Shown here: piece by piece, positions 1-64,000 of the stretch
Layout: the number at the start of each line of letters is the position of its first letter
Position numbering within the stretch: position 1 is the stretch's first letter
Assembly: GCA_041654895.1 (NCBI GenBank)
Contig: JBAZCR010000002.1
Span: forward strand, 8,435-72,434
DNA: 64,000 bases
Source of the DNA: Candidatus Pacearchaeota archaeon
Lineage (GTDB): Archaea > Nanobdellota > Nanobdellia > Pacearchaeales > GW2011-AR1
Reading direction: 5' to 3'
Notes under the pieces: model-generated
The model's database searches: none
Told to the model about the DNA's origin: nothing
Seen by the model: the letters and a program-made list of their open reading frames with translations, nothing else
Program-made: the position numbers and the translations under genes

Positions 1-120
1 TATTATCATTGGGATGTTATCGATTGTATGCAGAAAAACAAACCTTTGAAGAGAGAATTTATGAGGTCAAGGGAAGATATTTTTAATGAACTTTATTTCA
101 AAATTTTAAAAATTCTCTAA
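1..120 (+). CDS. 3' end of an unidentified CDS (partial, runs off the window start)
   Basis: Frame 1 is open from the window edge to TAA at 118-120 (...MRSREDIFNELYFKILKIL*). No recognisable motif. Confidence 0.3.
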   Translation, partial: YYHWDVIDCMQKNKPLKREFMRSREDIFNELYFKILKIL

Positions 121-187
121 TTTATTCGGTTTATTTAAAAGATTTGTCTGTAACGAAAGAGTGATATCTCATTAAATTGACATAATC

Positions 188-195
188 TTTATATA
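188..195 (+). promoter_or_regulatory. Putative TATA box of the nrdR-nrdD-nrdG operon
   Basis: TTTATATA lies about 27 nt upstream of NrdR box 1 and 90 nt upstream of the nrdR ATG. Similar TTTAAATA/TTTATATA elements precede many genes here. Confidence 0.35.
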
Positions 196-222
196 GTATT
201 TTATTTTAGAGATTATTATCTA

Positions 223-238
223 ACACAATATATTGTAC
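223..238. promoter_or_regulatory. NrdR box 1 (operator)
   Basis: ACACAATATATTGTAC. The inner 12 bp (225-236) are a perfect palindrome. By my count it matches the NrdR-box consensus acaCwAtATaTwGtgt at 14/16 positions. Confidence 0.7.
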
Positions 239-254
239 CTAAGAGGCTTGATAG

Positions 255-270
255 ATACAACTAGTTGTGT
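255..270. promoter_or_regulatory. NrdR box 2 (operator)
   Basis: ATACAACTAGTTGTGT. The inner 12 bp (257-268) are a perfect palindrome. Its centre is 32 bp from the box 1 centre, the spacing typical of tandem NrdR boxes. Confidence 0.55.
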
Positions 271-285
271 TATTATAAAATTACA

Positions 286-729
286 ATGGAATGCCCATAT
301 TGTCAATCAACAGATACAAAAGTTACGAATAAGAGAGATAGTGAAGCTGTGACTCGTAGAAGGAGGGAATGTTTGAAGTGTGGCAAGCGTTTTACAACTT
401 ATGAAAGGGTTGAATTGGATTTAAGTGTGATTAAGAAAGATGGTAGGCGTGTTCCTTTTGATAGAGATAGGGTTTATATTAGTGTAGAAAAAAATTTACA
501 AAAAAGGCCTTTTACTACAAAGGAAATTGAGGAAATTGTAGATGACATTGTTTCTAGAATTTATCGTTCAGCAAAAGATAAGGATATTAAGAGTTCTAAA
601 ATTGGTCAAATAGTCATGGATAAATTAAAAAAAGTAGACAAGGTTGCTTATATTCGGTTTGCTGCTGTTTATAGGGATTTTGCTGATTTAGATGACTTCA
701 AAGAAGAAATAAAAAAATTAACTAATTAA
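286..729 (+). CDS. nrdR: Transcriptional repressor NrdR (zinc ribbon + ATP-cone)
   Basis: MECPYCQS...CLKCGKRFTTYE zinc ribbon followed by an ATP-cone (VIKKDGRRVPFDRDRV...AYIRFAAVYRDF). The first ATG is at 286. The track start at 265 is a TTG inside NrdR box 2. Confidence 0.9.
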   Translation: MECPYCQSTDTKVTNKRDSEAVTRRRRECLKCGKRFTTYERVELDLSVIKKDGRRVPFDRDRVYISVEKNLQKRPFTTKEIEEIVDDIVSRIYRSAKDKDIKSSKIGQIVMDKLKKVDKVAYIRFAAVYRDFADLDDFKEEIKKLTN

Positions 730-730
730 A

Positions 731-2845
731 ATGATAACAAAAGTACGTAAAAGAGATGGTGATGTAGTTGTATTTGATGAAAGTAAAATTAGTTCTGCAA
801 TTTGGAAAGCAGTAAAAGCTGTTGGTGGAAAAGATAAGGAGAGATCTGATTCTCTGGCTAAATTAGTTGTAAAAAAGTTAAACGAAAAGTTTGTAGATAA
901 TTTAATTCCAAGCGTTGAAGATGTTCAGGATATGGTTGAGTCTACTTTAATTAAAGAAGGACATGATCAAGTTGCTAAGGCTTATATTTTATATAGGAAA
1001 AGTAGAGAAGAATTAAGAGACATTAAAGGTTTATTTGACACAATAGAGGCTGTAGAGGATTATATTGGCTTAAATGATTGGATGGTAAAGGAAAACTCTA
1101 ATATGGATTATTCCTTACAGGGATTGAATAATTATATATCCACTAAAATTATTTCTAATTATTGGATGAGGAGAATTTATCCTGAAGCAATTAGGAAGGT
1201 TCATGAATCAGGTGATTTACATATTCATGATTTAGGAACACTTGGTGCATATTGTGTTGGTTGGGATTTAAAGGATTTATTAACTGTTGGTTTTAGAGGT
1301 GTTAAAGGAAAAGTCGAAAGCAAACCAGCAAAACATCTTAGAACTGCCTTAATGCAAATGGTTAATTTCTTTTATACTTTACAAGGAGAAACTGCAGGAG
1401 CTCAGGCTTTTAGTAATTTTGATAGTTTACTTGCTCCATTTATTAGATATGATAATTTAGATTATAAACAAGTAAAACAATGTATGCAAGAATTTGTTTT
1501 TAATTTAGCAGTTCCTACAAGAGTTGGTTTTCAAACCCCTTTTACAAATATTACAATGGATTTAGTTGTACCAGAATATATGAAGGAAGAATATGTTGTT
1601 ATTGGTGGTCAGATTCAGAATGAAAAGTATAAGGATTTTAAAAAAGAAATGTCTTGGATAAATAGAGCTTTTGCAGAGTGTATGCTTGAAGGAGATGCAT
1701 CAGGACGTGTTTTTACATTCCCAATCCCGACTTATAATATTACTAAAGATTTTGATTGGGATAATGAAGAATATAATCTTATTTGGGAAATGACTGCAAA
1801 GTATGGTATACCTTATTTTTCAAATTTTGTTAATTCTGATATGAGTCCTGAAGATACTCGAAGTATGTGTTGTAGGTTAAGATTAGATCAAAAAGAATTG
1901 AGGAAAAGAGGAGGGGGACTTTTTGGTGCAAATCCTCAGACAGGCTCTATAGGGGTTGTTACAATAAATATGCCTCGTTTAGGTTATATTGCTATTGATG
2001 AAAAAGATTATTTTTTTAGATTAAATCGTTTAATGGAACTTGCAAAAGAATCTTTAGAAATAAAAAGAAATACTATTGAAAAATTTACTCAAATGGGTTT
2101 ATATCCTTACTCTAAATTCTATTTGAGGCAAGTAAACCAAAGATTTAATCAATTTTGGAAAAACCATTTTTCTACTATTGGACTTTTAGGGATGAATGAA
2201 TCAATTGAGAATTTTATGCCTGGAGAGAATATTACTACAGAAAAAGGTAAATTGTTTTCTTTAAAAGTTTTAGATTTTATGAGAAGTAAATTAGAAGAAT
2301 TTCAAGAAGAAACTGGAAATATTTATAATTTAGAAGCTACTCCTGGCGAAGGTACAACTTATAGATTTGCAAGAATTGATAAACAAAAGTTTGGTAAAAT
2401 TATCTGTGCTAATGAAGAATCATATAAACAAAAAAATGCTAAACCTTATTATACTAATTCGACTCAATTGCCTGTTGATTATACTGATGATTTATTTGAT
2501 GCATTAGATTTACAAGATGACTTACAATGTAAGTATACTGGTGGAACTGTTTTTCATGCTTTTGTTGGTGAAAAGATGGATAAAGAGGGTATTAAAAAAT
2601 TAGTAAGAAAAATATCAGAAAAATATCATTTGCCTTATTTTACTATTACACCAACGTTTTCTATTTGTCCAATTCATGGTTATCTATATGGAGAGCACGA
2701 ATATTGTCCAAAATGTGATGAGGAAATTCGTTTGTCTGAGCAAGAAACTAAAAGCAAAGACGATTTGTTTTTTGAAGACGATAAATTAATAGATGAGGAA
2801 ATTTTAACAGGTTTTAAAGAAAATAAAAAGGAGGTTATATACTAA
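731..2845 (+). CDS. nrdD: Anaerobic (class III) ribonucleoside-triphosphate reductase, large piece lacking the glycyl-radical loop
   Basis: N-terminal ATP-cone (VRKRDGDVVVFDESKISSAI) and a long NrdD-like core (NLEATPGEGTTYRFA, FTITPTFSICPIHG...YCPKC zinc site). The ORF stops at TAA 2843-2845, before any RVxGY motif. Confidence 0.93.
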   Translation: MITKVRKRDGDVVVFDESKISSAIWKAVKAVGGKDKERSDSLAKLVVKKLNEKFVDNLIPSVEDVQDMVESTLIKEGHDQVAKAYILYRKSREELRDIKGLFDTIEAVEDYIGLNDWMVKENSNMDYSLQGLNNYISTKIISNYWMRRIYPEAIRKVHESGDLHIHDLGTLGAYCVGWDLKDLLTVGFRGVKGKVESKPAKHLRTALMQMVNFFYTLQGETAGAQAFSNFDSLLAPFIRYDNLDYKQVKQCMQEFVFNLAVPTRVGFQTPFTNITMDLVVPEYMKEEYVVIGGQIQNEKYKDFKKEMSWINRAFAECMLEGDASGRVFTFPIPTYNITKDFDWDNEEYNLIWEMTAKYGIPYFSNFVNSDMSPEDTRSMCCRLRLDQKELRKRGGGLFGANPQTGSIGVVTINMPRLGYIAIDEKDYFFRLNRLMELAKESLEIKRNTIEKFTQMGLYPYSKFYLRQVNQRFNQFWKNHFSTIGLLGMNESIENFMPGENITTEKGKLFSLKVLDFMRSKLEEFQEETGNIYNLEATPGEGTTYRFARIDKQKFGKIICANEESYKQKNAKPYYTNSTQLPVDYTDDLFDALDLQDDLQCKYTGGTVFHAFVGEKMDKEGIKKLVRKISEKYHLPYFTITPTFSICPIHGYLYGEHEYCPKCDEEIRLSEQETKSKDDLFFEDDKLIDEEILTGFKENKKEVIY
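2830..2835 (+). promoter_or_regulatory. Shine-Dalgarno-like GGAGGT serving the 40-codon glycyl-radical ORF
   Basis: GGAGGT lies 10 nt upstream of ATG 2846, inside the last codons of nrdD. Comparable GGAGG sites precede the ORFs at 46433 and 40396(-). Confidence 0.5.
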
Positions 2846-2968
2846 ATGGTAGAAAACAGAACAAGATGTGAAGTCTGGAGTAGAGTTTGTGGTTATTTAA
2901 GACCTACTTCACGTTGGAATGATGGAAAGCTTGAAGAATTTAGAGACAGAAAACCTTTCAAAAATTAA
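2846..2968 (+). CDS. 40-aa glycyl-radical peptide of NrdD (detached C-terminal loop; not in the supplied ORF track)
   Basis: My translation is MVENRTRCEVWSRVCGYLRPTSRWNDGKLEEFRDRKPFKN*. It contains the canonical RVxGY radical glycine motif and the WNxGKxxEFxxRK tail. The ATG directly follows the nrdD TAA, in the same frame. Confidence 0.6.
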   Translation: MVENRTRCEVWSRVCGYLRPTSRWNDGKLEEFRDRKPFKN

Positions 2969-2978
2969 TTAGATTAAA

Positions 2979-3194
2979 ATGGGAGAAAAAAATATACCAA
3001 ACAGTCTAGATAGAAATTTGAATGAATTAGAATTAATTCTAACAGATTCAATGATCTTATCAGAAAATCAAAAAAAAGATAATTCTTATGTAGAATGTAA
3101 GACACTAACTGGAAATATATACAAGGCAAAAGTTGATTTTAGTGAAATCTATCCCTTATTATTAGAACAACAGTATTATTTAGATTTTAATTGA
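2979..3194 (+). CDS. Hypothetical 71-aa protein between nrdD and nrdG
   Basis: ORF only; no motif recognised. It is tightly packed in the nrd operon, with a 3-nt gap to nrdG. Confidence 0.4.
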   Translation: MGEKNIPNSLDRNLNELELILTDSMILSENQKKDNSYVECKTLTGNIYKAKVDFSEIYPLLLEQQYYLDFN

Positions 3195-3197
3195 AAA

Positions 3198-3896
3198 ATG
3201 AAAATTTGTGGATTACAGAAAACAACATTAATAGATTTTCCAGGAAAGATAGCTTGTACTATTTTTTTAAGTAATTGCAATTTTCGATGTGGTTTTTGTT
3301 ATAATGCTGATTTAGTATTTGACAAGCTTGAATTTTTCACAGAAGAATATATTTTAGATTTTTTAGATAAAAGAAAAGACAAATTAGAAGGAGTTTGTAT
3401 TAGTGGAGGAGAACCTTTATTGACTTTAGAAAAAGATTTTGTTAAAAAAATAAAAGAGATGGGTTATCTAATAAAAATTGATACAAATGGTTCTTTTCCA
3501 GAAAAATTAAATCAATTAATTCTGGATGGGTCAGTTGATTATGTTGCTATGGATATTAAAAATTCTAGAGAAAAATATAATTTAACTTGTGGAGTTAATA
3601 TTGATTTAAAGAAGATAGAAAAATCTATTAAAATTATTTCTTCTTTAGAAAATTATGAATTTAGAACAACTATTGTATCTGATTTACACAATAATGAAGA
3701 TATTAAAAAAATTGGTGAGTGGTTATTTTCTTTAATTAATAAGAAACCAAAGAATTATTTTTTACAGGGATTTAAACATGATGGTGTTTTTATTGATGAA
3801 AAATATTCTTCTTTTTTTGACACAAAGCTAAGTGATTTGGAATTAATGAAAAAAGTTGCTTTGCCTTATTTTGAGTCTGTAAATATTCGTGTTTGA
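3198..3896 (+). CDS. nrdG: Anaerobic RNR activating enzyme (radical SAM)
   Basis: CNFRCGFCYN CxxxCxxC radical-SAM cluster motif, GGEPLL SAM-binding motif, about 230 aa, directly downstream of nrdD. Confidence 0.88.
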   Translation: MKICGLQKTTLIDFPGKIACTIFLSNCNFRCGFCYNADLVFDKLEFFTEEYILDFLDKRKDKLEGVCISGGEPLLTLEKDFVKKIKEMGYLIKIDTNGSFPEKLNQLILDGSVDYVAMDIKNSREKYNLTCGVNIDLKKIEKSIKIISSLENYEFRTTIVSDLHNNEDIKKIGEWLFSLINKKPKNYFLQGFKHDGVFIDEKYSSFFDTKLSDLELMKKVALPYFESVNIRV

Positions 3897-3936
3897 TTTT
3901 AATAAAAGTTTATAAATATTAATTCTATTTAATTTT

Positions 3937-4386
3937 ATGGTTAGAAAAAAAGGGGTAAAAGTTAATAATAAAAAGCAAGAATTAGAACTTTTATGTAAAG
4001 ATGTTTGTAAAGAAAATAGAGTCTCTCGTTCTTTTGTTGTTATTCTTTCGATTATTTCTATTTTAGGTTTTGGTTCTATTATTAGTGATAGTTTTTTTAA
4101 TTATTCTATAGAAAAGTATGTTGAATCTATTTGGTTTATTATTTTGTCAATTGGTTTTATTTTTGAGTCACATCCTAGAAAATTATTTAAGAGTATTAGA
4201 AATACAATGAATGATAAAACTTTTACTGCGATTACAACTTTTATATTAGGTAGTATTGCTTTTATTGCAGGTGTTTTTACCTTGCCTTTTTTTAATATAA
4301 CAAACCCTGCTTTTTTAGCTGTTAAAGGATTACTAAGTCTTGTAGCAATATCATTTATTATTATTCAGACATGGATAATTAGATAA
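3937..4386 (+). CDS. Hypothetical integral membrane protein
   Basis: Four hydrophobic segments (VVILSIISILGFGSII, IWFIILSIGFIF, AITTFILGSIAFIAGVF, LLSLVAISFIIIQTWII). Confidence 0.5.
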   Translation: MVRKKGVKVNNKKQELELLCKDVCKENRVSRSFVVILSIISILGFGSIISDSFFNYSIEKYVESIWFIILSIGFIFESHPRKLFKSIRNTMNDKTFTAITTFILGSIAFIAGVFTLPFFNITNPAFLAVKGLLSLVAISFIIIQTWIIR

Positions 4387-4388
4387 TT

Positions 4389-4643
4389 TTATTTAAATAG
4401 TCTTAATATTATTATTAATTCAATTAAAGCTACTGTTGTTAAAATATAGCTGCCTTTTCTAAATCTATCTTTTAAATCTTGTAATTTTTCTGCATCGTTT
4501 ATTATAGAAGAAGATTTTTCTAGAAAACTTTGGTTTTCTTGTGGGGTTTCTTGAGGCATCTTGAATAACATTGCTAATAATGTAATTCCAATTGTTAGTG
4601 TTACAATAGCAATAATTAAAAGCATAAATTTACTCCACCTCAT
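4389..4643 (-). CDS. Hypothetical small membrane protein
   Basis: N- and C-terminal hydrophobic helices (LLIIAIVTLTIGITLLAMLF; ILTTVALIELIIILRLF). Confidence 0.4.
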   Translation of the reverse strand: MRWSKFMLLIIAIVTLTIGITLLAMLFKMPQETPQENQSFLEKSSSIINDAEKLQDLKDRFRKGSYILTTVALIELIIILRLFK

Positions 4644-4667
4644 AATAATTTAATTAAAATAGACTAT

Positions 4668-6371
4668 TTAATTCTTTCTTTGTTTTATTTCTTCTTTGAT
4701 TATTTTTATAAATTCTTCAGGTGAGATTATTTTTATTTCTTTTTCATCTCTCTTTTTGACGGCAATTTTATTTTCTTTTAATTCTTTTTCACCTATTGTT
4801 AAAATATAATTATATCTTTGTATTTGTGCATCTCTAACTTTTTTATTCATTGTTTCGTTTCTATCATCTAATTCTACTTCAAATCCCTCATCAAATAATT
4901 TTTTGTATATTTCTTGCGCATATTCTCTTGTGTTGTCATTTAATGTTAAAATTTTTATTTGATTTGGAGAAAGCCATAAGGGATATTTTCCGTTTAAGTG
5001 TTCTGTTATTATTCCTATGAATCTTTCAATACTTCCATAGATTACTCTATGTAGCATAATTGGCCTTTTCTCATTTCCTTTCTCATCAGTATATGTTAAA
5101 TTAAATCTTTCTGGAAGAGACATGTCTAATTGAATTGTTGAACATTGCCATGTTCTATTAAGAGAATCTTTTAAATGAAAATCAATTTTAGGTCCATAAA
5201 AAGCACCATCTCCTTTATTTATTGTATATTTCATTTTTGTTTTTATTAAAATCTTTTCTAACAATTTTTCTGACAAGTCCCAAATTTTATCATTACCAAT
5301 TCTTTTTTCAGGACGAGTTGAAAGTTCTACATGATCAAATTCTAATTTAAAATAAGAGAAAGTTTTGTTAATTAATTCTATTATCTTTTTTATTTCTTCT
5401 TCTAGTTGTTCTTCTGTACAAAAAATATGTGCATCATCTTGGTTAAATTGTATTACTCTAAATAAACCAGCTAATACTCCTGATAATTCTACTCTATGAA
5501 CTGTTCCAATTTCTCCTACTCTTAAAGGTAAATCTTTATATGATTTTGGTGAAGTTTTGTAAACTAACATTCCGCCAGGACAATTCATTGGTTTAACAAT
5601 AAAATCTCTTCCTTCATAATTTGTTTTAAAATTATTTTCTCCATATTTTGACCAGTGGCCTGATATTTCCCAGAGTTTTCTGTCCATTACTTGAGGTGTT
5701 GAAATTTCCTGGTAATTTGCTTCTCTATGTAATTCTCTCCAGAGTTGAATTAAATTATTTTTTATCTTAAGTCCTTTATTATGCCAGAATACCATACCTG
5801 GAGCAACAGGATTAAAACTCCATAAGTCCATTTTTTTCCCTATGATTCTATGGTCATTATCTTTTAATTTAGAAGTGTCTAATTTTGATTTTGATATATC
5901 TTTTAAGAATTGTTCTCTTAATTTTTCACTAATTTCTCCTTGTTTTTCTTCGTTAATATTTATTTCTCTTGATAATTCGCTTAGGGGGTGTCCCTTGACT
6001 TTTAGCTCAAATTGTTTGTAATATCCAAAGGGTGCTTTTATTACATTATATTTTTCTTTTAAAATCAAATATGTATTGTCTAAAATTTCTATTGCTGTTT
6101 GAGGGTTACCTAAATCTTTAGATAAATGTGCATAAGGATATAATACGATGTTTTTTGTTTTAAGTTGAGCTAATATTTCTTCTATGTCTTTAGTCAATAA
6201 TTCTACTGATTTTTTTACACTATCTTTTTTTTCTATTGCTATTAATACAACTAAGCATTCTTTTGATTCTCCAACTAACTCTTGATTTGGAGAAATGTCT
6301 TCTATTTGCTTTAGAGCTTTTTTTAATGCTTTAAATTTTATATAATCACAATGAAGGTTTAGTGTTTTCAT
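4668..6371 (-). CDS. thrS: Threonyl-tRNA synthetase, archaeal type with N-terminal editing domain
   Basis: Class II catalytic core (FRVIQFNQDDAHIF, GPKIDFHLKD, MLHRVIYGSIERF) and a C-terminal anticodon-binding domain. The roughly 140-aa N-terminal domain resembles the archaeal DTD-like editing domain. Confidence 0.92.
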   Translation of the reverse strand: MKTLNLHCDYIKFKALKKALKQIEDISPNQELVGESKECLVVLIAIEKKDSVKKSVELLTKDIEEILAQLKTKNIVLYPYAHLSKDLGNPQTAIEILDNTYLILKEKYNVIKAPFGYYKQFELKVKGHPLSELSREININEEKQGEISEKLREQFLKDISKSKLDTSKLKDNDHRIIGKKMDLWSFNPVAPGMVFWHNKGLKIKNNLIQLWRELHREANYQEISTPQVMDRKLWEISGHWSKYGENNFKTNYEGRDFIVKPMNCPGGMLVYKTSPKSYKDLPLRVGEIGTVHRVELSGVLAGLFRVIQFNQDDAHIFCTEEQLEEEIKKIIELINKTFSYFKLEFDHVELSTRPEKRIGNDKIWDLSEKLLEKILIKTKMKYTINKGDGAFYGPKIDFHLKDSLNRTWQCSTIQLDMSLPERFNLTYTDEKGNEKRPIMLHRVIYGSIERFIGIITEHLNGKYPLWLSPNQIKILTLNDNTREYAQEIYKKLFDEGFEVELDDRNETMNKKVRDAQIQRYNYILTIGEKELKENKIAVKKRDEKEIKIISPEEFIKIIKEEIKQRKN

Positions 6372-6460
6372 GAAAAAATAAGTTGTCTTGTGTATTTAAA
6401 TTTTGTTTTGTTTTTAATCAGAAGATTTATAAAATAGAACTACTATTTATTAATGAAAAG

Positions 6461-7408
6461 ATGGCGAAAAAGACTAAGGTTTCTGGTAACAAAAAGAAGG
6501 TAACAAAAAAAGTTTCTAAACCAAGTAAAATTTCTAATAGTAAATCTACTAAAAAAAAGGAAACAAAATCTAATTCTAATGTAAAATTATCACCTAAACA
6601 ACCTGTTGTTAATCAGACATTATTAATAGCAAATGAAAGAGATGCTGCAATGGATTTTGCTACAAAAGTTTACAAAGAATTTGATAATATGATTAAATCA
6701 ATTGTTCTTTTTGGTTCTTCTGCTAAAATGGATTTAAGAGATAAATCAGATATAGATATTATTATTTTGTTAGATGATGTTTCAATTAACTTTGATGAAG
6801 AGCTTATTTCTTGGTATAGAAAAAGGTTATCTATATTACTTAGTCAGAATAAATATGAGAGACCTTTACATATTAATACAGTTAGATTATCTACATGGTG
6901 GAGTGATTTGATTAAAGGAGATCCTGTTGTTTTAAATGTATTAAGATATGGAGAGGCTTTGATTGATTTTGGTGGTTATTTTAATCCTTTGAGAATATTA
7001 TTAAAAGAAGGTAAGATAAAATCTACTCCAGAATCTATTTATACATTACTTCAGAGAGCTCCAATGCATTTGGCTAGAGCAAATAGTGCTATGCTTTCTG
7101 TTGTCGACGGTGTTTATTGGAGTATGGTTGATTCTGCTCAGGCTGTTTTAATTGCAGCTAATATTATTCCTGCTTCACCAGAAAGTATTCCAGAGATTTT
7201 AAATCAACATTTTGTAACAAATAAGCTATTAGACAAAAAATATGTCCGTTATTATGAGACTATTTATGATTTGTCAAAAGAAATTGTTTATGGAAAGAAG
7301 ACAATAATTGAAGGTAAATATTTGGACGATTTATTTAAAATTGCAAATGATTTTTTGAGAGAAATGTCTAAATTAGTTGGGGATATAGTTAGGCAGGGTA
7401 AAAATTAG
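6461..7408 (+). CDS. Nucleotidyltransferase-fold protein (KNTase/MNT-like) with Lys-rich N-terminal tail and helical C-terminal half
   Basis: LFGSSAKMDLRDKSDIDIIILLDD matches the GS-x(n)-DxD minimal NTase motif. The first ATG is at 6461 (MAKKTKVSG). The track start at 6383 is a TTG abutting the thrS start. Confidence 0.6.
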   Translation: MAKKTKVSGNKKKVTKKVSKPSKISNSKSTKKKETKSNSNVKLSPKQPVVNQTLLIANERDAAMDFATKVYKEFDNMIKSIVLFGSSAKMDLRDKSDIDIIILLDDVSINFDEELISWYRKRLSILLSQNKYERPLHINTVRLSTWWSDLIKGDPVVLNVLRYGEALIDFGGYFNPLRILLKEGKIKSTPESIYTLLQRAPMHLARANSAMLSVVDGVYWSMVDSAQAVLIAANIIPASPESIPEILNQHFVTNKLLDKKYVRYYETIYDLSKEIVYGKKTIIEGKYLDDLFKIANDFLREMSKLVGDIVRQGKN

Positions 7409-7449
7409 TTTTAAGAAAAGATTAAATATTTAATTTTATTGTATTATTC

Positions 7450-8271
7450 ATGGCTAAGAAAAAGAAAGAGAATTATTTATTGAAGATATTTTCTTTTTTA
7501 GGTAAATGTATTTTCTTTTTGGTTAAAATTCCTTATTATATTGTAAAAAGTGTTTTATATTTAATTGATTTTTTTTCTTCAAAGGTTAAAAAAAGTAAGA
7601 TAAAAAACAAAAGAAAAAAAATCAATGCTAATTATGAAGATTTTAAATTATTGAAATTAAATAGTGGGAACTATGATGATTGGTTAAAGCAGGTTTTTAA
7701 TTCAGATAGTAAGATTGGGATTATTCTTGGTGCAAGAGGTTCTGGAAAAACAGCTTTTGGAGTTCGGCTTTTAGAAAATATTTATTTTAAGAAGAAAAAA
7801 GAATGTTTTGCTATGGGCTTTAATGAAAAGGATTTGCCTTCTTGGATTTATTCAATAGATGAAATTGACGAAGTTAAAAATAATTCTTTAGTTTTAATTG
7901 ACGAGGGAGGAATTTTATTTAATTCAAGGAGTTCAATGAAGAGTTCAAATAAATTATTAAGTGAATTAATTTTGATATCAAGACATAAAAATATTAGTAT
8001 TATATTTATTTCTCAGAATTCTTCTAATTTGGATGTTAATATTTTAAGACAAGCTGATTTTTTGATACTAAAACAATCTGCATTATTACAAAAAGATTTT
8101 GAGCGAAAAATTGTTCAGAAGATTTATCAAGAAAATGAAGATGATTTTAAAAAATTTAAAAATAAAAAAGGTTTAGCACTAATTTATTCAGATCAATTCA
8201 AAGGTTTTGTAGAAGGTAGTTTGCCTAGTTTTTGGAAAGAGAGTATTAGTAAGAGTTGGTCTAAGAATTAA
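7450..8271 (+). CDS. Membrane-anchored P-loop NTPase (Zot/HerA-FtsK-like, tentative)
   Basis: Walker A GARGSGKT, Walker B LVLIDEGG, and SRHKNISIIFISQNSS reminiscent of Zot/HerA-type ATPases. N-terminal hydrophobic segment (IFSFLGKCIFFLVKIPYYIV). Confidence 0.5.
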   Translation: MAKKKKENYLLKIFSFLGKCIFFLVKIPYYIVKSVLYLIDFFSSKVKKSKIKNKRKKINANYEDFKLLKLNSGNYDDWLKQVFNSDSKIGIILGARGSGKTAFGVRLLENIYFKKKKECFAMGFNEKDLPSWIYSIDEIDEVKNNSLVLIDEGGILFNSRSSMKSSNKLLSELILISRHKNISIIFISQNSSNLDVNILRQADFLILKQSALLQKDFERKIVQKIYQENEDDFKKFKNKKGLALIYSDQFKGFVEGSLPSFWKESISKSWSKN

Positions 8272-8324
8272 CTAAAGAATAACATTTAAATAATTTTGGA
8301 ATTGATGCAGAAAAATATGAAAAA

Positions 8325-8840
8325 ATGGGATTATTATATATTAAAAGATTTAATGCACTTGACATAGCTAGAAGTGTAGAAGCATTATTGTCTGAAGCTA
8401 AAAAAGAATTATTAATTGATGTTCAACCAGTATTAATTCCTAAAAATTATAATCCGGATATTGTTTTTATTGATTCTTTATCAAGTATTTCCAGTGCTTT
8501 TTCAGGAGAAGGATCAAGATTTAGAATATATATGGAACAATTATTTAGATATTTAGAATCACATAAAATTACTTCTTTTTTGATTAGAGAAGTTTCAAAC
8601 CCAACACACATTGGTGGAACATTTGTAGAAGAGGGATCTGCAGTTTCTTTTCTAAGTGATGGTATTATTGTACTTTACAATGTGTTCTATAAAGTAGGAT
8701 ATAGAAAAAGAGCAATAGAAGTACTAAAAATGAGAGGTTCAAATATTAATAGAAAAATTGTAGAATTTGATATACAAAAGAAAAAAGGACTAATAATATA
8801 CCCAAACAAAATGCTGAAAGGAAATTATGTACTAACATAA
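8325..8840 (+). pseudogene. RecA-superfamily (KaiC/RadB-like) ATPase lacking the Walker A region; probably truncated
   Basis: The C-terminal KaiC-like signature is present (IVFIDSLSSI Walker B-like; AIEVLKMRGSNINRKIVEFDIQKKKGLIIY). The frame opens only at 8283, after a TAA, so the P-loop part is missing. Confidence 0.45.
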
Positions 8841-8845
8841 AAAAA

Positions 8846-10237
8846 TTAATCAAAAATATTCTTTAAAATATTATTCCTTTTTTCTTCAGCAATACAACTT
8901 TGACAAATTTTACTATTATTCTCACTAAAACCAAAGAATTTCTCTTGTGTTAATCTATGACATTTACTACAGGCTCTTAAACAATTAAAACAAAAGTCTT
9001 CACTACTAATAAAATCTTTTCTGATATGATCATTACAAACAAAATTACCACATCCAGAACACTTTTGAATGCAATCTTTACAGAATTCTCTCCCACAAAT
9101 ATAACATTTTTTAGTTATACATCTTTCACAAATAATTTTATTACAAGAATGGCATTTTTTGATACAATTTTTACAAATTAAATGTCCTCCTGAACATAAA
9201 GTAATGTTATTTAAAGAAGAGTTACACGAATCACACCTTAAGCCTTCAAAATCTTTTGTTAAGGGATTAAAGGAAACTTGAACATTTTTCTTTATAGTTT
9301 CGTTATCTAAAAAAAGATTAAAAATAAAAATTGGATAATAAATAATTGTGGTGTTTAGTAATTTATTACTTAAATTTAAACTAAACTTTTGTTGAGCATC
9401 TTTAATGCTGAAGTTTTTTTCTTTTATGATTTTATCTTTAGATTCATTATTAGAAATTTTAATTAAATCACTTTTTAACTTGGAGATTTTAGATATCAAA
9501 ACTTCTTTTTTCTCACCTTCACTTAACCTTGCTTTTAATTCCAAATCTTTAACTTTTTCAATAGAGTTATTTAGTTCATTACTATATTCATTTAATCTCG
9601 TATTATAATATTTATTTATTCTCTCAATTTCCTTATTTAATTCTGAAGATAATTTTAAGCTTAAATCATCTTTCTTATCTTTAATTAAATTAGATAAAGA
9701 TGACTTTGCAATTTCATAATCTTTTTTTAAATTCTTAGGATTAATCTCATCTAAATTTCCTTCAATCACATTATATCCACTTAAATCACCGTCAACAACA
9801 ACTCCTTCATGAACATAGATTTCATTTATTAATTGTTCTTTCTCATTTAGAAAACAAAAAGTTGTTAAAAAACTAAATCTTGAGAAGAAATTATTTTTAT
9901 TTTTCTTAATTATATTATTAATTTTACAATTATTAAGAGACAAATACTTTTTTATTTCAACAATAGGATCAACATTAAAATCAATTTTTAATAAAGTTGT
10001 CTTTCCAACGCTGTCTAAATATTTTTCTATATATCTTAATAAACTTGAATGTTTATCTATAAAATCACAATTCTCTTTTTTTTCAATAAAACTAATTCTC
10101 AAGGGGTTTTCCTTAAAAAGTAAATCTAAAAAAGATTTTGGAATATTTTCAATAGTATAGATTTCACCTTCACAATTAATTTTACAATTTAATTTAGTAA
10201 AAAAACTAAGAACAAATTCTTTTATTTCATCAACCAT
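8846..10237 (-). CDS. Hypothetical protein: N-terminal globular domain, central coiled coil, C-terminal array of CxxC zinc-ribbon-like motifs
   Basis: The C-terminal ~130 aa carry at least 10 CxxC pairs (CDSCN...CKNCIKKCHSCNKIICERCITKKCYICGREFCKDCIQKCSGCGNFVC...CFNCLRACSKCH...CQSC). The middle is heptad-like and K/E/L/S-rich. Confidence 0.6.
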   Translation of the reverse strand: MVDEIKEFVLSFFTKLNCKINCEGEIYTIENIPKSFLDLLFKENPLRISFIEKKENCDFIDKHSSLLRYIEKYLDSVGKTTLLKIDFNVDPIVEIKKYLSLNNCKINNIIKKNKNNFFSRFSFLTTFCFLNEKEQLINEIYVHEGVVVDGDLSGYNVIEGNLDEINPKNLKKDYEIAKSSLSNLIKDKKDDLSLKLSSELNKEIERINKYYNTRLNEYSNELNNSIEKVKDLELKARLSEGEKKEVLISKISKLKSDLIKISNNESKDKIIKEKNFSIKDAQQKFSLNLSNKLLNTTIIYYPIFIFNLFLDNETIKKNVQVSFNPLTKDFEGLRCDSCNSSLNNITLCSGGHLICKNCIKKCHSCNKIICERCITKKCYICGREFCKDCIQKCSGCGNFVCNDHIRKDFISSEDFCFNCLRACSKCHRLTQEKFFGFSENNSKICQSCIAEEKRNNILKNIFD

Positions 10238-10279
10238 CTTAGAAAAAATAAAACTTTGTTTTTAACTATTATGATTGGG
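10229..10279 (-). repeat. 51-bp promoter/start element, copy 1 (identical to 21964..22014)
   Basis: ATCAACCATCTTAGAAAAAATAAAACTTTGTTTTTAACTATTATGATTGGG is identical at both loci by direct comparison. On the minus strand it supplies an AT-rich TATA-like stretch plus ATG GTT GAT (MVD). Confidence 0.9.
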
Positions 10280-10288
10280 AGATTGATG

Positions 10289-10316
10289 GTAGACAGTTTA
10301 CGGTTTACTGTTCACA
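10289..10316. repeat. Heptad array A (GTAGACA GTTTACG GTTTACT GTTCACA)
   Basis: Four phased 7-mers of form GTnnACn sit in the 96-bp gap between the LamG-1 stop and the 51-bp element. The block is GC-richer than the surrounding DNA. Confidence 0.8.
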
Positions 10317-10333
10317 AGAGTCATTTGATTCTT

Positions 10334-12439
10334 TTACCATCGTCCTTTTTCATATAAAAGCTTAACTTCTTCGTTAGATAATTCTCTATTCCAGATTTTT
10401 ATATTGGATAATTGTCCATTTAAATAATACTGACTAGATGTTGAGTCTCTACCTATGTATAGCAAACTTGGACCAATACTATCTAAAGGTACATTCTCGA
10501 TAGTGGTTGTGTCCATTAATGTACCATCAATATATAATTTCATCCCCGTACCCGATTTTCTTGTTATTGTTATGTGTTTTAGCTCGTTAAGAGGCATAAT
10601 ATAAGAAGTTGTCCATCTGTATACACCCGCATGTTTTCCATAATCGATAGCAACTTTTTGTCCATATATAAAAACAAAAAGACTTGGATCTCCTCCACCC
10701 GTAGTAATCCTTTTAGTTAAAAATGCTGTTGCTGTTGGGCTATATGATAATACTCTTGTATAAAATGATATGGTTCCATCATCTAATGTATTTATTATTT
10801 GATTATCGCTTGTTATATAATCATTTACTCCGTCAAACACTGCCCCCTCATTTGTTATATTCACACCATTCATTAAAGTCCCATCATTTCCATACGGCGT
10901 CCTATCCGAAACTATCGTGCTTGACTTCATCCATTTTGTCGTCAATGGCATATCCAATATTAATCCTTTGTTTAAATTTCCTACACTTGCTTCTTTTGGT
11001 TTGTAAGAATCAAAAAGTAATTTTATTTCGTCTTCTGAAAGAGCTCGATTGTAAATACGAACATCGGAGATTGAGCCATCAGAATAATAAGTATTCCCAC
11101 CACCAATCACAAGATTATTCGTAACAGTTGTTGGATTTTTACAATTTGTATTTTCTTTTGTATCTTTTACACCATCAATATAAATATTCGCCTTTTGTAA
11201 TTCCTGATTATAAACGCCAACTATGTGATACCAAGTATTTGTAGATAATATTGTTTGGCTATCTAATTCTATACTGTTTGAAAAGGTACCTTTAAAACGA
11301 ACTTTATTCCCGTAGGTTGACAATACATAATTATTGCTAAACCATGAGCCGCTTGTACCTTTTGAAACAAATGTTGAATATGAGCCAAAAGAGTTCATCT
11401 TTACCCATACTGAAATGGTAAAACTACCAGTAAGCCCATTTACATTGCCATAATTTATATAATCATTACTTCCATCAAAACTTGTCGCTCCGTTGCTTTT
11501 GCCTTTTCTATCCTCAACTCCACCGATTGTAATCCCTCCTTGTGCTATTCCGTGATTTCCATAAGGAGTTAGGTCTTTTGCACCGTTTTCTGCATCTAGC
11601 ATCCAGTGTCCGACTAGCCCTTTGTTTAAATCAGATGTTGAAGCTATTGGCTTGTAAGAATTAAAAAGTAATTTTATTTCGTCTTCACTAAGAGCTCGAT
11701 TGTAAATACGGACGTCGGAAATTGAACCTTTAAAAGCTATTTTTCTATCAGGTCTTAAATCTCCTATTGAAATATAATTTTGAGATATTGTATTACCCGC
11801 AATAAAGCTTTTATCTAAAACTCCATTTATGTAAATTTTTGATTCTCCTCCCTTAGTTGCTGATACCACTAAATTAACCCATACTCCAACAGAAAGATTA
11901 TCATAATTAGATTCTTCAAATGAACTAGTAGACGGAGAATAAGTATAAACTCTGAATTTAGTTCCTCTTACTAAAAACCAAATAGGATATGTTTTAGATG
12001 GAGAAGATGCGATAATGGTCCTACCATAATCCTCTATGATATCTAAACTGCTTGGTTTTAACCATACTGAAACAGTATAATCATCCCCATAAGTTAAATC
12101 TGCAGAAATAACATCATCTACTCCATCAAAATTTGTCGCTCCGCCACTTTTGCCTTTTCTATCTTCTGCTCCGCCAATTGTAACTCCGCCTTGTCCTGTT
12201 CCGTGGTTTCCATATGGAGTTAAATCTTTTGCGCCGTTTTCAGCATCCAACATCCAGTGTCCGACTAAACCTTTCTCTAATGAGGATACTTTTGTTGTAT
12301 TTATCCCAAAAAATCCTGTTGCTATGGTTACAGCGACAAAAGAAATTAATAAGATAGAAATAATTATCAATACTATGAGGTGTTTATGGTTTACTGTATA
12401 CTGTTTACTGCCAACCGTTAACCCTTTACCTCCCCCCAT
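10334..12439 (-). CDS. Membrane-anchored surface protein with multiple LamG/concanavalin-A-like lectin domains (LamG-1)
   Basis: Repeated modules run from FDG(V/S)(D/N)DYI, through a (V/A)W(V/L/I)K strand, to SISDVRIYNRALSEDEIKLLF. N-terminal signal anchor LIVLIIISILLISFVAVTIATGFF. The first ATG is at 12439; the track start at 12457 is a TTG. Confidence 0.7.
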   Translation of the reverse strand: MGGGKGLTVGSKQYTVNHKHLIVLIIISILLISFVAVTIATGFFGINTTKVSSLEKGLVGHWMLDAENGAKDLTPYGNHGTGQGGVTIGGAEDRKGKSGGATNFDGVDDVISADLTYGDDYTVSVWLKPSSLDIIEDYGRTIIASSPSKTYPIWFLVRGTKFRVYTYSPSTSSFEESNYDNLSVGVWVNLVVSATKGGESKIYINGVLDKSFIAGNTISQNYISIGDLRPDRKIAFKGSISDVRIYNRALSEDEIKLLFNSYKPIASTSDLNKGLVGHWMLDAENGAKDLTPYGNHGIAQGGITIGGVEDRKGKSNGATSFDGSNDYINYGNVNGLTGSFTISVWVKMNSFGSYSTFVSKGTSGSWFSNNYVLSTYGNKVRFKGTFSNSIELDSQTILSTNTWYHIVGVYNQELQKANIYIDGVKDTKENTNCKNPTTVTNNLVIGGGNTYYSDGSISDVRIYNRALSEDEIKLLFDSYKPKEASVGNLNKGLILDMPLTTKWMKSSTIVSDRTPYGNDGTLMNGVNITNEGAVFDGVNDYITSDNQIINTLDDGTISFYTRVLSYSPTATAFLTKRITTGGGDPSLFVFIYGQKVAIDYGKHAGVYRWTTSYIMPLNELKHITITRKSGTGMKLYIDGTLMDTTTIENVPLDSIGPSLLYIGRDSTSSQYYLNGQLSNIKIWNRELSNEEVKLLYEKGRW
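12382..12430. repeat. Heptad array B (7 phased units) inside the first ~20 codons of LamG-1
   Basis: GTTTATG GTTTACT GTATACT GTTTACT GCCAACC GTTAACC CTTTACC. Confidence 0.8.
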
Positions 12440-12463
12440 CTCTGCATAATAATGCAAAGGTGC

Positions 12464-12471
12464 TATTTAAA
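12464..12471. promoter_or_regulatory. TATA-like element in the 47-bp divergent gap between LamG-1 and wHTH-1
   Basis: TATTTAAA lies 24 nt from the LamG-1 ATG (12439), a spacing that fits a leaderless transcript. It is the only TATA-like element in the gap. Confidence 0.35.
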
Positions 12472-12486
12472 GTTTTCAGTATAATT

Positions 12487-12708
12487 ATGCATATGTACAG
12501 AAAGTCCTTTCCAGAAATATTAATTCAAATAAATGACCTTCTAAAAAAGGAAAAAGAACTTTCTATAAATCAAATTGCCCTAAAACTTAAATCGCAATGG
12601 CGAACAGCTGAAAAATCTCTTGAAGTTTTAAAAAAATTAGGAATTGTTTCTGAAAAACCAAACAAAGAATCAAATAGGCAAGAAAGGATTTTTTATAGAC
12701 TAAAATAA
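12487..12708 (+). CDS. Small winged-helix DNA-binding protein (wHTH-1), divergent from LamG-1
   Basis: ELSINQIALKLKSQWRTAEKSLEVLKKLGIVSE...RIFYRL has an HTH + wing pattern. ATGs occur at 12487 and 12493; the track start at 12460 is a GTG. Confidence 0.5.
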   Translation: MHMYRKSFPEILIQINDLLKKEKELSINQIALKLKSQWRTAEKSLEVLKKLGIVSEKPNKESNRQERIFYRLK

Positions 12709-12715
12709 ATTATTT

Positions 12716-14089
12716 CTAATCCTTATTAATTGGAGTGGATTCATTTTCAGCGAAGAAAAATACTTTTTTAGATTCTTCAATACATGCAGTTTCATTAAAA
12801 TCAAATGAAATTTTAGCAGGAGGTAGTGAGAACTTACCTACAAATCCTACTCTTGAATAAACAATATAACTAAACATTCTTTCTTCTCCGCTATTTAAAT
12901 CTCCAATATCCCATTTTAATATTCTTTTTTCAATATCTACAAAATCAGGAGCATTAGATTTAAAATTATTATAGATTTTAACATTTAGTGGAACTCTATC
13001 AATTAAAACACCTTTTTCAATATCTTTTCTTGCTTTAACACTTAAATTAACCCTTAATGCAAACTCACCATTTTTTGTTTTAACAGATCTAACTGTCTTT
13101 TTAATATCAACTTTCTTCTCTAAATATTTCTTAACCATTAAACAAATAAAAATAATTAAACAAACAAAAATCAATGGATAAAAATAATTTGTCTTAATTT
13201 TAATATTATAAACATCTCCAGGATTTAACCTAAAAGACCATTCATAAACAAATAAAGAACCTTTTTTTTCTATTTTATTTGGCTCTTTATTAAAACTAGT
13301 AAATAATCCAGAAAACCAATTTTTCTCTTCAACTACTCTTATATCTTCAACAGTATTTCCAGAATTAATTTTATTTATGTTCTTTGTTTTAATTAAAAAT
13401 CCGCTCTTTTCATCTTGTGTAATTATTCCTTTTTTTTCACTTAAATATAGTTTTCCTTGAACTTCTTTTAGACCTGCTTCACTATCAAAAAAACAATCAA
13501 TTGAATAAACACCTGCCTTTGTTGTTTTAATTAATTCTTCACTAACATCTAATTCTATCTCTTTAATTTCATGTGCACTTAAATTAAAATCAGATTCAAA
13601 GTTAGATAAAATAGAATTACATTTCATATTTAAATTTTTAAAATTATAATTTTCCTTATTCTCAACATAAATTTTAACAATAGGTTCTTCAAAATCAATA
13701 AAATTTGATTCTATATTAATAACATCTTCAAAGTCAAAAATTCTTATTTTACCTAAAAATTTCTTTTGCTCTACGTCTTTATGATTAATATAATAATTAA
13801 ATAAATAATCTCCTCTTGTTTTAATTCTATCAAAAGGTGTAAATGTATAATTTAAAAGAACATTTTTATCTGTTAAATAATAAAAGTCACTAGGTTCAAT
13901 TAAAATATCAGATAAAGTATATACATTATAATAACCATATTCTAAATCACTTAAAGAAACAACAACATCAATATCACTTTCAAAACCAATAATATAAACA
14001 TCATTCTTAAAATCTGTCTCAACTAAGAATGCACTATTCAGACTTAAAAAAAATATTAGCAAAGTTAGTGATAAAAACAATCTTTTCAT
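12716..14089 (-). CDS. Hypothetical secreted/membrane-anchored protein
   Basis: Signal peptide MKRLFLSLTLLIFFLSLNSA and one TM helix (YPLIFVCLIIFICLMV). The C-terminal beta-rich segment has a W-x-IGDLNSGEE motif reminiscent of DUF11/CARDB-type folds. Confidence 0.5.
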   Translation of the reverse strand: MKRLFLSLTLLIFFLSLNSAFLVETDFKNDVYIIGFESDIDVVVSLSDLEYGYYNVYTLSDILIEPSDFYYLTDKNVLLNYTFTPFDRIKTRGDYLFNYYINHKDVEQKKFLGKIRIFDFEDVINIESNFIDFEEPIVKIYVENKENYNFKNLNMKCNSILSNFESDFNLSAHEIKEIELDVSEELIKTTKAGVYSIDCFFDSEAGLKEVQGKLYLSEKKGIITQDEKSGFLIKTKNINKINSGNTVEDIRVVEEKNWFSGLFTSFNKEPNKIEKKGSLFVYEWSFRLNPGDVYNIKIKTNYFYPLIFVCLIIFICLMVKKYLEKKVDIKKTVRSVKTKNGEFALRVNLSVKARKDIEKGVLIDRVPLNVKIYNNFKSNAPDFVDIEKRILKWDIGDLNSGEERMFSYIVYSRVGFVGKFSLPPAKISFDFNETACIEESKKVFFFAENESTPINKD

Positions 14090-14169
14090 ATAAGAAATAA
14101 TTATAAAAATTTTATAAAGATTGTTATAGTTAAATATTCATTAATCATCCTAACAGTTCAGTCATAACA

Positions 14170-14177
14170 TTTAAATA
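14170..14177 (+). promoter_or_regulatory. TATA box of ppsA
   Basis: TTTAAATA lies 24 nt upstream of ATG 14202, which suggests a leaderless or short-leader transcript. Confidence 0.4.
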
Positions 14178-14201
14178 TTCTGTAAAATATAAAATATAAA
14201 G

Positions 14202-16481
14202 ATGGGTGATACATACATAAAATGGCTTTCTGAGTTAAATAAAGAAGATATTAAACTCGCTGGGGGAAAAGGTGCCAATTTAGGTGAAATTTACAATTCA
14301 AAATTTCCTGTGCCATCTGCTTTTGTTATAACAACTGACGCCTTTTATTATTTTCTTAAAAAAACAAATTTAGAAGATTCTATAAAACAAATTCTTTCAA
14401 AAATTGACGTAGATGAAACATATAAATTACAAGAAAAAGCAAAAGAAATAAGGCAATTAATTATTGAAACAAAAATGCCAGAAGACCTAGAAAAGATAAT
14501 ATTAGAAGCATATGACCATTTCAATATTAGTTTAGATGATATAAGAGATTCTCCTGGCGCACTTGCAATATTAAGGTCAGCAAGAGAACCTGTCTTTGTT
14601 TCTGTAAGATCTTCAGCAACAGCAGAGGATTTAGGTGATGCAAGTTTTGCCGGTCAACAAGATTCTTTTATTAATGTTAAAGGAAATGATGAAGTTATTG
14701 AAAAAGTAAAAGCAGTTTTTGCATCTATTTTCACAGCTCGTTCAATATACTACAGAAAAAAGAAAGGCTTTGAAAGTTTAGTTGGAATTGCTGCTGTTGT
14801 TCAAAAAATGATTAATTCAGATAAATCTGGTGTAATGTTTTCAAAGCATCCTGTAAATGGAAAAGACGAAATATTAATTGAATCTGTTTGGGGACAAGGT
14901 GAAGGAATTGTATCTGGAAAAATAAAACCTGACCAACATATCGTAAATTTAGATTTAGAAATCACAGAAGAAAGAATCTCTGATAAAAAACTAGCAATTA
15001 TAAGAACTGCCTCAGGTCAAACAAAAACAATTGAGTTAACCAAAGAAAAGTCAAACCAAAAAGTTCTAAAAACTTATGAAATAAAACAATTATCTGAATA
15101 TGCTTTAAAATTAGAAGAATTATATCAATTCCCTCAAGATATAGAATTTGCAATAGAAGATGATGATATTTATATTTTACAAACAAGGCCTATAACCACA
15201 TTAAAGAACAAAAAAGAAGTGCAAGATATTGATGGTCAAATATTAACACAAGGTTTAGCTGCCTCTCCAGGTGTTGCATCGGGTATTGTGAAAATTGTTA
15301 ATTCTATGGATGACTTAGATAAGATAAAACAAGGAGATATTTTAGTAACAACAATGACAAATCCTGATATGGTTGTAACAATGCAAAAAGCAGCAGCAAT
15401 AGTAACTTCAGAAGGAGGAGTAACTGCTCATGCTGCAATTGTTTCAAGAGAAATGGGAATTCCTGCAGTTGTTGGAACACAAAATGCACTTGATGTTTTA
15501 GACGATGGAATGGAAATAACTGTAGATGGTTTTAATGGAAAAGTTTTTTCAGGTATAGCAGAAAATAGAAGTGTAGAAATAGAACCAATTGTTGAAACCA
15601 AAACCAAAATAAAAGTTATGGTAGATTTACCTCAATTTGCTAAAAGAGCAGCAAAAACAAAAGCATATGGCATTGGTTTAGTTAGATTAGAAGGATTAAT
15701 TTCTATTTCACAAAAACACCCTTTGGCTTATGAAAAAGAAGGAAATTTAAATGATTATAAAGAAATGTTAAAGCAAGGTTTAAAACAAATAGCAGAAGAA
15801 TTTATCTCAAAACCAATTTGGGTAAGAACAAGTGATATTAGAAGTGATGAATATTCTAATTTAGAAGGTGCACCAAAAGAAATAGAAAGAAATCCAATGT
15901 TAGGCTTTCATGGAATTAGGTTTTCATTAAAGCATCAGGAAATTTTTAAGTCAGAAATTCTTGCAGTAAAAGAGTTAGTAGAGTTAGGACATAATTTTGG
16001 TATAATGATACCCCAAGTTATTTCAGTTGATGAAGTAAAACAAACAAAAAAGATAATGGAAGAATTAGGTTGTCTTGGAAAAATAAAATTTGGTGTCATG
16101 GTTGAAACACCGGCAGCTAGTATTATTATAAAAGATATATGCAAAGAAGGAATAGATTTTATCTCTTTTGGTACTAATGATTTAACACAATATACTTTAG
16201 CAATTGACAGAGGAAACGAAGATGTGCAATATATTTATGACGAATTAAATTGGGCAATATTAAAACAAATAAGTAGAGTAATTCGAGAATGTAAAAAAAA
16301 TAATATTGAAACATCAATTTGTGGGCAAGCAGGTTCAAATAAAGAAATGGTAAAATTCTTAGTAAGAAATGGAATAGATTCAATATCTGTAAATGCCGAT
16401 GCTGCAAAAGAAATTTCTGAATATGTAAGGCAATTAGAAGAGGAACAAGAAAAAGAAACTTCTAATGATATTTTTGATTAA
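14202..16481 (+). CDS. ppsA: Phosphoenolpyruvate synthase (pyruvate, water dikinase)
   Basis: N-terminal ATP-grasp (LAGGKGANLGE), phosphohistidine swivel domain (TSEGGVTAHAAIVSREMGIPAVVG), C-terminal PEP-utilising domain (FISFGTNDLTQYTLAIDR). Confidence 0.93.
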   Translation: MGDTYIKWLSELNKEDIKLAGGKGANLGEIYNSKFPVPSAFVITTDAFYYFLKKTNLEDSIKQILSKIDVDETYKLQEKAKEIRQLIIETKMPEDLEKIILEAYDHFNISLDDIRDSPGALAILRSAREPVFVSVRSSATAEDLGDASFAGQQDSFINVKGNDEVIEKVKAVFASIFTARSIYYRKKKGFESLVGIAAVVQKMINSDKSGVMFSKHPVNGKDEILIESVWGQGEGIVSGKIKPDQHIVNLDLEITEERISDKKLAIIRTASGQTKTIELTKEKSNQKVLKTYEIKQLSEYALKLEELYQFPQDIEFAIEDDDIYILQTRPITTLKNKKEVQDIDGQILTQGLAASPGVASGIVKIVNSMDDLDKIKQGDILVTTMTNPDMVVTMQKAAAIVTSEGGVTAHAAIVSREMGIPAVVGTQNALDVLDDGMEITVDGFNGKVFSGIAENRSVEIEPIVETKTKIKVMVDLPQFAKRAAKTKAYGIGLVRLEGLISISQKHPLAYEKEGNLNDYKEMLKQGLKQIAEEFISKPIWVRTSDIRSDEYSNLEGAPKEIERNPMLGFHGIRFSLKHQEIFKSEILAVKELVELGHNFGIMIPQVISVDEVKQTKKIMEELGCLGKIKFGVMVETPAASIIIKDICKEGIDFISFGTNDLTQYTLAIDRGNEDVQYIYDELNWAILKQISRVIRECKKNNIETSICGQAGSNKEMVKFLVRNGIDSISVNADAAKEISEYVRQLEEEQEKETSNDIFD

Positions 16482-16548
16482 TTTTTATTAGTGTTTATCT
16501 ATTTTTTATCACAATTATTTTTAAAAAGAAGTTTTCATTTTGCAGAAA

Positions 16549-17217
16549 ATGGACAAATATCATATTGGAACACGACTTGCTGGTTATCCAAGAAACTACA
16601 TTAAAGATTTAGCTCTTTTTCTGGATGAAAAGTCTGGCAAACGTTTTTCTGAAAGAATTGTTCCACACTTAACTTTTATTCCTCCATTTATTATAGATAA
16701 TGAAGAAGAAGTAATTAATATTTTTAATTCAACACTCTCTAAGTTTAATAAAGATTTAACAACTTACAAAATTAATGGGTTTGGCTTTTTTACAAAACCT
16801 GAACCAGTTTTTTATGCAAATATTGAAAAAAACGAAAAAATAAATAAAATGATAAAATCGCTTGAAAATAATCTTGAAAATAAAATTACTTATCTTTCAG
16901 AGAAAATATCTGATATCGGCGAAACAAATAAGTATTTACATGTAACTGTTTCAAAAGATTTTAACCCAGAAGAATTCAACAATATAATTAGTTCAATTGA
17001 CGAATATACTAACAAATACAAATTTAGAGAAATGGAACATCCTTTATTTAGAATTTATCTTTTAAAAAATAAATATATCTTGCGAGAGCATAGTTTTGCC
17101 TTAGAAGAAAGTCTATATCAACCAAAAGCAAAAAGGCCATTTATATTTGAAGAAGATAAAGAAATATTTTCTAGAAAATCAGGATTAAAACTTTCATCTG
17201 ACGGAATGGTTAATTAA
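16549..17217 (+). CDS. 2H phosphoesterase superfamily protein (LigT/cyclic phosphodiesterase-like)
   Basis: Two HxT/Sx motifs at the expected spacing (HLTF at the N-terminal lobe, HVTV at the C-terminal lobe). The first ATG is at 16549. Confidence 0.55.
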   Translation: MDKYHIGTRLAGYPRNYIKDLALFLDEKSGKRFSERIVPHLTFIPPFIIDNEEEVINIFNSTLSKFNKDLTTYKINGFGFFTKPEPVFYANIEKNEKINKMIKSLENNLENKITYLSEKISDIGETNKYLHVTVSKDFNPEEFNNIISSIDEYTNKYKFREMEHPLFRIYLLKNKYILREHSFALEESLYQPKAKRPFIFEEDKEIFSRKSGLKLSSDGMVN

Positions 17218-17241
17218 CTTTACATATTGCGTTAGTCATTT

Positions 17242-17290
17242 GTTTATTGTTTACCGTTGACTGTCGACAGTTCACGGTTTACTGTTTACC
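17242..17290. repeat. Heptad array C (7 perfectly phased units) abutting the LamG-2 stop codon
   Basis: GTTTATT GTTTACC GTTGACT GTCGACA GTTCACG GTTTACT GTTTACC. It contains the palindrome ACTGTCGACAGT, and the last unit overlaps the stop codon at 17286-17288. Confidence 0.85.
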
Positions 17291-19787
17291 ATCGTCCTTT
17301 TTCATATAAAAGTTTGACTTCTTCGTCGGACAAAGCACGATTATAGACTTTGATGTTAGAAATAGAACCATTAATATGTTCTTGAATACTAGAATATCCT
17401 ATGTTAATATTACTTGTTGTTGATCTAATAGGTCCACCACTTGAAGATTTTGAATTATCAAAATTACCATCTACGTAAACTTTACCAATAACTCCATTAT
17501 AAGTGGCAACTACATGACGCCATTCATTATTGTTTAAAGTATTTAAACTTTGAAGATGACTAAGTAAGTCCCATGTGGTTGCTGAATTTTGAGATAAACT
17601 GAAGTCCAATTTATTACTATATAATTCAAAGCAATAAGATCTCCCATTCCATGTTTTTAATAATATAACTCTATAACCACTTCCAAAATTATTACTTTTT
17701 ATCCATGCTGAAATTGTTAATTCATTAGCCAAATTTAAAGAATCACTATTAGATATGTTCATTCCCCCATTCACTCCATCAAACACTGCCCCTTCATTCG
17801 TTACATTTACACCATTCCTTAAAGTCCCATCATTTCCATACGGCGTCCTATCTGAAACAATCGTATTTGATTTCATATATTTTGTCGTCAATGGCATATC
17901 CAATATTAATCCTTTGTTTAAATTTCCTACACTTGCTTCTTTTGGTTTGTAAGAATCAAAAAGTAATTTTATTTCATCTTCAGATAATGCACGGTTGTAA
18001 ATACGGACGTCGGAGATTGAACCGCTAAAAAACTGCCAACCACTTGTACCACTAAATCGCAAATTATAACCAGTGTTACCAATTAAAAAATCCCCATAAC
18101 TAGTTTTTGAATTAGAAAAATCTAAATAACAAGACATAATCCCTCTATTAAATATACAAACCAAATGATGCCAATTATTATCTTGGGGATATGATAGAAC
18201 TACATTATGTCTAGTACCACTTGATTCATATGTATCAAAATAAATTGTTTTAGTATCAGCGTAACTTATAGCCCATCCATAATTTCCAGGAGATGATAAA
18301 CCTGCTCCTTTACGAACTACTTCATGATGGTTATTTAAATCATTAATTTTAAACCAAACAGATACAGAAAATATATCCTTCATTTGTAAAATATTAGGAT
18401 TGCCGCAATCAATATAATCATCAACCCCATCAAAATTTGTCGCTCCGTCGCTTTTTCCTTTTCTGTCTTCTACTCCACCTATCGTAATTCCGCCTTGTGC
18501 TGTTCCATGGTTTCCATATGGAGTTAAATCTTTTGCACCGTTTTCTGTATCTAGCATCCAATGCCCAACCAAACCCTTATTTAAATCAGATATTGAAGCT
18601 GTTGGCTTGTAAGATTCATAAAGTAATTTTATTTCGTCTTCACTAAGAGCTCGATTGTAAATACGAACATCGGAAATTGAGCCTTTTAAAAATTCTGCAT
18701 CATAACGACTTCCAATTCTTAAATAATTTGGATCATAAGATATTTCACCCGTTGTGTCAAAAACACTGTCTAAAATACCATTTACATAAATTTCTATTTT
18801 ATTATTAGGAGATATGATAAAAATAAGATTATACCACTCATTAAGATTTAATGTAGTTTGACCCATCCAACTTTTCCATGTCCCACCAGTTGTAGCGAAG
18901 ATATATGGTTTCATATTACTGCCAATAACAGAACCAAATTGTCTAGTAGAAGTTCTACCAACAGAATTTTGTAATAAGGCTTGCCAATTACCAGTTGCAG
19001 AGTCTAATTTAATCCATAAACTTTGGGTGAATTCAGAAGACATATCTAATTTTCCATCATGAAAAATTTCTATATAATCATCAACCCCATCAAAACTATA
19101 TGCTCTGTTTGGCTCTCCTTTTACTCCTGTTGTTAGGGTTGCCCCGTAGTTTGTTCCGTGATTTGAATATGGAGTTATGTCTTGAATATCAATTTCTGAA
19201 ATATAAATAGAATTTATAATCATATCAATATCTACACTACCGACATTGTCTATTAACAATTTTTTATTAGCTGTAGAATAAATATAAAAGGAGTGTTTTC
19301 CGGTCTGTTTTAATAAGTAGCCGCCTTGGTTTTGAGGACCTGCTATAGCACTACCATAATTAACTATACAATCTATTGTAACCTTATAATACTTATTTGC
19401 AGAAAGATATGCGGAACTAGATATAATGTATGAATCCACACCGACTCCTTTTAAGTTTGGCTTGCCAGAAGTCCAGTCAGTATTTACAGATGCCCAACCA
19501 GAGGAGCTACCAAAAGTGGTATTTAGAACTAAGTTTTTTACTGCTTCGCTTTCTCCGTCTAATGGGTAGTGTGCTACTAAACCTTTCTCTAATGAAGATA
19601 CTTTTGTTGTATTTATCCCAAAAAATCCAGTTGCTATGGTTACAGCGACAAAAGAAATTAATAAGACAGAAATAATTATTAATACTATGAGGTGTTTACG
19701 GTTTACGGTCAAATTGTCTGTTAACTGTTTACTGTCAACAGTAGACCGCTTACGGATCCAATATATTTTTTTAGAATTTATTTCCAT
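17286..19787 (-). CDS. Membrane-anchored surface protein with multiple LamG/concanavalin-A-like lectin domains (LamG-2)
   Basis: Same anchor as LamG-1 (LIVLIIISVLLISFVAVTIATGFF) and four modules ending in SISDVRIYNRALSEDEIKLL(Y/F). Long stretches are about 85-95% identical in DNA to LamG-1. Confidence 0.7.
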   Translation of the reverse strand: MEINSKKIYWIRKRSTVDSKQLTDNLTVNRKHLIVLIIISVLLISFVAVTIATGFFGINTTKVSSLEKGLVAHYPLDGESEAVKNLVLNTTFGSSSGWASVNTDWTSGKPNLKGVGVDSYIISSSAYLSANKYYKVTIDCIVNYGSAIAGPQNQGGYLLKQTGKHSFYIYSTANKKLLIDNVGSVDIDMIINSIYISEIDIQDITPYSNHGTNYGATLTTGVKGEPNRAYSFDGVDDYIEIFHDGKLDMSSEFTQSLWIKLDSATGNWQALLQNSVGRTSTRQFGSVIGSNMKPYIFATTGGTWKSWMGQTTLNLNEWYNLIFIISPNNKIEIYVNGILDSVFDTTGEISYDPNYLRIGSRYDAEFLKGSISDVRIYNRALSEDEIKLLYESYKPTASISDLNKGLVGHWMLDTENGAKDLTPYGNHGTAQGGITIGGVEDRKGKSDGATNFDGVDDYIDCGNPNILQMKDIFSVSVWFKINDLNNHHEVVRKGAGLSSPGNYGWAISYADTKTIYFDTYESSGTRHNVVLSYPQDNNWHHLVCIFNRGIMSCYLDFSNSKTSYGDFLIGNTGYNLRFSGTSGWQFFSGSISDVRIYNRALSEDEIKLLFDSYKPKEASVGNLNKGLILDMPLTTKYMKSNTIVSDRTPYGNDGTLRNGVNVTNEGAVFDGVNGGMNISNSDSLNLANELTISAWIKSNNFGSGYRVILLKTWNGRSYCFELYSNKLDFSLSQNSATTWDLLSHLQSLNTLNNNEWRHVVATYNGVIGKVYVDGNFDNSKSSSGGPIRSTTSNINIGYSSIQEHINGSISNIKVYNRALSDEEVKLLYEKGRW
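19694..19754. repeat. Heptad array D (3 + 5 units with a 5-nt phase break) inside the first ~30 codons of LamG-2
   Basis: GTTTACG GTTTACG GTCAAAT tgtct GTTAACT GTTTACT GTCAACA GTAGACC GCTTACG. It contains TACTGT-CA-ACAGTA. Confidence 0.8.
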
Positions 19788-19804
19788 TTATCAACTGTAT
19801 CACT

Positions 19805-19820
19805 ACACTATAATTAGTGT
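19805..19820. promoter_or_regulatory. Inverted repeat ACACTA-TAAT-TAGTGT in the LamG-2/wHTH-2 divergent promoter region
   Basis: Perfect 6-bp arms with a 4-bp spacer, in the 69-bp gap between the two start codons. Confidence 0.3.
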
Positions 19821-19856
19821 GATTATTTAATATATAAACCTTACCAAATTTGGTGT

Positions 19857-20126
19857 ATGAATAAAGATATCGGAATAAAAAATAAAAAGCTTTATAACAA
19901 AATAAGACAACTCTCTAACCCAAGTAAATTTAAAATTATTGAAGCAACTCAAGACAGTGAAATCAATGTTACAAATCTATCTAAGATTTCTAAATTAGCT
20001 TTTAATAAATGCTCAAATTATTGTTCTGAATTAGAAAAACAAAATCTTGTCATTAAAAACAAAGTAGGAATCAACAGTTTTGTTAAATCTAAAATATCAT
20101 TAGAATCACTTTCCAGATCTTTTTAA
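19857..20126 (+). CDS. Small ArsR-like winged-helix protein (wHTH-2), divergent from LamG-2
   Basis: LSNPSKFKIIEATQDSEINVTNLSKISKLAFNKCSNYCSELEKQNLVIKNKVG follows the ArsR/SmtB-type pattern. Confidence 0.5.
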   Translation: MNKDIGIKNKKLYNKIRQLSNPSKFKIIEATQDSEINVTNLSKISKLAFNKCSNYCSELEKQNLVIKNKVGINSFVKSKISLESLSRSF

Positions 20127-20175
20127 AGTATATATTATTTATTTCTCAGAGGCTCAATTATAGAAATTTTAAAAT

Positions 20176-21972
20176 TTAGGAAACAGATTCATCTAGGAAA
20201 TCGCTAGTTGCTTTTTTGCTATCTTCATAATTTTTCATTCCTTCTTCAATTATGCTAGCAATTTTATTAATATCTTTACTGAAAAGATCTAAGTTTCCTT
20301 TTGAATCTATAAATGCACTCATTATTTTCTCTTCAATTTTATTTCTTCCAAAAGTTCTTCCTTCAGAATCAAGACCTAAATTAAATAAAATAATCGGCAA
20401 CTCTCCAATAACTAAACCAACACAGCACATTTTATTAATAATTAAATCTACAACACTTTCTTCCATAGTTCCTTTTGTTGCAAAAGAATAAACATAAATA
20501 TCTCTTTTTTGACCAATCCTATCTAATCTACCTATTCTCTGCTCAACACTCATTGGATTCCAAGGCAAATCATAATTAATTAAATTCCTACAAAATTGAA
20601 AATTCAAACCTTCAGCACCAGTATCAGTGGAAATTAAAATATCTACATTTTGATTCTTAAATTGGTTGATTCTTTCTGATTTTTCTTCTCTACTTAAACC
20701 GCCTATAAATTCAATAATTTTCAAATTAAATGGTTTTAACCTTTCCACAATATATTTTAGTGTAGTTGGGTGTCTAGTATAAATTAAAATTTTCTCGTCG
20801 TTACTTTTACTTCTAATCTCTTTAACGACTTCAAGAAGTTTTTCTATTTTACTATCTTGCTTTAAATTTTCATAATCATTGAGAATTTCTTGAGCTAAAT
20901 TTTTTGTGTTCTGATGATACTTATCACTATTAACAATACCTTGAAGAGTTTCCATTGCAGATTTAGAAGAACTAGTAATTTTAGGTAGTAGTGAATAAAT
21001 CACAAGTCTTCCATTAATTTCATTTCCATCAAATCTAAAATAATTTTCTTTTAATAATGAAACAATATTCTCATAAATTATTTTTTCCTCTTTTGTTAAA
21101 TCAACACTGATAATTTTAGGAATTCGTTTTTTGTATTCTATTCCAGTTTCATCTCTTCTTCTTCGAATCATAACTTCATCTAATCTCTTTTTTAATTCAG
21201 TTGGATTTAATGGATATCTTTTATTTCCTTTATGTAAAAATTTAGACCTAAACTCTTTGATTGTGCCTAAATGACCTCTTTTTAATAAATTCAAGAGATT
21301 ATATAACTCAAGTAAATCATTTTGAAAGGGTGTTGCAGTCAGTAATAAAAACCTCTTTTTTTGTAATTTGTCTACAAACCTCCATCTAACAGTATTTTTC
21401 TCTTTTAATTTATGAGCTTCGTCTACAATAACTAAATCCCAACTAAAATCATGAGCTTTTTTATGTCTAAATTCTCTTAAGTTTTTATTATAAATTTTAA
21501 CCCTGTCAATTGAAGCAATAACAAAATTATATTTGTCCCAATCATTAGAAGATTCGATAATATTAAAATTCAAATTAAATTTCTCTTTTAATTCTTCAAC
21601 CCATTGATTTACTAAACTTGGTGGAGTTAAAATTAAACATTTTTTAAAAAAGCCTCTTATAATTCCTTCTTTTAATACAAAACCAGTTGTAATTGTTTTA
21701 CCTAAACCCACTTCGTCAGCCAATAAACCTGTTGAATTTAAATCTTTAATCAAATGTAGTGCTCCTTCCTTTTGATGAGGCAAATCATACATTAAATTTT
21801 TCTTAACTAAATCATAACTTAATAAATTATCAACAAAATTATCTATTTTTATTTCTTCAGAGTATTTTTTTAATTCTAAAATTTCAGGACTATCAAATGA
21901 AGGAAGTGAATCAATATTTTCAAATAAAGAAAAATCTTCTTCAAAATCCTCATTAATTATTAAATCAACCAT
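20176..21972 (-). CDS. SNF2-family helicase/ATPase (COG0553, RapA/HepA-like)
   Basis: Motif I ADEVGLGKT, motif II VIVDEAHKLK, LLLTATPFQN, helicase-C with QRIGRLDRIGQ. Confidence 0.88.
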   Translation of the reverse strand: MVDLIINEDFEEDFSLFENIDSLPSFDSPEILELKKYSEEIKIDNFVDNLLSYDLVKKNLMYDLPHQKEGALHLIKDLNSTGLLADEVGLGKTITTGFVLKEGIIRGFFKKCLILTPPSLVNQWVEELKEKFNLNFNIIESSNDWDKYNFVIASIDRVKIYNKNLREFRHKKAHDFSWDLVIVDEAHKLKEKNTVRWRFVDKLQKKRFLLLTATPFQNDLLELYNLLNLLKRGHLGTIKEFRSKFLHKGNKRYPLNPTELKKRLDEVMIRRRRDETGIEYKKRIPKIISVDLTKEEKIIYENIVSLLKENYFRFDGNEINGRLVIYSLLPKITSSSKSAMETLQGIVNSDKYHQNTKNLAQEILNDYENLKQDSKIEKLLEVVKEIRSKSNDEKILIYTRHPTTLKYIVERLKPFNLKIIEFIGGLSREEKSERINQFKNQNVDILISTDTGAEGLNFQFCRNLINYDLPWNPMSVEQRIGRLDRIGQKRDIYVYSFATKGTMEESVVDLIINKMCCVGLVIGELPIILFNLGLDSEGRTFGRNKIEEKIMSAFIDSKGNLDLFSKDINKIASIIEEGMKNYEDSKKATSDFLDESVS

Positions 21973-22014
21973 CTTAGAAAAAATAAAACTTTGTTTTTAA
22001 CTATTATGATTGGG
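21964..22014 (-). repeat. 51-bp promoter/start element, copy 2 (identical to 10229..10279)
   Basis: Exact match over 51 bp including the ATG GTT GAT of the SNF2 gene. Identity collapses to about 60% immediately beyond it. Confidence 0.9.
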
Positions 22015-22016
22015 CA

Positions 22017-22051
22017 GTTGACGGTGGGTGTTTGACTGTCGGCAGTTCACC
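22017..22051. repeat. Heptad array E (GTTGACG GTGGGTG TTTGACT GTCGGCA GTTCACC) upstream of the SNF2 gene
   Basis: Five phased units in the same orientation and at the same position relative to the 51-bp element as array A, but with no LamG gene attached. Confidence 0.75.
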
Positions 22052-22146
22052 ACTAATCTTCCTAGAAAAAATAAATTTACATTAAAAAAATCTATGTTTA
22101 ACCCAGTAGTTAATTTTATAAATCCTAAAGTTGATTTAAACTAGCT

Positions 22147-22557
22147 ATGAAAGATATTACATATAAAGTTGATAAAGGAATTTCAGACAAGTATGATTTA
22201 CCTAAGGATAAAAAGTTTGGTACTAAAGACAAAAATAATTTATTTAATAACAGGGGGGTAAATTATGTAGCTTGCTGTAGTCCTGATTCTATTTTTTATG
22301 GTATTTATGGTAACACTTATGATGGAGAGATAAAGCCTGTTGGAGTAATTACTGAAGAAAATGCTCAATTAATAAAAGAATCTACAATGAATCACTTTCC
22401 TAAATATGCTAACTTGCCTCCAATTGATTATTATTTAGAAATTTCTAAAAAAGGCCACGATTATTTTAGTCAATTTAAATCTTTAACAAAAGTTGAATGT
22501 TCTTATGAAGAAGCAAAAGATTTATATGATTCTATTTTAAATCGGGTTAAAGATTAA
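22147..22557 (+). CDS. Hypothetical protein
   Basis: ORF only; no motif recognised. Confidence 0.4.
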   Translation: MKDITYKVDKGISDKYDLPKDKKFGTKDKNNLFNNRGVNYVACCSPDSIFYGIYGNTYDGEIKPVGVITEENAQLIKESTMNHFPKYANLPPIDYYLEISKKGHDYFSQFKSLTKVECSYEEAKDLYDSILNRVKD

Positions 22558-22594
22558 TTAGTTTTATAAATTCTTTTTTATTTAATTTATTGTT

Positions 22595-22666
22595 GGGCTC
22601 GTAGTTTAAAGGATAGAATACCAGGTTTCGGCCCTGTTGATGGGAGTTCGAGTCTTCCCGAGCCCG
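22595..22666 (+). tRNA. tRNA-Arg (anticodon UCG)
   Basis: Hand-folded cloverleaf: acceptor GGGCTCG/CGAGCCC, T-arm GGGAG-TTCGAGT-CTTCC, anticodon loop TT-TCG-GC, discriminator G, no encoded CCA. Confidence 0.8.
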
Positions 22667-22710
22667 TAAGTTAAACTAATATTTATAAAGTATTTTCTGT
22701 TTGTTTTTTT

Positions 22711-24168
22711 ATGATAAAGAGAAAAGTGATGTTTGAGATTGATAAAGAAAAAAATTTTTCAGAGTGGTATTCAGAGATTTTACAAAGAACTGAGATTAGT
22801 GATATCCGTTATGGGGTTAAGGGATTTATTGTAATTAGGCCTTGGGGAGCTAGAATTATAGAAAAGATGTATAAACTTTATGAATCAGAATTACAAAAAA
22901 AAGGTCATGAGCCTAGTTTTTTTCCAATGGTAATTCCTGAAGAGAATTTTAAAAAAGAATCAGGTCATGTTAAGGGTTTTTCTCCAGATGTTTTTTGGTT
23001 AGAATTAAAACAAGGAGAAAATAGAGTCGCGCTTCGTCCTACAGGAGAAACAGAATTCTATGAAATGTATAGTAAATGGATTAGAAGCTATAGAGATTTA
23101 CCTTATAAGATGTATCAGAGAGGAAGTGTGTTTAGATTTGAAACAAAAGCAACTAGACCTTTAATTAGAGGTAGAGAATTTTGGTGGATTGAAGCTCATA
23201 ATTGTTTTAAATCAAAAAAAGATGCAGAGGAACAAGTGCAAGAGGATATTAAAATGACAGAAAAGGTTATGCATCAAACTTTTGGTGTTCCATTTTTGCC
23301 CTTGAAAAGACCTGAGTGGGATAAATTTCCTGGAGCAATTTATACTATTGGAAGTGATAGTTTAATGCCTGATGGTAAAATAATCCAACAACCTTCAACA
23401 CATTTATTAGGCCAAAATTTTTCTAAAGCTTTTGATATTAAGTTTATTGATGAAAATGAAAAAGAAAATTATGTTTGGCAAACCTGTTATGGCCCGGCAA
23501 TTTCAAGAATTCTTGCAAGTGTAATTTCAGTTCATGGTGATAATAATGGTCTAATCTTGCCATATGTTATTTCTCCATATCATGTTGTTATTGTTCCAAT
23601 TCATAGCGAGAAGAAAAAGAACGAAATAAATTTATTTGTGGATAAATTAAATCAAGAGTTAACCAAAAACGGAATTGATGTAAAAATTGATAATAGTGAT
23701 AAGCGCCCTGGAGAAAAATTCTTTTATTGGGAAATGAAAGGAATTCCTTTTAGAATAGAAATTGGAGAAAAAGAATTAGGTTCAGATGGATTAACAGTTT
23801 TTATAAGAGATTCAAAAGAAAAAGTTAAAGTTAAAACTGAAGAAATAGTAGAAAAAATTAAAAATTTAAGTATAGAATATGATTCTAGATTAAAACAAAA
23901 AGCTGATGAATCTTTTTATTCTAAAATAATAGAGTGTAAAAATAAAATTGATATTAAAAATACCCTAGATAATGGGAAAATTGCTAAATTTAATTTTTGT
24001 TCTTTAAACAAAGAAGGTGAATCTTGTGCTTCTTATATTGAAAAAGAATTATTGGCTGATGTTAGGGGATGTTTAGGAAATAAAGCAGAAAAAACTTTTG
24101 GTAATAAAAAATGTCCTTTTTGTGGTAAAGAGGCAAAATTTGTAGTTTATTCTGCTAGAAGTTATTAA
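22711..24168 (+). CDS. proS: Prolyl-tRNA synthetase, archaeal/eukaryotic type
   Basis: FSEWYSEILQRTEISDIRYGVKGFIVIRPWG N-terminus, class II motifs, anticodon-binding domain. The C-terminal zinc-binding domain ends ...CPFCGKEAKFVVYSARSY. Confidence 0.92.
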   Translation: MIKRKVMFEIDKEKNFSEWYSEILQRTEISDIRYGVKGFIVIRPWGARIIEKMYKLYESELQKKGHEPSFFPMVIPEENFKKESGHVKGFSPDVFWLELKQGENRVALRPTGETEFYEMYSKWIRSYRDLPYKMYQRGSVFRFETKATRPLIRGREFWWIEAHNCFKSKKDAEEQVQEDIKMTEKVMHQTFGVPFLPLKRPEWDKFPGAIYTIGSDSLMPDGKIIQQPSTHLLGQNFSKAFDIKFIDENEKENYVWQTCYGPAISRILASVISVHGDNNGLILPYVISPYHVVIVPIHSEKKKNEINLFVDKLNQELTKNGIDVKIDNSDKRPGEKFFYWEMKGIPFRIEIGEKELGSDGLTVFIRDSKEKVKVKTEEIVEKIKNLSIEYDSRLKQKADESFYSKIIECKNKIDIKNTLDNGKIAKFNFCSLNKEGESCASYIEKELLADVRGCLGNKAEKTFGNKKCPFCGKEAKFVVYSARSY

Positions 24169-24206
24169 CAAAAACTTTTAAATAAAATTAATGTCAAACA
24201 TTGTTT

Positions 24207-25601
24207 ATGAGTAAAATTAATGAAATTTATTTAGGATTATTTCAAATTATGGTTCTAATTTTATTTTCGATCTTTCTTTTTTATCATTATTTTAGTTTAG
24301 AAAATTCTTTTATATCTATATGGGATACTAGAAATATTGGTTCTAGTAACTCTACTCAAATAAAATTACCCTTAGAAAAGGATGGGAATTACGATTTTAC
24401 TGTTTATTGGGGTGATGGATCTTATGACAGAATAACACATTGGAATCAAGATGAGATAATTCATAATTATAAGAAAGAAGGTATTTATATAGTTAAAATA
24501 GAAGATTCTATCTCTGGATGGAGATTTAATAGTCAAGAAGATCAATTAAAAATTATTGGTATTCTTAATTGGGGTTCCCTGGAATTAGGCAATAATGGGG
24601 CTTATTTTAGTGGTGCAAAAAACTTGAAACTATTCAGAAATCTAGACAAATTAAATTTAGATAATACTGATAATTTAAGTTATATGTTTTTTGGGGCACA
24701 TTATTTGGAAGGTGATTTAAGTAATTGGGACGTAAGCAATGTTCTTGATATGAGTCATATGTTTCGATGGACAATTAAATATGATGACGATTTAAGTAAT
24801 TGGGACGTAAGCAATGTTATTAACATGAGTCATATGTTTGAAGGTTCTAAATTTAGTGGTAACTTAAGTAACTGGGATGTAAGTAATGTTACTGATATGA
24901 GTTATATGTTTCGATGGTCTGATTTTAATAATGATTTATTTAGCTGGAATGTAAGTAATGTTCTTGATATGAGTCACATGTTTGTGTGGTCTGATTTTGA
25001 TGGTAATTTGTCTTCTTGGGATGTAAGTAGTGTTACTGATATGAGCCATATGTTTGAGGGTTCTGGATTTAATAGTAGCTTAAGTAATTGGAATGTAAGT
25101 AATGTTCTTGATATGAGTCATATGTTTAGAAATTCCAAATTTAATAATAACTTAAGTATCTGGGATGTAAGTAGTGCTTTTAATATGAGTCATATGTTTG
25201 AAGGTTCTGGGTTTAATGGTAACTTAAGTAATTGGGATGTAAGTAATATTCTTGATATGAATCATATGTTTGATGGTTCTAGGTTTAATGGTGACTTAAG
25301 TAATTGGAATGTAAGTAATGTTCTTGATATGAGTTACATGTTTAGATGGTCTGATTTTGATGGTAATTTATCTTCTTGGGATGTAAGTAGTGTTACTGAT
25401 ATGAGCTATATGTTTGAAGATTCTAGGTTTAATGGTGATTTAAGCAATTGGGATGTTAGTAATGTTACTAATATGGATTGTATATTTGAAGGTTCTATAT
25501 TTGATGGTGATTTATCTTCTTGGAATATAAGTAATATTATTGGAAAAAATAAAGAATATTTATTCTCTGAATTTAATTTAAAATCTGGTTATAAAAATTA
25601 A
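24207..25601 (+). CDS. BspA-type/DUF285-like leucine-rich-repeat surface protein with N-terminal membrane anchor
   Basis: About 11 consecutive 24-aa units of form LSNWDVSNVxDMSxMFxxSxFNGD. N-terminal TM segment LGLFQIMVLILFSIFLFYHYF. ATG at 24207. Confidence 0.7.
   Translation: MSKINEIYLGLFQIMVLILFSIFLFYHYFSLENSFISIWDTRNIGSSNSTQIKLPLEKDGNYDFTVYWGDGSYDRITHWNQDEIIHNYKKEGIYIVKIEDSISGWRFNSQEDQLKIIGILNWGSLELGNNGAYFSGAKNLKLFRNLDKLNLDNTDNLSYMFFGAHYLEGDLSNWDVSNVLDMSHMFRWTIKYDDDLSNWDVSNVINMSHMFEGSKFSGNLSNWDVSNVTDMSYMFRWSDFNNDLFSWNVSNVLDMSHMFVWSDFDGNLSSWDVSSVTDMSHMFEGSGFNSSLSNWNVSNVLDMSHMFRNSKFNNNLSIWDVSSAFNMSHMFEGSGFNGNLSNWDVSNILDMNHMFDGSRFNGDLSNWNVSNVLDMSYMFRWSDFDGNLSSWDVSSVTDMSYMFEDSRFNGDLSNWDVSNVTNMDCIFEGSIFDGDLSSWNISNIIGKNKEYLFSEFNLKSGYKN
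24711..25537 (+). repeat. Coding tandem repeat, 72-bp period (one 75-bp unit), about 11 units
   Basis: TTAAGTAAxTGGGA recurs at 24717, 24792, 24864 and onward. The units are imperfect at the DNA level. Confidence 0.85.
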
Positions 25602-25649
25602 AATTTATTCTTAGATATATTTTTAAGTTAGTTTAGATTATTTTTAGGA

Positions 25650-26285
25650 ATGGTGAAATATTTATTTTTTGATTTTGATGGAACAATTTCAGATTCTATC
25701 AAATTAGCTCATAAATCAATAATTAGAATATTAGACATTTTTTATTTTTATTACTCTAAAAATAAATTTAAGATTTTTATTGGTCCCAAAATTAAAAAAA
25801 CTTTTAAAAATTTAGGATTAAAGAGGATGTCTAAAAATAAGATTCGAAAAAAATTTTACTCTACAATTATTAATAGAAGAAAGCTTTATGATTTGAAGTT
25901 ATGTTGTGATGTAAGTTCTTTGTGGGAATTAAAAAATAAGGGTTATAAGTTGGTTGTAGTAAGTAATTCTACATCTTCTTTCTTAAATGCATCAATTAAG
26001 CAATTAGGTTTAGGAGATTTATTTTATGGTGTATATGGCTCTGAATCTTTTAAAACTAAAGATATAATTCTAAAAAAACTTTTAAGAAAATATCGTATTA
26101 AAGGAGAAGAAACATTTTACATTGGAGATAGATTTAGTGATATTAATTATGCTCGTATTGTTAAAATGAACTCTATTGCGATATATAACGAATGTTCTTG
26201 GTCTAGCAAAAAAATCTTACTCAAAGAAAAACCTGATTACCTAATTACAAACTGGAATGAATTAAAATATCTTTTAGAAAAATAA
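25650..26285 (+). CDS. HAD-superfamily hydrolase (phosphatase-like)
   Basis: Motif I FFDFDGTISDS, motif II VVSNS, motif IV GDRFSD. Confidence 0.7.
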   Translation: MVKYLFFDFDGTISDSIKLAHKSIIRILDIFYFYYSKNKFKIFIGPKIKKTFKNLGLKRMSKNKIRKKFYSTIINRRKLYDLKLCCDVSSLWELKNKGYKLVVVSNSTSSFLNASIKQLGLGDLFYGVYGSESFKTKDIILKKLLRKYRIKGEETFYIGDRFSDINYARIVKMNSIAIYNECSWSSKKILLKEKPDYLITNWNELKYLLEK

Positions 26286-29200
26286 TTATTCTTTTATGTC
26301 TTTTATTCTTTTATAAAATTCTACAACAGTATCATAAACAGCATCATTATGCTCAGACATATTTTGGTATTCATTATTTATTCTTTTATAAGTTTCTATT
26401 GCTTGATTTATATCTTTTGATTTTATTTGATTTAATCCATTTAATAATAATTCTTTAATCTCTTGTTTTACCTTAATATCATTTTCTCTATTTTTCTGTA
26501 ATTCTTCTCTTGTAAGTTCTTTCTTTTCTTCTATTATTGGTTTAGGTTTTGGCATTTCACTTATTTTATTTTGAATTTGTGGCGAGAGAGAAGGTCTAGG
26601 GGGAATTCTATTTCTTGGGATATTGTTTCTTTGTTGTTGATTATTTATTGTATTTCCTTGAGGCCTTATTTTTGTTACTTGTGGAGCCTTAGGAGGAGAT
26701 AAAGTAATTGGTCTTCTCTGAGTATTTTGAGTATAATTATTTTTTTGTGAGACAATTTTTTTCTTAGACTTTTTCTTTATAGAGATAACTGTTAGGGATA
26801 ATATAGTCAATATTAAAATTCCTACTGATATACCAATTATTAAAGATAAATTTAGTGGGCTTGGTTTTTCTAAATCTTCTTTTGATGAAGGTTTTTCTTG
26901 AGTATCTGGTTTAGTATTGTTTTCCTTATTATCTGGCTTAGTTTCATTTGCTTTAGTACTTGGTTGTGTGGTATTTGTTGTTCCTCCAGTAGTTCCTCCT
27001 GAAGTTGGAGGAGTTATAACTGCTACTTCTTTACAGTCTGAAATATCAATTGTACAATTATTATAACAAGATAAACTACCAGAATTAAACCCATAGTCAT
27101 AACAGGTTTTTCCATCAATAAATTCTGATGCTTCACATTCCTCATCTCCAGTTATTTTTCGGTCACCGCAACCTGTAAATGAAAAATTGCCCCATTCAAC
27201 TACATTAAAAATTAAATAATGGTTATCATTTATCTCTTCAGAACAGATTTCATTACTACAAGTTTTGCCATTCTTTAAGAAGTTTAAATTAATGACTTGA
27301 TTGTTCCATAAATTAAAAGTTAGTTTTGATTCTTTGTTTAGTTTTGCTAATTTTGTATTATTTAAAAAAATCGAATTTTTAGTTAGATAAATATCTTTAT
27401 CTTTTTTGATATCTCCTAATATTGTTAAATCTTCAAATAACTCTTCGTCTAGCCATATAATACTTGAATAAGTTGATTGGTAATTGATATAATTTTTATT
27501 GTCTATTGAACTCTCGTCTAAAATTGAATGAGAAACATTTTCTGTATATAAATTTTTGATTGTTGTATTTTTTACTTCTTGATTGATATAAATTGCATTT
27601 TCAAAATTTTCTATTAAAGAGAATCCATCTATAGTTATATTTGATGCATTAATGTAAATTGCAGTTCCAGTTCCATTTATTTTTTTATTATTCCCTAAAA
27701 GAGTTATGTTGTTAGCATTTAGTATTAAACAGTTTTCTCCTTCGCTGTTTAAGTTATTCATTACTTGATATATTCTATTAGGATGAATTATTTCTTGACA
27801 AGATTCTATTTTAGTATCTACTATTGTATCTTTAATTAAATAATTTCCACTAGTTGTCGTATTAAAAATTATTTCATTTGTATTTAAAGATTTTATTTTA
27901 GAATCATCATCTTTTATATTATTTCTTGTTAAATTAAAATGAAATAATTCTGTATAACCTCTAGTATTTTTTAATGAAATGTCCATTGTAGAATTTAATT
28001 TTATAATACTTGATGAGATATTTGCTTGTAATTCTCCTATTGATATACTTCCTGGGAAAGTAAGATTATTTTCTAAAGATAAATTTTGTAAGAATGTTTC
28101 ATTTATCCAATTTATTTTTCCATAATTATTTTCAAGACTTAAAAAATTTTGTTTATCTGTTCCTGAATTATCTATTATTGAATTATTTTTAGAAATAGAA
28201 TTTAAATTTTTTATTTGATTATCCCCGCTATTAAGCTTTAATTCAATGCTAGTTGTTAGATTATTTATATTCGCTGAGTTAATATTATTATATGAAGAAT
28301 TTTGTAAAAGGATTCCAGTATTTTCATCTTCTATATTATTTGTTAGAATGTTATTTTCTAAAGTATTATTAATTGAGTCTAATAAAAATATCCCTATCTT
28401 TTTAGGATTTATTAATTTTATATTTTTTAATAAATTTTTTTCTGACTCGGAAATATTAAAATTATATTCTATATTTTCTATTTTTATTGATTCTATTAAA
28501 TTTTCATTTGATTGATTAATTTTTATTGCAGTTGTTTGATCAAACTTTTTTTCACTGATATTAATATTTTTTATTTTATTTTCATTTGATTTTTCTAAAC
28601 TAATACTAATTAAACTAATATTCTCTAAATTTATTTTTTCTATTAGGCTATTATTCACTTGCTTTAGATATAAGAAAGTATTTCCTGTTTTATTATCTGT
28701 GAAATTAACATTGGAAATAGTTGAATTTATTACTTGATTTAAATCAATTAACGTTTGTGATTCTCCAGAGAATTCTATTATCTTTAAATTAGATATATTT
28801 AATAGAACAGAGATTGTAGAATGAATTACTCTCTCTAATGTGTTTTGAAATTGTAAATTCCTTAATGTTATGTTTGTTGAATTATTTATTATTATATCTT
28901 TTAAGTTATTATTAAATTTTATATTGTTTAAATGGATATTTGTAGCATTTTCTATTTTTATTGAATTTTCAAAGTTTTTTAAGACACCATTTTTAATTGT
29001 AATATTTTCTTTATTAGTTATAATTCCAATTTTAGTTTGTGGCTCACTTGAATTAATTACTGCATCATTTAAGTCTAATAAAACATTGTTATTTGTAATA
29101 TTGAAGCAATAATTATCTTCTACTTCTATACTTTGATTTATTAAATATTTACCACCATTAAACCAATTAGAATAACCACATTGTCCAATATAACCTATTT

Positions 29201-31841
29201 CTTCAACAGTATAATTCCCGTCATTAGTTGTATTAAATTTTATAGTTGCAATTTCTAATCCTATAGCAATATTTTCACAAATTTCACATGTCTCATTGTT
29301 TCTTTTATAAGTGTCTGTTCCTACGTTGTAAAATGTTAAATTTATAGTTGAGTTTATTTTTTCATCTACTTCTGTGAAATTCAAAAAGATATTTGAAGGT
29401 TTAATTAATATATTTTTTTCTTTTGTTAAATCTTCCTTGAAACTTAAATTTTGATAGAAATTATTATTTGCCCATTCAACAGTACCGTGAGAATTATTGT
29501 AGATTAAATAATTTAAATCTGAAATCTCTGTTTCATCAAAAATTGAATATTCTGTATTATCAACAAAATTTAAATTTAAAAGAATATTGTTATTAGTACT
29601 TAATGAAGGTGTAGGCGCAAACAAATTTACACCATACTTTTTTCCTTGTTTAAAAGTTATATTTTCAATTAAATTATTTTTTGAGTCTTCTAATTTAATG
29701 CCTTGTGTAAAATTAATTAATTCACCATTTTTTACTTTTATTCCTTCTGACCTTAATATTAAAACTCCACTTCCTGCAGATGAATGTGTTGATTTTAAGA
29801 AATGTCCTTTTAAGTCTAATGTTACATTGTGATTGTCTTCTATGACAAAACAGTTTTGAGCACTATTAAAATTATCAATATTTCTACTTAAAGTATAAAT
29901 TTTATAATTTTTAAAAAACCCTTGGGATTGACAATCATTAATTTCAATGGGTCCATTAATAGAATAGTATCCTAATGAGGTTGTTTTAAAAGAGATGTTA
30001 TTTACACTTCTAGATCTTTCAATACAATCAGGCATACATGTTTCTTGATCTTTTAAAATAAAGATATAATCTTCCCAATTATCATTTCTGTAAAAAGTCA
30101 TATTTATTGATTTGTTTAGTAAATCATAATACGTGTCATTAACATAAATACTATTTTGAGATATCTTCATTTGCTGAGGGTTAAGTATGTTGAATTGTTT
30201 TTGAGTTGTTAAATTTTTATTAATGATATCATCAGCCCAGATAAACTCACCATAATCATTTGAAAATTTAAGATAATTTTGATATGTTGAAGTTGATAAA
30301 TCTTTTATAGAGTAAATTGTATTTTGTGTTTTTAAATTTTCAATAGTATTTTGGTCTGACGAACCTGCTAACTTAATTGCTTGATTTACATTTAATAAAG
30401 TATTATTTTTAATTAAAGATGAATTAGTATTTTCTATTATTATGCCTTTTTTTGAGTATTGATATATTGAACCGTTTTCTATTCCTAAATAGATTTTATT
30501 AATATCCAAAATTATTGACGATATCCATATTTTATCAGAGTTTCCTAATGGTTGCATTTCTACCCATGTTTTACCTGAATCTTCAGATAGATAAACCCTT
30601 TTATTATCTGTTCCAGCAATTATTTTATCTCCATCTTCTGAGATAGATACAGTTTCCCAATTCAGATTATTATCTCCATCAGGTTTTATTTCATACCAAC
30701 TTTCACCTGTATTATTTGAATACCAAAGTTTTCCAGGATTTTCTCCAGCAACTATTTTATTTCCATTAAAAGACATAGATATTGTATTCCAATTTTTTGA
30801 TTCATTTGTTATATTTTTAAAAGTACTTCCACTATCTGTAGACTTGTAAATCTTATCATTATATGCTACTGCAAAAATTAAATTATGTAATCCTGTTATT
30901 GTTAAATCAGTCCAATTTTTTGATTCGTTTGTAACATTGTTAAAATGAGTTCCATTATATTTGTAAATCTGTCCTTCCTTTTCTAGTGCAATTATTGTAT
31001 TAGCTTTTTTTGCAATTCCCAATGCTGTCCAATTTGAATTAATTGCATTTGTTATCCCTTGTGTTTCCCATGTAGAACCATGATCTCCTGATAAATATAT
31101 TGATGAACCTCTATCAGCTAATAGCATAATTGAACCATTTTCATTCATTGCTGTCGCAATCCAATTTCTAGTAGATTGTTTTTCTTCCCATGTTTGACCA
31201 TAATTATTTGATAAGTAAACCTTACCGTTTTTAGCACTAACTAAAATTTTTTGTCCATCATCTGATGTTGAAATAGAAGATAGTGTTCCAGTTTCTATTG
31301 GCGATATTTCATCCCAATTATTTTGTTTTGTTAAGTCTCCTAAATTTTTATTGTCATAAAAAATATTCATTAAATTTATTTTTTTGCTATTTTCTAATTT
31401 TATACCTTCAATAGAAGTATTTTCTATTATTGTATTTAAGAAATTAACTTCTTCAGAATTTTTTATATAAATTGCAATTGATGAATTTTTTATTTTTCCG
31501 CCAATGAATGTAATATTACGAGAATTTTCTAAATAAATTATTGGATAATTTTGTTTTCCTGTTATTGTATGTGATTTTAAATCAATTGTTATATTTTCTT
31601 TATTTGTTAAATTAATACAAATATTATCACTATTTACATTTAAAGTTAAGTCATATACTTCATTATTTTGTAATCCTTGATTTTGTAATGCACAACTATC
31701 AATTGTTGGTTGTTTTAGATCTAATGTTTTAAAAAATTGTCCTGTTATATTATATTTGTTTTCTAAATTATAAGAAATAGTAAATGTTAAAATTGCTAAA
31801 AAAGTTAATATTATCAAGAATTTTTTCATCTCTTTTTTCAT
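26286..31841 (-). CDS. Giant (1851 aa) surface protein: signal peptide, BNR/Asp-box propeller, long right-handed beta-helix repeats, Cys-rich module, T/P/K-rich stalk, TM anchor, cytoplasmic tail
   Basis: Asp-boxes SNNYGQTWEE, SGDHGSTWET, STDSGSTFKN, SNNTGESWYE, SEDSGKTWVE. Many N-rich ~22-aa beta-helix-like repeats (NIxIxNxxF). CGDRKITGDEECE module and PPTSGGTTGGTTNTTQPS stalk. TM segment LIIGISVGILILTILSLTVISI followed by KKKSKKK. Confidence 0.7.
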   Translation of the reverse strand: MKKEMKKFLIILTFLAILTFTISYNLENKYNITGQFFKTLDLKQPTIDSCALQNQGLQNNEVYDLTLNVNSDNICINLTNKENITIDLKSHTITGKQNYPIIYLENSRNITFIGGKIKNSSIAIYIKNSEEVNFLNTIIENTSIEGIKLENSKKINLMNIFYDNKNLGDLTKQNNWDEISPIETGTLSSISTSDDGQKILVSAKNGKVYLSNNYGQTWEEKQSTRNWIATAMNENGSIMLLADRGSSIYLSGDHGSTWETQGITNAINSNWTALGIAKKANTIIALEKEGQIYKYNGTHFNNVTNESKNWTDLTITGLHNLIFAVAYNDKIYKSTDSGSTFKNITNESKNWNTISMSFNGNKIVAGENPGKLWYSNNTGESWYEIKPDGDNNLNWETVSISEDGDKIIAGTDNKRVYLSEDSGKTWVEMQPLGNSDKIWISSIILDINKIYLGIENGSIYQYSKKGIIIENTNSSLIKNNTLLNVNQAIKLAGSSDQNTIENLKTQNTIYSIKDLSTSTYQNYLKFSNDYGEFIWADDIINKNLTTQKQFNILNPQQMKISQNSIYVNDTYYDLLNKSINMTFYRNDNWEDYIFILKDQETCMPDCIERSRSVNNISFKTTSLGYYSINGPIEINDCQSQGFFKNYKIYTLSRNIDNFNSAQNCFVIEDNHNVTLDLKGHFLKSTHSSAGSGVLILRSEGIKVKNGELINFTQGIKLEDSKNNLIENITFKQGKKYGVNLFAPTPSLSTNNNILLNLNFVDNTEYSIFDETEISDLNYLIYNNSHGTVEWANNNFYQNLSFKEDLTKEKNILIKPSNIFLNFTEVDEKINSTINLTFYNVGTDTYKRNNETCEICENIAIGLEIATIKFNTTNDGNYTVEEIGYIGQCGYSNWFNGGKYLINQSIEVEDNYCFNITNNNVLLDLNDAVINSSEPQTKIGIITNKENITIKNGVLKNFENSIKIENATNIHLNNIKFNNNLKDIIINNSTNITLRNLQFQNTLERVIHSTISVLLNISNLKIIEFSGESQTLIDLNQVINSTISNVNFTDNKTGNTFLYLKQVNNSLIEKINLENISLISISLEKSNENKIKNINISEKKFDQTTAIKINQSNENLIESIKIENIEYNFNISESEKNLLKNIKLINPKKIGIFLLDSINNTLENNILTNNIEDENTGILLQNSSYNNINSANINNLTTSIELKLNSGDNQIKNLNSISKNNSIIDNSGTDKQNFLSLENNYGKINWINETFLQNLSLENNLTFPGSISIGELQANISSSIIKLNSTMDISLKNTRGYTELFHFNLTRNNIKDDDSKIKSLNTNEIIFNTTTSGNYLIKDTIVDTKIESCQEIIHPNRIYQVMNNLNSEGENCLILNANNITLLGNNKKINGTGTAIYINASNITIDGFSLIENFENAIYINQEVKNTTIKNLYTENVSHSILDESSIDNKNYINYQSTYSSIIWLDEELFEDLTILGDIKKDKDIYLTKNSIFLNNTKLAKLNKESKLTFNLWNNQVINLNFLKNGKTCSNEICSEEINDNHYLIFNVVEWGNFSFTGCGDRKITGDEECEASEFIDGKTCYDYGFNSGSLSCYNNCTIDISDCKEVAVITPPTSGGTTGGTTNTTQPSTKANETKPDNKENNTKPDTQEKPSSKEDLEKPSPLNLSLIIGISVGILILTILSLTVISIKKKSKKKIVSQKNNYTQNTQRRPITLSPPKAPQVTKIRPQGNTINNQQQRNNIPRNRIPPRPSLSPQIQNKISEMPKPKPIIEEKKELTREELQKNRENDIKVKQEIKELLLNGLNQIKSKDINQAIETYKRINNEYQNMSEHNDAVYDTVVEFYKRIKDIKE

Positions 31842-31964
31842 AGAATTAACTATCTATTTATGTTTATAAATATTCTCTAAAAAGAGTATATATTTTCTAT
31901 TATCTCTTCATAAAAAAAGAGAATAAGGGAATAAAATAATAAAGATTCCCAATAAAATAAAAAT

Positions 31965-33251
31965 TTATTTTTTCTTTTCAACAAGAGATTTACAGACTCC
32001 AGCAGCCACAGTTACACCAGCATCTCTAATTGCAAATCTTGCCATGTATGGATTATCTTTTACTGTTTCAAGTACAAGATTTCCTATTGGTCTAATTTTT
32101 ACAATAGCAGCGTCACCATTTTTTAAAAAATCTGGGTGTTCTTGAAGTACTTGTCCACTTGCAGGGTCTAATTTAGAAACTAATTCTACAAATTGACATG
32201 GAACTTGAGCTGTATGAACATGGAATACAGGTGTATAACCTTTTGCAATTACAGTTGGATGATTAATAACTACTACTTGTGCTTCAAATTCTTCTACAAT
32301 TTTTGCAGGAGATGCTGCATCACAAATAACGTCTCCTCTAGCCATATCTTTTTTACCAACGCCTCGTAAATTTACTCCGACGTTATCTCCTGCTTCTGCT
32401 TCTTTAAGTTGTTCATGATGAGCTTCAATTGAACGAACTTCACCTTGAACACCTGTTCCACTTCTACCAGGTAATACAACTATTTTTTGACCAACTTTCA
32501 TTATTCCAGTCTCAACTTTTCCAACTGGTACAGTACCAATTCCAGTAATTTCATAAACATCCTGAATTGGCATTCTCATTGGTAAGCTAACTGGTTTTTC
32601 TGGTGCAGGGAATTTGTCAATTTGTTCTAATACAGTTGGTCCTTTGTACCAAGCCATATTTTCACTTTTTTTAGCAATATTGTCACCCATTAATGCTGAA
32701 GCTGGGATAAAAACAACATCATCTATTTTGTAACCTGCTTTTTGAACAACAGATTTTACTTCCTCAACAGTTTTGTTAAATCTTGCTTCGTCATATTTAA
32801 CTACGTCCATCTTGTTAATTAAAACTGCTAAGTTTTTTACGCCCATAGTTCTAAGTAACCAAACATGTTCTTTTGTTTGAGGTTGAACACTATCTTCACA
32901 ACCAACAACTAAGAAAGCTGCATCTGCTTGTGAAGCACCTGTGATCATATTTTTAACAAAATCCTTATGGCCAGGAGCATCAATAATAGTAACCTCATAA
33001 TTTTGAGTTTTCAATTTCTTATAAGATAAGTTAATTGTAACTCCTCTTTCTCTTTCTTCCTTAAGGTTATCCATTACATATGCGAATTCAAAACCTTGTT
33101 TACCATGCTTTTCTGCTTCTTCTCTGAATCTTTTCATCTCTTGCTCAGACACTGCACCACCATCGTAAAAAACTCTACCTACACTAGTAGATTTACCTTG
33201 GTCTACATGTCCAACAAAGACGACATTCATAATTGGTTTTTCTTTTGCCAT
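31965..33251 (-). CDS. tuf: Translation elongation factor EF-1 alpha
   Basis: VVFVGHVDQGKST, DAPGHKDF, NKMD. Full-length aEF-1alpha-like sequence. Confidence 0.96.
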   Translation of the reverse strand: MAKEKPIMNVVFVGHVDQGKSTSVGRVFYDGGAVSEQEMKRFREEAEKHGKQGFEFAYVMDNLKEERERGVTINLSYKKLKTQNYEVTIIDAPGHKDFVKNMITGASQADAAFLVVGCEDSVQPQTKEHVWLLRTMGVKNLAVLINKMDVVKYDEARFNKTVEEVKSVVQKAGYKIDDVVFIPASALMGDNIAKKSENMAWYKGPTVLEQIDKFPAPEKPVSLPMRMPIQDVYEITGIGTVPVGKVETGIMKVGQKIVVLPGRSGTGVQGEVRSIEAHHEQLKEAEAGDNVGVNLRGVGKKDMARGDVICDAASPAKIVEEFEAQVVVINHPTVIAKGYTPVFHVHTAQVPCQFVELVSKLDPASGQVLQEHPDFLKNGDAAIVKIRPIGNLVLETVKDNPYMARFAIRDAGVTVAAGVCKSLVEKKK

Positions 33252-33389
33252 ATTAATATATTTAATTTAGTTAAACGTCTTATCTAAGAATTGAATCTTA
33301 GCATATAATTTAAGAGGAATGTTGGTTTAAAAAGTTTATTGTATATTAAAATTAGAAAAATCTAAAAAGGATTTTATAATTAAGATATT

Positions 33390-34124
33390 ATGGCTCTTCA
33401 TTTGATTGGATTAGGTTTAAATTTAAATTCTATTAGTTGTGATGCTAGAAAAATTTTGGATGATTGTGATGAAATTTATTTAGAAGGTTATACTGTTGAT
33501 TTTCCTTATGATATTAGTGATTTAAAAAAATCTTTAAATTTGAATTTTGAGATTTTAGATAGAAATAATGTTGAAAATAATTTTTTAATAGAAAATGCTT
33601 TGCATAAAAATGTTGCCCTATTAGTTTATGGAGATGTTTTGTCTGCTACGACCCATAGTTCTTTAATTTTGGATTGTAAAAAAAATGGAATAGATTGTTT
33701 TATTTATCACAATGCTTCAATTTTATTGTCTATTTCTCAAACAGGATTACAATTGTATAAGTTTGGAAAAACTTCTTCTATGCCAAAATGGCAAAAGTCT
33801 TATGAACCTAATTCTTTTTTAAATTATATTATTGAAAATCAGAAAGTAAATGCCCATTCCTTATTATTAATAGATATTGGATTAAAGTTTAAAGAAGCTT
33901 TAGTTCAACTAGAAAAATCATGTGAATTAAAAAATTTAAATCTCGATAAAATTATTGTTGTCAATAATTCAGGTACTATTAATCAAAAAATTTATTATGA
34001 ATCAATTAATATTTTTAAAAATGTAAATTCTATAAAATCGCCTTTTTGTTTTATTATTCCATCAAAACTTCATTTTTTAGAAGAGGAATTTTTAAATGAA
34101 GTCAAAGAAAATATTAATCCCTAA
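33390..34124 (+). CDS. dphB: Diphthine synthase (tetrapyrrole-methylase fold)
   Basis: MALHLIGLGL...DEIYLEGYT N-terminus and about 245 aa length, typical of archaeal Dph5. Confidence 0.8.
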   Translation: MALHLIGLGLNLNSISCDARKILDDCDEIYLEGYTVDFPYDISDLKKSLNLNFEILDRNNVENNFLIENALHKNVALLVYGDVLSATTHSSLILDCKKNGIDCFIYHNASILLSISQTGLQLYKFGKTSSMPKWQKSYEPNSFLNYIIENQKVNAHSLLLIDIGLKFKEALVQLEKSCELKNLNLDKIIVVNNSGTINQKIYYESINIFKNVNSIKSPFCFIIPSKLHFLEEEFLNEVKENINP

Positions 34125-34731
34125 TTTTTTTAATTATTTTCTTAGTAATTTTTTCTATCTTCTTTTTTCCATTAATTTTAACTAATTTATCTCTATAATA
34201 TTCTAGAATAGGTTTTGTTTGAATATGATATGTTTCTATTCTTTGTTTAATAGTTTCTAAATTATCGTCTTTTCTTTGGACTAGTTTTCCAGCACATTTG
34301 TCACAAACTTCAGGATTTTGAGGTTTTGGTTGGGTAATTAAATTATATCCTTCTCCACAATCTTCACAAGTTCTACGGTTAATTAATCTCTTAATTGACT
34401 CTTTATTTGAGATTTTAATTTCTATTACTTTGTCAATATTAATTTCTTTTTTCAGTTTCTTTGCCTGCTCTATTGTTCTAGGAAAACCATCTAATATTAT
34501 TCCTTCTTTGTTATTTTCTTTTTTTATTTTTTCTTTGAGTAATTTTATTATTAACTCATCAGAAACTAATTTTCCTTTATTGATTATGCTATCAATTTCT
34601 TCTTTTAATTTTCCTTTTTGTTCTCTTAATAAATCTCCTGTAGAAATATGAGTTAAATTTAATTGTTTTGCTACTTCTTTTGCTTGAGTCCCCTTTCCAG
34701 AGCCCTGAATTCCGATAAAAATAAGATTCAT
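34114..34731 (-). CDS. adk: Adenylate kinase, bacterial-type long form with zinc lid
   Basis: P-loop GIQGSGKGTQA, DGFPRT, and lid CEDCGEGYN...CDKCAGKLVQRKDD. Confidence 0.9.
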   Translation of the reverse strand: MNLIFIGIQGSGKGTQAKEVAKQLNLTHISTGDLLREQKGKLKEEIDSIINKGKLVSDELIIKLLKEKIKKENNKEGIILDGFPRTIEQAKKLKKEINIDKVIEIKISNKESIKRLINRRTCEDCGEGYNLITQPKPQNPEVCDKCAGKLVQRKDDNLETIKQRIETYHIQTKPILEYYRDKLVKINGKKKIEKITKKIIKKIRD

Positions 34732-34880
34732 AAAATATTAATAATAATAAGGTTTATTAATTTTTCTAAAAGCATAAGTCTTAAAAACTTATTTTTGTAT
34801 TTGTTTTTATGGATATTGTAATGGCTATTCCAATTTTATTTTAGATTGCATAGTGCTTACTTTAATTTCTATTAATTATT

Positions 34881-35828
34881 ATGAGAAAAGTTAAAGATTT
34901 TTTATGGAGGGAGAAGATGAATGTTTCTGATTTAGTTGATACTTTTGGGAATTTAGGCTTTCAAGCTTTAGAATTATATGAAGCTAAAAATGTTATTTTA
35001 AAAATGAAAAGAGATAATGCTAAAGTTTTTCTTACTTTTACATCTAATATGGTTACTTCAGGATTAAGAGGATTTTTTGCTCAATTATGTAAGCTAGGTA
35101 TACCAGATATTTTAGTTACAACATCAGGTTCTATTGAAGAAGATTTAATTAAATCAACTGGGGAATCTTTTGAAATTTCAAGTTTTTATGTTGATGATAA
35201 TGCTTTACATGAAAGAGGAGAAAATAGGGTTGGTAATTTAATAATTAGAAATGAAAGTTATATGAAATTTGAGGATTTGATTTCAAAATTACTTTTACAA
35301 ATTTATGGAAAGAAAAAAAGACTATCTTCTTCTGAGTTACTTTATGAATTAGGATTGTTAATTGATGACGAAAATTCTATTCTATCTCAAGCTGCTAAAA
35401 ATAATATTCCAATTTATTGTCCTGGGATAGCTGATTCATCTTTTGGTTTTCAATTATTTATGTTTCAACAGAGGAATCCAGATTTTATTGTAGACACTAT
35501 TTATGATATGAATAGAATTGTAACTGATTTAAATTTTGATGAAAAAAAAGGATTGATTTCTTTAGGTGGTTCAATTTCTAAACATTATGCTATTTTTGCT
35601 GCTTTACTTTCTGGTGGTTTTGACTATGCGGTATACCTAACAACATCACACTCTACATCTGGTTCTTTAAGTGGCGCAACAACTCAAGAAGCGAAGAGTT
35701 GGGGAAAAATAAAAGATGATAGTGCGACAACAACTGTTAATGGAGACGTTAGTATTACTTTTCCATTGTTAATGAGTGCTTGTTTAGATGAAATGAAAAA
35801 TGAAGGATTATTAAATGATAGGAGTTAA
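34881..35828 (+). CDS. dys: Deoxyhypusine synthase
   Basis: SNMVTSGLRG, VTTSGSIEEDLIK, and the catalytic-lysine context QEAKSWGKI. Confidence 0.85.
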   Translation: MRKVKDFLWREKMNVSDLVDTFGNLGFQALELYEAKNVILKMKRDNAKVFLTFTSNMVTSGLRGFFAQLCKLGIPDILVTTSGSIEEDLIKSTGESFEISSFYVDDNALHERGENRVGNLIIRNESYMKFEDLISKLLLQIYGKKKRLSSSELLYELGLLIDDENSILSQAAKNNIPIYCPGIADSSFGFQLFMFQQRNPDFIVDTIYDMNRIVTDLNFDEKKGLISLGGSISKHYAIFAALLSGGFDYAVYLTTSHSTSGSLSGATTQEAKSWGKIKDDSATTTVNGDVSITFPLLMSACLDEMKNEGLLNDRS

Positions 35829-35848
35829 AAATTTTAGTAATATTTTTT

Positions 35849-36886
35849 ATGGAAAAGGCAAAGTTTATATTAGATAAAAAAATTGTTAAGGAACAAATAA
35901 AATCTTTGTTAGACTTAGGTTTAAGTGTTTCTTATTCTTATAAAACAAATCATGAAGTAGGTAATGTGCTACAAGAATTAAATTTAGGTAACTTCTTTTC
36001 AATACACTCTATTAATGAAATTAAAATGATTAAAGATAAGTCTAAAGTTATTTATTTTATACAAGCACAGGACTTTGAAGAGTTAAAAGGAATTATTAAT
36101 CAAGGTATACTAAATTTTGTAGTTGACAATGAAATTGATTTTGGAAGAATTTTAGATGTTGCAAAATTTTTAGAAACTAAAATAAATCTTTCAATAAGGA
36201 TGAAATTACAGGAAAATAGGATTGGCAGTGGAAGGTATTTTGTCTATGGATTGCCTTCAAAAAAGGTTAATGAATTAATAATTAGAGAGAAAGAAAATAA
36301 GTTTATTAATTATTTTGGAATTCATGTTCATAGGAAGAGTCAGAATACTTCTGAGTGGGAGATTATTTCAGAATTAGAAGATTCTATTTTAGATGAGGTT
36401 TTTGATAGGTTAGATTTTATTAATTTAGGAGGAGGTTTACCTGTAAAGTATAAAAGTTATAGCTCTAATATTTTAGAATATATTTTTAAAAAAATAAAAG
36501 AAACTGTTAATTGGTTAAAAAATAAAGATATTCAAGTGTTTATTGAGCCAGGGAGATATATCGCAGCTCCTTCGATAAAATTAGAAACAAGAATAATTCA
36601 AATTCAAGAAAAGAACATTATTTTAAATACTACGCTTTACAATTGTGCACTTGATACACTTTTAACAGGAACTAAAATGATTGTAGAAAATGAGCTCAAA
36701 GATAAAGAAGAAGGAGAATATTATTTAATTAAGGGAAATTCTCCAACAAGAGATGATATTTTTAGATATAATGTTAAATTAAGAAATCCTAAGGTCGGAG
36801 ATAAAATTATTTTTATTAATGCAGGGGCCTATAATTATACAACTGATTTTTTTGGGTATGTTAAATTAGAAACAGAATATATCTAG
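35849..36886 (+). CDS. PLP-dependent group IV decarboxylase (Orn/Arg/DAP decarboxylase family), short form
   Basis: PLP-lysine motif YSYKTNH, HVHRKSQ, NLGGGLPVKY, EPGRYIAAPS, NAGAYNY. Confidence 0.7.
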   Translation: MEKAKFILDKKIVKEQIKSLLDLGLSVSYSYKTNHEVGNVLQELNLGNFFSIHSINEIKMIKDKSKVIYFIQAQDFEELKGIINQGILNFVVDNEIDFGRILDVAKFLETKINLSIRMKLQENRIGSGRYFVYGLPSKKVNELIIREKENKFINYFGIHVHRKSQNTSEWEIISELEDSILDEVFDRLDFINLGGGLPVKYKSYSSNILEYIFKKIKETVNWLKNKDIQVFIEPGRYIAAPSIKLETRIIQIQEKNIILNTTLYNCALDTLLTGTKMIVENELKDKEEGEYYLIKGNSPTRDDIFRYNVKLRNPKVGDKIIFINAGAYNYTTDFFGYVKLETEYI

Positions 36887-36903
36887 AATTCATTTTATGT
36901 TTA

Positions 36904-37635
36904 TTACTTAATAATATTAATTATTTCCTTTACTAATCTTTTAGTTTTTTTCTTTTTATCTTTTTTTGGAACAAATTCTACGATATCTGTTATTATTGGA
37001 TTTTGATTTTTCTTTATTGATTTTATAAGTTTTATAAATTGTCTTTTATTTAATCCGTTTTGTTCTGGATAATTTACTGCTGGAGCAAATTTTGGGTCAT
37101 TTACGTCGATATCTATAGTCAAATATACTTTTTTTCCTTTTGTACTCTTTTCTAAATAATTTAATATTTCTGTTATTTTTTCATTTGGAGTAAAATATTT
37201 AATTTTGTTTTTTTTAATAAATTTCTTTTCCTCTGATTCTATTTTTCTAATTCCAATTAAGCAAATATCTTTTGGATTCCATCCTTCTTTTACCAAACCT
37301 GCTAAAAATTCTTCGTGAGTTGGTTCTTTCATTGGTGGCATACAATCTGCATGTGCATCAAATATTATTAGAAATGATTTTTGCTTGTATTTTTGTAAAA
37401 AGGCTTTTGCCGAGGGGTAAGTTATTGAATGATCTCCACCAATTAAGAGTAAATTTTCTTTTTTGTTTAATTGTTTTTTTATTTCTTTAAAAATTTCTTT
37501 TTCATCTTGAGCAATGTCTTGATTTTCAACATTGACTTTAATATGTTTTATTTTTTTCAATAAAATTTCAGGTGTTTTTTCTGGACCTTTTAGACCTAAT
37601 GCGTTTATTCTTGGGATGGAAATAACTATTCTCAT
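36904..37635 (-). CDS. speB: Agmatinase/arginase-family ureohydrolase, short form
   Basis: Mn-ligand motifs GGDHSITYP, FDAHADC, TIDIDVNDP. Confidence 0.75.
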   Translation of the reverse strand: MRIVISIPRINALGLKGPEKTPEILLKKIKHIKVNVENQDIAQDEKEIFKEIKKQLNKKENLLLIGGDHSITYPSAKAFLQKYKQKSFLIIFDAHADCMPPMKEPTHEEFLAGLVKEGWNPKDICLIGIRKIESEEKKFIKKNKIKYFTPNEKITEILNYLEKSTKGKKVYLTIDIDVNDPKFAPAVNYPEQNGLNKRQFIKLIKSIKKNQNPIITDIVEFVPKKDKKKKTKRLVKEIINIIK

Positions 37636-37719
37636 TTAATCATTTATGAATTTATAAAATTTAAATCTTTAGCTTTTTATATCCAAAACTTTTTAAACCA
37701 TCTCTTCAATTTTATTACT

Positions 37720-39891
37720 ATGGCTGTTGATTTAACTTCAAAAGTAAAAGAATTACAAAGAAATCCTGAGTATATTAGAAATATCGCTATTTGTGCTCAT
37801 ATTGATCACGGTAAGACTACATTTTCAGATAATCTACTTGCAGGTGCTGGAATGATGAGTGAAAATTTAGCAGGTAAAGTTAGGAGTTTAGATTTTCATG
37901 AAGATGAAGCTACAAGAGGTATTACTATTGATTCTGCTAGTGTTTCTATGGTTCATCATTTAGAAGGGAAGGATTATTTGATTAATTTAATTGATACTCC
38001 AGGTCATGTTGATTTTGGTGGAGATGTAACCAGAGCTATGAGAGCTGTTGATGGAGCAATTGTTCTTTCTTGTGCAAGTGAAGGTATTATGCCTCAAACT
38101 GAAACTGTTTTAAGACAAGCATTAAAAGAAAGAGTTAGGCCTATTTTGTTTATTAATAAAGTTGACAGATTAATTAGAGAAGTTAAGTTAACACCTGAAG
38201 AAATGCAAAAAAGATTTATTAAAATTATTAATGATGTTAACCGTTTAATTGCTGAAATTGCTGAGGATGAATATAAGCAAAAATGGCAAGTTGGTGTTGC
38301 TGAAGGAACAGTTGCATTTGGTAGTGCTTTTCATAACTGGGCTTTATCTGTTCCTTATATGCAAAAACATGGAATTACATTTAAAGAAATTATTGAAGCA
38401 TATGAATCTGGTGAAGAAAATTATAAAGCCTTAGCAAAAAAAGCTCCTATTCATGAAGTTATATTAAACATGGTCATAAGACACCATCCAAATCCAAAAG
38501 TTGCTCAAAAATATAGAATTCCAAAAATTTGGCATGGTGATTTAGAATCAGATGCAGGAAAAGATTTGATTAATTGTAATATTGATGGTGAAGTTGCATT
38601 TGTCCCAATTAAAATTGTAATTGATCCTCATGCTGGTGAAGTTGCTGCTGGAAGACTTTTTGCTGGTAAAATTAAGCAAGGTGACGAATTATATATGAAT
38701 CTTGCAAATAAGAAAGTGAGAGCACAACAAGTTTCAATTTATAAAGGTGCGCAAAGAATTCAATTAGATGAAGTTGTTGCAGGAAATATTGTTGGTATTG
38801 TTGGATTAAAAGATGTGGTTGTCGGTGAGACTGTTAGTATACATCCAATTGAACGTTTTGATGCAATTACACATTTATTTGAGCCTGTTGTTACTAAAAG
38901 TATAACTGCTAAGAGAACTGCTGATTTGCCTAAACTAATTGAAGTATTAAGGCAGGTTGGAAAAGAAGATCCCTCTTTACATATTGAAATTAATGAAGAA
39001 ACAGGAGAATCACTTATTTCTGGGATGGGTGAATTGCATTTAGAAATTATTGAAAATAGAATAAAAACTGAAAAAAGCTTAGATGTCCAAATGGGTCCTC
39101 CTATTATTGTTTATAGAGAGTCTGTTGGAAAAGTTTCTTCTCCTGCTGAAGGTCGTTCTCCAAATAAGCATAATAGTTTCTTCTTAACAGTAGAACCTTT
39201 AGAAGAGGGTGTTTCTAAGGCTATTAGTGAGGGAGTTTTACCTGAAGGGAGAATGAAGAAAAAAGATAAAACCTTAGATGAAACTTTAGTTGGACTCGGA
39301 ATTAGTAGAGAGGAAGCAGGTCAATACAGAAATATCTTTCGGGGTAATATATTCTTAGATAAAACTAAGGGTGAGGTTCATATAGGAGAAGTTATTGAAT
39401 TAGTATTAGATGCCTTTGAAGATGTAATGAAATCAGGTCCTTTAGCAAGAGAACCTTGTCTGAAGATGAAGGTTAGTTTAGTTGATTTGAAATTACATGA
39501 AGATGCAATTCATAGAGGTCCTGCACAAGTTTATCCTGCTGTAAGAGATTCTATTAAATTAGCAATGAAAGAAGCAAATCCTGTAATTTATGAACCTATT
39601 CAAACACATCAAATTGAAGCTCCAATAGATTTTATGAGTACAATTACTTCTTTAGTAACACAGAAAAGAGGAAATTTAATTGATGTTGAACAAGAGACTT
39701 CAGGAGTTACAATTAAAGGAGAATTGCCAGTAGGCGAAATGATTGGTTGGACAAATGATTTAAGAAGTGCTACTGAGGGTAGAGGTGTTAGTAGTTTAGT
39801 TAATCAAAGTTTTAAAAAATTGCCTAATGAACTTCAAGATAAAATAATTAATCAAATTAGAACTAGAAAAGGTTTAAGTGAAAATCAATAA
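37720..39891 (+). CDS. fusA: Translation elongation factor EF-2
   Basis: AHIDHGKTT, DTPGHVDF, NKVDR, and the diphthamide-site context HEDAIHRGPAQ. Confidence 0.96.
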   Translation: MAVDLTSKVKELQRNPEYIRNIAICAHIDHGKTTFSDNLLAGAGMMSENLAGKVRSLDFHEDEATRGITIDSASVSMVHHLEGKDYLINLIDTPGHVDFGGDVTRAMRAVDGAIVLSCASEGIMPQTETVLRQALKERVRPILFINKVDRLIREVKLTPEEMQKRFIKIINDVNRLIAEIAEDEYKQKWQVGVAEGTVAFGSAFHNWALSVPYMQKHGITFKEIIEAYESGEENYKALAKKAPIHEVILNMVIRHHPNPKVAQKYRIPKIWHGDLESDAGKDLINCNIDGEVAFVPIKIVIDPHAGEVAAGRLFAGKIKQGDELYMNLANKKVRAQQVSIYKGAQRIQLDEVVAGNIVGIVGLKDVVVGETVSIHPIERFDAITHLFEPVVTKSITAKRTADLPKLIEVLRQVGKEDPSLHIEINEETGESLISGMGELHLEIIENRIKTEKSLDVQMGPPIIVYRESVGKVSSPAEGRSPNKHNSFFLTVEPLEEGVSKAISEGVLPEGRMKKKDKTLDETLVGLGISREEAGQYRNIFRGNIFLDKTKGEVHIGEVIELVLDAFEDVMKSGPLAREPCLKMKVSLVDLKLHEDAIHRGPAQVYPAVRDSIKLAMKEANPVIYEPIQTHQIEAPIDFMSTITSLVTQKRGNLIDVEQETSGVTIKGELPVGEMIGWTNDLRSATEGRGVSSLVNQSFKKLPNELQDKIINQIRTRKGLSENQ

Positions 39892-39892
39892 A

Positions 39893-40120
39893 ATGGTAAA
39901 TTTAGATGAAAGAATTGGTAAAGAAGAAGATCTTTTAATGAATGAATATCATCAAAGTTTTTGCTCTATTTGTATTTTTTCTCCTGGAGAAAAAGCATAC
40001 ACTAAAGAAGGCTTAAAATGTTCTGGATTTACTTATTTTGAAGATGATTTTGATAAGACTAAATCTCTTGTTTATCCTTTACCTAGAAATATTAAAGAAT
40101 GTCCTTATTTTAATAAATAA
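39893..40120 (+). CDS. Hypothetical small Cys-containing protein
   Basis: ORF with CSIC...C...C pattern. ATG at 39893; the track start at 39878 is a GTG overlapping fusA. Confidence 0.35.
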   Translation: MVNLDERIGKEEDLLMNEYHQSFCSICIFSPGEKAYTKEGLKCSGFTYFEDDFDKTKSLVYPLPRNIKECPYFNK

Positions 40121-40150
40121 AATTAATAAAAAAAATTTGTTTTAGAAAAT

Positions 40151-40396
40151 TTACTCTTTTCTTGGTTGAGCTTCACTAACTTTGATTTTTCTGCCTTCAA
40201 TTTCTTTTTCATTCATTTCTGAAATTGCTTTATTAGCAGAATCATCATCTGAAATTGTAACAAAACCAAAACCTTTTGATCTTCTTGTATACTTATCTTG
40301 GATTATAGTTGCTTCCTCAGCATTGTATTGTGAAAATAAATCTTGTAAACCTTTATTATCAATACTCCAAGGTAAATTACCTACATATAACTTCAT
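40151..40396 (-). CDS. Single-RRM RNA-binding protein
   Basis: RNP2 LYVGNL and RNP1 KGFGFVTI at canonical spacing, 81 aa. GGAGG lies 5 nt upstream of the ATG. Confidence 0.85.
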   Translation of the reverse strand: MKLYVGNLPWSIDNKGLQDLFSQYNAEEATIIQDKYTRRSKGFGFVTISDDDSANKAISEMNEKEIEGRKIKVSEAQPRKE

Positions 40397-40469
40397 TTTA
40401 TCCTCCTGTTTAATTTAATATCTTGAGAGAAACATTTTCTTAAACTAACTTTATATAACATATTCTAAC

Positions 40470-40751
40470 CTACTTTTTTATTAGGAATTTTGCTTTTTTA
40501 AGTCTTTGTTTTATGAAATTTATAATGTATTCAGAATAGTTCCAAAATAAGATTGTAATTAAAATAAAAGTTGTTGAAAGTGCATAAATCTTGTTGGTTG
40601 TTAAGAAAATAGCTGTAAAGATTAATAATATCCATTTTATTGTATAAAAATATTTTTTATAAATTTCCTTTTCATCCTTTGTAATTAGAGATAAGATTAA
40701 ACCAAGTGGCATTGCGCACAATAAAACTAAGATAATCAATATTATTGTCAT
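40470..40751 (-). CDS. Hypothetical small membrane protein
   Basis: Three hydrophobic helices. Confidence 0.4.
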   Translation of the reverse strand: MTIILIILVLLCAMPLGLILSLITKDEKEIYKKYFYTIKWILLIFTAIFLTTNKIYALSTTFILITILFWNYSEYIINFIKQRLKKAKFLIKK

Positions 40752-40827
40752 TTAATTTAAAATTAAAATCTGTTTTTATAGTTTTTGGATTACCTAGTTT
40801 TTTAAACTTGTTTTTATTTTGATTTTC

Positions 40828-41634
40828 ATGAATTATGAATTCATTGATGTTCATGCTCATTTAGATATGGACCGTTTTAAAGATGATTTAGAAAATGTTA
40901 TTATTAATGCTAAAAATCTTGGTGTTTTGGTTGTTAGTTCTGGAATTAATAGTTTTGCAAATAAGAAAGTTTTAGAATTGTCAAAGAAGTATGATAATAT
41001 TTTTGCATCTTTTGGGATTTATCCTATTGATGGGATTATTAAAGAGTTTCCTAACTTAAAAGATGATGGTCCCAGAGAAATTTTACCATTAGATGTTGAT
41101 TTAGAATTAGAGTGGATTTTAGAGCATAAAGATGATTGCCTTTTTATTGGAGAAGTTGGCCTTGATTTTAAGGTAGTTAAAGTTAATGAAGAAATTAAAA
41201 ATGCACAGGAAAAAAATTTTGAAAAGATTATTTTATTAGCAAAAAAAATTGATAAACCTTTATTGATTCATTCTCGTGGGGCTGAGCTTGAGTGTATTGA
41301 ACTATTAGAAAAACATAATTGTAGAAAAGTAATTATGCACTGCTTTAATGGTAAAAAATCTCTAATAAAGCGAATTATTGACAATGGTTGGTTTTTGACT
41401 GTTCCAGCAGTTATCACTCGTTTAGAGCATTTTAAAATGTTAGTTAGTATAACTCCTCTAAATCAATTATTAACTGAAACTGATTCTCCATATTTATCTC
41501 CAGTTCCAATGACCAGAAATGAACCTAAAAATGTTTTAGTTAGCATCAAAGAAATTGCCAAAATAAAAGAATTAAGTTTTGAAGAGGTTAAAAAAAATAT
41601 TTTTGAAAATGCAAAGAAATTATTGAATATTTAG
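40828..41634 (+). CDS. tatD: TatD-family metal-dependent hydrolase/DNase
   Basis: FIDVHAHLD, GEVGLD, LLIHSR, VIMHCF, ETDSPYL. Confidence 0.85.
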   Translation: MNYEFIDVHAHLDMDRFKDDLENVIINAKNLGVLVVSSGINSFANKKVLELSKKYDNIFASFGIYPIDGIIKEFPNLKDDGPREILPLDVDLELEWILEHKDDCLFIGEVGLDFKVVKVNEEIKNAQEKNFEKIILLAKKIDKPLLIHSRGAELECIELLEKHNCRKVIMHCFNGKKSLIKRIIDNGWFLTVPAVITRLEHFKMLVSITPLNQLLTETDSPYLSPVPMTRNEPKNVLVSIKEIAKIKELSFEEVKKNIFENAKKLLNI

Positions 41635-42102
41635 GTAGTATTTTATTTCTTTAATTGTTTTACAATTTTTATCGGTGTCAATATTTACTTTAATTTGATA
41701 TGGTTTTTCTAATAAATCTTTTGGTGTTTTAGAACTTGCTAATATATCTTCAATGTTTTTTAGAGGACAATCAATTTTTCTACAAATATTATCAGCTATT
41801 TCTTTTTCGATTTCACTCAATTGATTGTTTCTTTGATAATTGAACTTATTTAATTTATGTTTTATTTCATAAGGGCAAGGAAATATTTCCCCTTGTTCAT
41901 TAATAATAACTATATTTTGGTCTAAATCAAAAATATTTTTAGAGTTGTTTTTTTTCACATCTTCAATTTCATTATTCTCATCAAGATAAATAAAAACATA
42001 TTTTGGGATATAAATACCTGTAGTTTGACAATTTATTTTTTGTGGAGCAACTAATGAAGATAAAATTAGTAAACCAGAAACAATCTTTTTTAAACTTTTC
42101 AT
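41620..42102 (-). CDS. Hypothetical secreted protein
   Basis: The internal start MKSLKKIVSGLLILSSLVAPQ looks like a signal peptide. The longer track start would overlap the upstream gene. Confidence 0.4.
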   Translation of the reverse strand: MKSLKKIVSGLLILSSLVAPQKINCQTTGIYIPKYVFIYLDENNEIEDVKKNNSKNIFDLDQNIVIINEQGEIFPCPYEIKHKLNKFNYQRNNQLSEIEKEIADNICRKIDCPLKNIEDILASSKTPKDLLEKPYQIKVNIDTDKNCKTIKEIKYYLNIQ

Positions 42103-42139
42103 AAATAACACTATTTTAAAGTAGTTATAAACTTTTTTG

Positions 42140-42982
42140 TTAGTACTTAAATTCAATTCCCTTTGCACATTTTAGCAACCCTTTTTTTGATTCAGGAATA
42201 TCTTCTCTTTTTGCTAATTTCAGATATTTGTGTATTAATTTTTTTTTGTGGTTTATTGTGAATTTTTGATCAGTATAAGGTCCTCCTATGCAACCTCCTG
42301 GACAAAACAGACAATCTAAAAATAATACATTTTTATTTGGTTTTTTTAAGAACTTATTTACTTCACTTATTCCATCAATTATCCTTACTTGGTTTCTATT
42401 TAAAATTCTTTTAACATGGGCTGTATGGTAAAGTCCTCCACTTAATGGATAGATTTTTGTATAATCATTATAAAATTTATCGAATTGAGCTTTTTTATTA
42501 TCTTCATTAATATTATTTTTCTGAAATAACTCTTTTAATTGTAGAAAATCAATAACATAATCGATTTCTTTTTTTGTTTGACTTTCAATTTTCTTGAAAT
42601 TACATGGAGATATAAAAAATATTTTATGATCTGGATAAACTTTTTTGCTAATTTTTGCCATTGCAATCATAGGTGAATCAACTCTAATTAAATTATTTTT
42701 ATATTCTGGAAAATTTTTTTCAATGTAAAGAGTTATTCCAGGGCAAGTCGATGAAATAAGGAGTTCTTTAGTTTTTTTTAATTTTTTATGATATTCTCTA
42801 TTAATCATTTTTGCACCAAATGTTAATTCGACAACTTTATCAAAACCTAATTTCTTTAATTGATTTATTATTGAAGGATATTTAAAATCTGTAACAAAAC
42901 TAGGAGCAACCATTGCTAAGCATTTTTTATTATTTTTTATTATCTTTTCAATTTTTAGAATATCATTTTTGTTTTTCACCAT
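42140..42982 (-). CDS. Stand-alone [FeFe]-hydrogenase H-domain-like protein (Fe_hyd_lg_C-like), 280 aa
   Basis: Collinear with H-cluster domain landmarks: MVAPSFVTDF, LGFDKVVELTFGAK, SSTCPG (L1), FISPCNFKKIE (L2), SGGL, FLDCLFCPGGCIGGP (L3). Confidence 0.6.
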   Translation of the reverse strand: MVKNKNDILKIEKIIKNNKKCLAMVAPSFVTDFKYPSIINQLKKLGFDKVVELTFGAKMINREYHKKLKKTKELLISSTCPGITLYIEKNFPEYKNNLIRVDSPMIAMAKISKKVYPDHKIFFISPCNFKKIESQTKKEIDYVIDFLQLKELFQKNNINEDNKKAQFDKFYNDYTKIYPLSGGLYHTAHVKRILNRNQVRIIDGISEVNKFLKKPNKNVLFLDCLFCPGGCIGGPYTDQKFTINHKKKLIHKYLKLAKREDIPESKKGLLKCAKGIEFKY

Positions 42983-43066
42983 CTTTAAATTATTTTAGCT
43001 TATTTAATATATAAGGCTTTTGAAATTTTCTTTTAAATTTAAATAGTCTAATTAATTTATTTTCTT

Positions 43067-43672
43067 ATGAATTTTAAAGAATGTTATTTTAAATTTTTTG
43101 GATTATTTTATGTAATTATAGGAATTTTAGCAATTTTTAATGTTATATTTGGTATTGATTCTGCATCCTCGTTGTGGATTTCTTATTTTGCATTTTTTTT
43201 CATTGGTTTAGGAATACTAACTAAAGATTCATATTTGATAGGAAGTTGGTTTAATATTATTTTTATTCCATATTTTTTTTGGTCTGCTGATTACTTGTAT
43301 AATTTATTTTTTAGTAAAAGTTTGTGGGGTATTACAGACTATATGTTTAGTTCGAGATTATTTATTTCTCAAATAATTTCTATTCAACACTTTTTTATTA
43401 TTCCAGTAGCAATTTTATCAATTTACTTTATAAAAATTCAGAAAAAGGATTTTTGGAAATTAAGTGTATCTATAATAAGTATACTTTTTATTTTGACTAG
43501 ACTTTTTACAAAACCTATTGAAAATGTTAATTGTATTTTTAAGAGTTGTTTGACTTTTGAAATTGTTTCTCCTTTATATCCTGTAATATGGTTTTTAGCT
43601 TTCTTTATTATGATTGGGTTAGTTAATCTTCTTTTAGTTAAATTAAGATTTTTTAACTCAAACAAAAATTAA
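43067..43672 (+). CDS. Hypothetical polytopic membrane protein
   Basis: About 6 hydrophobic helices. Confidence 0.45.
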   Translation: MNFKECYFKFFGLFYVIIGILAIFNVIFGIDSASSLWISYFAFFFIGLGILTKDSYLIGSWFNIIFIPYFFWSADYLYNLFFSKSLWGITDYMFSSRLFISQIISIQHFFIIPVAILSIYFIKIQKKDFWKLSVSIISILFILTRLFTKPIENVNCIFKSCLTFEIVSPLYPVIWFLAFFIMIGLVNLLLVKLRFFNSNKN

Positions 43673-43749
43673 TTTACAAAAGATTTAAAAGCATATTTTT
43701 TGTTTTAATTATATTAAAGAACAGATTTATCAATTCTTTTTTGAAAATA

Positions 43750-45084
43750 ATGGAAAAATTTAAAGAACTTGGATTAAATGAAGATTTTTTGAAAATTATT
43801 CAAAAGATGAATTTTAAAGAGCCAAGTGAAATTCAAGAGAAAGCAATTCCTTTAGTCTTAGCTGGGAAAGATGTTATTGGTAGTGCTGCTACTGGAAGTG
43901 GTAAAACACTTGCTTTTGGTTATCCTATATTAGAAAAAACTGTTGAGAAAAAAGGATTACAAGCATTAATTCTAACACCAACAAGAGAACTTGCAGAGCA
44001 AATTTCTAGTTCTCTTAAGAATTTTGGAAAATATAAAAAACTTAAAATTTGTTCTGTTTATGGTGGAGTTTCTATTGAAAATCAGATTAAAAATCTCTTG
44101 AGTTGTGAGATTGTTGTTGGAACTCCTGGGAGAATCTTAGATCACATTAGTAGAAAAACTATTGATTTGTTTAATGTTAATACATTTGTTTTAGATGAAG
44201 CTGATAGAATGCTTGATATGGGTTTTTTGCCTGATGTTGAAAAAATTATAAAAGAATTACCAAGGAAAAGGCAAACTTTACTTTTTTCTGCTACTATTTC
44301 TTGGGAAATTAAAAAGATTATTAATAGATATATGTTGAAACCGATTAATGTTTTTGTTAAAAATTATGTTGATGCTTCAAAATTAAAACAAGTTTTCTAT
44401 GATGTATCTGATAATGAAAAATTTTCACTTTTGGTTCATTTATTAAAAAAAGAAACTTCAAGCTTAGTTTTGGTCTTTTCAAATACTAAAAGAAATGCTG
44501 ATTTTGTAGCTAGGAATTTAAAGAATCAAGGGATTGATGCAATGAGTTTTCATGGTGATTTAGGTCAAAATACTAGAAATAATGTTTTGAAAAAATTTTA
44601 TGAAAGTGAAAAGTTTGTTTTAGTTTGTACAGATGTTGCTGCAAGAGGTTTAGATATAAAAAATGTTTCTCATGTTTATAATTATGATTGTCCTAAAACA
44701 AAAGAAGATTATATTCATAGAATTGGAAGAACAGCGAGAGCAGGAAAAAAAGGAATTGCTATTACAATATTGGGGAGTAAGGATTATGATAATTTTAGAA
44801 ATGTTAATAGAGATGGCACTTTAAATATTGAAAGAATTGAAAAGCCAGAGTTTAAAGAACTTTATTTACAGAAAAATAAATCTTTTAGGAATAATTCTAA
44901 TAGAAGAAAAGATTTTCAAAAGAGAGAAGATTTTAGAATAAGTAGTAGGAATGATTTTTATCAAAAAAATAAGGGGAAAAGATATTCTAGAAAATCTGAA
45001 AATATAAATCCTTCAAGACAAAGTGAAAAAACAAGGCAAAAAAGATTTAATTCTGCAAAGAGTAATATTTCAAAAAAACGATAG
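43750..45084 (+). CDS. DEAD-box ATP-dependent RNA helicase with basic C-terminal tail
   Basis: Q-motif region, AATGSGKT, DEAD, SAT, HRIGRTARAG. R/K/S-rich tail. ATG at 43750. Confidence 0.92.
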   Translation: MEKFKELGLNEDFLKIIQKMNFKEPSEIQEKAIPLVLAGKDVIGSAATGSGKTLAFGYPILEKTVEKKGLQALILTPTRELAEQISSSLKNFGKYKKLKICSVYGGVSIENQIKNLLSCEIVVGTPGRILDHISRKTIDLFNVNTFVLDEADRMLDMGFLPDVEKIIKELPRKRQTLLFSATISWEIKKIINRYMLKPINVFVKNYVDASKLKQVFYDVSDNEKFSLLVHLLKKETSSLVLVFSNTKRNADFVARNLKNQGIDAMSFHGDLGQNTRNNVLKKFYESEKFVLVCTDVAARGLDIKNVSHVYNYDCPKTKEDYIHRIGRTARAGKKGIAITILGSKDYDNFRNVNRDGTLNIERIEKPEFKELYLQKNKSFRNNSNRRKDFQKREDFRISSRNDFYQKNKGKRYSRKSENINPSRQSEKTRQKRFNSAKSNISKKR

Positions 45085-45089
45085 ACTAC

Positions 45090-45902
45090 TTATTCTAACC
45101 TTGAATTATTTAAAGTTGATTTTTCAAAGACAGTATCTTTTATATTTGATTTTATAAAGTTTGTATCATATAATTGGGAATTTATTACATAAGATTTTTC
45201 TAAGTTAGAGCCGTAAAAATTTGAAAGAAGAAATGATGTTTGCTGAAGTGTTGAATCTTTTATGCTTGAACCTCCAAAATTAGTTCGCTGACAATTTGAA
45301 TTTAATAGTATTATTTTATTTAATGTTGAACTTCCGAAGTCTGCATTATATGTATCTATATCTTTAAAATAAGATTCTGATAAGTCTGAATTATTAAATT
45401 TTGCTTTTTTCATATAAGTTCCCTCGAAATGGGAATTTGTTAAATCAGAGTCTTCTGCAGAAAAATCTAATAAAAATGCATTTTTAAAATTTGATTTTTT
45501 TAAAATAGAATTATTTAATTTTACTTTATCTAAATCAGTATTTTCAAACAGAGTATTCTCTAAATTTGATTTATTTAATATTGCTCTTAATAATGATGAT
45601 TCTGATAAGTTCGCATGACTTAATATCGCATTTGAAGCTTTTAGTCTGTATAAATTTGCTCCTTTACATTCAAGATATGGTAAATAAATTCCATTAATTG
45701 TTAGGTTTTTTAATTCAGAATTATTTAGGATAATAGGTTCTCTTTCAAAATCTTGTTTAAGTAAAAAATCCATTAGTTCTGGATATTTTTTATTATTAGA
45801 TAAATTAAAACCTTCTTCCAATTTTATTTTTGAGAAATCTCTTTCGCCAGATAATATCTTTTTGATGAACTCATTACCTGATAAATGAGTATAGGTTTTC
45901 AT
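45090..45902 (-). CDS. Pentapeptide-repeat protein
   Basis: Long run of A(D/N)LxX-type pentapeptides (ANLSESSLLRAILNKSNLENTLFENTDLDKVKLNNS...). Confidence 0.75.
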   Translation of the reverse strand: MKTYTHLSGNEFIKKILSGERDFSKIKLEEGFNLSNNKKYPELMDFLLKQDFEREPIILNNSELKNLTINGIYLPYLECKGANLYRLKASNAILSHANLSESSLLRAILNKSNLENTLFENTDLDKVKLNNSILKKSNFKNAFLLDFSAEDSDLTNSHFEGTYMKKAKFNNSDLSESYFKDIDTYNADFGSSTLNKIILLNSNCQRTNFGGSSIKDSTLQQTSFLLSNFYGSNLEKSYVINSQLYDTNFIKSNIKDTVFEKSTLNNSRLE

Positions 45903-45987
45903 GATATAATAATAAAATCTAACTTTTTAACTTTTTATATAGTGTGACTACTTTAAAGTTTTCTTAGATTGGTATAAAAAGAAAAGA

Positions 45988-45995
45988 TTTAAATA
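45988..45995 (+). promoter_or_regulatory. TATA box (within the 16-nt core AAAAGATTTAAATAGT shared with 46377..46392)
   Basis: TTTAAATA lies 34 nt upstream of ATG 46030, with GGAG in between. Confidence 0.4.
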
Positions 45996-46029
45996 GTTTT
46001 ATTATTTGTTACTTATTAGGAGATACAAT

Positions 46030-46338
46030 ATGGCTGTAGATGATATAATAGAAGAAATTTGTGAATTGGCTGATGAATTTAGAATTAGGACTGTGATAGA
46101 GGATAGGAAAGGTGGAATTCATTTTGATAAGAAAGTAATTCATTTAAATCCTCTTTATAAGGATGAATATATTGAAACTTTTGTTCATGAGATGTTACAT
46201 TATTATTATCATGATATCAATTGTATTAATTTAGGAGCTTATGAAGAAGAAAAAGTTGAGAGTGAAATGAGATATCTTTTAGAGAATAGGGATAATGAAT
46301 TATATGTTAGAGATTATTTATTGAGTAGAAGGAGATGA
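46030..46338 (+). CDS. Small HExxH-motif protein (putative zinc metallopeptidase-like)
   Basis: FVHEMLHYYYHD. ATG at 46030. Confidence 0.4.
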   Translation: MAVDDIIEEICELADEFRIRTVIEDRKGGIHFDKKVIHLNPLYKDEYIETFVHEMLHYYYHDINCINLGAYEEEKVESEMRYLLENRDNELYVRDYLLSRRR

Positions 46339-46382
46339 AATATCTCCTAAAAAACTAAATTTTCTTTAATCCAATCAAAAGA

Positions 46383-46390
46383 TTTAAATA
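46383..46390 (+). promoter_or_regulatory. TATA box upstream of the DUF5320-like gene
   Basis: TTTAAATA sits inside the same AAAAGATTTAAATAGT core. A GGAGG lies 8 nt upstream of ATG 46433. Confidence 0.4.
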
Positions 46391-46432
46391 GTATAATGAA
46401 TATATATTCATAACTAAACGGAGGAATTAAAT

Positions 46433-46672
46433 ATGCCAGGACAAGATGGAACAGGACCATTAGGACAAGGACCTTTGACTGGAAGAGGTTTTGGACCTTG
46501 TGGTTATGGAAGACGAGGATTTGGGTATGGAAGAGGCTTTGGTAGAGGTTATGGTTTTAGAAGACCAATTTCTTTAACTAAAGAAGAAGAAAAGAAAATT
46601 CTCGAATCTGAATTAGAAGAAATTAATTTAGAAAAACAAGAAATTGAAAAAAGACTTAAGGAAATAAACTAA
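46433..46672 (+). CDS. DUF5320-like protein (Gly/Arg-rich N-terminus + coiled coil)
   Basis: MPGQDGTGPLGQGPLTGRGFGPCG N-terminus and a C-terminal EEEKKILESELEEINLEKQEIEKRLKE coil. Confidence 0.65.
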   Translation: MPGQDGTGPLGQGPLTGRGFGPCGYGRRGFGYGRGFGRGYGFRRPISLTKEEEKKILESELEEINLEKQEIEKRLKEIN

Positions 46673-46703
46673 ATTTCTTGTTTTTTTCTTTTTTTTGAGA
46701 AAC

Positions 46704-46711
46704 TTTAAATA
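46704..46711 (+). promoter_or_regulatory. TATA box upstream of the DUF134-like gene
   Basis: TTTAAATA lies 21 nt upstream of ATG 46733. Confidence 0.4.
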
Positions 46712-46732
46712 TTGAGGTTAATATAGTTTTTT

Positions 46733-47008
46733 ATGGCAAGACCGCGTATTTGTAGAAGAATTAACTTTAATCCTAAGATTACTTATTTTAAACCGCGTGG
46801 CGTTCCAATGAGGGATTTAGACGAAGTTGTTCTTCAAAGGGATGAATTAGAAGCATTAAAACTTAAAGATTTAGAAGGGTTTGAGCAATCTATTTGTGCA
46901 AAAAAGATGAATATATCTCAACCGACATTTCATAGAATTGTTATTTTAGCTAGAAAGAAAGTTTCAAATGCTTTGATTAATGGTAAATCTATTAAAATTG
47001 AAGTATAA
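46733..47008 (+). CDS. DUF134/UPF0251-like HTH protein
   Basis: MARPRICRRI...YFKPRGVP...DELEALKLKDLEGFEQSICAKKMNISQPTFHRI has the sigma-70 region-4-like pattern typical of DUF134. Confidence 0.7.
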   Translation: MARPRICRRINFNPKITYFKPRGVPMRDLDEVVLQRDELEALKLKDLEGFEQSICAKKMNISQPTFHRIVILARKKVSNALINGKSIKIEV

Positions 47009-47079
47009 ATATAATTCTTCTAAATAATTCTAAAATTCAAAATAAAAAAGTTTTATAAAATAAAAAAATATATATTATT

Positions 47080-47775
47080 ATGAATAAAAATTTAGATTAT
47101 ATTGATAGAATTAATTCTCTTGTTTTATTATTTTTAAGAATTGTTTTAATTATTGCAATTCCTATCTGTGTTTGGGAGAAAAATGTTCTTTTTATTTTTT
47201 TGAGCATTTTAACATTTTGTTTGACATTTTTACCTAGGATAATTGAGAAAAGATATAAGATAAATATTCCATCAGAATTAGGATTAGTTATTGTGTTATT
47301 TATTTATGCTGGGATATTTTTAGGTGGTGTTAGAGAATTTTATTATAGATTTTGGTGGTGGGATTCTTTATTACACTTAATTTCTGGTTTGGCCTTGGGT
47401 TTTATTGGCTTTTTAATTTCATATACCTTCTATAAAACTAACAAATTTAAGACAAGTCCAAAAATGATTCTATTATTTGCATTTTGTTTTGCATTGGCTA
47501 TAGGAACTATTTGGGAAATTTTTGAGTTTGGAGTTGATCAAATCTTTGGTTTCAACATGCAAAAAGCAAGATACTTATGTCCTAATCAAGGTTATTGTGA
47601 TAGTAGAATTGGAGTTATTGACAGCATGGTGGATTTAATTTTAGATACTCTTGGTGCTTTAATGGCATCTATTGCAGGTTATTTTTATCTAAGGAAGGGT
47701 GAAGTTTTTTTATTTAATAAACTGATTAAAAGGTTTGAGAGAAAAAATAAACATTTGTTTGATAAAAAAGTTTAA
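47080..47775 (+). CDS. Hypothetical polytopic membrane protein
   Basis: Six hydrophobic helices. WWDSLLH and WEIFEFGVDQ motifs. Confidence 0.45.
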   Translation: MNKNLDYIDRINSLVLLFLRIVLIIAIPICVWEKNVLFIFLSILTFCLTFLPRIIEKRYKINIPSELGLVIVLFIYAGIFLGGVREFYYRFWWWDSLLHLISGLALGFIGFLISYTFYKTNKFKTSPKMILLFAFCFALAIGTIWEIFEFGVDQIFGFNMQKARYLCPNQGYCDSRIGVIDSMVDLILDTLGALMASIAGYFYLRKGEVFLFNKLIKRFERKNKHLFDKKV

Positions 47776-47786
47776 TATAAATATTT

Positions 47787-48581
47787 TTATTCAAATTTTT
47801 CTAAAAATGTTGGTTCCTTTTTCTGGAATATTATTCCTATAGGAATTTTTTTATTTTTTGAATTATAATCAAATTCTTCTGCTAGTAATGTTGCCTTTTT
47901 GTAGTCTGTATTGTCTTTTATTTTATACATAAACTTATCTTTATTATTTATATCCTTATTAAAGATAAGACAATCTTGCATTATTTCTACATAGCTAAAT
48001 CCCTTATGTTTGATTGCTTTAGTAAACACTTCAACCATATGAGGTATGTCTCTTGCGTTTGTTCTTGCAATAAAAGTTGCATTTGATGCTAGAGCTAATT
48101 TAATTGGATTAATTGGAATATTTTTTTCTATTCTATTTTCTCCTTTTATTAGATATCCCCTTTGTGATGTTGCTGTTGCTTGTCCTGTTGTGAGTGAGAA
48201 ATTTTGGTTATTATGTATAAATAATGTCATATCTTGATTATATCTAAATGCATGGATAAGGTGAGATATTCCTTCTGAATAAATTGCTCCATCACCTGCA
48301 AAAGTTAATATGTTTAATTTTGGATTTGCTAATTTTATTCCAAATGCTGTTGGAAGTGCTCTACCATGAAGAGAATAAATACCACTTAAATTAAGATAGT
48401 CAAATATTTTTGAATTACAACCAATATCTGTTGTCATGGCAAAATCATTATGATTTATTTTTTCTTTTTCTATTAAATTTGCGATTGTTTGTTTTATTGC
48501 TTCTAAAATTAAAAAATTAGGACAACCCGGGCACCATGTTATTGGCTCATTTGTTTTTAATTTCTCTTTTGATTTATTCAT
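47787..48581 (-). CDS. 2-oxoacid:ferredoxin oxidoreductase, beta (TPP-binding) subunit
   Basis: WCPGCPNFLIL, GDGAIYSEG...NNQNFSLTTGQ. Confidence 0.88.
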   Translation of the reverse strand: MNKSKEKLKTNEPITWCPGCPNFLILEAIKQTIANLIEKEKINHNDFAMTTDIGCNSKIFDYLNLSGIYSLHGRALPTAFGIKLANPKLNILTFAGDGAIYSEGISHLIHAFRYNQDMTLFIHNNQNFSLTTGQATATSQRGYLIKGENRIEKNIPINPIKLALASNATFIARTNARDIPHMVEVFTKAIKHKGFSYVEIMQDCLIFNKDINNKDKFMYKIKDNTDYKKATLLAEEFDYNSKNKKIPIGIIFQKKEPTFLEKFE

Positions 48582-50098
48582 TTTATTATTTCTTTTATTT
48601 TTTTGTTTAATTCGTCAGTAAAAAAAGGTCTTCCATCGTATTTTAAAATTTTATTATCTATATTTGTTTGTATTTTTTGTTTGATTAACTCTGCTAATTG
48701 AGATGTTGCGTTGTTTTCAATAATTATTATTTTTTTTGATTTTGATAATTCCTTTTTAATCTCTTCAGGAAATGGATTTAAATATAAAATTTGTAAGAAT
48801 TTAGCATCAATATTTTTGATTGCATCAATTATTGCTCCTTTAGTTGAACCCCATCCTATAATTAAATTTTTAGAATTTTTGTTTCCGTAAATATCATATG
48901 TTCTAAATTTATTTACTTGATTTTTAATTTCTTTTTCTTTTGATAATCTTTTATTCACATTCTCAATTATTTGATTTTTATCTTCTGTTGAATTTCCAAA
49001 TTTGTTTGTTTCATAACTTGATTTTTTGTTTATTTTATTTGAATAGGTTTTAGAAAAAATTAAAGGTTTTTTATAGTCTAATTTTACAGAATATTCACTC
49101 TCGGCTAAATGTTTATCTGATAAAATTATCGACAATGAATTGTATTTTTCAGCTAAATAAATTAATTGGTTAGTTAATTCTATAGCCTGTATTGGGTCTC
49201 CTGGTGCAGCAACAATTCTTGTAAATTCGCCATGTCCTATGTTTAAGGCCAAATTCAAATCACTTTGAGAAGTATAAGTTGGTATACCTGTTGCAGGTCC
49301 TGGTCGAGAAGCAAGATAAACTGTTAAGGGTATTTCACTTATTCCTTGCATACTAATTGCTTCGCCCATTAAATCAACTCCTCCTCCACTTGAGCCAACC
49401 ATTACTTTTTTTCCAGCAAAACTTGCTCCTAATGCTATATTTGCGACTGCAATTTCATTTTCAGGTTGAAAGAATTTTAATTTTTTATCATTCATTAAAC
49501 AAATCTCGCTTGTTACACCAGTTGCAGGTGTCATAGGATAAGCAAAGTAAAAATCTAATTTTGAATTTCTTGCCCCTATAGCAATAGCACGACTTCCTGA
49601 AATTATCTCTGCTTTATTATTTAGTTTTTTTAATTTATATATTTCTTTTTGAGAAGCATAACCCTTCTTTGCAGCATCTGTTGAATTTACATAGTTCAAA
49701 TATTTTTTTACTTCTTTAATTAAGTATGATTCAGGTATACCTAATGCTTTTACTAATGACCCTGCTAAGGCAACGTTAATATTTTTTTTAAATTCTAAAA
49801 AATCATCACTCTTTAAAATAACTGCATTTTCTTTTAAATTATCTTTATGTAAATATAATGTTTTTTGATCTAATGCAATTAAAAAATCAACTTTTTCATC
49901 GTTACTTTCAATTTCCTGATCACTAATACATAATATACTAAAATTATGTCCTCCTCTAATTATACTTTGATAATCTCTATAATTAAAAGTATAATAACCA
50001 TATGAAGTTAAAACTCTTGAAATAATTTGAGAAATTTTATTTATACCCTGTCCTGCAGAACCACCTACTAAAATATTTAGTCTCATTTTCACCTCCAT
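48578..50098 (-). CDS. 2-oxoacid:ferredoxin oxidoreductase, alpha subunit with fused gamma-like N-terminal domain
   Basis: N-terminus LNILVGGSAGQGINK (gamma domain), then an alpha-type core (YPMTPATG). 4-nt overlap with the beta gene. Confidence 0.85.
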   Translation of the reverse strand: MEVKMRLNILVGGSAGQGINKISQIISRVLTSYGYYTFNYRDYQSIIRGGHNFSILCISDQEIESNDEKVDFLIALDQKTLYLHKDNLKENAVILKSDDFLEFKKNINVALAGSLVKALGIPESYLIKEVKKYLNYVNSTDAAKKGYASQKEIYKLKKLNNKAEIISGSRAIAIGARNSKLDFYFAYPMTPATGVTSEICLMNDKKLKFFQPENEIAVANIALGASFAGKKVMVGSSGGGVDLMGEAISMQGISEIPLTVYLASRPGPATGIPTYTSQSDLNLALNIGHGEFTRIVAAPGDPIQAIELTNQLIYLAEKYNSLSIILSDKHLAESEYSVKLDYKKPLIFSKTYSNKINKKSSYETNKFGNSTEDKNQIIENVNKRLSKEKEIKNQVNKFRTYDIYGNKNSKNLIIGWGSTKGAIIDAIKNIDAKFLQILYLNPFPEEIKKELSKSKKIIIIENNATSQLAELIKQKIQTNIDNKILKYDGRPFFTDELNKKIKEIIK

Positions 50099-50206
50099 TA
50101 TTTAATTTATTTTAATTATATAAATGTGTTGGTAAACTTTATTTATAACACTTAAATTAACTAAACTTTAATAAAGTATGAATAATTCTTTTTAATGAGG
50201 TAAAAA

Positions 50207-50770
50207 ATGAAGGGGTTGATTGATTCTTTTGGAATTTTAAGAGATTTTAATATTGCTAAATTTTTTATTGTTGAATCTTCTTCTGATTTAAATAAATTAA
50301 AATTTCCTTATTATATGAAAATAGATTCTGAAAAACATAAATTAAATTTAGGGGGAGTTTTATTTTGTAAAGATTTAGAAGAGGCTGAAAAGAATTATAA
50401 ACTTTTAAGAAATAAATTTAGTGAAAGGATTGTAATTCAAGAAGAGATTAAAGGAATAGAGTTAATATTAGGTATAAAAAAAGATGATATTTTCGGATTT
50501 GTTTTAATGCTTGGATTTGGTGGGAGTAAACTTTCTAAAGAGGGTATAACTTTTAGAGTTTTAAAATTAAATAGAAGTGAAATTAATAATGCTTTAAATG
50601 AATTTGATAAAGATATACTAAAAAAATATGTATATAAGGAAAAGTTAATTAGCTTTATTGAGATGATTTGTTTTTTAGCTGAAAAAAAAAATATTAAAGA
50701 AATGGATTTAAATCCTATAATCTTATCTAGTAAAGGACCTTTTATTGTTGATGCAAGAATTAAAATTTAA
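50207..50770 (+). CDS. acdB: ADP-forming acetyl-CoA synthetase, beta (ATP-grasp) subunit
   Basis: ATP-grasp_5-like pattern: YYMKIDSEKHKLNLGGV, LILGIKKDDIFGFVLMLGFGG, EMDLNPIIL...VDARIKI. Confidence 0.7.
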   Translation: MKGLIDSFGILRDFNIAKFFIVESSSDLNKLKFPYYMKIDSEKHKLNLGGVLFCKDLEEAEKNYKLLRNKFSERIVIQEEIKGIELILGIKKDDIFGFVLMLGFGGSKLSKEGITFRVLKLNRSEINNALNEFDKDILKKYVYKEKLISFIEMICFLAEKKNIKEMDLNPIILSSKGPFIVDARIKI

Positions 50771-52068
50771 ATTTTTGAAATTGTCTTACATAATTGTTCT
50801 GGTTCTGAGAAATTAATTATTTTATTTTTATCTAATATTTTTTTTGCTTCATTTATTTTTTCTCCTCCAATAAAACAAGTGAATAAAGGTTTTTTTATTG
50901 TATTTAGTAATTTTGCTACTTTTTCTGGTTGACTTGTATGTTGTGGAGTTAAAATTAAAATTATATTTTCTGTTTCTTTATCATTTTCTATAATGTCTAA
51001 AACTTTTTTATAATCTTCAGGTGCAGCGTCTCCGATAATATCTATTGGATTATTTTTAGACCAATTTAGAGGTAATATTTTGTTTAGTGATTCAATTGTT
51101 TTATTAGAGAGTTTTGTTAAGGGGATATTATATCTTTCACAATAGTCTGCAGATAATACGCCAAAGCCTCCTGCATTTGTTATTATAGTTGTATTTTTTT
51201 TAATTTTTTGGTATTTTTCTAATATCTTTGCCACATTAAACATTTCTGTTACTGAATCTACTTGGATTAATTTTGCTTGTTGAAATGCTCCTTTGTAAAT
51301 TTCTGAATCTGTTGCAAGAGCTGCAGTATGTGATTTGGCTGCGTTTTGTCCAGATTTAGAATTTCCACCTTTTAAGACAATAATTGGTTTTTTTGATTTT
51401 TTAGATATTTCAATAAATTCTCTCCCACTATTTTTTTGTAAACTTTCTATATAAAGGCAAATTACTTTTGTTTTATCGTCGTGGATTAAATAGTCTATTA
51501 AATTATTAAAATTAATATCAATTGAATTACCTAGTGAAATAAATTTAGAAAAAGAATTAATTTTATCTAACATTGCTGAAGCTATTGCTCCTGATTGAGA
51601 GATAAAACCAATATTTCCTTTGTTTAAATTCCCTGAATAAAATGTTGTATTTAAATTTTGAGAAGTGTCAATTATTCCAAAAGAATTTGGTCCTAAAATT
51701 CTAATATTTTCTTCTATTGCGATTCTTTTAATGTGTTCTTCTAATTCTTTATTATTGCTTTCAGAAAATCCTGCTGAAATAATAATAGCATACTTTATTT
51801 TTCTTTTCCCAGCTTGTCTTAATATTAAAGGAATTGTCTTTGCAGGACTTGCAATAATTATTACATCTATATTATAAGGTGTTTCAATTAAGTCAGAAAA
51901 AATTTCTTGATTTAAAATTTTTTTAGTGTTTGGATTTATTCCAATTACTTTTTTATTAGAGTTTAATAAATTTTTAAAGATAATATTTCCTACTTTTTTT
52001 TCGTCTCTACTTACACCAATAACAGCATAAGTTTTAGCGTCAAAGATATTTCTTACAACCTCTTTCAT
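50767..52068 (-). CDS. acdA: ADP-forming acetyl-CoA synthetase, alpha subunit (CoA-binding + ligase-CoA domains)
   Basis: AVIGVSRDEKKVGNIIFKNL, GPNSFGII, SQSGAIA, and phosphohistidine context AKSHTAALA. Confidence 0.85.
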   Translation of the reverse strand: MKEVVRNIFDAKTYAVIGVSRDEKKVGNIIFKNLLNSNKKVIGINPNTKKILNQEIFSDLIETPYNIDVIIIASPAKTIPLILRQAGKRKIKYAIIISAGFSESNNKELEEHIKRIAIEENIRILGPNSFGIIDTSQNLNTTFYSGNLNKGNIGFISQSGAIASAMLDKINSFSKFISLGNSIDINFNNLIDYLIHDDKTKVICLYIESLQKNSGREFIEISKKSKKPIIVLKGGNSKSGQNAAKSHTAALATDSEIYKGAFQQAKLIQVDSVTEMFNVAKILEKYQKIKKNTTIITNAGGFGVLSADYCERYNIPLTKLSNKTIESLNKILPLNWSKNNPIDIIGDAAPEDYKKVLDIIENDKETENIILILTPQHTSQPEKVAKLLNTIKKPLFTCFIGGEKINEAKKILDKNKIINFSEPEQLCKTISKI

Positions 52069-52113
52069 AAAAAATAAATGTTTAATTTGTATATAAAAGT
52101 TATTGTTCGAATT

Positions 52114-52404
52114 TTATAAATATCCTTCTTCGTTGATTCCAGAATTATTATCTTTTATTGTTGTTTGATTCAATGTTCCTTGTTCTGAGCTTTTTAGGTC
52201 TTCTGGGTTTATTGAATTAATTAGTTTTTTAAATTCTTCAAATTTTTCTGCTGGAATTCTTGTTCCTGCTTTTGTGAAACCTGTATATTTTTGGCTTTGA
52301 ACAAATTCTCTTATTGTTAAACCTATTTTTCCACCAAAGTCATCTATTCTGATTAAAATATCTGTTTCTGGATTTTTTTGTATTTTTCCAATATCTTTTT
52401 CCAT
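52114..52404 (-). CDS. PC4/YdbC-like single-stranded-DNA-binding-fold protein
   Basis: ILIRIDDFGGKIGLTIREFV...FTKAGTRIPAEKFEEFKKLI parallels the PC4 C-terminal domain pattern (F-x-G-K-x-h-h-D-I-R-E...KGIsL...w..l). Confidence 0.55.
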   Translation of the reverse strand: MEKDIGKIQKNPETDILIRIDDFGGKIGLTIREFVQSQKYTGFTKAGTRIPAEKFEEFKKLINSINPEDLKSSEQGTLNQTTIKDNNSGINEEGYL

Positions 52405-52484
52405 AGTTTTAATATTTAATCTGGGTTTATAAATTTTTATGATGTTTTGGGATACTTTTTAAACTATGAAGTTTATTTGTTTTT

Positions 52485-52910
52485 ATGGTTAAGGTAAAAA
52501 TAAAGAAATTAAGAGCAGATGCTACTTTACCTAATTATGCTCATCATGGGGATGCTGGAATGGATTTATATTCTACTATTGATATTTGTTTAGAGCAAAA
52601 TCAAAGAACATTAATCCCACTAGGCTTTTCTATGGAATTACCAGAGGGTTATGTTAGTATAATTAAAGGAAAAAGTGGTCTTGCTTTAAATAAGGGACTT
52701 GTTATTTTAGGAGGAGTTATAGATCAGAATTATAGAGGAGAATATAATGCAATTATTTTAAATTCTGGTTATGATGATTTAGTGATTAAGAAAAATCAAA
52801 AGGTTGCTCAATTATTGATTCAATCAGTTGAGAAAGCTGAACTTGAAGAGGTAGACGAACTAAGTAATACAATTAGGGGAAAAGATGGTTTTGGCTCAAC
52901 TGGAGCATGA
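52485..52910 (+). CDS. dut: dUTP diphosphatase (trimeric dUTPase)
   Basis: All five dUTPase motifs are present: GDAGMDLYS, GKSGLA, GVIDQNYRGE, AQL, RGKDGFGSTG. Confidence 0.92.
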   Translation: MVKVKIKKLRADATLPNYAHHGDAGMDLYSTIDICLEQNQRTLIPLGFSMELPEGYVSIIKGKSGLALNKGLVILGGVIDQNYRGEYNAIILNSGYDDLVIKKNQKVAQLLIQSVEKAELEEVDELSNTIRGKDGFGSTGA

Positions 52911-52965
52911 ATAATATATAATAGAGTTTAGTTCTTTTTATAAAGTGATTTTTTCTAATTTTCTT

Positions 52966-53967
52966 ATGATAATTGGTTTAACAGGAAGTTTGGCAGCAGG
53001 TAAGGGGGTTGTTAGTGATTTTTTTAAAGAAAAAGGTTTTGTTTATTTGTCCTTATCTGATGAACTTAGACAAATTGCTAAAGAAAGGAAAATTGAAATT
53101 ACAAGAGAAAATTTGCAAGACTTAGGAAATAAACTTAGAGAAGAAAGTGGAAGTGGTGTTTTAGCAAAATTGGTTATTAAAAAAATTAAAAATCAAGAAT
53201 ATAAAAAAGTCATTATAGATGGAATTAGAAATCCTTTTGAAATTGAAGAGTTGAAAAAATTAAAGAACTTTTTTTTAATTGCTGTTGATGCTAATCCTAA
53301 AATTCGTTTTGAGAGAATGGTTGCAAGAAATAGGGAAAGTGATCCAATTACATGGGAAGATTTTTTGAAGGTTGATAGAAAAGATAAGGGTATTGGAGAA
53401 AAAAAATCTGGTCAAGGTGTTGGAAAGTGTATGAAGTTGGCTAGATTTATTATTTTGAATGAAGGAAGCTTAGAGGAGATTAAAGAGAAAATTGAAAAAC
53501 TCTATCGAGATATCCAGAAATTAATTCCTCCTTTAACTTGGGATGAATATTTTATGACTTTTGCACAGGTTGCAGCTCAGAAAAGTAAAGATCCTTCTAC
53601 AAAAGTAGGGGCTTGTATTGTGGATAGTGATAAAAGAATTATAGGTTTAGGATATAATGGTTTTCCTAAAAAATGTGATGACACTAAATTACCAATGGAA
53701 AGAGAAGGAAAATTTTTAGAGACAAAATATGCTTATATTGTTCATGCTGAACCTAATGCAATCTTGAATTCTACAAGAGAGACTAAGAACAGCAAAATGT
53801 ATGTTACTTTATTTCCTTGCAATGAATGTGCTAAATTAATTATTCAAGCAGGAATTATTGAAGTAATTTATCTTGAGAACAAATATGAGGATAGCGATGG
53901 TGTTAAAGCTTCTATTAGATTATTCAAACAAGCGGGTGTAAAAACTAGACAATTCTCTTTTGAATGA
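52966..53967 (+). CDS. Fusion protein: P-loop nucleotide kinase-like domain (CoaE/UPF0200-like) + dCMP deaminase domain
   Basis: N-terminal half: GLTGSLAAGKG P-loop and IIDGIRNPFEIEELKK. C-terminal half: HAEPNAI and PCNECAKLI zinc motifs of dCMP/ComEB deaminases. ATG at 52966. Confidence 0.8.
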   Translation: MIIGLTGSLAAGKGVVSDFFKEKGFVYLSLSDELRQIAKERKIEITRENLQDLGNKLREESGSGVLAKLVIKKIKNQEYKKVIIDGIRNPFEIEELKKLKNFFLIAVDANPKIRFERMVARNRESDPITWEDFLKVDRKDKGIGEKKSGQGVGKCMKLARFIILNEGSLEEIKEKIEKLYRDIQKLIPPLTWDEYFMTFAQVAAQKSKDPSTKVGACIVDSDKRIIGLGYNGFPKKCDDTKLPMEREGKFLETKYAYIVHAEPNAILNSTRETKNSKMYVTLFPCNECAKLIIQAGIIEVIYLENKYEDSDGVKASIRLFKQAGVKTRQFSFE

Positions 53968-53982
53968 ACCTTAAGCAAACAT

Positions 53983-53990
53983 TTTTAAAT
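53983..53990 (+). promoter_or_regulatory. Putative TATA box of tRNA-Lys
   Basis: TTTTAAAT ends 27 nt upstream of the mature tRNA 5' end. Confidence 0.35.
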
Positions 53991-54017
53991 TAAATTTATT
54001 CTTATACTATTATATCT

Positions 54018-54092
54018 GGCCTCGTAGCTCAGCTTGGTTAGAGCACTGGGCTTTTAACCCAGGTGTCGCGGGTTCAAATCCCGTCGAGGCCA
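54018..54092 (+). tRNA. tRNA-Lys (anticodon UUU)
   Basis: Hand-folded cloverleaf: acceptor GGCCTCG/CGAGGCC, D-arm GCTC-AGCTTGGTTA-GAGC, anticodon arm CTGGG-CTTTTAA-CCCAG, T-loop TTCAAAT, discriminator A. Confidence 0.9.
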
Positions 54093-54199
54093 TAAAAGAA
54101 TAGATTTAATGAAAAAAGAATTAGGGAATAAAAACAAAAGGTTTTTAAACCCAGTTTTTTTCATTTTTAAAGTAAAAGAAAATATTCTAATATCAAAAA

Positions 54200-54394
54200 A
54201 TGCATATCTTACAACCACCACATAAAAGATTGAGCCCAGAAGAGGCTAAGAAAGTTTTAGATAAATATAATATAGGTTTAATTCAATTACCAATTATTTC
54301 TTTAAGCGATCCTGCATTGCCTGAAGGATGTAATAAAGGTGATGTTATTGAAATTAAAAGGGAGAGCGGTTTATATTATCGTGTTGTAGCTTAA
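54200..54394 (+). CDS. rpoH: DNA-directed RNA polymerase subunit H (Rpo5)
   Basis: H-x-L-x-P-x-H...LSPEEAKKVLDKYNI...QLP.I...DP....G...GDVIEI.R.S....YYRVV pattern. Positioned immediately upstream of rpoB, with overlapping stop/start. Confidence 0.8.
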   Translation: MHILQPPHKRLSPEEAKKVLDKYNIGLIQLPIISLSDPALPEGCNKGDVIEIKRESGLYYRVVA

Positions 54395-57300
54395 TGGTTG
54401 AAGGACATATTTTAATTCAAGAGTATTTTAAAAATCATTCTTTAGTTGAATCTAATTTATTATCTTTTAATGATTTTATCGATAGAAGAATGCAAAAAAT
54501 TGTAACTGAATTATCAGATTCGCTGCCTACTGAAGATTTTGAAATTAAACTTGGTAAAATAAAGGTTGAAAAGCCAAACATTATTGAGTCTGATGGTTCT
54601 GTAAAGTTAATTACTCCTGCAGAAGCAAGACTAAGAAATCTAACATATTCAGCTCCAATTTATTTAGATATGAATATTAATTTTGCAGGTCAAACAGAAA
54701 GTGCTACAGTTCAATTGGGTAGAATTCCTATTTTAGTTAAAAGTAATGTATGTAATTTACATGGTTTAAGTGAAGAGGAATTATTAGAGAATTATATTGA
54801 TCCAAAAGATACAGGTGGTTATTTTTTAATTAATGGTAATGAACGAGTTATGGTTATGGCTGAAGACTTGGCTAGCAATCAAACCTTTATTGAATTCCAT
54901 AAGGCAAAGCATAGATTAATGTTAAGGCTTTTTTCACAAAGAGGTTCTTATAAAATCCCAATGTCTTTAGTTGAGAATGTTGATGGGATTTTTGAAATTT
55001 CTTTCTCACGATTTAGAGATATTCCTGCAATTATTTTATTGAAAGCATTAGGTTTAACAAGTGATGCAGAAATTTCTCAATTAATTGGTAAAGAAACAGA
55101 TAGTTTAATTGTGAATTTATATGAACATGCTAATATTTCAAATCAAAATGAGGCTTTAATGTGGATTGCTGAAAAAAATGCTTTACAAGGAACAACTAAA
55201 GAAATATTAGATAGAGTAAAACAAAGAATTGACTTTTATTTTTTACCTCATATTGGTTTAGATAAAGATGCTAGACTAGAAAAAGCAAGAACTCTTTGTA
55301 AATTTATTAAACAATTTTGTATTGCTAAAGAAAAACCAAAAGATGCTATAACTGATAAGGATCATTATGCAAATAAAAGAGTTAGGCTTTCTGGAGATTT
55401 ATTAGCTGATTTATTTAGAGTTAATATGAATATTCTGCTTAGAGAAATTCAGCACACTTTACAAAAAACAGTAAAAAGAAGAAAATTTTATTCTATTAGG
55501 ACTTTAGCTAAATCTACTTTATTTTCTCAAAGAGTAGAATCTGCTATTGCAACAGGCTCTTGGATTGGTGAAAGAACTGGTGTTACACAAAATATGGATA
55601 AAAATAATTCTTTTGCTTTAATTTCTCAACTACAAAGAGTTACATCTAATTTGCCTGGTGAACAAGAAAATTTTCCAGCAAGAACAGTTCATCCAACTCA
55701 TTATGGAAGGTTTTGTCCTGTTGAAACACCTGAAGGTACTGAAATTGGTTTAAGAAAAAACTTAACTTTACTTGCTAGAATTTCTACTCAAGCAGAATTT
55801 GATGAAGATAAAATAATGAAAATAATGCAGGAAGCAGGTTTAACAAAAGATTCTGGAGTTATTGATGTCTTTTATAATGGTCATTTTGTTGGTGTTACAC
55901 AAGATGGATTACACTTTGTAGAAACTATGAGGAAAGAGAGAAGAAAAAATAATTTGCCAATTGAATCTTCTATTAAATTTGATGAGTCACTAGATACTAT
56001 CTTTTTCTCTACTGAAATTGGTAGAGTCTTAAGACCATTAATTGTTGTAGAAGATGGAGAATCAAAATTAACAAGAGACCATTTAATTAGAATTAGCCAA
56101 GAAGTTTTAAGTTGGGATGATTTGTTAAAAGAAGGTATTATTGAATACTTAGATGCTAGTGAAGAAGATGATTGTTACATTGCTATTGACAAAAGTGAGC
56201 TAACAAAAGAACACACTCACTTAGAAATTGATAAAATTGATTGTTTAGGTGTTAGTGTTGCAATGATTCCTTTTGCAAACCATAATCCTCCTGCACGTAT
56301 GGTTAAGGGTGGTTCTAGAGCATATAGGCAAGGATTAGGAATTTATGCTGCTAATTATTTAGTTAGGATGGATACAGATGTTTCTATGTTACATTATCCT
56401 CAAAAACCTATTGTTAGAAGTTTTATCTATGATAATTTAGATGTTAATCCTGTTGGTCAAAATGTTGTTGTTGCTATTATGCCTTATGATGGATATAACA
56501 TTGAAGATTCAATTGTTTTAAATCAAGGTTCAATTGATAGAGGTTTTGGTAGAAGCTCTAGATTTAGACCTTATAATTCTATTGAGTTAAATTATGCTGG
56601 GGGTTTAAAAGATGAGATTTGTATTCCAGAGAAGGACACAGGTGGTTATAGAACAGAAGAGAGCTATAGATTTTTAGAAGATGATGGTATTGTGTTTCCT
56701 GAAGCAGAATTAGATGAGAGCGAAGTTTTAATTGGAAAAATTTCTCCTCCAAAATTCTTAAGTGAGGCTAGAGAAATTTCTATTCAAACAAAAAAAGAAA
56801 ATTCTACTGCAATTAGACAAGGAGAAAAAGGTATTATTGATTCTGTATTTGTTACTCAAGATCAGGAAGGTAACAAAATTGTTCAAGTTAGAACAAGAGA
56901 TTTAAGAATCCCTGAATTAGGGGATAAATTTTCTGTACCCCACGGTCAAAAAGGTGTTGTTGGTGGAATTATTCCAGAATTTGATATTCCTTTTACAAGC
57001 AAAGGTGTTAGACCTGATGTTATTTTTAATCCTCACGGTATTCCTTCTAGAATGACTGTAGGTTATTTAATGGATTTATTAGCAGGTAAAGTTGCTGCTT
57101 TATCTGGTAGAATTGTTGATGCATCTCCATTTTCAGGAGAATCTTTAGACAGTTTAGAAAATAATTTGAAAAAATTAGGTTTTAGGGAAGATGGTAAAGA
57201 AGTATTTTATCATGGAATAACAGGGAAAAGGATGCCAATTAAGATTTATGTAGGTAATTTATTTTATTTGAAATTAAAATATATGGTCGCTGATAAAATG

Positions 57301-57651
57301 CATGCAAGAGCTGGTGGAAAAATTGCTTTATTAACAAGACAACCTGTTGAAGGTAGATCCCGTGGTGGTGCTTTAAGACTTGGTGAAATGGAACAACAAG
57401 CATTAGTATGTCATGGTGCATCACTATTATTAAAAGAAAGATATGATTCTGATAAAGTTGTAGTTCATATTTGTTCAAAATGTGGTAACTTAGTTATTGA
57501 TGATCAAATACATAATAAAAGAGTTTGTAGCTTGTGCCATTCTAATCAAGTTGAGCCTATAGAATTATCATATGCATTTAAGTTATTGATGGAAGAGTTA
57601 CAAGGATTACATTTATCAACTAAATTTGAATTAAAAAATAAATACGAATAA
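54394..57651 (+). CDS. rpoB: DNA-directed RNA polymerase subunit B (unsplit Rpo2)
   Basis: Full-length Rpo2-like sequence: GYFLINGNERV, HYGRFCPVETPEG, GDKFSVPHGQKGV, LGEMEQQAL, C-terminal zinc ribbon CSKCG...CSLCH. Confidence 0.96.
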   Translation: MVEGHILIQEYFKNHSLVESNLLSFNDFIDRRMQKIVTELSDSLPTEDFEIKLGKIKVEKPNIIESDGSVKLITPAEARLRNLTYSAPIYLDMNINFAGQTESATVQLGRIPILVKSNVCNLHGLSEEELLENYIDPKDTGGYFLINGNERVMVMAEDLASNQTFIEFHKAKHRLMLRLFSQRGSYKIPMSLVENVDGIFEISFSRFRDIPAIILLKALGLTSDAEISQLIGKETDSLIVNLYEHANISNQNEALMWIAEKNALQGTTKEILDRVKQRIDFYFLPHIGLDKDARLEKARTLCKFIKQFCIAKEKPKDAITDKDHYANKRVRLSGDLLADLFRVNMNILLREIQHTLQKTVKRRKFYSIRTLAKSTLFSQRVESAIATGSWIGERTGVTQNMDKNNSFALISQLQRVTSNLPGEQENFPARTVHPTHYGRFCPVETPEGTEIGLRKNLTLLARISTQAEFDEDKIMKIMQEAGLTKDSGVIDVFYNGHFVGVTQDGLHFVETMRKERRKNNLPIESSIKFDESLDTIFFSTEIGRVLRPLIVVEDGESKLTRDHLIRISQEVLSWDDLLKEGIIEYLDASEEDDCYIAIDKSELTKEHTHLEIDKIDCLGVSVAMIPFANHNPPARMVKGGSRAYRQGLGIYAANYLVRMDTDVSMLHYPQKPIVRSFIYDNLDVNPVGQNVVVAIMPYDGYNIEDSIVLNQGSIDRGFGRSSRFRPYNSIELNYAGGLKDEICIPEKDTGGYRTEESYRFLEDDGIVFPEAELDESEVLIGKISPPKFLSEAREISIQTKKENSTAIRQGEKGIIDSVFVTQDQEGNKIVQVRTRDLRIPELGDKFSVPHGQKGVVGGIIPEFDIPFTSKGVRPDVIFNPHGIPSRMTVGYLMDLLAGKVAALSGRIVDASPFSGESLDSLENNLKKLGFREDGKEVFYHGITGKRMPIKIYVGNLFYLKLKYMVADKMHARAGGKIALLTRQPVEGRSRGGALRLGEMEQQALVCHGASLLLKERYDSDKVVVHICSKCGNLVIDDQIHNKRVCSLCHSNQVEPIELSYAFKLLMEELQGLHLSTKFELKNKYE

Positions 57652-57652
57652 A

Positions 57653-60600
57653 ATGGCTGAAATAATTAGAAAACAAATTAACACAATGAGTTTTAGACTT
57701 CTTAGTCCAGAAGAGGTTAAAAAACTTAGCGTTGCTAAAATTGTTACACCTGAACTTTATGATGTTGATGGTTATCCAGTTGATGGTGGTTTAATGGATT
57801 TAAGGTTGGGTGCAATTGATCCTGGTGTTAGATGTAGAACTTGTGGAGGTAGATTAAAAGAATGTTTAGGTCATCCAGGAATGATTGAACTTGCACGTCC
57901 TATTATTCATATAAAATACATCCCAATTATTGATGTTGTGTTAAGAAGTACATGTGAAGCTTGTGGTAAAGTTTTAATTAAGGACGAAAATGATTTAAGA
58001 AAACCATTAAAGGATAGGATTAAAAAAGCAAAGGACGGTAAAAAATGTCCTTATTGTGGTATTGTTCAAGAAAGAGTTAAATTAGAAAAGCCTTCTACTT
58101 TTAAAGTAGGTAAAAGAAGACTATTTCCAAGTGAAATTAGAGAAAGATTAGTAAAAGTTCCTGATGAAGACTTAAAAATTTTAGGAATAAATGCAAAAAC
58201 ATTAAGACCTGAATGGGCAATTTTGACTTTGTTAATGGTTCCTCCTGTAACTGTTAGACCTTCTATTACATTAGATTCTGGCGAGAGAAGTGAAGATGAT
58301 TTGACTCATAAACTATCAGATATAATTAGGGCAAATCAGAGGCTTTGGGAAAACTTGAATGCAGGTGCGCCTGAAGTTATTATTGAAGATTTATGGGATT
58401 TATTACAATATCATATAACAACTTTTTTTGATAATTCTATTGCGAGAGTTCCTCCTGCAAGACATAGAAGTGGTCAACCATTAAAGACAATTACTGAAAG
58501 AATTAAAGGTAAAGAAGGTAGAATTAGAAAAAACCTGGCAGGTAAAAGAGTTAATTTCTCTGCAAGAACTGTTATTTCTCCAGATCCAAATTTAAAGATT
58601 AATGAAGTTGGTGTTCCTTTTGATATTGCAAAAATAATTACAGTTGCAGAAAGAGTAACAACATTTAATATAGAGAGATGTAAAAAATTAGTTTTATCTG
58701 TAGATTATCCTGGTGTTAATTATGTAATTAGGCCTGATGGAAAAAGAAAAAGAATTACTGAAGATTTAAGAGAAAATATTGCAGAAGAAATTGAACCAGG
58801 TTATATTATTGAAAGGCATTTGGTCGACGGCGATGTTGTTTTATTTAATAGGCATCCTTCTTTACATAGAGCATCTTTAATGGCTCATTTTGTCAGAGTC
58901 TTACCTTTTAGGACATTTAGAATGCATCCGTCTTCTTGTAATCCTTATGGTGCAGATTTTGATGGTGATGAAATGAATATTCATGGTCCTCAAAATGAAG
59001 AAGCAAGGGCAGAATCTGAAATTTTATTAAACGTGAATAATAACTTATTTTCTCCTAAGAATAATATGAATTTAATGGGTTGTATTGACGATGCTGCTAC
59101 TGGAAATTATTTATTGCTTCAGACAGACTTAGACTATACAGAGAGTTCTCAGTTACTTCACTCAGTCGGAGTTGAAAGCTTTAGTTTAAATAAAAACAAT
59201 TCTGGAGAATCTATTTTTTCAAAGGTTTTACCCGAGAAATATAAGGATAAAAAAATGAAACCATTAGGATTTAGAAAAGAATCTGGAGATGACTTAAAAA
59301 TTATTGATTTAGAAATGGGTAGAGAAGAGGCAATAGAAACATTAAGGAGAGTTTTTGCTTTAGGTGTTACATTTTTATCTAGGAATGGATTTACAATTTC
59401 TTTAGAAGATTTGCATGTTGGAGAAGAAACTCAAAAACAAGCTAAAAAAATTATAGAAACTGCCGAGAAAAAAACTCAAGAGGTTATTGAATCTTTTTAT
59501 AGTGACTCTTTAGAATTGTTGCCAGGTAGAAGTGCTGAAGAGACAAGGGAACTAAAAATTTTACAAATATTAAATGAGGTTAGAACTCAGGTTGGTGATG
59601 TTGTTAAAAATAATTTTCCAAAAGATAATAACGTAAATAATATGATAAGTTCTAAAGCTCGAGGAAGTATGTTAAATGTAACTCAAATTTCTTGTTGTGT
59701 TGGACAGCAGGTTTTAAATGGTAGGAGAATTGATTTTGGATATACTCAAAGAACATTACCATTTTTCAAGAAGGGAGATTTGTCTCCTAAAGCTAGAGGT
59801 TTTATTGAAGGCTCTTTTATGGGTGGATTAGGACCTGTAGAATTTTTCTTTGGTGCAATAACAGGTAGAGATGGTTTAATGGATACTGCTCTTAGAACCC
59901 CTAAATCAGGTTATTTATATAGGAGACTTGCAAATGCTCTTCAAGATTTAATTGTAGCTTATGATGGTACTATTAGAGATGCATCTAGTAAAATTATACA
60001 ATTTACATATGGTGTTGACGGTTTTGATGTTGCTGGATTACATAAAAAAGAGAAAATTTCTCCAGGTGAGGCTGTTGGATTGGTTACAGCTCAGTCATTT
60101 GGTGAATCTTCAACTCAAATGGTATTAAATACATTCCATGCTGCAGGTGTTGCTGAAATGCAGGTTACAACTGGTTTACCTAGATTAATTGAGGTTTTAG
60201 ATGCAAGGAAACAACCAAAGTTACCAACAATGGAAATTTATTTAGATAAAGAATTTAATAATGAAAATGATGCAAGAATTATCGCCGAGAAAATTAAAGA
60301 GAGAAAATTAAAAGAGATCATGTCAGACATTTCAATTGATTTTGGAACTAAACAAATTAAAATTAGTATTGATTCTAAATCACTAAGATCAGCACATACT
60401 ACATTAGATACTGTTATTGCTACATTAAATGATAAAGGTTATGATGTTAAAAAATCTGAAAGTGGAATGGTTTTTGATATGGCTAAAGAAGATTTTAAGA
60501 CAATTTATAAAACTAAAGAGAAAATAAAAGAAGTTATTTTTTCTGGAATTAAAAAAGTATCTCAGGTATTAGTTGTTAAGAAAAATGAAGATTTTGTTAT

Positions 60601-61066
60601 TTTAACAGCAGGTTCTAATTTAAAAGATATCTTAAAGTTTAAAGGAGTAGATGCAAATAAAGTTAGTTCTAATGATTTACATGAGGTAGCAAATGTTTTA
60701 GGTATTGAAGTTGCTCGTCAAGTTATAATTAATGAAATTAAAAAAGTTTTAGTTTCTCAAGGTTTAGATTTAGATGATAAACATGCAAATTTAGTTGCAG
60801 ATACAATGACTGCATCTGGAATTGTCAAAGGAATTACAAGAATGGGTATAATCTCAGATAAGAACTCTATTTTAGCTCGAGCTTCTTTTGAAACACCTGA
60901 TAAACAATTTGTTCAAGCTACAAAGACAGGTATAAAAGATAATGTTGCATCTGTTATTGAAAATATTATTTTAAACCAACCTGTTCCTGTTGGAACTGGA
61001 TTGCCTGGTCTTTTAGTTAAAGTAACTGGCCCACTTGCAAATAAATATGAGGAGAAGAAAAAATAA
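57653..61066 (+). CDS. rpoA: DNA-directed RNA polymerase subunit A, with A' and A'' portions fused in one ORF
   Basis: A' landmarks: zinc sites, NRHPSLHR, GADFDGDEMN, bridge helix GRDGLMDTALRTPKSGYLYRRL. The same frame continues with A'' landmarks: GEAVGLVTAQSFGESSTQMVLNTFHAAGV trigger loop and a C-terminal GTGLPGLL. Confidence 0.93.
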   Translation: MAEIIRKQINTMSFRLLSPEEVKKLSVAKIVTPELYDVDGYPVDGGLMDLRLGAIDPGVRCRTCGGRLKECLGHPGMIELARPIIHIKYIPIIDVVLRSTCEACGKVLIKDENDLRKPLKDRIKKAKDGKKCPYCGIVQERVKLEKPSTFKVGKRRLFPSEIRERLVKVPDEDLKILGINAKTLRPEWAILTLLMVPPVTVRPSITLDSGERSEDDLTHKLSDIIRANQRLWENLNAGAPEVIIEDLWDLLQYHITTFFDNSIARVPPARHRSGQPLKTITERIKGKEGRIRKNLAGKRVNFSARTVISPDPNLKINEVGVPFDIAKIITVAERVTTFNIERCKKLVLSVDYPGVNYVIRPDGKRKRITEDLRENIAEEIEPGYIIERHLVDGDVVLFNRHPSLHRASLMAHFVRVLPFRTFRMHPSSCNPYGADFDGDEMNIHGPQNEEARAESEILLNVNNNLFSPKNNMNLMGCIDDAATGNYLLLQTDLDYTESSQLLHSVGVESFSLNKNNSGESIFSKVLPEKYKDKKMKPLGFRKESGDDLKIIDLEMGREEAIETLRRVFALGVTFLSRNGFTISLEDLHVGEETQKQAKKIIETAEKKTQEVIESFYSDSLELLPGRSAEETRELKILQILNEVRTQVGDVVKNNFPKDNNVNNMISSKARGSMLNVTQISCCVGQQVLNGRRIDFGYTQRTLPFFKKGDLSPKARGFIEGSFMGGLGPVEFFFGAITGRDGLMDTALRTPKSGYLYRRLANALQDLIVAYDGTIRDASSKIIQFTYGVDGFDVAGLHKKEKISPGEAVGLVTAQSFGESSTQMVLNTFHAAGVAEMQVTTGLPRLIEVLDARKQPKLPTMEIYLDKEFNNENDARIIAEKIKERKLKEIMSDISIDFGTKQIKISIDSKSLRSAHTTLDTVIATLNDKGYDVKKSESGMVFDMAKEDFKTIYKTKEKIKEVIFSGIKKVSQVLVVKKNEDFVILTAGSNLKDILKFKGVDANKVSSNDLHEVANVLGIEVARQVIINEIKKVLVSQGLDLDDKHANLVADTMTASGIVKGITRMGIISDKNSILARASFETPDKQFVQATKTGIKDNVASVIENIILNQPVPVGTGLPGLLVKVTGPLANKYEEKKK

Positions 61067-61306
61067 ATGAGTATTAAAGAAATTAAAGAAGCAATTGAAT
61101 CTAAAAAAGTTTATTTTGGCTTAAAAGAGTGTATTAAACATAAAAAAGATTTGAAAGAAGTTTATTTAGTTAAAGATGCAAGAGAAGAAATTATAAATCA
61201 ACTTAATGAAGATAAAATAAAATATAGTTTTTTAAAAACAAAAAAAGAAGTTATTAAATTGTTAAACTTAGATTTTAATTGTGAAGTTTTCTCCCTAGTG
61301 AAGTAA
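61067..61306 (+). CDS. rpl30e: Ribosomal protein L30e (short form)
   Basis: Conserved position between rpoA and nusA. Loose L30e/L7Ae-fold pattern (KVYFGLKECIK...EVYLVKDA). Confidence 0.6.
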   Translation: MSIKEIKEAIESKKVYFGLKECIKHKKDLKEVYLVKDAREEIINQLNEDKIKYSFLKTKKEVIKLLNLDFNCEVFSLVK

Positions 61307-61307
61307 G

Positions 61308-61727
61308 ATGGTAAAAGTTATTGATATGCAACTTATTAGATATATTAATATATTTAGCAAAATAACAAAAATTGAAGCTAAACATTGCTTTAAGTATAAC
61401 AATCAAATTATTTTTTTAGTAAATAAGTCTGTTGTTTCAAAAGCTATTGGTAAAGATGCTGATAATGTTAAAAAAATGAATAGAATTATTGGAAGAAAAA
61501 TTAAAATTATTTCTTTACCAAGTAAAGAAGAGAAAGAGATTATTAGTTTTACTGAAAAATTATTGAGTCCTATTGAATTAAATAAAATTGAACTAAAAAA
61601 AGATATTTTGTTTATAGATGCTAGTCGAATTAATAAGGCAACTCTTATTGGCAGAAATAGACTTAAAGAAAAGGAGTTATCCAAAATAATTAAAGATATC
61701 TTTGGGTTTGAATTAAAAATAGGATAG
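61308..61727 (+). CDS. nusA: Archaeal NusA-like KH-domain protein
   Basis: IRYINIFSKITKIEAKHCF...IIFLV and AIGKDADNVKKM (GxxG KH motif). Conserved position before S12. Confidence 0.8.
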   Translation: MVKVIDMQLIRYINIFSKITKIEAKHCFKYNNQIIFLVNKSVVSKAIGKDADNVKKMNRIIGRKIKIISLPSKEEKEIISFTEKLLSPIELNKIELKKDILFIDASRINKATLIGRNRLKEKELSKIIKDIFGFELKIG

Positions 61728-61774
61728 AATGGAAATCTTTTTAAAGGATTTCTTCAAAATATTAATATAATAAG

Positions 61775-62197
61775 ATGGGATTAAACAATGCTAGAAAATT
61801 GAAAAAGAATAGAAAGACCTTTAGAGATAACAAATTACCTCTTAAAAAGAAAAGATTAGGTATTACTTTAAAATTTGATCCTTTAAGTCGAAGTAGCCAA
61901 GCTAGAGGAATTGTTACTAAGAAAGTTCAAAAAGAAGCTAAACAACCTAATTCAGCGATGAGAAAATGTTGTAGAGTTCAATTAATTCGTTCAGGTAAAG
62001 AGGTTACTGCATTTATTCCAGGTAATTTAGCACAAAAATATATAGAAGAACATGATGAGGTTTTAATTGAGAGAATTGGCGGAAAGCAAGGTCGAACAAA
62101 AGGAGATTTGTCTGGAGTTAGATTTCAAATTATTAAAGTAAATGATCAACCTCTTAGTCGATTATGGCAAGGTAAGATTGAAAAAGGTAGAAGATAA
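61775..62197 (+). CDS. rps12: Ribosomal protein uS12
   Basis: KQPNSAMRKCCRVQL...EVTAFIPG...VLIERIGG. Confidence 0.93.
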   Translation: MGLNNARKLKKNRKTFRDNKLPLKKKRLGITLKFDPLSRSSQARGIVTKKVQKEAKQPNSAMRKCCRVQLIRSGKEVTAFIPGNLAQKYIEEHDEVLIERIGGKQGRTKGDLSGVRFQIIKVNDQPLSRLWQGKIEKGRR

Positions 62198-62793
62198 TGA
62201 GGGAAATGAAAGTTTTTGGTTTATATAATGCAAGTGAAGTAAGAGTAACAGATCCTTCTTTAAAAAAAGTAATTAACTTAAGTCCTAAATTAGTTTTAAA
62301 ATCACATGGCAGAATTAAGTGGGATCCCACTAAATCAAAAGTTAATGTTGTAGAGAGATTAATTAATATTTTGCAAGTTCCAGGTTCTAGGGGTAAAAAG
62401 CATAGAATAATTACATCTTGGATTACAGGGAAGCATTCTAAGTGTACAAAAATAGTAATTGACGCATTTAAAATTATTGAAGAAAAAACAAAAGAAAATC
62501 CTTTGAAAATTTTTATCAAGGCTTTAGAGAATGGTGCACCCAGAGATGAAATTACTACAATAGAATATGGTGGAGCAAGATATCCTCAGGCAGTGGATGT
62601 TTCTCCTCGTAGAAGGCTTAATTTAGTTTTAAGATTTATTGCTAATGGAGCATATGACAAGGCCTTTAATAAAAAAATGAATATTACAGAAAGTTTAGCA
62701 AAAGAAATAATGGCTGCTGCTGACAATTCTAGTGAATCATATGCTATTTCTAAGAAAAACGAAATAGAAAAGCAAGCAGATGCAGCAAGGTAA
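62197..62793 (+). CDS. rps7: Ribosomal protein uS7
   Basis: Archaeal S7 pattern (VERLINILQVPG..GKK, IEYGGARYPQAVDVSPRRR). Overlapping stop/start with S12. Confidence 0.9.
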   Translation: MREMKVFGLYNASEVRVTDPSLKKVINLSPKLVLKSHGRIKWDPTKSKVNVVERLINILQVPGSRGKKHRIITSWITGKHSKCTKIVIDAFKIIEEKTKENPLKIFIKALENGAPRDEITTIEYGGARYPQAVDVSPRRRLNLVLRFIANGAYDKAFNKKMNITESLAKEIMAAADNSSESYAISKKNEIEKQADAAR

Positions 62794-62837
62794 TTTTTAC
62801 AACAAGGTTTAAAATATTAGAAGCATTCTTTTAATTT

Positions 62838-63746
62838 ATGATGATAGATGTAGGTGAAATAAAAAGAAAAATTATTGAATTTATAAACGAAAAAGGTCCT
62901 ACTTTACCAATAAGTATTGTAAAATTTTTGAATTTAGAACCTGTTTTTATCTCTGCAATCTTAGCTGAATTATCAAATGAAAAAAGAATTAAAACAACTC
63001 AATTAAAGGTAGGTTCTTCTTGTTTGTATTATTTGGAAGGTCAAGATAATTTATTAGAAGAAAAGGCAGATTTTTATTTAAAGGGTGTTGAAAAAGAAGC
63101 TTTTTTATTTCTTAAAGAAAATAAAGTTTTATTGGACGAAAAACAAACTCCTATTTTTAGAGTAGCTTTTAGAAACTTAAAGGATTTTGCATTTAGTTTT
63201 AATAAAGATAATAAAATTTATTGGAGATATTTTTTAGTAGATAAAGATTTCTTAGAAGAATTTTTTCAAATTCAAAAAAATGAAGAAATTACTGAAGATA
63301 GAATAGCTAAAAAGGAGATTGCTGAAAAAAGTGATGAAACAAAAGAATCTTTATTTAGCGAAAATAAAATTGATAGTACAGATTTTGTTGAAGATTTAAC
63401 AATTAAAAAAAAGACTTTAGAAAAAAAGATAATTAAATCTTCTTTCTTAGATGAGGTTAAATTGTTTTTGAGTAAAAAAGAAATTGTTTTAAAAGAGTTT
63501 ATTGATGATTCTAAGCACGAAATTAATGCCTTAGTAATAATTCATTCGATTTTAGGTAATTTAAATTATAGACTTATTGCTAAAAATAAAAAATCAATTT
63601 CAGATGGTGATTTGTTAACTGCAATTCAAAAAGCAAATAATGAAAAATATCCTCTTTATTTATTAATTAATGGAAAATTAACAAAAAAAGCAAAGGAAAT
63701 ATTTGAAGAATATAAGAACCTTATTTTTATTGATTATATCGAATAG
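62838..63746 (+). CDS. Hypothetical protein with N-terminal winged-helix-like domain
   Basis: IIEFINEKGPTLPISIVKFLNLEPVFISAILAELSNEKRIKTTQLKVGSSCLYYL resembles a wHTH. The remainder was not recognised. Confidence 0.4.
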   Translation: MMIDVGEIKRKIIEFINEKGPTLPISIVKFLNLEPVFISAILAELSNEKRIKTTQLKVGSSCLYYLEGQDNLLEEKADFYLKGVEKEAFLFLKENKVLLDEKQTPIFRVAFRNLKDFAFSFNKDNKIYWRYFLVDKDFLEEFFQIQKNEEITEDRIAKKEIAEKSDETKESLFSENKIDSTDFVEDLTIKKKTLEKKIIKSSFLDEVKLFLSKKEIVLKEFIDDSKHEINALVIIHSILGNLNYRLIAKNKKSISDGDLLTAIQKANNEKYPLYLLINGKLTKKAKEIFEEYKNLIFIDYIE

Positions 63747-63790
63747 CTAATTACCACAAGGCTTATAAATTAATTTTTTTTAAATAACTT

Positions 63791-63988
63791 ATGGGAAGAA
63801 TTAAGTCAACATTAATTAAAAGAACATCTAAACAATTAATAGAATCTGATCCAGATTTATATGATATCAAGTTTGAACATAATAAGAAGATATTAAAAAA
63901 TTCACTACCAAGCAAACGTTTAAGAAATAAAGTAGCAGGTTACATATCTAGATTAAAAAAGGATAATAAGAACATTATTGAATCTTAA
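63791..63988 (+). CDS. rps17e: Ribosomal protein eS17
   Basis: MGRIKSTLIKRTSKQLIE...FEHNKKIL...SKRLRNKVAGYISRL. Confidence 0.88.
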   Translation: MGRIKSTLIKRTSKQLIESDPDLYDIKFEHNKKILKNSLPSKRLRNKVAGYISRLKKDNKNIIES

Positions 63989-64000
63989 ATAAAATGAACG

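Follow-up and report, generated by a model that had tools for sequence, protein, structure and literature searches.

Background

Glycyl-radical enzymes are defined by the presence of a radical glycine and a catalytic barrel on one and the same chain, and only one departure from this rule is known, the spare part GrcA/Y06I that serves pyruvate formate-lyase; reviewers have asked about others. The nrdD locus analysed here raises the question for class III RNR: the reading frame that encodes the barrel ends without a radical glycine, and the missing motif lies in a second reading frame of only 40 codons that starts directly behind its stop. Is this one enzyme made of two polypeptides, one gene whose halves are joined during or after translation, or simply a damaged or misread sequence? 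Large ORFs of this kind are named "ribonucleoside triphosphate reductase" without mention of the missing radical site, and the small ORFs fall under gene-calling cut-offs or are called hypothetical.

Results and discussion

Layout of the locus

The window, i.e. the whole 64-kb stretch of archaeal DNA that was analysed, is AT-rich (27% GC). The features that matter for the argument are the following.

286..729, + strand: nrdR, transcriptional repressor with Zn ribbon and ATP-cone (TIGR00244, E 8.4e-46; Pfam Zn_ribbon_NrdR and ATP-cone)
731..2845, + strand: nrdD large subunit ('core'), 704 aa, with ATP-cone, alpha/beta barrel and Zn ribbon, without the glycyl-radical loop
2666..2716, + strand: Zn-ribbon site CPIHGYLYGEHEYCPKC, core residues 646-662, read from the sequence
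2717..2842, + strand: acidic core tail DEEIRLSEQETKSKDDLFFEDDKLIDEEILTGFKENKKEVIY, 42 residues with 15 D/E and 7 K/R
2830..2835, + strand: Shine-Dalgarno (SD) sequence GGAGGT, 10 nt before the ATG of the mini and inside the last codons of the core (..KEV..)
2843..2845, + strand: core stop TAA, conserved in the closest relative despite an adjacent 5-nt indel
2846..2968, + strand: nrdD small subunit ('mini'), 40 codons with its own ATG, in the same frame as the core: MVENRTRCEVWSRVCGYLRPTSRWNDGKLEEFRDRKPFKN
2979..3194, + strand: ORF71, 71 aa, between the mini and nrdG
3198..3896, + strand: nrdG, radical-SAM activase (TIGR02495 NrdG2, E 2.3e-53)

In the case of nrdR, the ORF finder placed the start at TTG 265, and the family match runs from Met8, which corresponds to ATG 286. 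The order nrdR-core-mini-nrdG is conserved among related loci, with nrdR immediately 5' of the core in most of them and nrdG immediately 3' of the mini in the split ones. SD sequences recognised as a 5-mer precede only 2 of the 48 genes of the window, the mini being one of the two, and no further copy of the mini is present anywhere in the 64 kb. TAA terminates 33 of the 42 long ORFs and is thus an ordinary stop in this DNA. A sigma-70 scan of positions 1-4600, run on what is archaeal DNA, was uninformative, with 34 promoter-like sites where 27 were expected and without a terminator.

ORF71 was considered as a third component and rejected. It has no match in Pfam or NCBIfam, and its only homologue is found in the closest relative (L001; 65% identity, dN/dS 0.35), beyond which it is not conserved. 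It probably lies outside the split-RNR system.

The two pieces together make up a complete NrdD

The core carries an ATP-cone (residues 4-93), matches the Pfam family NRDD (PF13597) over profile positions 1-529 of 562 (E 4.6e-181) and scores 1044 bits against NF006126, for which the cutoff is 548. The cysteines of the finger loop, Cys380 and Cys381 (nt 1868-1873), occupy invariant or near-invariant columns in an alignment of fused homologues (A4, see below), and the Zn site has the pattern C..H...C..C that is common to split and fused relatives. This Zn ribbon is the last structural element retained by the large subunit. The glycyl-radical motif RVxG[YF] is absent from the barrel polypeptide, which stops 42 residues past the Zn site.

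What the core lacks is found in the mini, which matches NRDD at profile positions 530-561 (E 7.9e-11); the NCBIfam profiles NF006126 and TIGR02487 are partitioned between the two pieces in the same way. With NRDD positions 1-529 in one and 530-561 in the other, the pieces fit exactly, and far beyond chance. The mini consists of RTRCEVWS, followed by RVCGY, in which Gly16 (nt 2891-2893) is the radical glycine, and by the C-terminal helix WNDGKLEEFRDR. Its first eight residues are the counterpart of the linker of fused enzymes, in which the distance from the Zn site to RVxGY is exactly 8 residues in 11 of 13 and in 117 of 120 relatives, that is, in 128 of the 128 that were measurable (those whose Zn site fitted the search pattern). 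As the mini includes this 8-mer, core and mini add up to a complete NrdD. The whole system thus has every NrdD feature, yet its architecture departs from the definition of the family.

These results bear out what an earlier note, made from the letters alone, had read at this locus, namely a 704-aa nrdD product with an ATP-cone, a catalytic core and a C-terminal zinc site (now supported by Pfam NRDD), an acidic low-complexity run of about 40 residues before TAA 2843-2845 (the 42-residue tail), an in-frame ATG as the very next codon that opens the ORF with the RVxGY motif, and GGAGGT 10 nt upstream of that ATG.

No dedicated device for tethering the mini to the core was found in the window's version of the two proteins. 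A conserved Cys before EV(Y/W)S, which might have served as a split-specific tether (for instance by joining the Zn site), was rejected as such, since it is also present in 91 of the 117 fused relatives nearest to the main split clade.

The division is conserved in DPANN archaea and CPR bacteria

In 23 loci, i.e. the window and 22 GTDB loci, the cut in nrdD falls at one and the same place in the structure, immediately behind the Zn ribbon; these loci belong to Nanoarchaeota, Woesearchaeota, Aenigmatarchaeota, Micrarchaeota, Moranbacteria, Dojkabacteria and other Patescibacteria (DPANN and CPR). Within this set the reading frame of the small ORF differs from locus to locus (0, +1 or +2 with respect to the core), the spacing between the two ranges from -35 to +110 nt (an overlap of at most 35 nt or a gap of at most 110 nt), and the core ends in TAA, TAG or TGA. 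The small ORFs all begin with a start codon of their own, which is ATG except for a GTG in L023, and in the DPANN split loci the mini is preceded by an SD-like motif in 11 of 11 cases. In the closest relative (95% aa identity) 5 nt are inserted between TAA and ATG, so that the frame is broken, and the stop, the SD sequence and the ATG are all retained; the alignment of related loci that the earlier note had proposed thus recovers the same signals.

Beyond these loci, eight further database clusters that are 87-95% identical to the core are each exactly 704 aa long, and 6 contigs on record carry the identical mini. None of the 120 closest homologues of the core contains the Gly motif, the Zn site followed by a variable tail is present in 119 of them, and a re-fused form was not found among them. 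According to dN/dS values, which amount to 0.038 for the core, 0.054 for its tail and 0.067 for the mini (the latter versus the closest relative), and to 0.03-0.07 for small ORFs in seven pairs, both pieces are under strong purifying selection. A bootstrapped NJ tree indicates, as far as such a tree can, that the divided form arose independently at least three times.

The tail of the core is homologous only in the closest relative and is therefore specific to the lineage; in the 119 close homologues tails are 12-126 aa long and of low complexity. Fused relatives have no tail at this position, only the 8-residue linker, and fused intermediates with a long linker were not encountered among the 128 measurable ones.

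The mini is equally distinct as a protein family. The first search for homologues returned standalone proteins in 18 of 18 cases (39-70 aa). A profile search matched 4,980 protein clusters (at 50% identity), the best 150 of which are 41-123 aa long, begin with Met in 141 cases and in no case include upstream core sequence. When eight minis were scanned at E values up to 1, they matched only NRDD and never Gly_radical (PF01228).

Damage, recoding and joining as explanations

The observations above bear directly on three ways in which the locus could encode, or once have encoded, an ordinary fused enzyme. A lone in-frame stop in metagenomic sequence of 27% GC is the typical signature of an error, and the earlier note had kept a base-call error among its possibilities. 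That the locus reflects faulty sequencing or assembly, or a recently broken pseudogene, is nevertheless hardly credible, given that the 704-aa length recurs in eight clusters from different sources, that one and the same mini stands on several contigs, that the 22 GTDB loci are divided as well and all 120 nearest homologues lack the motif, and that selection maintains both pieces; a base-call error is thereby excluded. Recoding, i.e. readthrough, frameshifting or ribosomal bypass that joins both ORFs into one canonical NrdD, would at first sight be served well by the window, in which the ORFs share a frame with TAA alone between them so that readthrough would give a contiguous protein, and AlphaFold can indeed model such a contiguous chain. 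However, no single mechanism fits all of the frames, spacings and stop codons seen among the relatives, the insertion in the closest relative destroys the frame and spares the SD sequence and the ATG, TAA is the standard stop of the window, the small ORFs all bring a start codon of their own, and a conserved SD sequence in DPANN, and minis exist that are not linked to a core. We consider recoding very improbable, and programmed readthrough, the second possibility named in the earlier note, is excluded as a general mechanism.

The remaining route to a single chain is joining after transcription or translation, either by split-intein trans-splicing or through a group I intron of the type known from phage nrdD. 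There are precedents nearby, since LAGLIDADG intein domains occur within the NrdD cores of two relatives (P0234 and P0253), and introns and homing endonucleases are known to interrupt nrdD in phages (PMC12880540). At the junction itself, however, neither the tail nor the mini has an intein match, and both are variable; core tails of 6-46 aa and DPANN mini extensions of 10-22 aa before RVxGY do not offer the length that a split intein needs, the two ORFs abut in the window (0 nt) and are never more than 110 nt apart in the other loci, and an Rfam search of the window yielded two tRNAs only and no intron. We give joining next to no credence. What remains of the possibilities in the earlier note is the two-polypeptide RNR with a free radical mini-peptide, which the conserved split in the GTDB loci supports.

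A structural model of core and mini

The concatenated chain of core and mini was modelled with AlphaFold2 on alignment A4, which contains rows of fused homologues only. The choice of rows mattered. A MAFFT alignment in which fused proteins were mixed with split cores and minis (A3) was misaligned and was discarded, as the Gly strand had been opened between SRVV and GY, whereas fused rows alone gave the correct gap in local tests and became the basis of A4; a run without any alignment reached a pLDDT of only 34 and was unusable. The A4 model has a pLDDT of 81 and a pTM of 0.76, and its best PDB matches in Foldseek are class III RNRs (E 1e-32). The mini is modelled at pLDDT 81-92, with the Gly at the tip of a confident hairpin (713-718/721-724) and with a helix, and residues 674-701 of the core tail stay below pLDDT 50. 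On the evidence of this predicted structure core and mini are shown to be structurally compatible. Given a concatenated chain and an alignment of fused homologues, the model is biased toward the fused geometry and says nothing about affinity.

Minis on viruses and mobile elements

Standalone minis also occur without an nrdD operon next to them. In 70 of the 80 best IMG/VR loci the available flanks of the mini contain neither an NrdD core nor NrdG. Among the contigs with such unlinked minis are virus contigs with terminase and portal genes (L099) or with baseplate and DNA polymerase genes (L122), and an integrase/primase-helicase element (L088). Unlinked minis are thus present on tailed-virus contigs and mobile elements, where these orphan copies may represent an unrecognised auxiliary gene. 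The flanks extend over at most 8 kb, so that a core could sit elsewhere on these genomes. At the level of sequence, orphan minis are evidence for a putative action in trans.

A probable obligate two-subunit class III RNR

Taken together, the observed gene structure, its conservation and recurrence, the purifying selection on both pieces, their compatibility in the model and the viral and mobile copies make it very probable that the locus encodes an obligate two-subunit class III RNR, the radical subunit of which acts in trans; that the enzyme is active is inferred. In this two-subunit enzyme, nrdR, nrdD, the mini and nrdG would be transcribed as one message, from which the mini would be translated separately by means of its own strong SD sequence and the ATG that abuts the TAA of the core. 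The 704-aa subunit would supply the ATP-cone, the catalytic barrel and the Zn ribbon, and the 40-aa subunit only the radical hairpin and the C-terminal helix. The mini is inferred to dock non-covalently in the barrel, at the site where an ordinary NrdD holds its attached loop, and NrdG would take a hydrogen from Gly16 to generate the glycyl radical, after which catalysis would proceed as in any NrdD, from the radical Gly to Cys to the substrate. Since the core lacks a GRD in the window as well as in its 120 nearest homologues, the mini of the operon is expected to be obligate. Against this reading stands the absence of experimental evidence that the 40-mer is translated, that a complex forms, that a radical is generated or that the enzyme is active, as well as the demand that a peptide of 40 residues bind tightly enough to bury a radical. 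In addition, loci rather than whole genomes were compared, and a second, fused NrdD or an RNR of another class elsewhere in these organisms cannot be excluded.

Why the gene is divided is a separate matter. The split may be functional but selectively neutral, a fission that was fixed by drift in reduced genomes and that has no role in repair or exchange; such a neutral fission implies the same mechanism as the two-subunit enzyme outlined above, and only the reason for the split differs. Split genes are common in DPANN and CPR lineages, and the divided nrdD is concentrated in precisely these groups. The variable, low-complexity core tails, modelled with low confidence, are what one expects of unselected read-on sequence, and no split-specific adaptation was seen in the mini, the Cys being shared with most of the fused relatives. 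The repeated origin in the NJ tree, the persistence of the split over deep divergence without a single re-fused form among the 120 nearest homologues, and the orphan minis, which imply that a free GRD peptide has a value of its own, all argue in the opposite direction, and we regard neutrality as quite possible, though short of an even chance.

The two-subunit enzyme would, on the other hand, allow its oxygen-labile radical carrier to be replaced. After cleavage by O2 at the radical glycine the cell would have to remake only the 40-mer and not an enzyme of 700 residues, an inference that is speculative and that we hold with lower confidence, as something nearer to one chance in three than to an even one. 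Along the same line, the mini could be a free, exchangeable radical cofactor that is charged by NrdG, plugs into cores without a GRD and is swapped after O2 damage. Because such a mini works in trans, viruses and mobile elements would carry a copy to sustain or take over dNTP synthesis of the host. We consider this wider role possible but somewhat doubtful.

On the two-subunit reading, an enzyme essential for making DNA precursors has, in nature, its radical site on a protein of its own with only 40 residues. The split occurs widely among DPANN archaea and CPR bacteria, two major but poorly understood components of anoxic ecosystems. The divided system also lends itself to questions that fused enzymes make difficult to approach, such as how the activase recognises the loop, how the radical domain enters and exits the barrel, and whether O2 damage is repaired by swapping a subunit.

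Comparison with known systems

Canonical class III RNRs (phage T4, E. coli, T. maritima, P. copri and S. thermophilus; PDB 1H7A, 4U3E, 8P23 and 9D3X) form the reference set. The system of the window shares with canonical NrdD and NrdG the ATP-cone, the finger-loop barrel, the Zn ribbon, the RVxGY hairpin, the C-terminal helix, the adjacent radical-SAM activase and nrdR, and the structural model of core and mini matches these PDB entries. Unlike in canonical NrdD, the Gly hairpin and the C-terminal helix come from a gene of their own, and the core has an extra, variable tail of low model confidence. The GRD as named in the work on P. copri spans the cut, i.e. the Zn site stays behind and the radical loop leaves (PMC11226230). 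In line with the claim of the earlier note that no NrdD with a detached radical domain has been described, we found no description of an NrdD with a separate GRD in the literature searched.

Divided RNR genes of other kinds are known. Fragmented phage nrdD genes (the T4 nrdD intron; Jug jumbo phages) likewise have their coding sequence in several pieces, and in Jug phages there is one junction, between fragments of 230 aa and 91 aa, without evidence of splicing (PMC12880540). The gaps in phage nrdD hold mobile elements and are mostly spliced, whereas the window has no intervening element and its mini has its own translation signals. The split class II RNR NrdJa/NrdJb of Pseudomonas aeruginosa and relatives is encoded by two adjacent ORFs that are cut near the C-terminus (PMC9669993), and here too the large piece has extra C-terminal sequence. 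It belongs, however, to the AdoCbl-dependent class, and its small piece is far larger than 40 aa; a small piece of the NrdJb type is a folded IscU-like plus Zn-finger domain for re-reduction and not a radical cofactor.

The closest parallel is with GrcA/YfiD and T4 Y06I, the spare parts of pyruvate formate-lyase, a kind of protein that, according to a 2026 review of glycyl-radical enzymes, is known for formate lyases only (PMC13450708). Like the mini, these are small standalone glycyl-radical domains, presumed to be activated by the activase of the parent enzyme and to complement a GRD-less enzyme in trans, and, as in the case of Y06I, viruses carry copies of minis too. The likeness to GrcA/YfiD drawn in the earlier note is apt as an analogy but does not extend to family membership, as GrcA (~127 aa) belongs to Pfam Gly_radical (PF01228) and minis match NRDD only, nor to the role in the cell, as GrcA backs up an enzyme with a GRD of its own and the mini of the operon is the only GRD of the core. 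If the mini is indeed an exchangeable cofactor, it would stand to class III RNR as GrcA and phage T4 Y06I stand to pyruvate formate-lyase, except that it would be obligate in its host and that ultra-small archaea and bacteria would have evolved it on at least three occasions.

Gene organization of the locus

The layout described in the earlier note, i.e. a 704-aa NrdD ORF (the core) that ends at an in-frame TAA, directly followed by an ATG that opens a 40-codon ORF with the RVCGY glycyl-radical loop (the mini) and is preceded by GGAGGT, was recovered exactly:

265-729: nrdR, the repressor gene (TIGR00244, NCBIfam), end at 729
731-2845: nrdD core, 704 aa, TAA stop at 2843-2845 (Pfam NRDD and ATP-cone)
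2830-2835: GGAGGT, 10 nt upstream of the mini ATG
2846-2968: mini, 40 codons, ATG at 2846, same frame as the core, encoding MVENRTRCEVWSRVCGYLRPTSRWNDGKLEEFRDRKPFKN
2979-3194: ORF71, a 71-codon ORF between mini and nrdG
3198-3896: nrdG, the radical-SAM activase gene (TIGR02495, NCBIfam)

The Pfam NRDD profile (562 positions) is divided over the two products, with positions 1-529 matching the core (E 4.6e-181) and positions 530-561 the mini (E 7.9e-11), and NCBIfam agrees with this division. The core retains the Zn site CPIHGYLYGEHEYCPKC (residues 646-662), and the 42 acidic residues that follow it gave no match to anything. The window system has every NrdD feature except a radical glycine on the catalytic chain. 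An nrdR gene lies directly upstream of nrdD in other DPANN (ultra-small archaeal) loci as well. ORF71 has no family match, and outside the window it was seen in the closest relative alone (65% identity, dN/dS 0.35); it may be a lineage-specific gene that is young or evolves fast, or no real gene.

Elsewhere in the window, two repeated arrangements were found:

10334-12457 and 17286-19787, minus strand: two paralogous large proteins, each with three Laminin_G_3 (concanavalin-A-like lectin) domains
10222-10315 and 21957-22050: 94-nt repeat, 82% identity, upstream of two other genes (8846-10237; SNF2 helicase, 20176-21972)

The Laminin_G_3 paralogues share DNA segments that are 73-91% identical and lie ~7 kb apart; they are probably duplicated surface or adhesion genes.

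The split recurs among relatives

The earlier note had called for an alignment of related nrdD loci, and this bore the split out. In a GTDB scan (one genome per species), the Zn-site region and the Gly motif were located in each of 80 related loci. In 22 of the 80 the gene is cut, each time at one and the same structural position just behind the Zn ribbon. These 22 derive from DPANN (Nanoarchaeota, Woesearchaeota, Aenigmatarchaeota and Micrarchaeota), from CPR, i.e. ultra-small bacteria (Moranbacteria, Dojkabacteria and other Patescibacteria), and from a few unclassified bins. Each mini in these loci begins at a start codon of its own, ATG or, in L023 from Micrarchaeota, GTG.

At the protein level, the 18 homologues of the mini in a collection of 5.8 billion proteins are all 39-70 aa long. 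A profile built from them and scored against 1.84 billion cluster representatives matched 4,980 proteins at E <= 1e-3 (2,301 at E <= 1e-10). The best 150 of the 4,980 are all 41-123 aa, 141 start with Met and none extends upstream into NrdD core sequence, which rules out fragments cut off at contig ends. Conversely, 119 of the 120 closest core homologues (>=75% identity) continue from the Zn site into a low-complexity tail of 12-126 aa, and the Gly motif occurs in none of the 120. Public annotations name the cores "ribonucleoside triphosphate reductase" and leave the minis unnamed, as "hypothetical protein" or with the reductase name.

Several peculiarities were noted among these relatives. 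The nrdD locus of L011 (DATMYW010000045.1, labelled Candidatus Fimivivens sp.) is nearly identical, both in its architecture and in its sequence, to that of the Moranbacteria L009, L010 and L013, and the contig may be mis-binned. Inteins (LAGLIDADG, PF14528/PF14527) occur in the cores of P0234, P0253 (~1,056 aa), L015:955-3993, L030:3001-5943 and L100, the last of which combines a core intein and a detached mini at one locus. A subfamily of minis (L112-L114, L155, L161, L163, L164; P0031, P0046, P0080) carries a conserved N-terminal extension, G(N/D)L(V/I)L.DGT(V/I)IP, before the RTRCEV strand.

Sequencing error and recoding

The earlier note had left room for a base-call error and for programmed readthrough. 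The former is contradicted by eight more database clusters of various sources, which share 87-95% identity with the core and have the same length of exactly 704 aa, and by an identical mini recorded on six contigs. TAA ends 33 of the 42 long ORFs of the window (27% GC), and reading it as a sense codon would produce massive ORF overlap. Readthrough does not hold either, since in the split loci the reading frame of the mini, taken against that of the core, is 0, +1 or +2, the spacing ranges from an overlap of up to 35 nt to a gap of up to 110 nt, and the core stop is TAA, TAG or TGA. Moreover, in the nearest relative L001 (95% protein identity), five inserted nucleotides (AAAAG) separate TAA from ATG and shift the frame, with stop, GGAGGT and ATG all kept. 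Frameshifting and bypass fit this combination no better.

Translation signals and selection

Among 48 window genes (ORFs labelled >=120 aa), an SD 5-mer within 25 nt of the start was counted in only two, the mini (2846) and the gene at 50207; in the window archaeon, most initiation seems not to involve an SD, and the GGAGGT of the mini is therefore conspicuous. The abutment of TAA and ATG in the window suggests, by inference, translational coupling at an unusually strong initiation site. All 11 split DPANN loci have an SD-like motif ahead of the mini; the 12 from CPR or unclassified bins, where the spacers are longer and AT-rich, have none. Because the SD sits in the last codons of the core, otherwise unrelated tails recurrently end in "...KEV" or "...GGE/GGD".

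In the comparison of the window with L001, dN/dS (Nei-Gojobori) was 0.037 for nrdR, 0.038 for the core body, 0.054 for the core tail, 0.067 for the mini, 0.109 for nrdG and 0.353 for ORF71; for the mini it was 0.026-0.072 in seven relative pairs. Judged by these substitution ratios, core and mini are both under selection.

Predicted structure

In every measurable fused relative (11 of 13 fused GTDB loci and 117 of 120 homologues of the fused L014, i.e. those with a Zn site matching the search pattern), exactly 8 residues separate the last Zn-site Cys from the R of RVxGY. The window mini consists of Met-Val-Glu-Asn, that 8-mer (RTRCEVWS), the RVCGY loop and the C-terminal helix; the pair is therefore complete, and the core tail is an extra. 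In the nomenclature used for P. copri NrdD, the glycyl-radical domain (GRD) comprises Zn site, Gly loop and tail; this unit is mobile, and the ATP-cone governs its order (PMC11226230). As the Zn site stays on the core, the natural cut falls inside the GRD.

AlphaFold2 modelling of core and mini as one concatenated chain, with 82 fused homologues as alignment, gave pLDDT 81 and pTM 0.76, with tail residues 674-701 below pLDDT 50 and the conserved part of the mini at 81-92. The model places Gly720 (Gly16 of the mini) at the tip of a β-hairpin (713-718/721-724) followed by a helix (730-738), which is the canonical radical-loop geometry as predicted. The best Foldseek matches in the PDB are class III RNRs (9D3X, E 1e-32; 4U3E and 8P2S, target-normalised TM ~0.71). 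Since the concatenated chain and the fused-type alignment bias AlphaFold2 toward the fused geometry, the model shows that core and mini are compatible, not that they bind.

Evolution of the split

In a neighbour-joining tree computed for 40 core sequences over 654 columns, with Kimura distances, 200 bootstraps and NrdDs of 25-30% identity as root, the split L023 groups with the fused L025 of Methanosarcinales (bootstrap 100%), the split L024 and L028 with the fused L026 (97%), and the main DPANN and CPR split group with the fused L014/L029 (92.5%), while a single clade of all split sequences has 0% support. The simplest reading of this tree is that at least three independent fissions occurred. 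One fission followed by many re-fusions is the alternative, but a re-fused form was found in none of the close homologues. The tree is a first approximation only and the gene transfers horizontally.

NrdR is a typically bacterial regulator, and the window that holds nrdR also encodes an archaeal ThrRS editing domain, Rpb1/Rpb2-type RNA polymerase and aEF-2. DPANN, CPR and free-living bacterial sequences are intermixed in the core tree, which points to horizontal transfer of the whole nrdR-nrdD-nrdG cassette.

Moranbacteria-type minis (L009:3262-3522, L010-L013, L012:5056-5334; also L149, L169, P0053) are 86-92 aa long, match the NRDD profile from position 509 and contain a Zn-ribbon-like CxxC…CxxC module, and their cores keep their own Zn site too. 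By BLASTP, the alignment of one of them with a fused C-terminus is in register, starting at the "LPYF…CxxC" strand. This hints, on weak evidence, at an origin in which the 3′ end was partly duplicated in tandem and the upstream Gly loop was then lost.

Unlinked minis in viruses and mobile elements

Genomic context was traced for six standalone mini proteins.

Context of standalone minis
P0012: nrdR-core-mini-nrdG, in synteny with the window up to the archaeal ThrRS gene
P0008: nrdR-MazG-core-mini
P0016: preceded directly by a core
P0017: on four contigs, flanked by glycosyltransferase genes
P0013: on a contig of 8.6 kb that also encodes a primase-helicase, a CopG-like repressor, a DnaA-like protein and a tyrosine integrase
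P0009: beside a RecE/YqaJ-type exonuclease (E 6e-37), an HNH endonuclease and two phage protein families

Minis without a nearby nrdD core or nrdG lie at L084-L087 (L085:4001-4186), L088:3104-3244 and L089:3854-3985 and within the IMG/VR loci L093-L172; their surroundings include glycosyltransferase clusters, the integrase/primase-helicase element and viral contigs. Scanning IMG/VR with the mini profile gave 388 matching stretches. The best 80 comprise 70 standalone minis for which the available sequence shows neither an NrdD core nor NrdG (profile-HMM check; 52 of the 70 with >2.5 kb upstream), eight fused viral NrdDs, one split operon with an intein-bearing core and one C-terminal fragment of 153 aa (L166:7638-8117). 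This fragment runs from the end of the barrel through the Zn ribbon to the Gly loop without an upstream core in the same ORF, and recalls the unspliced 91-aa nrdD fragment reported for Jug phages. Of the orphan contigs examined, two are clearly tailed viruses, L099 with terminase large subunit (E 6e-26), portal protein (8e-25) and helicase, and L122 with baseplate wedge (E 1e-46), other baseplate proteins and DNA polymerase; L095 and L126 gave no informative matches. The minis of L093 and L094 are identical to P0009 and 75% identical to the window mini.

A viral gene for a Gly loop of 40-80 residues is sensible mainly if the peptide acts in trans with a core and activase encoded elsewhere. By analogy with T4 Y06I, the orphan mini may serve viruses as an auxiliary gene. 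With flanks of no more than 8 kb, a core elsewhere on these genomes is possible, and IMG/VR may contain misclassified host DNA.

Proposed function and comparison with known systems

We consider it very probable that core and mini form an obligate heteromeric class III RNR, whose activity and assembly are untested. The core would supply allosteric sites, barrel, thiyl cysteine and Zn ribbon and the mini the radical glycine; NrdG would activate Gly16 of the mini, after which the chemistry would proceed as in fused NrdD. Why the split exists is a matter for tentative suggestions. Glycyl-radical proteins are cleaved by O2 at the radical glycine (PMC13450708), so that the split form would lose only a 40-mer, and replaceability of the oxygen-labile part, though we would not call it probable, fits the recurrence, the strong SD and the viral copies. 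A serious alternative, which we likewise hold to be possible without being convinced of it, is that the fission was neutral and came about in reduced genomes.

The literature searched by full text, which does not cover all journals, contained no description of a split NrdD, in keeping with the earlier note's statement that none with a detached radical domain had been described. According to a 2026 review, formate lyases are the only enzymes for which spare-part proteins are known (PMC13450708); a 2021 paper speculates that further ones may exist (PMC8683613). Split class II NrdJa/NrdJb resembles the window system only as a two-ORF RNR (PMC9669993), and phage nrdD genes broken by introns or endonucleases are different (PMC12880540). 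The likeness to GrcA/YfiD drawn in the earlier note, and that to T4 Y06I, both standalone spare parts of pyruvate formate-lyase, extends to the proposed way of working, yet not to family membership, as the minis match Pfam NRDD and never Gly_radical; nor does it extend to role, since GrcA/YfiD is a backup, whereas the operon mini of the window would be obligate.

Follow-up and report, generated by a model that had tools for sequence, protein, structure and literature searches.

Phased GTNNAC heptad arrays at the ends of LamG genes in an archaeal genome: candidate recombination joints

Five arrays of phased heptanucleotides occur in the window (the whole 64,000-nt stretch analyzed here), which comes from a tiny symbiotic DPANN archaeon of Nanoarchaeota/Woesearchaeota-like affinity. 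Certain positions of their units are conserved, the arrays sit at boundaries of homology and synteny, and they turn over between strains. Because the arrays lie at the seams of joined, duplicated or rearranged DNA blocks, they may be joints that move LamG genes; this explanation, in which they form the recombination boundaries of LamG cassettes, is circumstantial and offered tentatively, as the best supported of those considered. Recombination or gene-conversion boundaries had also been proposed in an earlier note on this DNA: homology, an identical 51-bp tract and synteny do all break at the arrays, but no recombinase was found in the window, and no excision or alternative junction at contig level.

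All five arrays were present where the earlier note had placed them, except that array A starts at 10282 and not at 10289, which had omitted a degenerate first unit; each holds five to seven phased heptads (four to eight had been counted). Array A (10282 to 10316, five heptads; on the + strand and in register ATTGATG, GTAGACA, GTTTACG, GTTTACT, GTTCACA) lies 17 nt past the stop codon of LamG-1; immediately downstream of the array comes the 51-bp promoter block of a gene encoding 463 amino acids. The placement of arrays B and D at the LamG 5′ coding ends was borne out. Array B (12382 to 12430, seven heptads; + strand GTTTATG, GTTTACT, GTATACT, GTTTACT, GCCAACC, GTTAACC, CTTTACC) makes up codons 4 to 19 of LamG-1, in the cytoplasmic tail before the membrane helix, if the gene starts at ATG 12439, a start that agrees with a public gene call. 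Array D (19694 to 19754, LamG-2 codons 12 to 32) has two parts, of two units (19694 to 19707) and five units (19720 to 19754), and the 12 nt between them break the heptad phase and keep the reading frame. Array C (17242 to 17290; + strand GTTTATT, GTTTACC, GTTGACT, GTCGACA, GTTCACG, GTTTACT, GTTTACC) comprises seven heptads in perfect phase between convergent genes, the last unit containing the LamG-2 stop codon. The most degenerate is array E (22017 to 22051, five heptads; + strand GTTGACG, GTGGGTG, TTTGACT, GTCGGCA, GTTCACC), which has no LamG gene attached and lies between the copied 51-bp block of an SNF2-family helicase gene and an ancestral promoter remnant. As had been noticed, the arrays are richer in GC than their surroundings (37 to 57% versus 27%); ACTGT-N2-ACAGT palindromes, reported from several arrays, are perfect in C and D and only there. 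Folding of the arrays is in no case better than that of shuffled sequence (z between −1.5 and +0.2).

Within the heptad of this strain, G1, T2, A5 and C6 are kept in 27 to 29 of 31 units; in arrays of other strains G1, A5 and C6 are kept in 30/31 units and T2 in 25/31. Positions 4 and 7 are free (chi-square P = 1 × 10−7), and position 3 also varies, with a bias to T on one strand in this strain (23/31 units). The conserved unit is therefore GTNNAC plus one free base, and GTTTACn, previously given as the consensus, is its commonest form in this strain. Fixed positions 1, 2, 5 and 6 beside variable positions 3, 4 and 7 form a pattern of recognition and not of a decaying microsatellite.

GTNNAC is also exactly the site for which the archaeal m6A methyltransferase M.MjaIV is specific (PMC11033074), and the arrays might be target clusters for a restriction-modification system or orphan methyltransferase, with methylated patches serving as epigenetic marks or preferred break sites. 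Such a role is very improbable. The arrays, 0.35% of the sequence, do hold 22 of the window's 81 GTNNAC sites, and the site is under-represented outside them (observed/expected 0.67, z = −3.6), but GANNTC, GCNNGC, GGNNCC and TTNNAA are equally depleted, no methyltransferase or nuclease gene lies in the window, and a symmetric site does not require the one-stranded bias at position 3.

The arrays are non-random and confined to the LamG locus. The statement that no such arrays exist elsewhere in the window was upheld by a position-weight scan, in which nothing further exceeded the null maximum. With none in the adjoining sequence (10 kb on the upstream side, about 4 kb on the downstream side), the five are all those present in about 78 kb of this genome, and 1.33 Mb scanned out of 80 related genomes contained zero. 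Under a chance model of 100 first-order Markov simulations of the window, runs of at least four phased units never arose and three-unit runs averaged 0.27 per strand, versus runs of 4, 4, 5 and 7 in the real window.

The association with LamG stands for this genome and its strains and fails for heptanucleotide arrays as a class in related DPANN. Among GC-richer tandem repeats of 80 related DPANN loci, period 7 is the commonest (25 arrays versus 2 to 12 per other period), in many differing motifs unrelated to GTNNAC. These repeats lie upstream of TATA boxes, just past the GluRS ATG and in linkers of housekeeping genes, and some are perfect copies directly after a gene's ATG; with so many others at housekeeping gene boundaries, the repeat class as such is known. 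The housekeeping-gene repeats show no sign of cassettes, an observation that counts against the recombination reading. In the majority of prokaryotic genomes, long simple-sequence repeats are reported to belong to the heptanucleotide class more than to any other, an abundance attributed to slippage of the polymerase (Mrazek 2007, as cited in PMC4679880). The arrays could accordingly be functionless relics of slippage, copied with duplicated segments and tolerated only where harmless, that is, in intergenic DNA, N-terminal tails and linkers, and array E does vary by whole units between strains. We regard this as unlikely: neutral decay should strike all seven positions equally, but across more than 60 units from several strains deviations cluster at positions 3, 4 and 7; the arrays of this lineage share the one frame GTNNAC, versus unrelated motifs in the repeats of relatives; and their coincidence with block ends and synteny breaks would go unexplained.

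LamG-1 (10334 to 12439, − strand) encodes 701 amino acids from ATG 12439, with an N-terminal tail, one membrane helix and three Laminin_G_3 domains, and LamG-2 (17286 to 19787, − strand; 833 amino acids) has the same architecture; both are surface-adhesin-like genes. LamG-2 is a mosaic relative to LamG-1, with 45% amino acid identity overall and with tracts at both gene ends (5′ and 3′) and in the domain linkers whose DNA is 86 to 95% identical. At the 5′ end, identity is 88 to 95% up to the first two heptads and about 75% within arrays B and D, beyond which similarity is at random level and start codons, promoters and wHTH genes are unrelated. Homology at the 3′ end begins at the stop codon and array, so that the two modules are homologous from array to array and no farther. 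The N-terminal tail is nearly all array, and any fusion made in frame ahead of the membrane helix would necessarily land in it, a point against the recombination reading.

Divergent from each LamG gene is a small winged-helix protein gene, wHTH-1 (12487 to 12708, + strand) for LamG-1 and wHTH-2 (19857 to 20126, + strand) for LamG-2, with no detectable sequence relationship between the two proteins. The suggestion that the arrays are iterons for these regulators is not supported for wHTH-1, whose only homologues (67% and 65% identity) lie in loci without arrays. The palindrome TGCATAATAATGCA (12443 to 12456), in the divergent promoter of LamG-1 and wHTH-1, is kept in the divergent promoter of one array-free homologue locus and is the likelier candidate for a wHTH-1 operator. 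In the homologue loci the region orthologous to the LamG-1 promoter is the promoter region of a small membrane-protein gene, and homology stops at the start codon and array B; the LamG cassette therefore seems to have taken over a resident expression site.

The 51-bp element, said to be identical in two places, is an exact repeat (10229 to 10279 and 21964 to 22014, − strand). One copy, which ends at array A, comprises the putative core promoter of the 463-aa gene (8846 to 10237, − strand) together with its start codon and first codons; the other, which ends at array E, comprises the corresponding parts of the SNF2 gene (20176 to 21972, − strand). Over the 51 nt the copies do not differ at all, and over the next 37 nt, counted from where A and E begin, they differ at 16 positions (Fisher P = 9 × 10−8). 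On the far side of array E, positions 22055 to 22100 are orthologous to the intergenic region of the closest relative (84 to 89% nucleotide identity) between the start of its 463-aa gene and the SNF2 stop, and represent a stranded remnant of the ancestral 463-aa promoter. In that relative the genes are contiguous in the order 456-aa (456 to 457 amino acids), SNF2, 463-aa, an order shared by two further relatives, and its collinear locus lacks both LamG/wHTH modules, the arrays and the 51-bp element. Each array sits at a junction absent from that collinear locus, and the LamG modules and arrays are therefore insertions at rearrangement junctions. The interpretation of A and E as occupied and empty versions of one site is plausible, and the position of array E between the promoter remnant and the copied block fits a solo array.

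Strain data were drawn from assembler contigs only, which drop rare variants. Unit order and number turn over fast between strains while the GTNNAC motif is retained: in related strains many ends of LamG-family genes are followed by GTNNAC arrays that differ, and in one co-occurring strain array E is 63 nt longer, exactly nine heptads. Wastewater metagenomes cover the LamG 5′ and 3′ coding ends 5 to 10 times deeper than the flanks, with depth falling at the arrays. Contigs crossed array A in two runs and array E in two to three, with 0 differences. Polymorphism was found in unit number, for array E, and not in junctions: at contig level no run contained an array-to-array deletion, excision circle or alternative junction. 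Slipped-strand phase variation, by which a single heptad gained or lost in B or D would toggle the LamG frame, had been a further suggestion. The two arrays do fall within the first 20 to 32 codons, 7 is not divisible by 3, unit number can change, as in array E, and relatives carry perfect heptad repeats just after a gene's ATG. The suggestion was nonetheless not sustained and has very little chance of being right. Neighboring units differ, which disfavors slippage; contigs of three independent landfill or digester runs from different studies show 0 differences across B, C and D, the coding arrays being invariant in the dominant strain; and the only length differences seen in coding arrays (12 and 45 nt) are both in frame. 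Moreover, the units in frame 3, which would put a TAA stop into the LamG frame, are exactly those altered, from GTAAAC to GTTAAC, GTATAC or GTCTAC (TAA in 8/10 versus 0/4 units, P = 0.015), so the LamG frame is kept open.

Transcriptional control is a possible explanation, nearly as likely as recombination though still doubtful. A small dimeric DNA-binding protein, bound cooperatively to contiguous GTNNAC heptads as omega (ParB) of plasmid pSM19035 binds its heptads or MetJ its tandem metboxes, would use the arrays as operator or silencer, blocking LamG just past its leaderless start at B and D and, at A and E, acting on the 463-aa and SNF2 genes from immediately upstream of their BRE/TATA region; the arrays would travel with the cassette simply as its control region. 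GTNNAC is indeed conserved at a fixed 7-bp pitch with free bases between, array B begins 6 nt past the LamG-1 ATG and D about 33 nt past that of LamG-2, and A and E stop about 43 nt short of an ATG, directly upstream of a putative TATA region. Fast turnover of units with a retained motif is typical of binding-site clusters, and arrays at gene boundaries are expected of regulatory sites too, a point against recombination. Omega needs at least four contiguous heptads and accepts direct repeats (PMC9499535); the arrays here have five to seven contiguous units. In the operators and parS of pSM19035, too, contiguous 7-bp units, about 4 to 10 per array, adjoin promoters, with one protein dimer per heptad (PMC9499535). 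The present arrays differ in unit (WATCACW for omega), in lying on an archaeal chromosome and not a Firmicute plasmid, in the lack of a ribbon-helix-helix or ParA gene in the window, and in having two arrays inside coding sequence and one at a 3′ end. Against control of transcription, array C lies where two genes converge and no promoter is there for it to act on, the wHTH-1 homologues have their own conserved palindrome and no arrays, the closest relative's orthologous promoters for the 463-aa and SNF2 genes function with no array present, and regulation by itself leaves the ends of homology blocks and the synteny breaks unexplained.

Under the recombination reading, the arrays would be degenerate repeats whose unit is a palindromic GTNNAC site plus one free base, and at which DNA blocks could be joined, duplicated, converted or deleted. 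A portable cassette would consist of a 3′ array, the LamG open reading frame and a 5′ array, with its ends in direct orientation. It would have been fused in frame at two distinct resident expression sites, and promoter, start codon and a small divergent wHTH regulator would in each case belong to the site. Joining might proceed through heptad microhomology in many registers or, as we consider more likely, through a protein binding GTNNAC sites side by side at 7-bp pitch; both recombination at the arrays and their recognition by a protein are what we infer. Array E would be a solo array, left behind at, or waiting in, the rearranged site. The 64 kb encode no recombinase, nuclease or other obvious array-binding protein, and the longest identical stretch common to two arrays, about 13 nt as read from the alignment, is too short for ordinary homologous recombination.

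Cassettes with repeat boundaries underlie surface-protein variation elsewhere: trypanosome VSG genes have 70-bp repeats upstream, Borrelia vls cassettes are flanked by 17-bp direct repeats, Neisseria pilin loci carry the Sma/Cla repeat, and Mycoplasma pulmonis vsa genes have vrs sites in the 5′ coding region. As here, variable surface-protein genes have a short repeated element at or within the 5′ end of the coding sequence and immediately beyond the 3′ end, family homology ends at the repeat, and the expression site gives promoter and start codon. Unlike in those systems, no silent cassette archive, recombinase or switching event was seen, the boundary is a degenerate heptad array and not one defined site, and the host is an archaeon. 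Integron cassettes are likewise gene-sized, with recombination sites in direct orientation and a resident promoter, and the attC core is also 7 nt (GTTRRRY); however, the present units do not fit GTTRRRY, the arrays lack the attC-type imperfect palindrome and folding, no integrase was found, and sites lie at both cassette ends, including inside coding sequence. Intergenic TAACTGA repeats of Beggiatoaceae, cyanobacterial STRR heptamers and the repeats in the 2007 census of Mrazek et al. resemble the arrays in being tandem 7-nt units of varying number that lie chiefly at the edges of genes or immediately before their starts (PMC4679880). Those repeats are near-perfect copies of one heptamer, whereas the units here differ around four fixed positions and the arrays are tied to the ends of one gene family.

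The five arrays of phased 7-mers described in the earlier note lie essentially where it had placed them, in register on the + strand: A at 10282-10316 (5 units), B at 12382-12430 (7 units), C at 17242-17290 (7 units), D at 19694-19707 and 19720-19754 (2 + 5 units around a 12-nt insert) and E, the most degenerate of the five, at 22017-22051 (5 units). Runs of 4, 4, 5 and 7 phased units occurred in the window, with no run of four in 100 Markov simulations, and TRF called period 7 at A, B, C and D (C: 7.0 copies, 73% matches). That the window holds no further array, previously judged by eye, was borne out by a weight-matrix scan that found no sixth one; none was detected in ~14 kb of additional flank of the same genome, nor were GTNNAC-type arrays detected in 1.33 Mb from 80 related genomes. 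The arrays are, as claimed, GC-richer than the genome (37-57% vs 27%). Across the units, G1 (28/31), T2 (29/31), A5 (29/31) and C6 (27/31) were kept while positions 4 and 7 were essentially free (chi-square P = 1e-7), and the unit is therefore a palindromic frame, GTNNAC, plus one base; four of the seven positions are fixed among at least 8 different hexamer cores. T at position 3 in 23 of 31 units gives all arrays a common polarity, a feature of this strain only. The ACTGT-N2-ACAGT palindromes reported for several arrays are perfect only in C and D; a hairpin or cruciform role for them was rejected, as the arrays folded no better than shuffled sequence (z-scores of -1.5 to +0.2). Because GTNNAC is also the specificity of M.MjaIV (PMC11033074), the same site as the array unit, the arrays might be read as a methylation cluster. 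We consider this very improbable: the depletion of GTNNAC is not specific, being shared with other gapped palindromes, and no gene for a GTNNAC methyltransferase or nuclease was found in the window.

Both LamG genes (LamG-1, 10334-12439; LamG-2, 17286-19787) lie on the minus strand, on which the unit becomes NGTAAAC. For LamG-1 the most likely start is ATG 12439, which has a TATA-like TTTAAATA ~27 nt upstream and is also the start in the public gene call. With this start, array B forms codons 4-19 of LamG-1, and array D forms codons 12-32 of LamG-2; both encode a short tail preceding a single membrane helix. In reading frame 3 the consensus unit would yield a TAA stop, and the frame-3 units of B and D are GTTAAC, GTATAC or GTCTAC. 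TAA was present in 8 of 10 frame-1 or frame-2 units vs none of four frame-3 units (P = 0.015), indicating that B and D are translated and under double constraint. Array C overlaps the LamG-2 stop codon, between convergent genes. The 463-aa gene (8846-10237) has its ATG ~43 nt downstream of the end of array A, as does the SNF2 gene (20176-21972) relative to E, and each array is separated from its gene by a 51-bp element that is indeed identical at the two sites (10229-10279 and 21964-22014) and likely holds the core promoter. In wastewater metagenomes the 51-bp block (window 21957-22011) was recovered at 5-8× flanking depth, so it must occur in more than two copies or contexts in those communities.

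The same genome was found in landfill, anaerobic-digester and wastewater metagenomes, and population variation was assessed by comparing assembler contigs from metagenome runs. Contigs of three landfill/digester runs from different studies crossed B, C and D with 0 differences, A and E were crossed without difference in two to three landfill/digester runs, and no unit-number variation was seen in contigs of the dominant strain. Between strains, array E was 63 nt (nine heptads) longer in a co-occurring strain of wastewater runs, and a variant of array D was 45 nt longer with the frame kept. Slipped-strand phase variation, proposed on the grounds that a 7-nt change inside B or D would shift the frame, is hard to reconcile with arrays unchanged in three runs and with variants of 12 or 45 nt, both in frame, and we regard it as highly unlikely. 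A further wastewater strain, resembling the closest relative, carries SNF2 and 463-aa gene promoters without arrays. Two candidate rearrangements were rejected: an apparent “occupied E site” was the longer E array, and a junction running from 17217 through a single G to 12393, considered as a circle or empty site, more probably represents an array belonging to a variant strain, located past the RNA ligase stop and with units matching those of array B.

Comparison of the duplicated sequences places most of the limits of homology at the arrays. LamG-1 and LamG-2 DNA is 88-95% identical across the membrane-helix region and into the arrays as far as the second heptad, and ~75% identical over the remainder of B and D; past these arrays the two loci are unrelated, with different start codons, promoters and wHTH genes, and no similarity was detectable between wHTH-1 (12487-12708) and wHTH-2 (19857-20126). 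At the LamG 3′ ends, 38 of 40 nt match inward from the stop codon, the arrays lie directly outside, and no match continues past them. Similarly, the 51-bp tract shows 0/51 differences and then 16/37 from the first base of A and E (P = 9e-8). Three of the four ends of duplicated blocks thus fall at arrays, the fourth being a 9-nt identity from the first codons (MVD) of both genes. Within the LamG genes, 25-nt stretches that are 84-100% identical (11016-11040, 11667-11691, 17962-17986 and 18622-18646) encode the linker ...RIYNRALSEDEIKLL... and are repeated where LamG domains meet, inside each gene and from one gene to the other; they could be a substrate for domain shuffling by homologous recombination.

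The closest relative, an 11-kb contig (L120) with 84-89% nucleotide identity, carries PEP synthase, a 456-aa gene, SNF2 and the 463-aa gene in contiguous order. Window 10253-12725 (A, LamG-1, B and wHTH-1) and 16490-20186 (RNA ligase, C, LamG-2, D and wHTH-2) are absent from it, as are the 51-bp block and any array. Its gene order is common to two or three more relatives, and this contiguous, array-less arrangement implies that the LamG modules are insertions and that the SNF2 gene has moved. Just past array E, window 22055-22100 is orthologous to the relative's intergenic region before the 463-aa gene, so that an old promoter is now parted from the gene start by E and 27 new bases; only the first ~20 nt of the 51-bp block are shared with that intergenic region. 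Compared with L120 2874-7514, the 457-aa, SNF2 and 463-aa genes in window 8846-21972 have been separated and in part relocated, and the entire block has the opposite orientation with respect to its flanks. Exact-protein look-ups of LamG-2 and SNF2 returned the same gene order only, the RNA ligase matched itself alone (its cluster members being the same strain), and a protein search found no homologue of the N-terminal 120 aa of LamG-2.

The winged-helix genes bear on how the modules were joined. Only two homologues of wHTH-1 were found in a 5.8-billion-protein collection, both divergent from a small membrane-protein gene (loci L199 and L216), and neither locus has arrays. Their promoter regions are alignable with that of wHTH-1, and the palindrome TGCATAATAATGCA is kept in one of the two. 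The suggestion that the arrays are iterons for the adjacent wHTH proteins therefore finds no support for wHTH-1, which probably has its own operator, and the alignable promoter speaks for LamG-1 having been fused to a resident expression site, with an array where the two meet. An imperfect palindrome between the LamG-2 and wHTH-2 starts, ATCAC(TAC)ACTA-TAAT-TAGTGTGAT (19796-19822), is a candidate wHTH-2 operator. Sequence searches of PADLOC and PDB yielded nothing beyond generic wHTH and SNF2 matches, and a metagenome scan with wHTH-1 as query gave 484 pattern matches, of which none was confirmed.

Other strains show the association of arrays with LamG ends more broadly. In wastewater metagenomes, LamG 5′ and 3′ coding ends occurred at 5-10× flanking depth, with depth falling at the arrays, and many different arrays adjoined LamG ends (e.g., GTCTACT GTATACC GTCTACC; GTCAACC GTCTACT GTTAACC GTCTACA). 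Among 31 units from these arrays, G1, A5 and C6 were each kept in 30, with C, A or T at position 3. The arrays are therefore a feature of the whole LamG family, with fast turnover in which GTNNAC is kept. A metagenome scan with a 20-mer from the LamG 3′ end gave one chance match, in a phage-like contig, and the locus was not found in RNA-seq runs.

A palindromic frame that is constrained and recurs every 7 bp suggests a dimeric protein as the recognizing factor, for which the nearest worked example is omega/ParB of pSM19035. Omega/ParB requires at least 4 contiguous 7-bp heptads (PMC9499535), and at least 4 contiguous gapless heptads are likewise present here (A 5, B 7, C 7, D 5 [+2], E 5), although the omega consensus is WATCACW and not GTNNAC plus one base. 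Pfam scans of window ORFs of at least 100 aa found neither a ribbon-helix-helix binder nor ParA, and reading by eye of small intergenic ORFs (35-110 aa) found no ribbon-helix-helix-like protein. Recombination joint and operator are two consequences of such recognition and about equally defensible. We tentatively rank first the reading of the arrays as recombination joints at the ends of a portable LamG cassette, since only this reading covers arrays in direct orientation at either end, homology blocks and synteny that break off at arrays, the take-over of unrelated expression sites and the solo array E; no array-binding protein or recombinase was observed in the window, and no switching event in the assembler contigs. 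Ranked second, and possible if somewhat doubtful, is a role as operator or silencer arrays, which suits where A, B, D and E stand with respect to promoters but fits neither array C nor the block ends. Known recombination systems differ in form. Inversion switches (vsa/vrs, shufflon) use inverted sites and a nearby recombinase, whereas arrays A-E share one orientation. Integron attC sites are imperfect inverted repeats with GTTRRRY cores served by the IntI integrase, whereas the units here end in AC rather than RRY, fold z-scores were not significant, and the window contains no integrase.

Heptanucleotide repeats as such are widespread in the clade. Among GC-richer tandem repeats called by TRF in 80 related loci, period 7 was the commonest (n = 25, compared with 12 for period 6 and 2-5 for periods 5, 8 and 9), and such repeats were concentrated in a few genomes. 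These repeats are near-perfect and of unrelated motifs (AGAACCA, AAGCGAC, CCTGAAA, CCCTACC and others), for example in relatives' loci L121 (16844-16876), L131 (6714-6739 and 16200-16227), L127 (9937-9969, 14505-14587 and 21437-21468) and L123 (12261-12431). Some immediately precede TATA boxes (PEP synthase and others), some come straight after the GluRS ATG (two genomes, same position, different motifs), and some fall within linkers or C-terminal extensions of housekeeping proteins. In one relative, L132, a 67-bp unit occurs in three repeats (4619-4830 and 6810-6870), each made up of a GGCGGTGGG-type box, CCTGAAA-type heptads and a GCGAAGC mini-hairpin motif; an additional copy adjoins a TATA box upstream of a 645-aa gene, and the unit resembles a portable module placed upstream of promoters. 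Heptanucleotide repeats are a described prokaryotic class (LSSR) ascribed to polymerase slippage, one case of which, the TAACTGA repeats of Beggiatoaceae, is still unexplained (PMC4679880). Together with their occurrence at relatives' housekeeping genes, this means that the class is neither new nor LamG-specific. Arrays A-E share its head-to-tail period of 7 and its between-strain polymorphism in unit number (+9 units in array E), but their copies are not near-identical. That they are functionless simple-sequence-repeat relics agrees with the clade-wide picture and leaves the position-specific conservation unexplained; we think it unlikely. What sets A-E apart is that they form a single degenerate family, constrained at four positions and tied to where the cassettes of one gene family end. 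A scan of viral contigs for four GTNNAC heptads returned, among the matches listed, mostly simple heptamer microsatellites, and none linked to this locus. Phage contigs L049, L066, L080, L094 and L109, L074 and L083, and L008 carry intergenic, mixed-orientation GT(A/T)(A/T)AC heptad arrays near gene starts (e.g., GTTAACA GTAAACA GTATACA GTTAACT GTATAC), possibly the operators of an unknown family of repressors.

The lifestyle of DPANN archaea is one of attachment to host cells, and their large surface proteins of LamG type are leading candidates for the factors that recognize the host. If the arrays are joints for LamG cassette exchange, they would make programmed surface variation in an archaeal episymbiont concretely tractable for the first time, through a sequence motif open to searching, footprinting and tracking in long reads. 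If they are operators, they would represent a new archaeal recognition motif of omega-like architecture. Even on a conservative reading, heptanucleotide repeats are a lineage-wide gene-boundary feature of these reduced genomes, and one family of them has acquired four constrained positions. A more speculative and rather improbable proposal is that DPANN archaea of this lineage possess an array-guided LamG cassette system, in which a GTNNAC-specific protein would bind the heptad arrays at both cassette ends, promote the in-frame fusion of LamG bodies with resident expression sites as well as their deletion, which would leave solo arrays behind. Such a system would be an archaeal counterpart of the expression sites used in bacterial and protozoan antigenic variation, changing host-attachment specificity.

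The window also carries archaeal housekeeping genes. The window (27% GC) encodes RNA polymerase subunits, EF-1alpha, EF-2, NrdD, PEP synthase and aminoacyl-tRNA synthetases that include an archaeal ThrRS editing domain, and the nearest relatives of its PEP synthase come from metagenome-assembled genomes labelled Nanoarchaeota, Woesearchaeota or Pacearchaeota, which places the organism among the DPANN archaea. Three further features were also recorded. A 171-aa KaiC-like ORF (8325-8840) is not in the closest relative, and a DUF285 protein gene (24201-25601) contains internal tandem repeats of ~72 nt, which BLAST against the relative displays as a ladder of offset matches. Directly after nrdD, a 40-aa ORF (2846-2968) carries an NRDD Pfam signature in public gene calls, and the C-terminal end of the anaerobic ribonucleotide reductase thus appears to be separately encoded.

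Follow-up and report, generated by a model that had tools for sequence, protein, structure and literature searches.

hydA, a gene in the 64-kb stretch of archaeal DNA analyzed here (the window), probably encodes a group E 'ultraminimal' [FeFe] hydrogenase that evolves H2 downstream of a 2-oxoacid oxidoreductase (OFOR) and an ADP-forming acetyl-CoA synthetase in a DPANN archaeon. The gene lies at 42140..42982 on the minus strand, starts with ATG and encodes 280 amino acids plus a stop codon (32.7 kDa, pI 9.7). Its product is a typical member of its family and not a new kind of enzyme; the class was published in 2024. The original prediction had correctly pointed to a recent report of minimal forms from DPANN archaea, and the product corresponds to group E of that report (Greening et al., 2024). 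There, group E enzymes are described as H-domain-only proteins of DPANN archaea (Iainarchaeota, Micrarchaeota and Nanoarchaeota) with a mean length of 286 aa, sister to sensory group C and often encoded next to OFOR genes (Greening et al., Cell 2024, PMC11216029). It is also stated there that the H-cluster Cys ligands are present and that the proton-transferring residues differ from those of group A (PMC11216029). Our group E assignment is a predicted one that rests on these defining features and on neighbors; the characterized example of the group is the enzyme Fm, and a second construct is Na.

The only Pfam domain in the product is PF02906 (Fe_hyd_lg_C, E 2.4e-41), and the whole profile (positions 1–245 of 245) aligns to aa 19–235; the domain is complete and there is no accessory Fe-S domain. 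The length of 280 aa compares with the group E mean of 286. TIGR04105 ('monomeric [FeFe] hydrogenase') is the top match among NCBIfam profiles (E 2e-45), but it is limited to the C-terminal H-domain half (profile positions 205–458 of 462) and at 155 bits falls far under the family cutoff of 450. For TIGR02512 the score is 66 bits, where the cutoff is 406. The Pfam scan found no Fer4 domain in the product, and CxxCxxC is absent from it and from all stop-to-stop segments of at least 35 aa across the window. The AF2 model (pLDDT 86.3, pTM 0.85) was searched with Foldseek, and the best 50 PDB matches are [FeFe] hydrogenase H-domains only (TMq 0.69–0.78); PDB sequence matches are likewise [FeFe] hydrogenases. 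The search for homologs returned 1168 proteins, the best 120 of which are all 269–308 aa long with PF02906 only. These results bear out the original description of an ORF collinear with the H-cluster domain, lacking ferredoxin-like N-terminal domains and smaller than the algal minimal enzymes (280 aa versus 457 aa for HydA1; PMC11216029).

Residue equivalences with CpI were taken from a HMMER profile alignment, and invariance was judged in an alignment of 40 family members. Motif L1, SSTCPG (aa 77–82; 42737..42754, minus strand), aligns to CpI 'TSCCPG', with C80 at the position of C300, a [4Fe-4S]H ligand. Motif L2, SPCNFKKIE (aa 125–133; 42584..42610, minus strand), aligns to CpI 'MPCTSKKFE'. 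Here C127 corresponds to the ligand C355 and K130 to K358, which binds CN, and S125 stands in place of M353. Motif L3, LDCLFCPGGCIGGP (aa 222–235; 42278..42319, minus strand), aligns to 'EVMACHGGCVNGG', so that C227 corresponds to C499 and C231 to the bridging C503, with L225 in place of M497. Nearer the N-terminus, APSF (aa 26–29; 42896..42907, minus strand) aligns to CpI 'APS' (A230-P231-S232), a loop that in CpI hydrogen-bonds one of the CN ligands at the [2Fe] subcluster.

Invariant positions are A26, P27, S28 and F29; P126, C127, K130, K131 and E133 in L2; and D223, F226, C227, G229, G230, C231 and G234 in L3. C80 of L1 is also invariant, so that all four H-cluster Cys (C80, C127, C227 and C231) are kept across the family. 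As aligned, the four sit where they can ligate the [4Fe-4S] subcluster and link it to the [2Fe] subcluster. The counterparts of the residues that hold the CN ligands at the [2Fe] site of CpI (A26-P27-S28, P104 and K130) are invariant together with bridging C231 down to about 57% identity, and mostly kept in more distant members. Ahead of C80 there is just one Cys, C21, and it is not conserved. The three motifs lie where the original prediction placed them, with one correction in L3: the extra Cys (C224 of 'LDC') is not conserved. That column is C/V/I/G/T in relatives, so C224 falls outside the motif and was rejected as a fifth ligand or extra-cluster Cys.

Conserved ligands leave the matter of maturation. 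As originally stated, no maturase is encoded nearby: profile searches found no hydE, hydF or hydG in the 64-kb window. The sole radical-SAM gene (3198–3896) adjoins NrdD and is assigned to NrdG2, whose curated cutoff its score exceeds, and the only GTPases are EF-2 and EF-1alpha. This lack of HydE/F/G counts against the main reading, in which formation of the [2Fe] subcluster in vivo is putative. HydEFG are also missing from the majority of group E genomes, one of them closed, according to Greening et al. (PMC11216029). Such findings suit a protein that never receives [2Fe] in vivo and serves as a [4Fe-4S]-only electron carrier for OFOR or as a Nar1/NARF-like protein, an explanation that we consider quite improbable. 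The L1 (xSxCPG) and L2 (PCxxKKxE) motifs of the product presumably resemble the NARF versions, which also speaks for it. The invariance of the [2Fe]-specific residues speaks against it, as does the ready binding of [2Fe]adt by Fm in a well-defined pocket, with turnover (PMC11216029). Several relatives co-encode a ferredoxin, so a surrogate carrier would be unnecessary.

Nar1/NARF (CIAO3) proteins share the Pfam domain family and have lost the relay Cys; they belong to the eukaryotic CIA pathway, carry an additional Cys cluster at the N-terminus and bind no [2Fe] subcluster. The hydA product has an archaeal host, no Nar1-type N-terminal Cys cluster and a conserved [2Fe] site. Placement with Nar1/NARF or with unrelated Fe-S proteins, which the original prediction had named as an outcome that would refute it, was not seen: all significant profile and structure matches are true [FeFe] hydrogenases. 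We rejected a Nar1/NARF identity on host, architecture, the invariant [2Fe]-site residues and these search results, NARF being set apart by description.

The residues around the predicted H-cluster differ from those of group A. T79 pairs with the proton-relay Cys299 of CpI, Y64 with Glu279 and I98 with Ser319; beyond the relay, M353 is replaced by S125, M497 by L225 and Phe417 by Tyr. The entire group A proton path is gone, as in sensory groups C and D. None of Cys299, Glu279, Ser319 and Glu282 is kept, so protons could not use that relay, and from this absence we infer that they probably reach the exposed active site by a short water- or Tyr/Glu-lined route. The original observation that Thr replaces the relay Cys is right, but it marks no peculiarity of this gene, since the position is P/T/A/V family-wide, as in sensory groups (PMC10055695). 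Among the 120 closest homologs, 116 have a recognizable L1 pattern, with Pro in 42, Thr in 25, Ala in 25, Val in 22 and Ser in 1; Cys never occurs at this position. Thr79 is uniform within the closest sub-lineage; as a conserved substitute relay it was rejected at the family level. We also rejected the alternative proton path of group D: the position of TamHydS E252, mapped by eye only, is an invariant Leu184 here. We take the same position to be Val in group A enzymes (V423 by our own CpI numbering). The change of Met497 to Leu225 counts against a working hydrogenase. In a prototypical group A enzyme, M497L (CpI numbering) prevents proper integration of [2Fe] (PMC10055695). Group C enzymes tolerate non-Met residues there.

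The second sphere as a whole follows the pattern of sensory group C, in which Cys299 is replaced by T/P/A/V, Met353 by Ser, Met497 by Leu and Phe417 by Tyr. Replacement of the relay Cys and of Met353 and Phe417, with loss of Met497 (PMC10055695, PMC10407848), would fit an H2 sensor of low turnover or a module for redox regulation, as in groups C and D, in place of an enzyme that evolves H2 in bulk; in the nearest longer homologs, PAS, sigma-54 activator or MCP domains serve as outputs. Nevertheless, a sensory role is very unlikely. The product has no output, PAS or accessory-cluster domain, and orthologs share operons with a catabolic OFOR and not with regulatory genes. Fm is bidirectional and biased to H+ reduction, unlike TmHydS (PMC11216029). 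Many DPANN genomes have a hydA-type gene as their sole hydrogenase, so there is nothing obvious to regulate.

Relatives of hydA are present in at least 216 GTDB species genomes, and 77 of the 80 best GTDB loci have titles naming Nano-, Pace- or Woesearchaeota or an unclassified archaeon. The host is itself a DPANN archaeon of the Nanoarchaeota, similar to Pacearchaeota or Woesearchaeota, by its archaeal informational genes and by synteny. The window encodes EF-2, EF-1alpha, RpoB/RpoA, a ThrRS editing domain and deoxyhypusine synthase, and it is syntenic with the Nanoarchaeota MAG JAEWUG010000010 (64–96% protein identity; 85% for hydA). After about 30 short representatives, the next-best matches are proteins of about 460–820 aa. 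Seven of ten long relatives scanned with Pfam have Fer4, the H-domain and FeS, and six of those also have PAS, sigma54 or MCP domains; the closest long homologs, at 31–39% identity, thus show the sensory group C architecture. In a neighbor-joining tree, which is distance-based, rooted on group-B-like sequences and without support values, the product falls in a clade of 28 consisting of 27 short proteins and one Fer4 fusion. Outside this clade, within the next larger one, are the long sensory types. Both the order of homologs and this tree agree with a sister relationship to group C. A look-up of the cluster members of ten distant short representatives yielded no organism names. When distant short members were made into a search profile, no match was named for Forterrea, Iainarchaeota or Diapherotrites, but CPR members came up. 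CPR/Patescibacteria genomes carry close relatives of the ultraminimal enzyme (42–44% identity), so the clade may not be specific to archaea; a literature search on CPR group E hydrogenases gave nothing relevant.

The OFOR that the original prediction placed at 47.8–50.1 kb was recovered at 47787–50098 (PF02775, TIGR02177, TIGR03710). Its beta subunit gene, oforB (47787..48581, minus strand), encodes the TPP and [4Fe-4S] subunit (PF02775; NF008820/TIGR02177, E 1e-64 to 2e-74). The alpha subunit gene, oforA (48578..50098, minus strand), has an N-terminal gamma domain and matches POR, POR_N and PFOR_II as well as TIGR03710 (E 7e-122). The enzyme is of the two-subunit type, without a delta or ferredoxin-like subunit. 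Next come the subunits of an ADP-forming acetyl-CoA synthetase: the ATP-grasp beta subunit (50207..50770, plus strand; PF13549 ATP-grasp_5, and a partial match to archaeal acetate–CoA ligase) and the alpha subunit (50767..52068, minus strand; Succ_CoA_lig/CoA_binding domains, TIGR02717, E 1.3e-125). A PEP synthase is also encoded in the window.

By analogy, the most likely function would be ferredoxin-dependent H2 evolution coupled to OFOR and the synthetase, with the nearby OFOR as the presumed electron source. The two-subunit OFOR would oxidize pyruvate or another 2-oxoacid to acyl-CoA, from which the synthetase would make ATP. Electrons would pass to the surface-near [4Fe-4S]H, most likely via a small ferredoxin with a single cluster, the gene for which would lie elsewhere in the genome. 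The hydA product would then reduce protons to H2, regenerating the oxidized carrier and disposing of the electrons of fermentation. Fm, the group E enzyme of 'Ca. Forterrea multitransposorum', carries one [4Fe-4S] together with [2Fe]adt, gives FTIR bands of the H-cluster and works in both directions with a bias to H+ reduction (PMC11216029). Activity is published for Fm only; the Na construct is described as expressed but poorly soluble (PMC11216029).

Neighboring genes in related loci support an OFOR partnership. About a quarter to half of relatives show oforA-oforB-hydA coupling: among 67 informative loci, oforB lies within 60 nt of hydA in 19 (order oforA-oforB-hydA), on the same strand no more than 1.2 kb upstream in 31, and within 8 kb in 40. 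In 36 of 80 related loci, OFOR alpha precedes oforB-hydA. In the 19 tightest loci the oforB stop overlaps or abuts the hydA start, typically at −4 to −29 nt, several being of the ATGA type. Small ferredoxin genes (~60 aa, CxxCxxC...CP) occur within 8 kb of hydA in 10 of the 80 loci; in seven of these the distance from the hydA stop is about 900 nt or less, and some loci have oforA-oforB-fdx convergent with hydA. Within the window itself, hydA and OFOR are about 4.8 kb apart with unrelated genes on both strands between them, which counts against coupling to OFOR, and no ferredoxin gene was found, which counts against a ferredoxin chain.

The overlaps are typical of subunits made together, and they raise the idea that HydA binds the two-subunit OFOR directly and draws its electrons from the [4Fe-4S] cluster of the beta subunit. 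The pair would then be a 2-oxoacid:proton oxidoreductase that needs no ferredoxin, a 'pyruvate-hydrogen lyase' module. The OFOR without a ferredoxin-like subunit, the rarity of ferredoxin genes nearby and the solvent-exposed H-cluster in group E models (PMC11216029) would all suit such docking. We consider it unlikely, however: OFOR, a small ferredoxin and hydA occur together in at least 10 related loci, which argues for a three-component chain; the two genes are uncoupled in the window; no OFOR–HydA fusion occurs among the best 150 representatives; and small ferredoxin genes may sit elsewhere in the genome. A broader form of the idea, which we regard as rather unlikely, is that HydA of this family may be a third subunit of OFOR whose H-cluster is assembled independently of HydEFG, the gene in the window being a detached copy. 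If true, 2-oxoacid oxidation would be coupled to H2 release without free ferredoxin.

Two ORFs flank hydA. The product of 41620–42168 has an N-terminal stretch resembling a signal peptide, and that of 43067–43672 is hydrophobic and probably a multi-pass membrane protein; neither has a family match. Both are conserved only in the nearest relative (L001), and we rejected them as parts of a hydrogenase module. An Rfam scan of the window found two tRNAs only.

As one more typical member of the 2024 class, this hydA alone changes nothing. The family raises the questions of how the H-cluster is assembled in genomes without HydEFG, how protons gain access without the canonical relay when the key position allows Pro, Ala, Val or Thr, and whether tight oforAB-hydA coupling reflects a physical complex. 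It is also the smallest known H-cluster scaffold, which is relevant to engineering.

Compared with known systems, the product departs in its motifs from group A, which is defined by TSCCP, MPCxxKxxE, ExMxCxxGCxxGG and Glu279/Ser319/Glu282; hydA reads SSTCP, SPCNFKKIE and DCLFCPGGCIGG. Chlamydomonas reinhardtii HydA1 (group A, M1, 457 aa) shares the H-domain-only architecture, the fold (Foldseek match to 3lx4_A, E 2.3e-12, TMq 0.72, 16% identity in the structural alignment) and ferredoxin dependence, which is putative here. Unlike the hydA product, it retains TSCCP, MPC and Met497 as well as the complete Cys-Glu-Ser-Glu-Arg proton path, is about 180 residues longer through loops and insertions, and requires HydEFG. 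Monomeric group B enzymes (TIGR04105; CpIII, ToHydA) give the top-scoring curated H-domain profile and belong to the same B–E superclade. Their N-terminal ferredoxin-like domains span about 200 aa, and their TSCCCP keeps the relay Cys (bioRxiv 10.1101/2025.03.17.643706). TmHydS (group C, Thermotoga maritima) and TamHydS (group D) share with the product a non-relay residue for Cys299, a small residue (Ser/Gly) for Met353, an unconserved Met497 and Tyr at Phe417. The N-terminal [4Fe-4S] and C-terminal Fe-S domains of groups C and D, with PAS or signaling domains in C, are missing from the hydA product, which has neither N-terminal Fer4 nor C-terminal FeS/PAS/output domain, and its genomic context is catabolic, not regulatory. 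With group E (Fm) it shares the H-domain alone, a single [4Fe-4S] plus a [2Fe] site (predicted here), the four Cys, a DPANN host, an adjacent OFOR in relatives, HydEFG not nearby and multidomain kin in sensory group C. The proton residues are not those of group A, and the relay position, variable in the family, is Thr in the hydA sub-lineage. Judged by described features, we detected no difference in kind from group E; hydA here simply lies about 4.8 kb off the OFOR operon.

The hydA gene is an intact reading frame of 280 codons plus stop on the minus strand (42140-42982, ATG start). As the original prediction of a stand-alone H-domain-like protein had it, the product carries one complete Fe_hyd_lg_C domain and no other (PF02906, E 2.4e-41), with residues 19-235 covering the profile from position 1 to its end at 245. 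Among NCBIfam models TIGR04105 ('monomeric [FeFe] hydrogenase') scores best (E 2e-45), through its H-domain half (positions 205-458 of 462), and group A models come next. PDB sequence searches with the protein and with a profile built from 40 family members returned significant matches (E below about 0.03) only to [FeFe] hydrogenases, including T. maritima HydA, CpI, CbA5H, CrHydA1 and DdH. The best 50 Foldseek matches in the PDB to an AlphaFold2 model made with the family alignment as input (mean pLDDT 86.3, pTM 0.85) all came from the catalytic domains of [FeFe] hydrogenases, with query-normalised TM of 0.69-0.78 and E from 1.6e-15 to 3e-12, so profile and structure searches both group hydA with these enzymes.

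The predicted H-cluster-binding motifs were placed at residues 77-82 (L1, SSTCPG), 125-133 (L2, SPCNFKKIE) and 222-235 (L3, LDCLFCPGGCIGGP). HMMER aligns C80, C127, C227 and C231 with C300, C355, C499 and C503 of CpI, the group A reference for residue numbering, and these four ligand cysteines are invariant in a 40-member alignment of the family. Invariant in the same alignment are A26-P27-S28 (CpI A230-P231-S232), S103-P104 (CpI S323-P324), K130 (CpI K358) and the GGCxGG of L3; their CpI counterparts grip the CN ligands and bridging thiolate of the [2Fe] subcluster. The first reading holds in all its details but one: the extra cysteine in the 'LDC' of L3 falls in an unconserved column. By sequence, hydA encodes one domain only, and the site in it for the H-cluster is intact and conserved.

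No hydE, hydF or hydG was found within the 64-kb window, in agreement with the first reading, and its sole radical-SAM gene is NrdG2, which exceeds the curated cutoff and adjoins NrdD. The missing maturases would fit a [4Fe-4S]-only, NARF-like or carrier protein. This is contradicted by the invariant [2Fe]-site residues and by Fm ('Ca. Forterrea multitransposorum'), a group E construct that was purified with 4.2 Fe per protein, cleanly took up synthetic [2Fe]adt and gave H-cluster FTIR signatures, according to Greening et al. (Cell, 2024; PMC11216029); it may still describe the state of hydA in vivo.

T79 lies opposite the CpI proton-relay C299 in the HMMER alignment. The reported Cys-to-Thr change in L1 is real, but it is not special to hydA, being a trait of the family that groups C and D share. 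The L1 pattern was found in 116 of the 120 closest homologues, and in these the position is Pro in 42, Thr in 25, Ala in 25, Val in 22, Ser in 1 and Cys in none. More distant short representatives (under 330 aa) have A, P, N, V, T or S, with Cys in 2 of 33 L1 matches, and both Cys-bearing proteins lie outside the neighbour-joining short clade. The sub-lineage nearest the window is the only one in which Thr is fixed. The remainder of the group A proton path, as judged from alignments, is likewise absent: E279 becomes the invariant Tyr64, S319 becomes Ile98, and the E282/R286 region is opposite Lys-rich helix residues. The proton supply would necessarily be non-canonical. Because the relay position is variable, Pro included, a short water-mediated path to the exposed site is the likeliest route; it might run through the invariant Tyr64, Glu63 or Tyr178.

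Other substitutions are Met353 to Ser125, Met497 to Leu225 and, mapped by eye, Phe417 to Tyr178. This is the pattern reported for enzymes of sensory group C, with Ala, Pro or Ser for C299, Gly, Ser or Thr for M353, an unconserved M497 and Tyr223 for Phe (PMC10055695; PMC10407848). This group-C-like second sphere suggests a sensory or regulatory role, but that is contradicted by three points: hydA has no output domain, its operon context is catabolic, and Fm is described as bidirectional with a bias toward proton reduction (PMC11216029).

In a set of 5.8 billion proteins, 1168 homologues reach E<=1e-5. The top 120 range from 269 to 308 aa and have PF02906 as their only domain; where a source is named, it is a MAG of Pacearchaeota, Nanoarchaeota or 'archaeon'. 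In GTDB, scanned with one genome for each species, 216 genomes hold a relative; 77 of the best 80 are titled Nano-, Pace- or Woesearchaeota or unclassified archaeon. The other three carry bacterial labels (L043, L051 and L074; Fusobacteriaceae and two 'bacterium') and encode proteins 58-63% identical to the query. Two of these loci, on contigs of just 2.6 and 3.6 kb, are probably mis-binned, and L074 is on a 237-kb contig.

A phmmer search run over all of 1.84 billion 50%-identity representatives gave 2077 matches. Short proteins or fragments (259-316 aa if full-length) make up the best 26 and the majority of the best 40, followed mostly by proteins of ~460-820 aa whose H-domain begins near residue 60. 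A Pfam scan of ten longer homologues found Fer4, Fe_hyd_lg_C and 'FeS' (PF04060) together in seven, six of which additionally carry PAS, sigma-54 activator or MCP signalling domains; this is the architecture of sensory group C. A distance-based neighbour-joining tree without support values, built from 132 H-domains with group-B-like sequences as the root, puts the query in a clade of 28 members. Of these, 27 are shorter than 330 aa and the other is a 352-aa Fer4 fusion; the long sensory types lie outside this clade, in the next larger one. The fusion protein, P0138, joins an N-terminal 2x[4Fe-4S] ferredoxin domain to a minimal H-domain, so that nature has here linked a ferredoxin and an ultraminimal hydrogenase in one chain.

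Proteins of 283-296 aa with the H-domain alone are also annotated to CPR/Patescibacteria (P0279, P0288, P0307, P0348, P0274; L081:8001-8852), as Parcubacteria, Staskawiczbacteria or Absconditabacteria-like. They are 42-44% identical to the query over full length, nearer than any sensory-type homologue. One such gene, on a 479-kb contig, adjoins a LysM-CHAP peptidoglycan hydrolase gene, a bacterial context, so the ultraminimal clade seems to span both DPANN archaea and CPR bacteria. Greening et al. describe group E as archaeal and make no mention of CPR members (PMC11216029).

The OFOR (2-oxoacid:ferredoxin oxidoreductase) that had been noted nearby is a two-subunit enzyme encoded at 47787-50098 on the same strand as hydA, with a beta subunit (47787-48581) about 4.8 kb upstream of hydA and a gamma-alpha fusion (48578-50098). 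Both subunits of ADP-forming acetyl-CoA synthetase (ACD) are encoded beside it (50207-52068), and a PEP synthase gene is also near. OFOR would convert 2-oxoacid and CoA to acyl-CoA, CO2 and two electrons, and ACD would convert acyl-CoA, ADP and Pi to acid and ATP. The electrons would pass through ferredoxin to [4Fe-4S]H and [2Fe]H of hydA, where 2 H+ would be reduced to H2.

An OFOR beta orthologue lies within 8 kb of hydA in 41 of 80 related loci (40 of the 67 with enough upstream sequence). In 31 of the 67 it precedes hydA on the same strand by no more than 1.2 kb, and in 19 the stop of oforB lies right at the hydA start or overlaps it (-55 to +44 nt, often between -4 and -29); oforA is upstream of oforB. 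In locus L005 the order is oforA-oforB-hydA, and next comes the same TatD gene as borders hydA in the window. The separation in the window therefore looks derived, with unrelated genes inserted between OFOR and hydA. A ~60-aa single-cluster ferredoxin gene (MVKVSVDKKKCIGCGxC...CP) is present in the flanking sequence in 10 of the 80 loci (L058:8840-9031, L069:8841-9083, L070:8853-9032, L059:8219-8428, L018:9706-9885 and others). In seven of the ten it either lies no more than about 900 nt from the hydA stop or comes right after oforB, and in four it abuts or overlaps hydA or oforB; no ferredoxin-like ORF was found within the 64-kb window. By gene order, linkage of hydA to OFOR is strong and recurrent, and in some genomes extends to a small ferredoxin. 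The overlapping oforB and hydA frames, and an OFOR without a delta subunit, suggest that OFOR might pass electrons straight to HydA, ferredoxin-free; against this, some loci encode OFOR, ferredoxin and HydA jointly, and the two genes are uncoupled in the window.

Both ORFs flanking hydA lack family matches and are conserved only in the nearest relative, L001. The divergently transcribed one (43067-43672, plus strand, 201 aa, hydrophobic) is probably a multi-pass membrane protein. The other (41620-42168, minus strand) has a signal-peptide-like N-terminal stretch and probably starts at an internal ATG near 42102.

The window is an AT-rich archaeal chromosome segment (about 25% GC), collinear with a Nanoarchaeota MAG contig (16 ORF matches, 64-96% protein identity; hydA 85%). 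It encodes EF-2, EF-1alpha, RpoB, RpoA, S12, S7, archaeal-type ThrRS, ProRS, deoxyhypusine synthase, NrdR-NrdD-NrdG, PEP synthase and large surface proteins. The cluster of NrdR, anaerobic ribonucleotide reductase NrdD and NrdG2 activase (265-3896, plus strand) is consistent with a strictly anaerobic lifestyle. In archaea, the A' and A'' parts of the largest RNA polymerase subunit are usually two genes. Here one 1137-aa ORF (57653-61066, plus strand) holds Rpb1 domains 1-5, and the subunit therefore appears unsplit. A 463-aa ORF (8846-10237, minus strand) contains 27 cysteines and matches no Pfam family. Several very large proteins predicted to be on the cell surface (10334-12457, 17286-19787 and 26286-31841, minus strand; 24201-25601, plus strand) include triple Laminin_G_3/ConA-like lectin domains, seven DUF285 repeats and a 1851-aa sortilin/beta-helix protein, features typical of episymbiotic DPANN cell surfaces. 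A hypusine/polyamine cluster adjoining EF-2 (34881-37635) encodes deoxyhypusine synthase, an Orn/Arg-decarboxylase-like PLP enzyme and an arginase-family (agmatinase-like) protein.

The residual value of hydA is in two questions on its family, maturation and proton transfer, and in the coupling to OFOR; the comparative loci sharpen these without settling them. The remark in the first reading that minimal forms had recently been reported from DPANN archaea was right: Greening et al. (2024; PMC11216029) define group E 'ultraminimal' [FeFe] hydrogenases from Iainarchaeota, Micrarchaeota and Nanoarchaeota. These average 286 residues, consist of the H-domain only with condensed loops and a solvent-exposed H-cluster, and keep the ligating cysteines with different proton-transfer residues. 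The group is monophyletic and sister to sensory group C, its genes often adjoin OFOR genes in Nanoarchaeota, and HydEFG is missing in most of its genomes, the closed Forterrea genome among them. Activity is reported there for Fm, whereas the account of Na, the second construct, covers only its expression and poor solubility. hydA shares every defining feature of group E that we examined and most likely is of this type, an assignment made from those features and from its neighbours among the homologues. It is a further member of a known, widespread enzyme class, not a new class.
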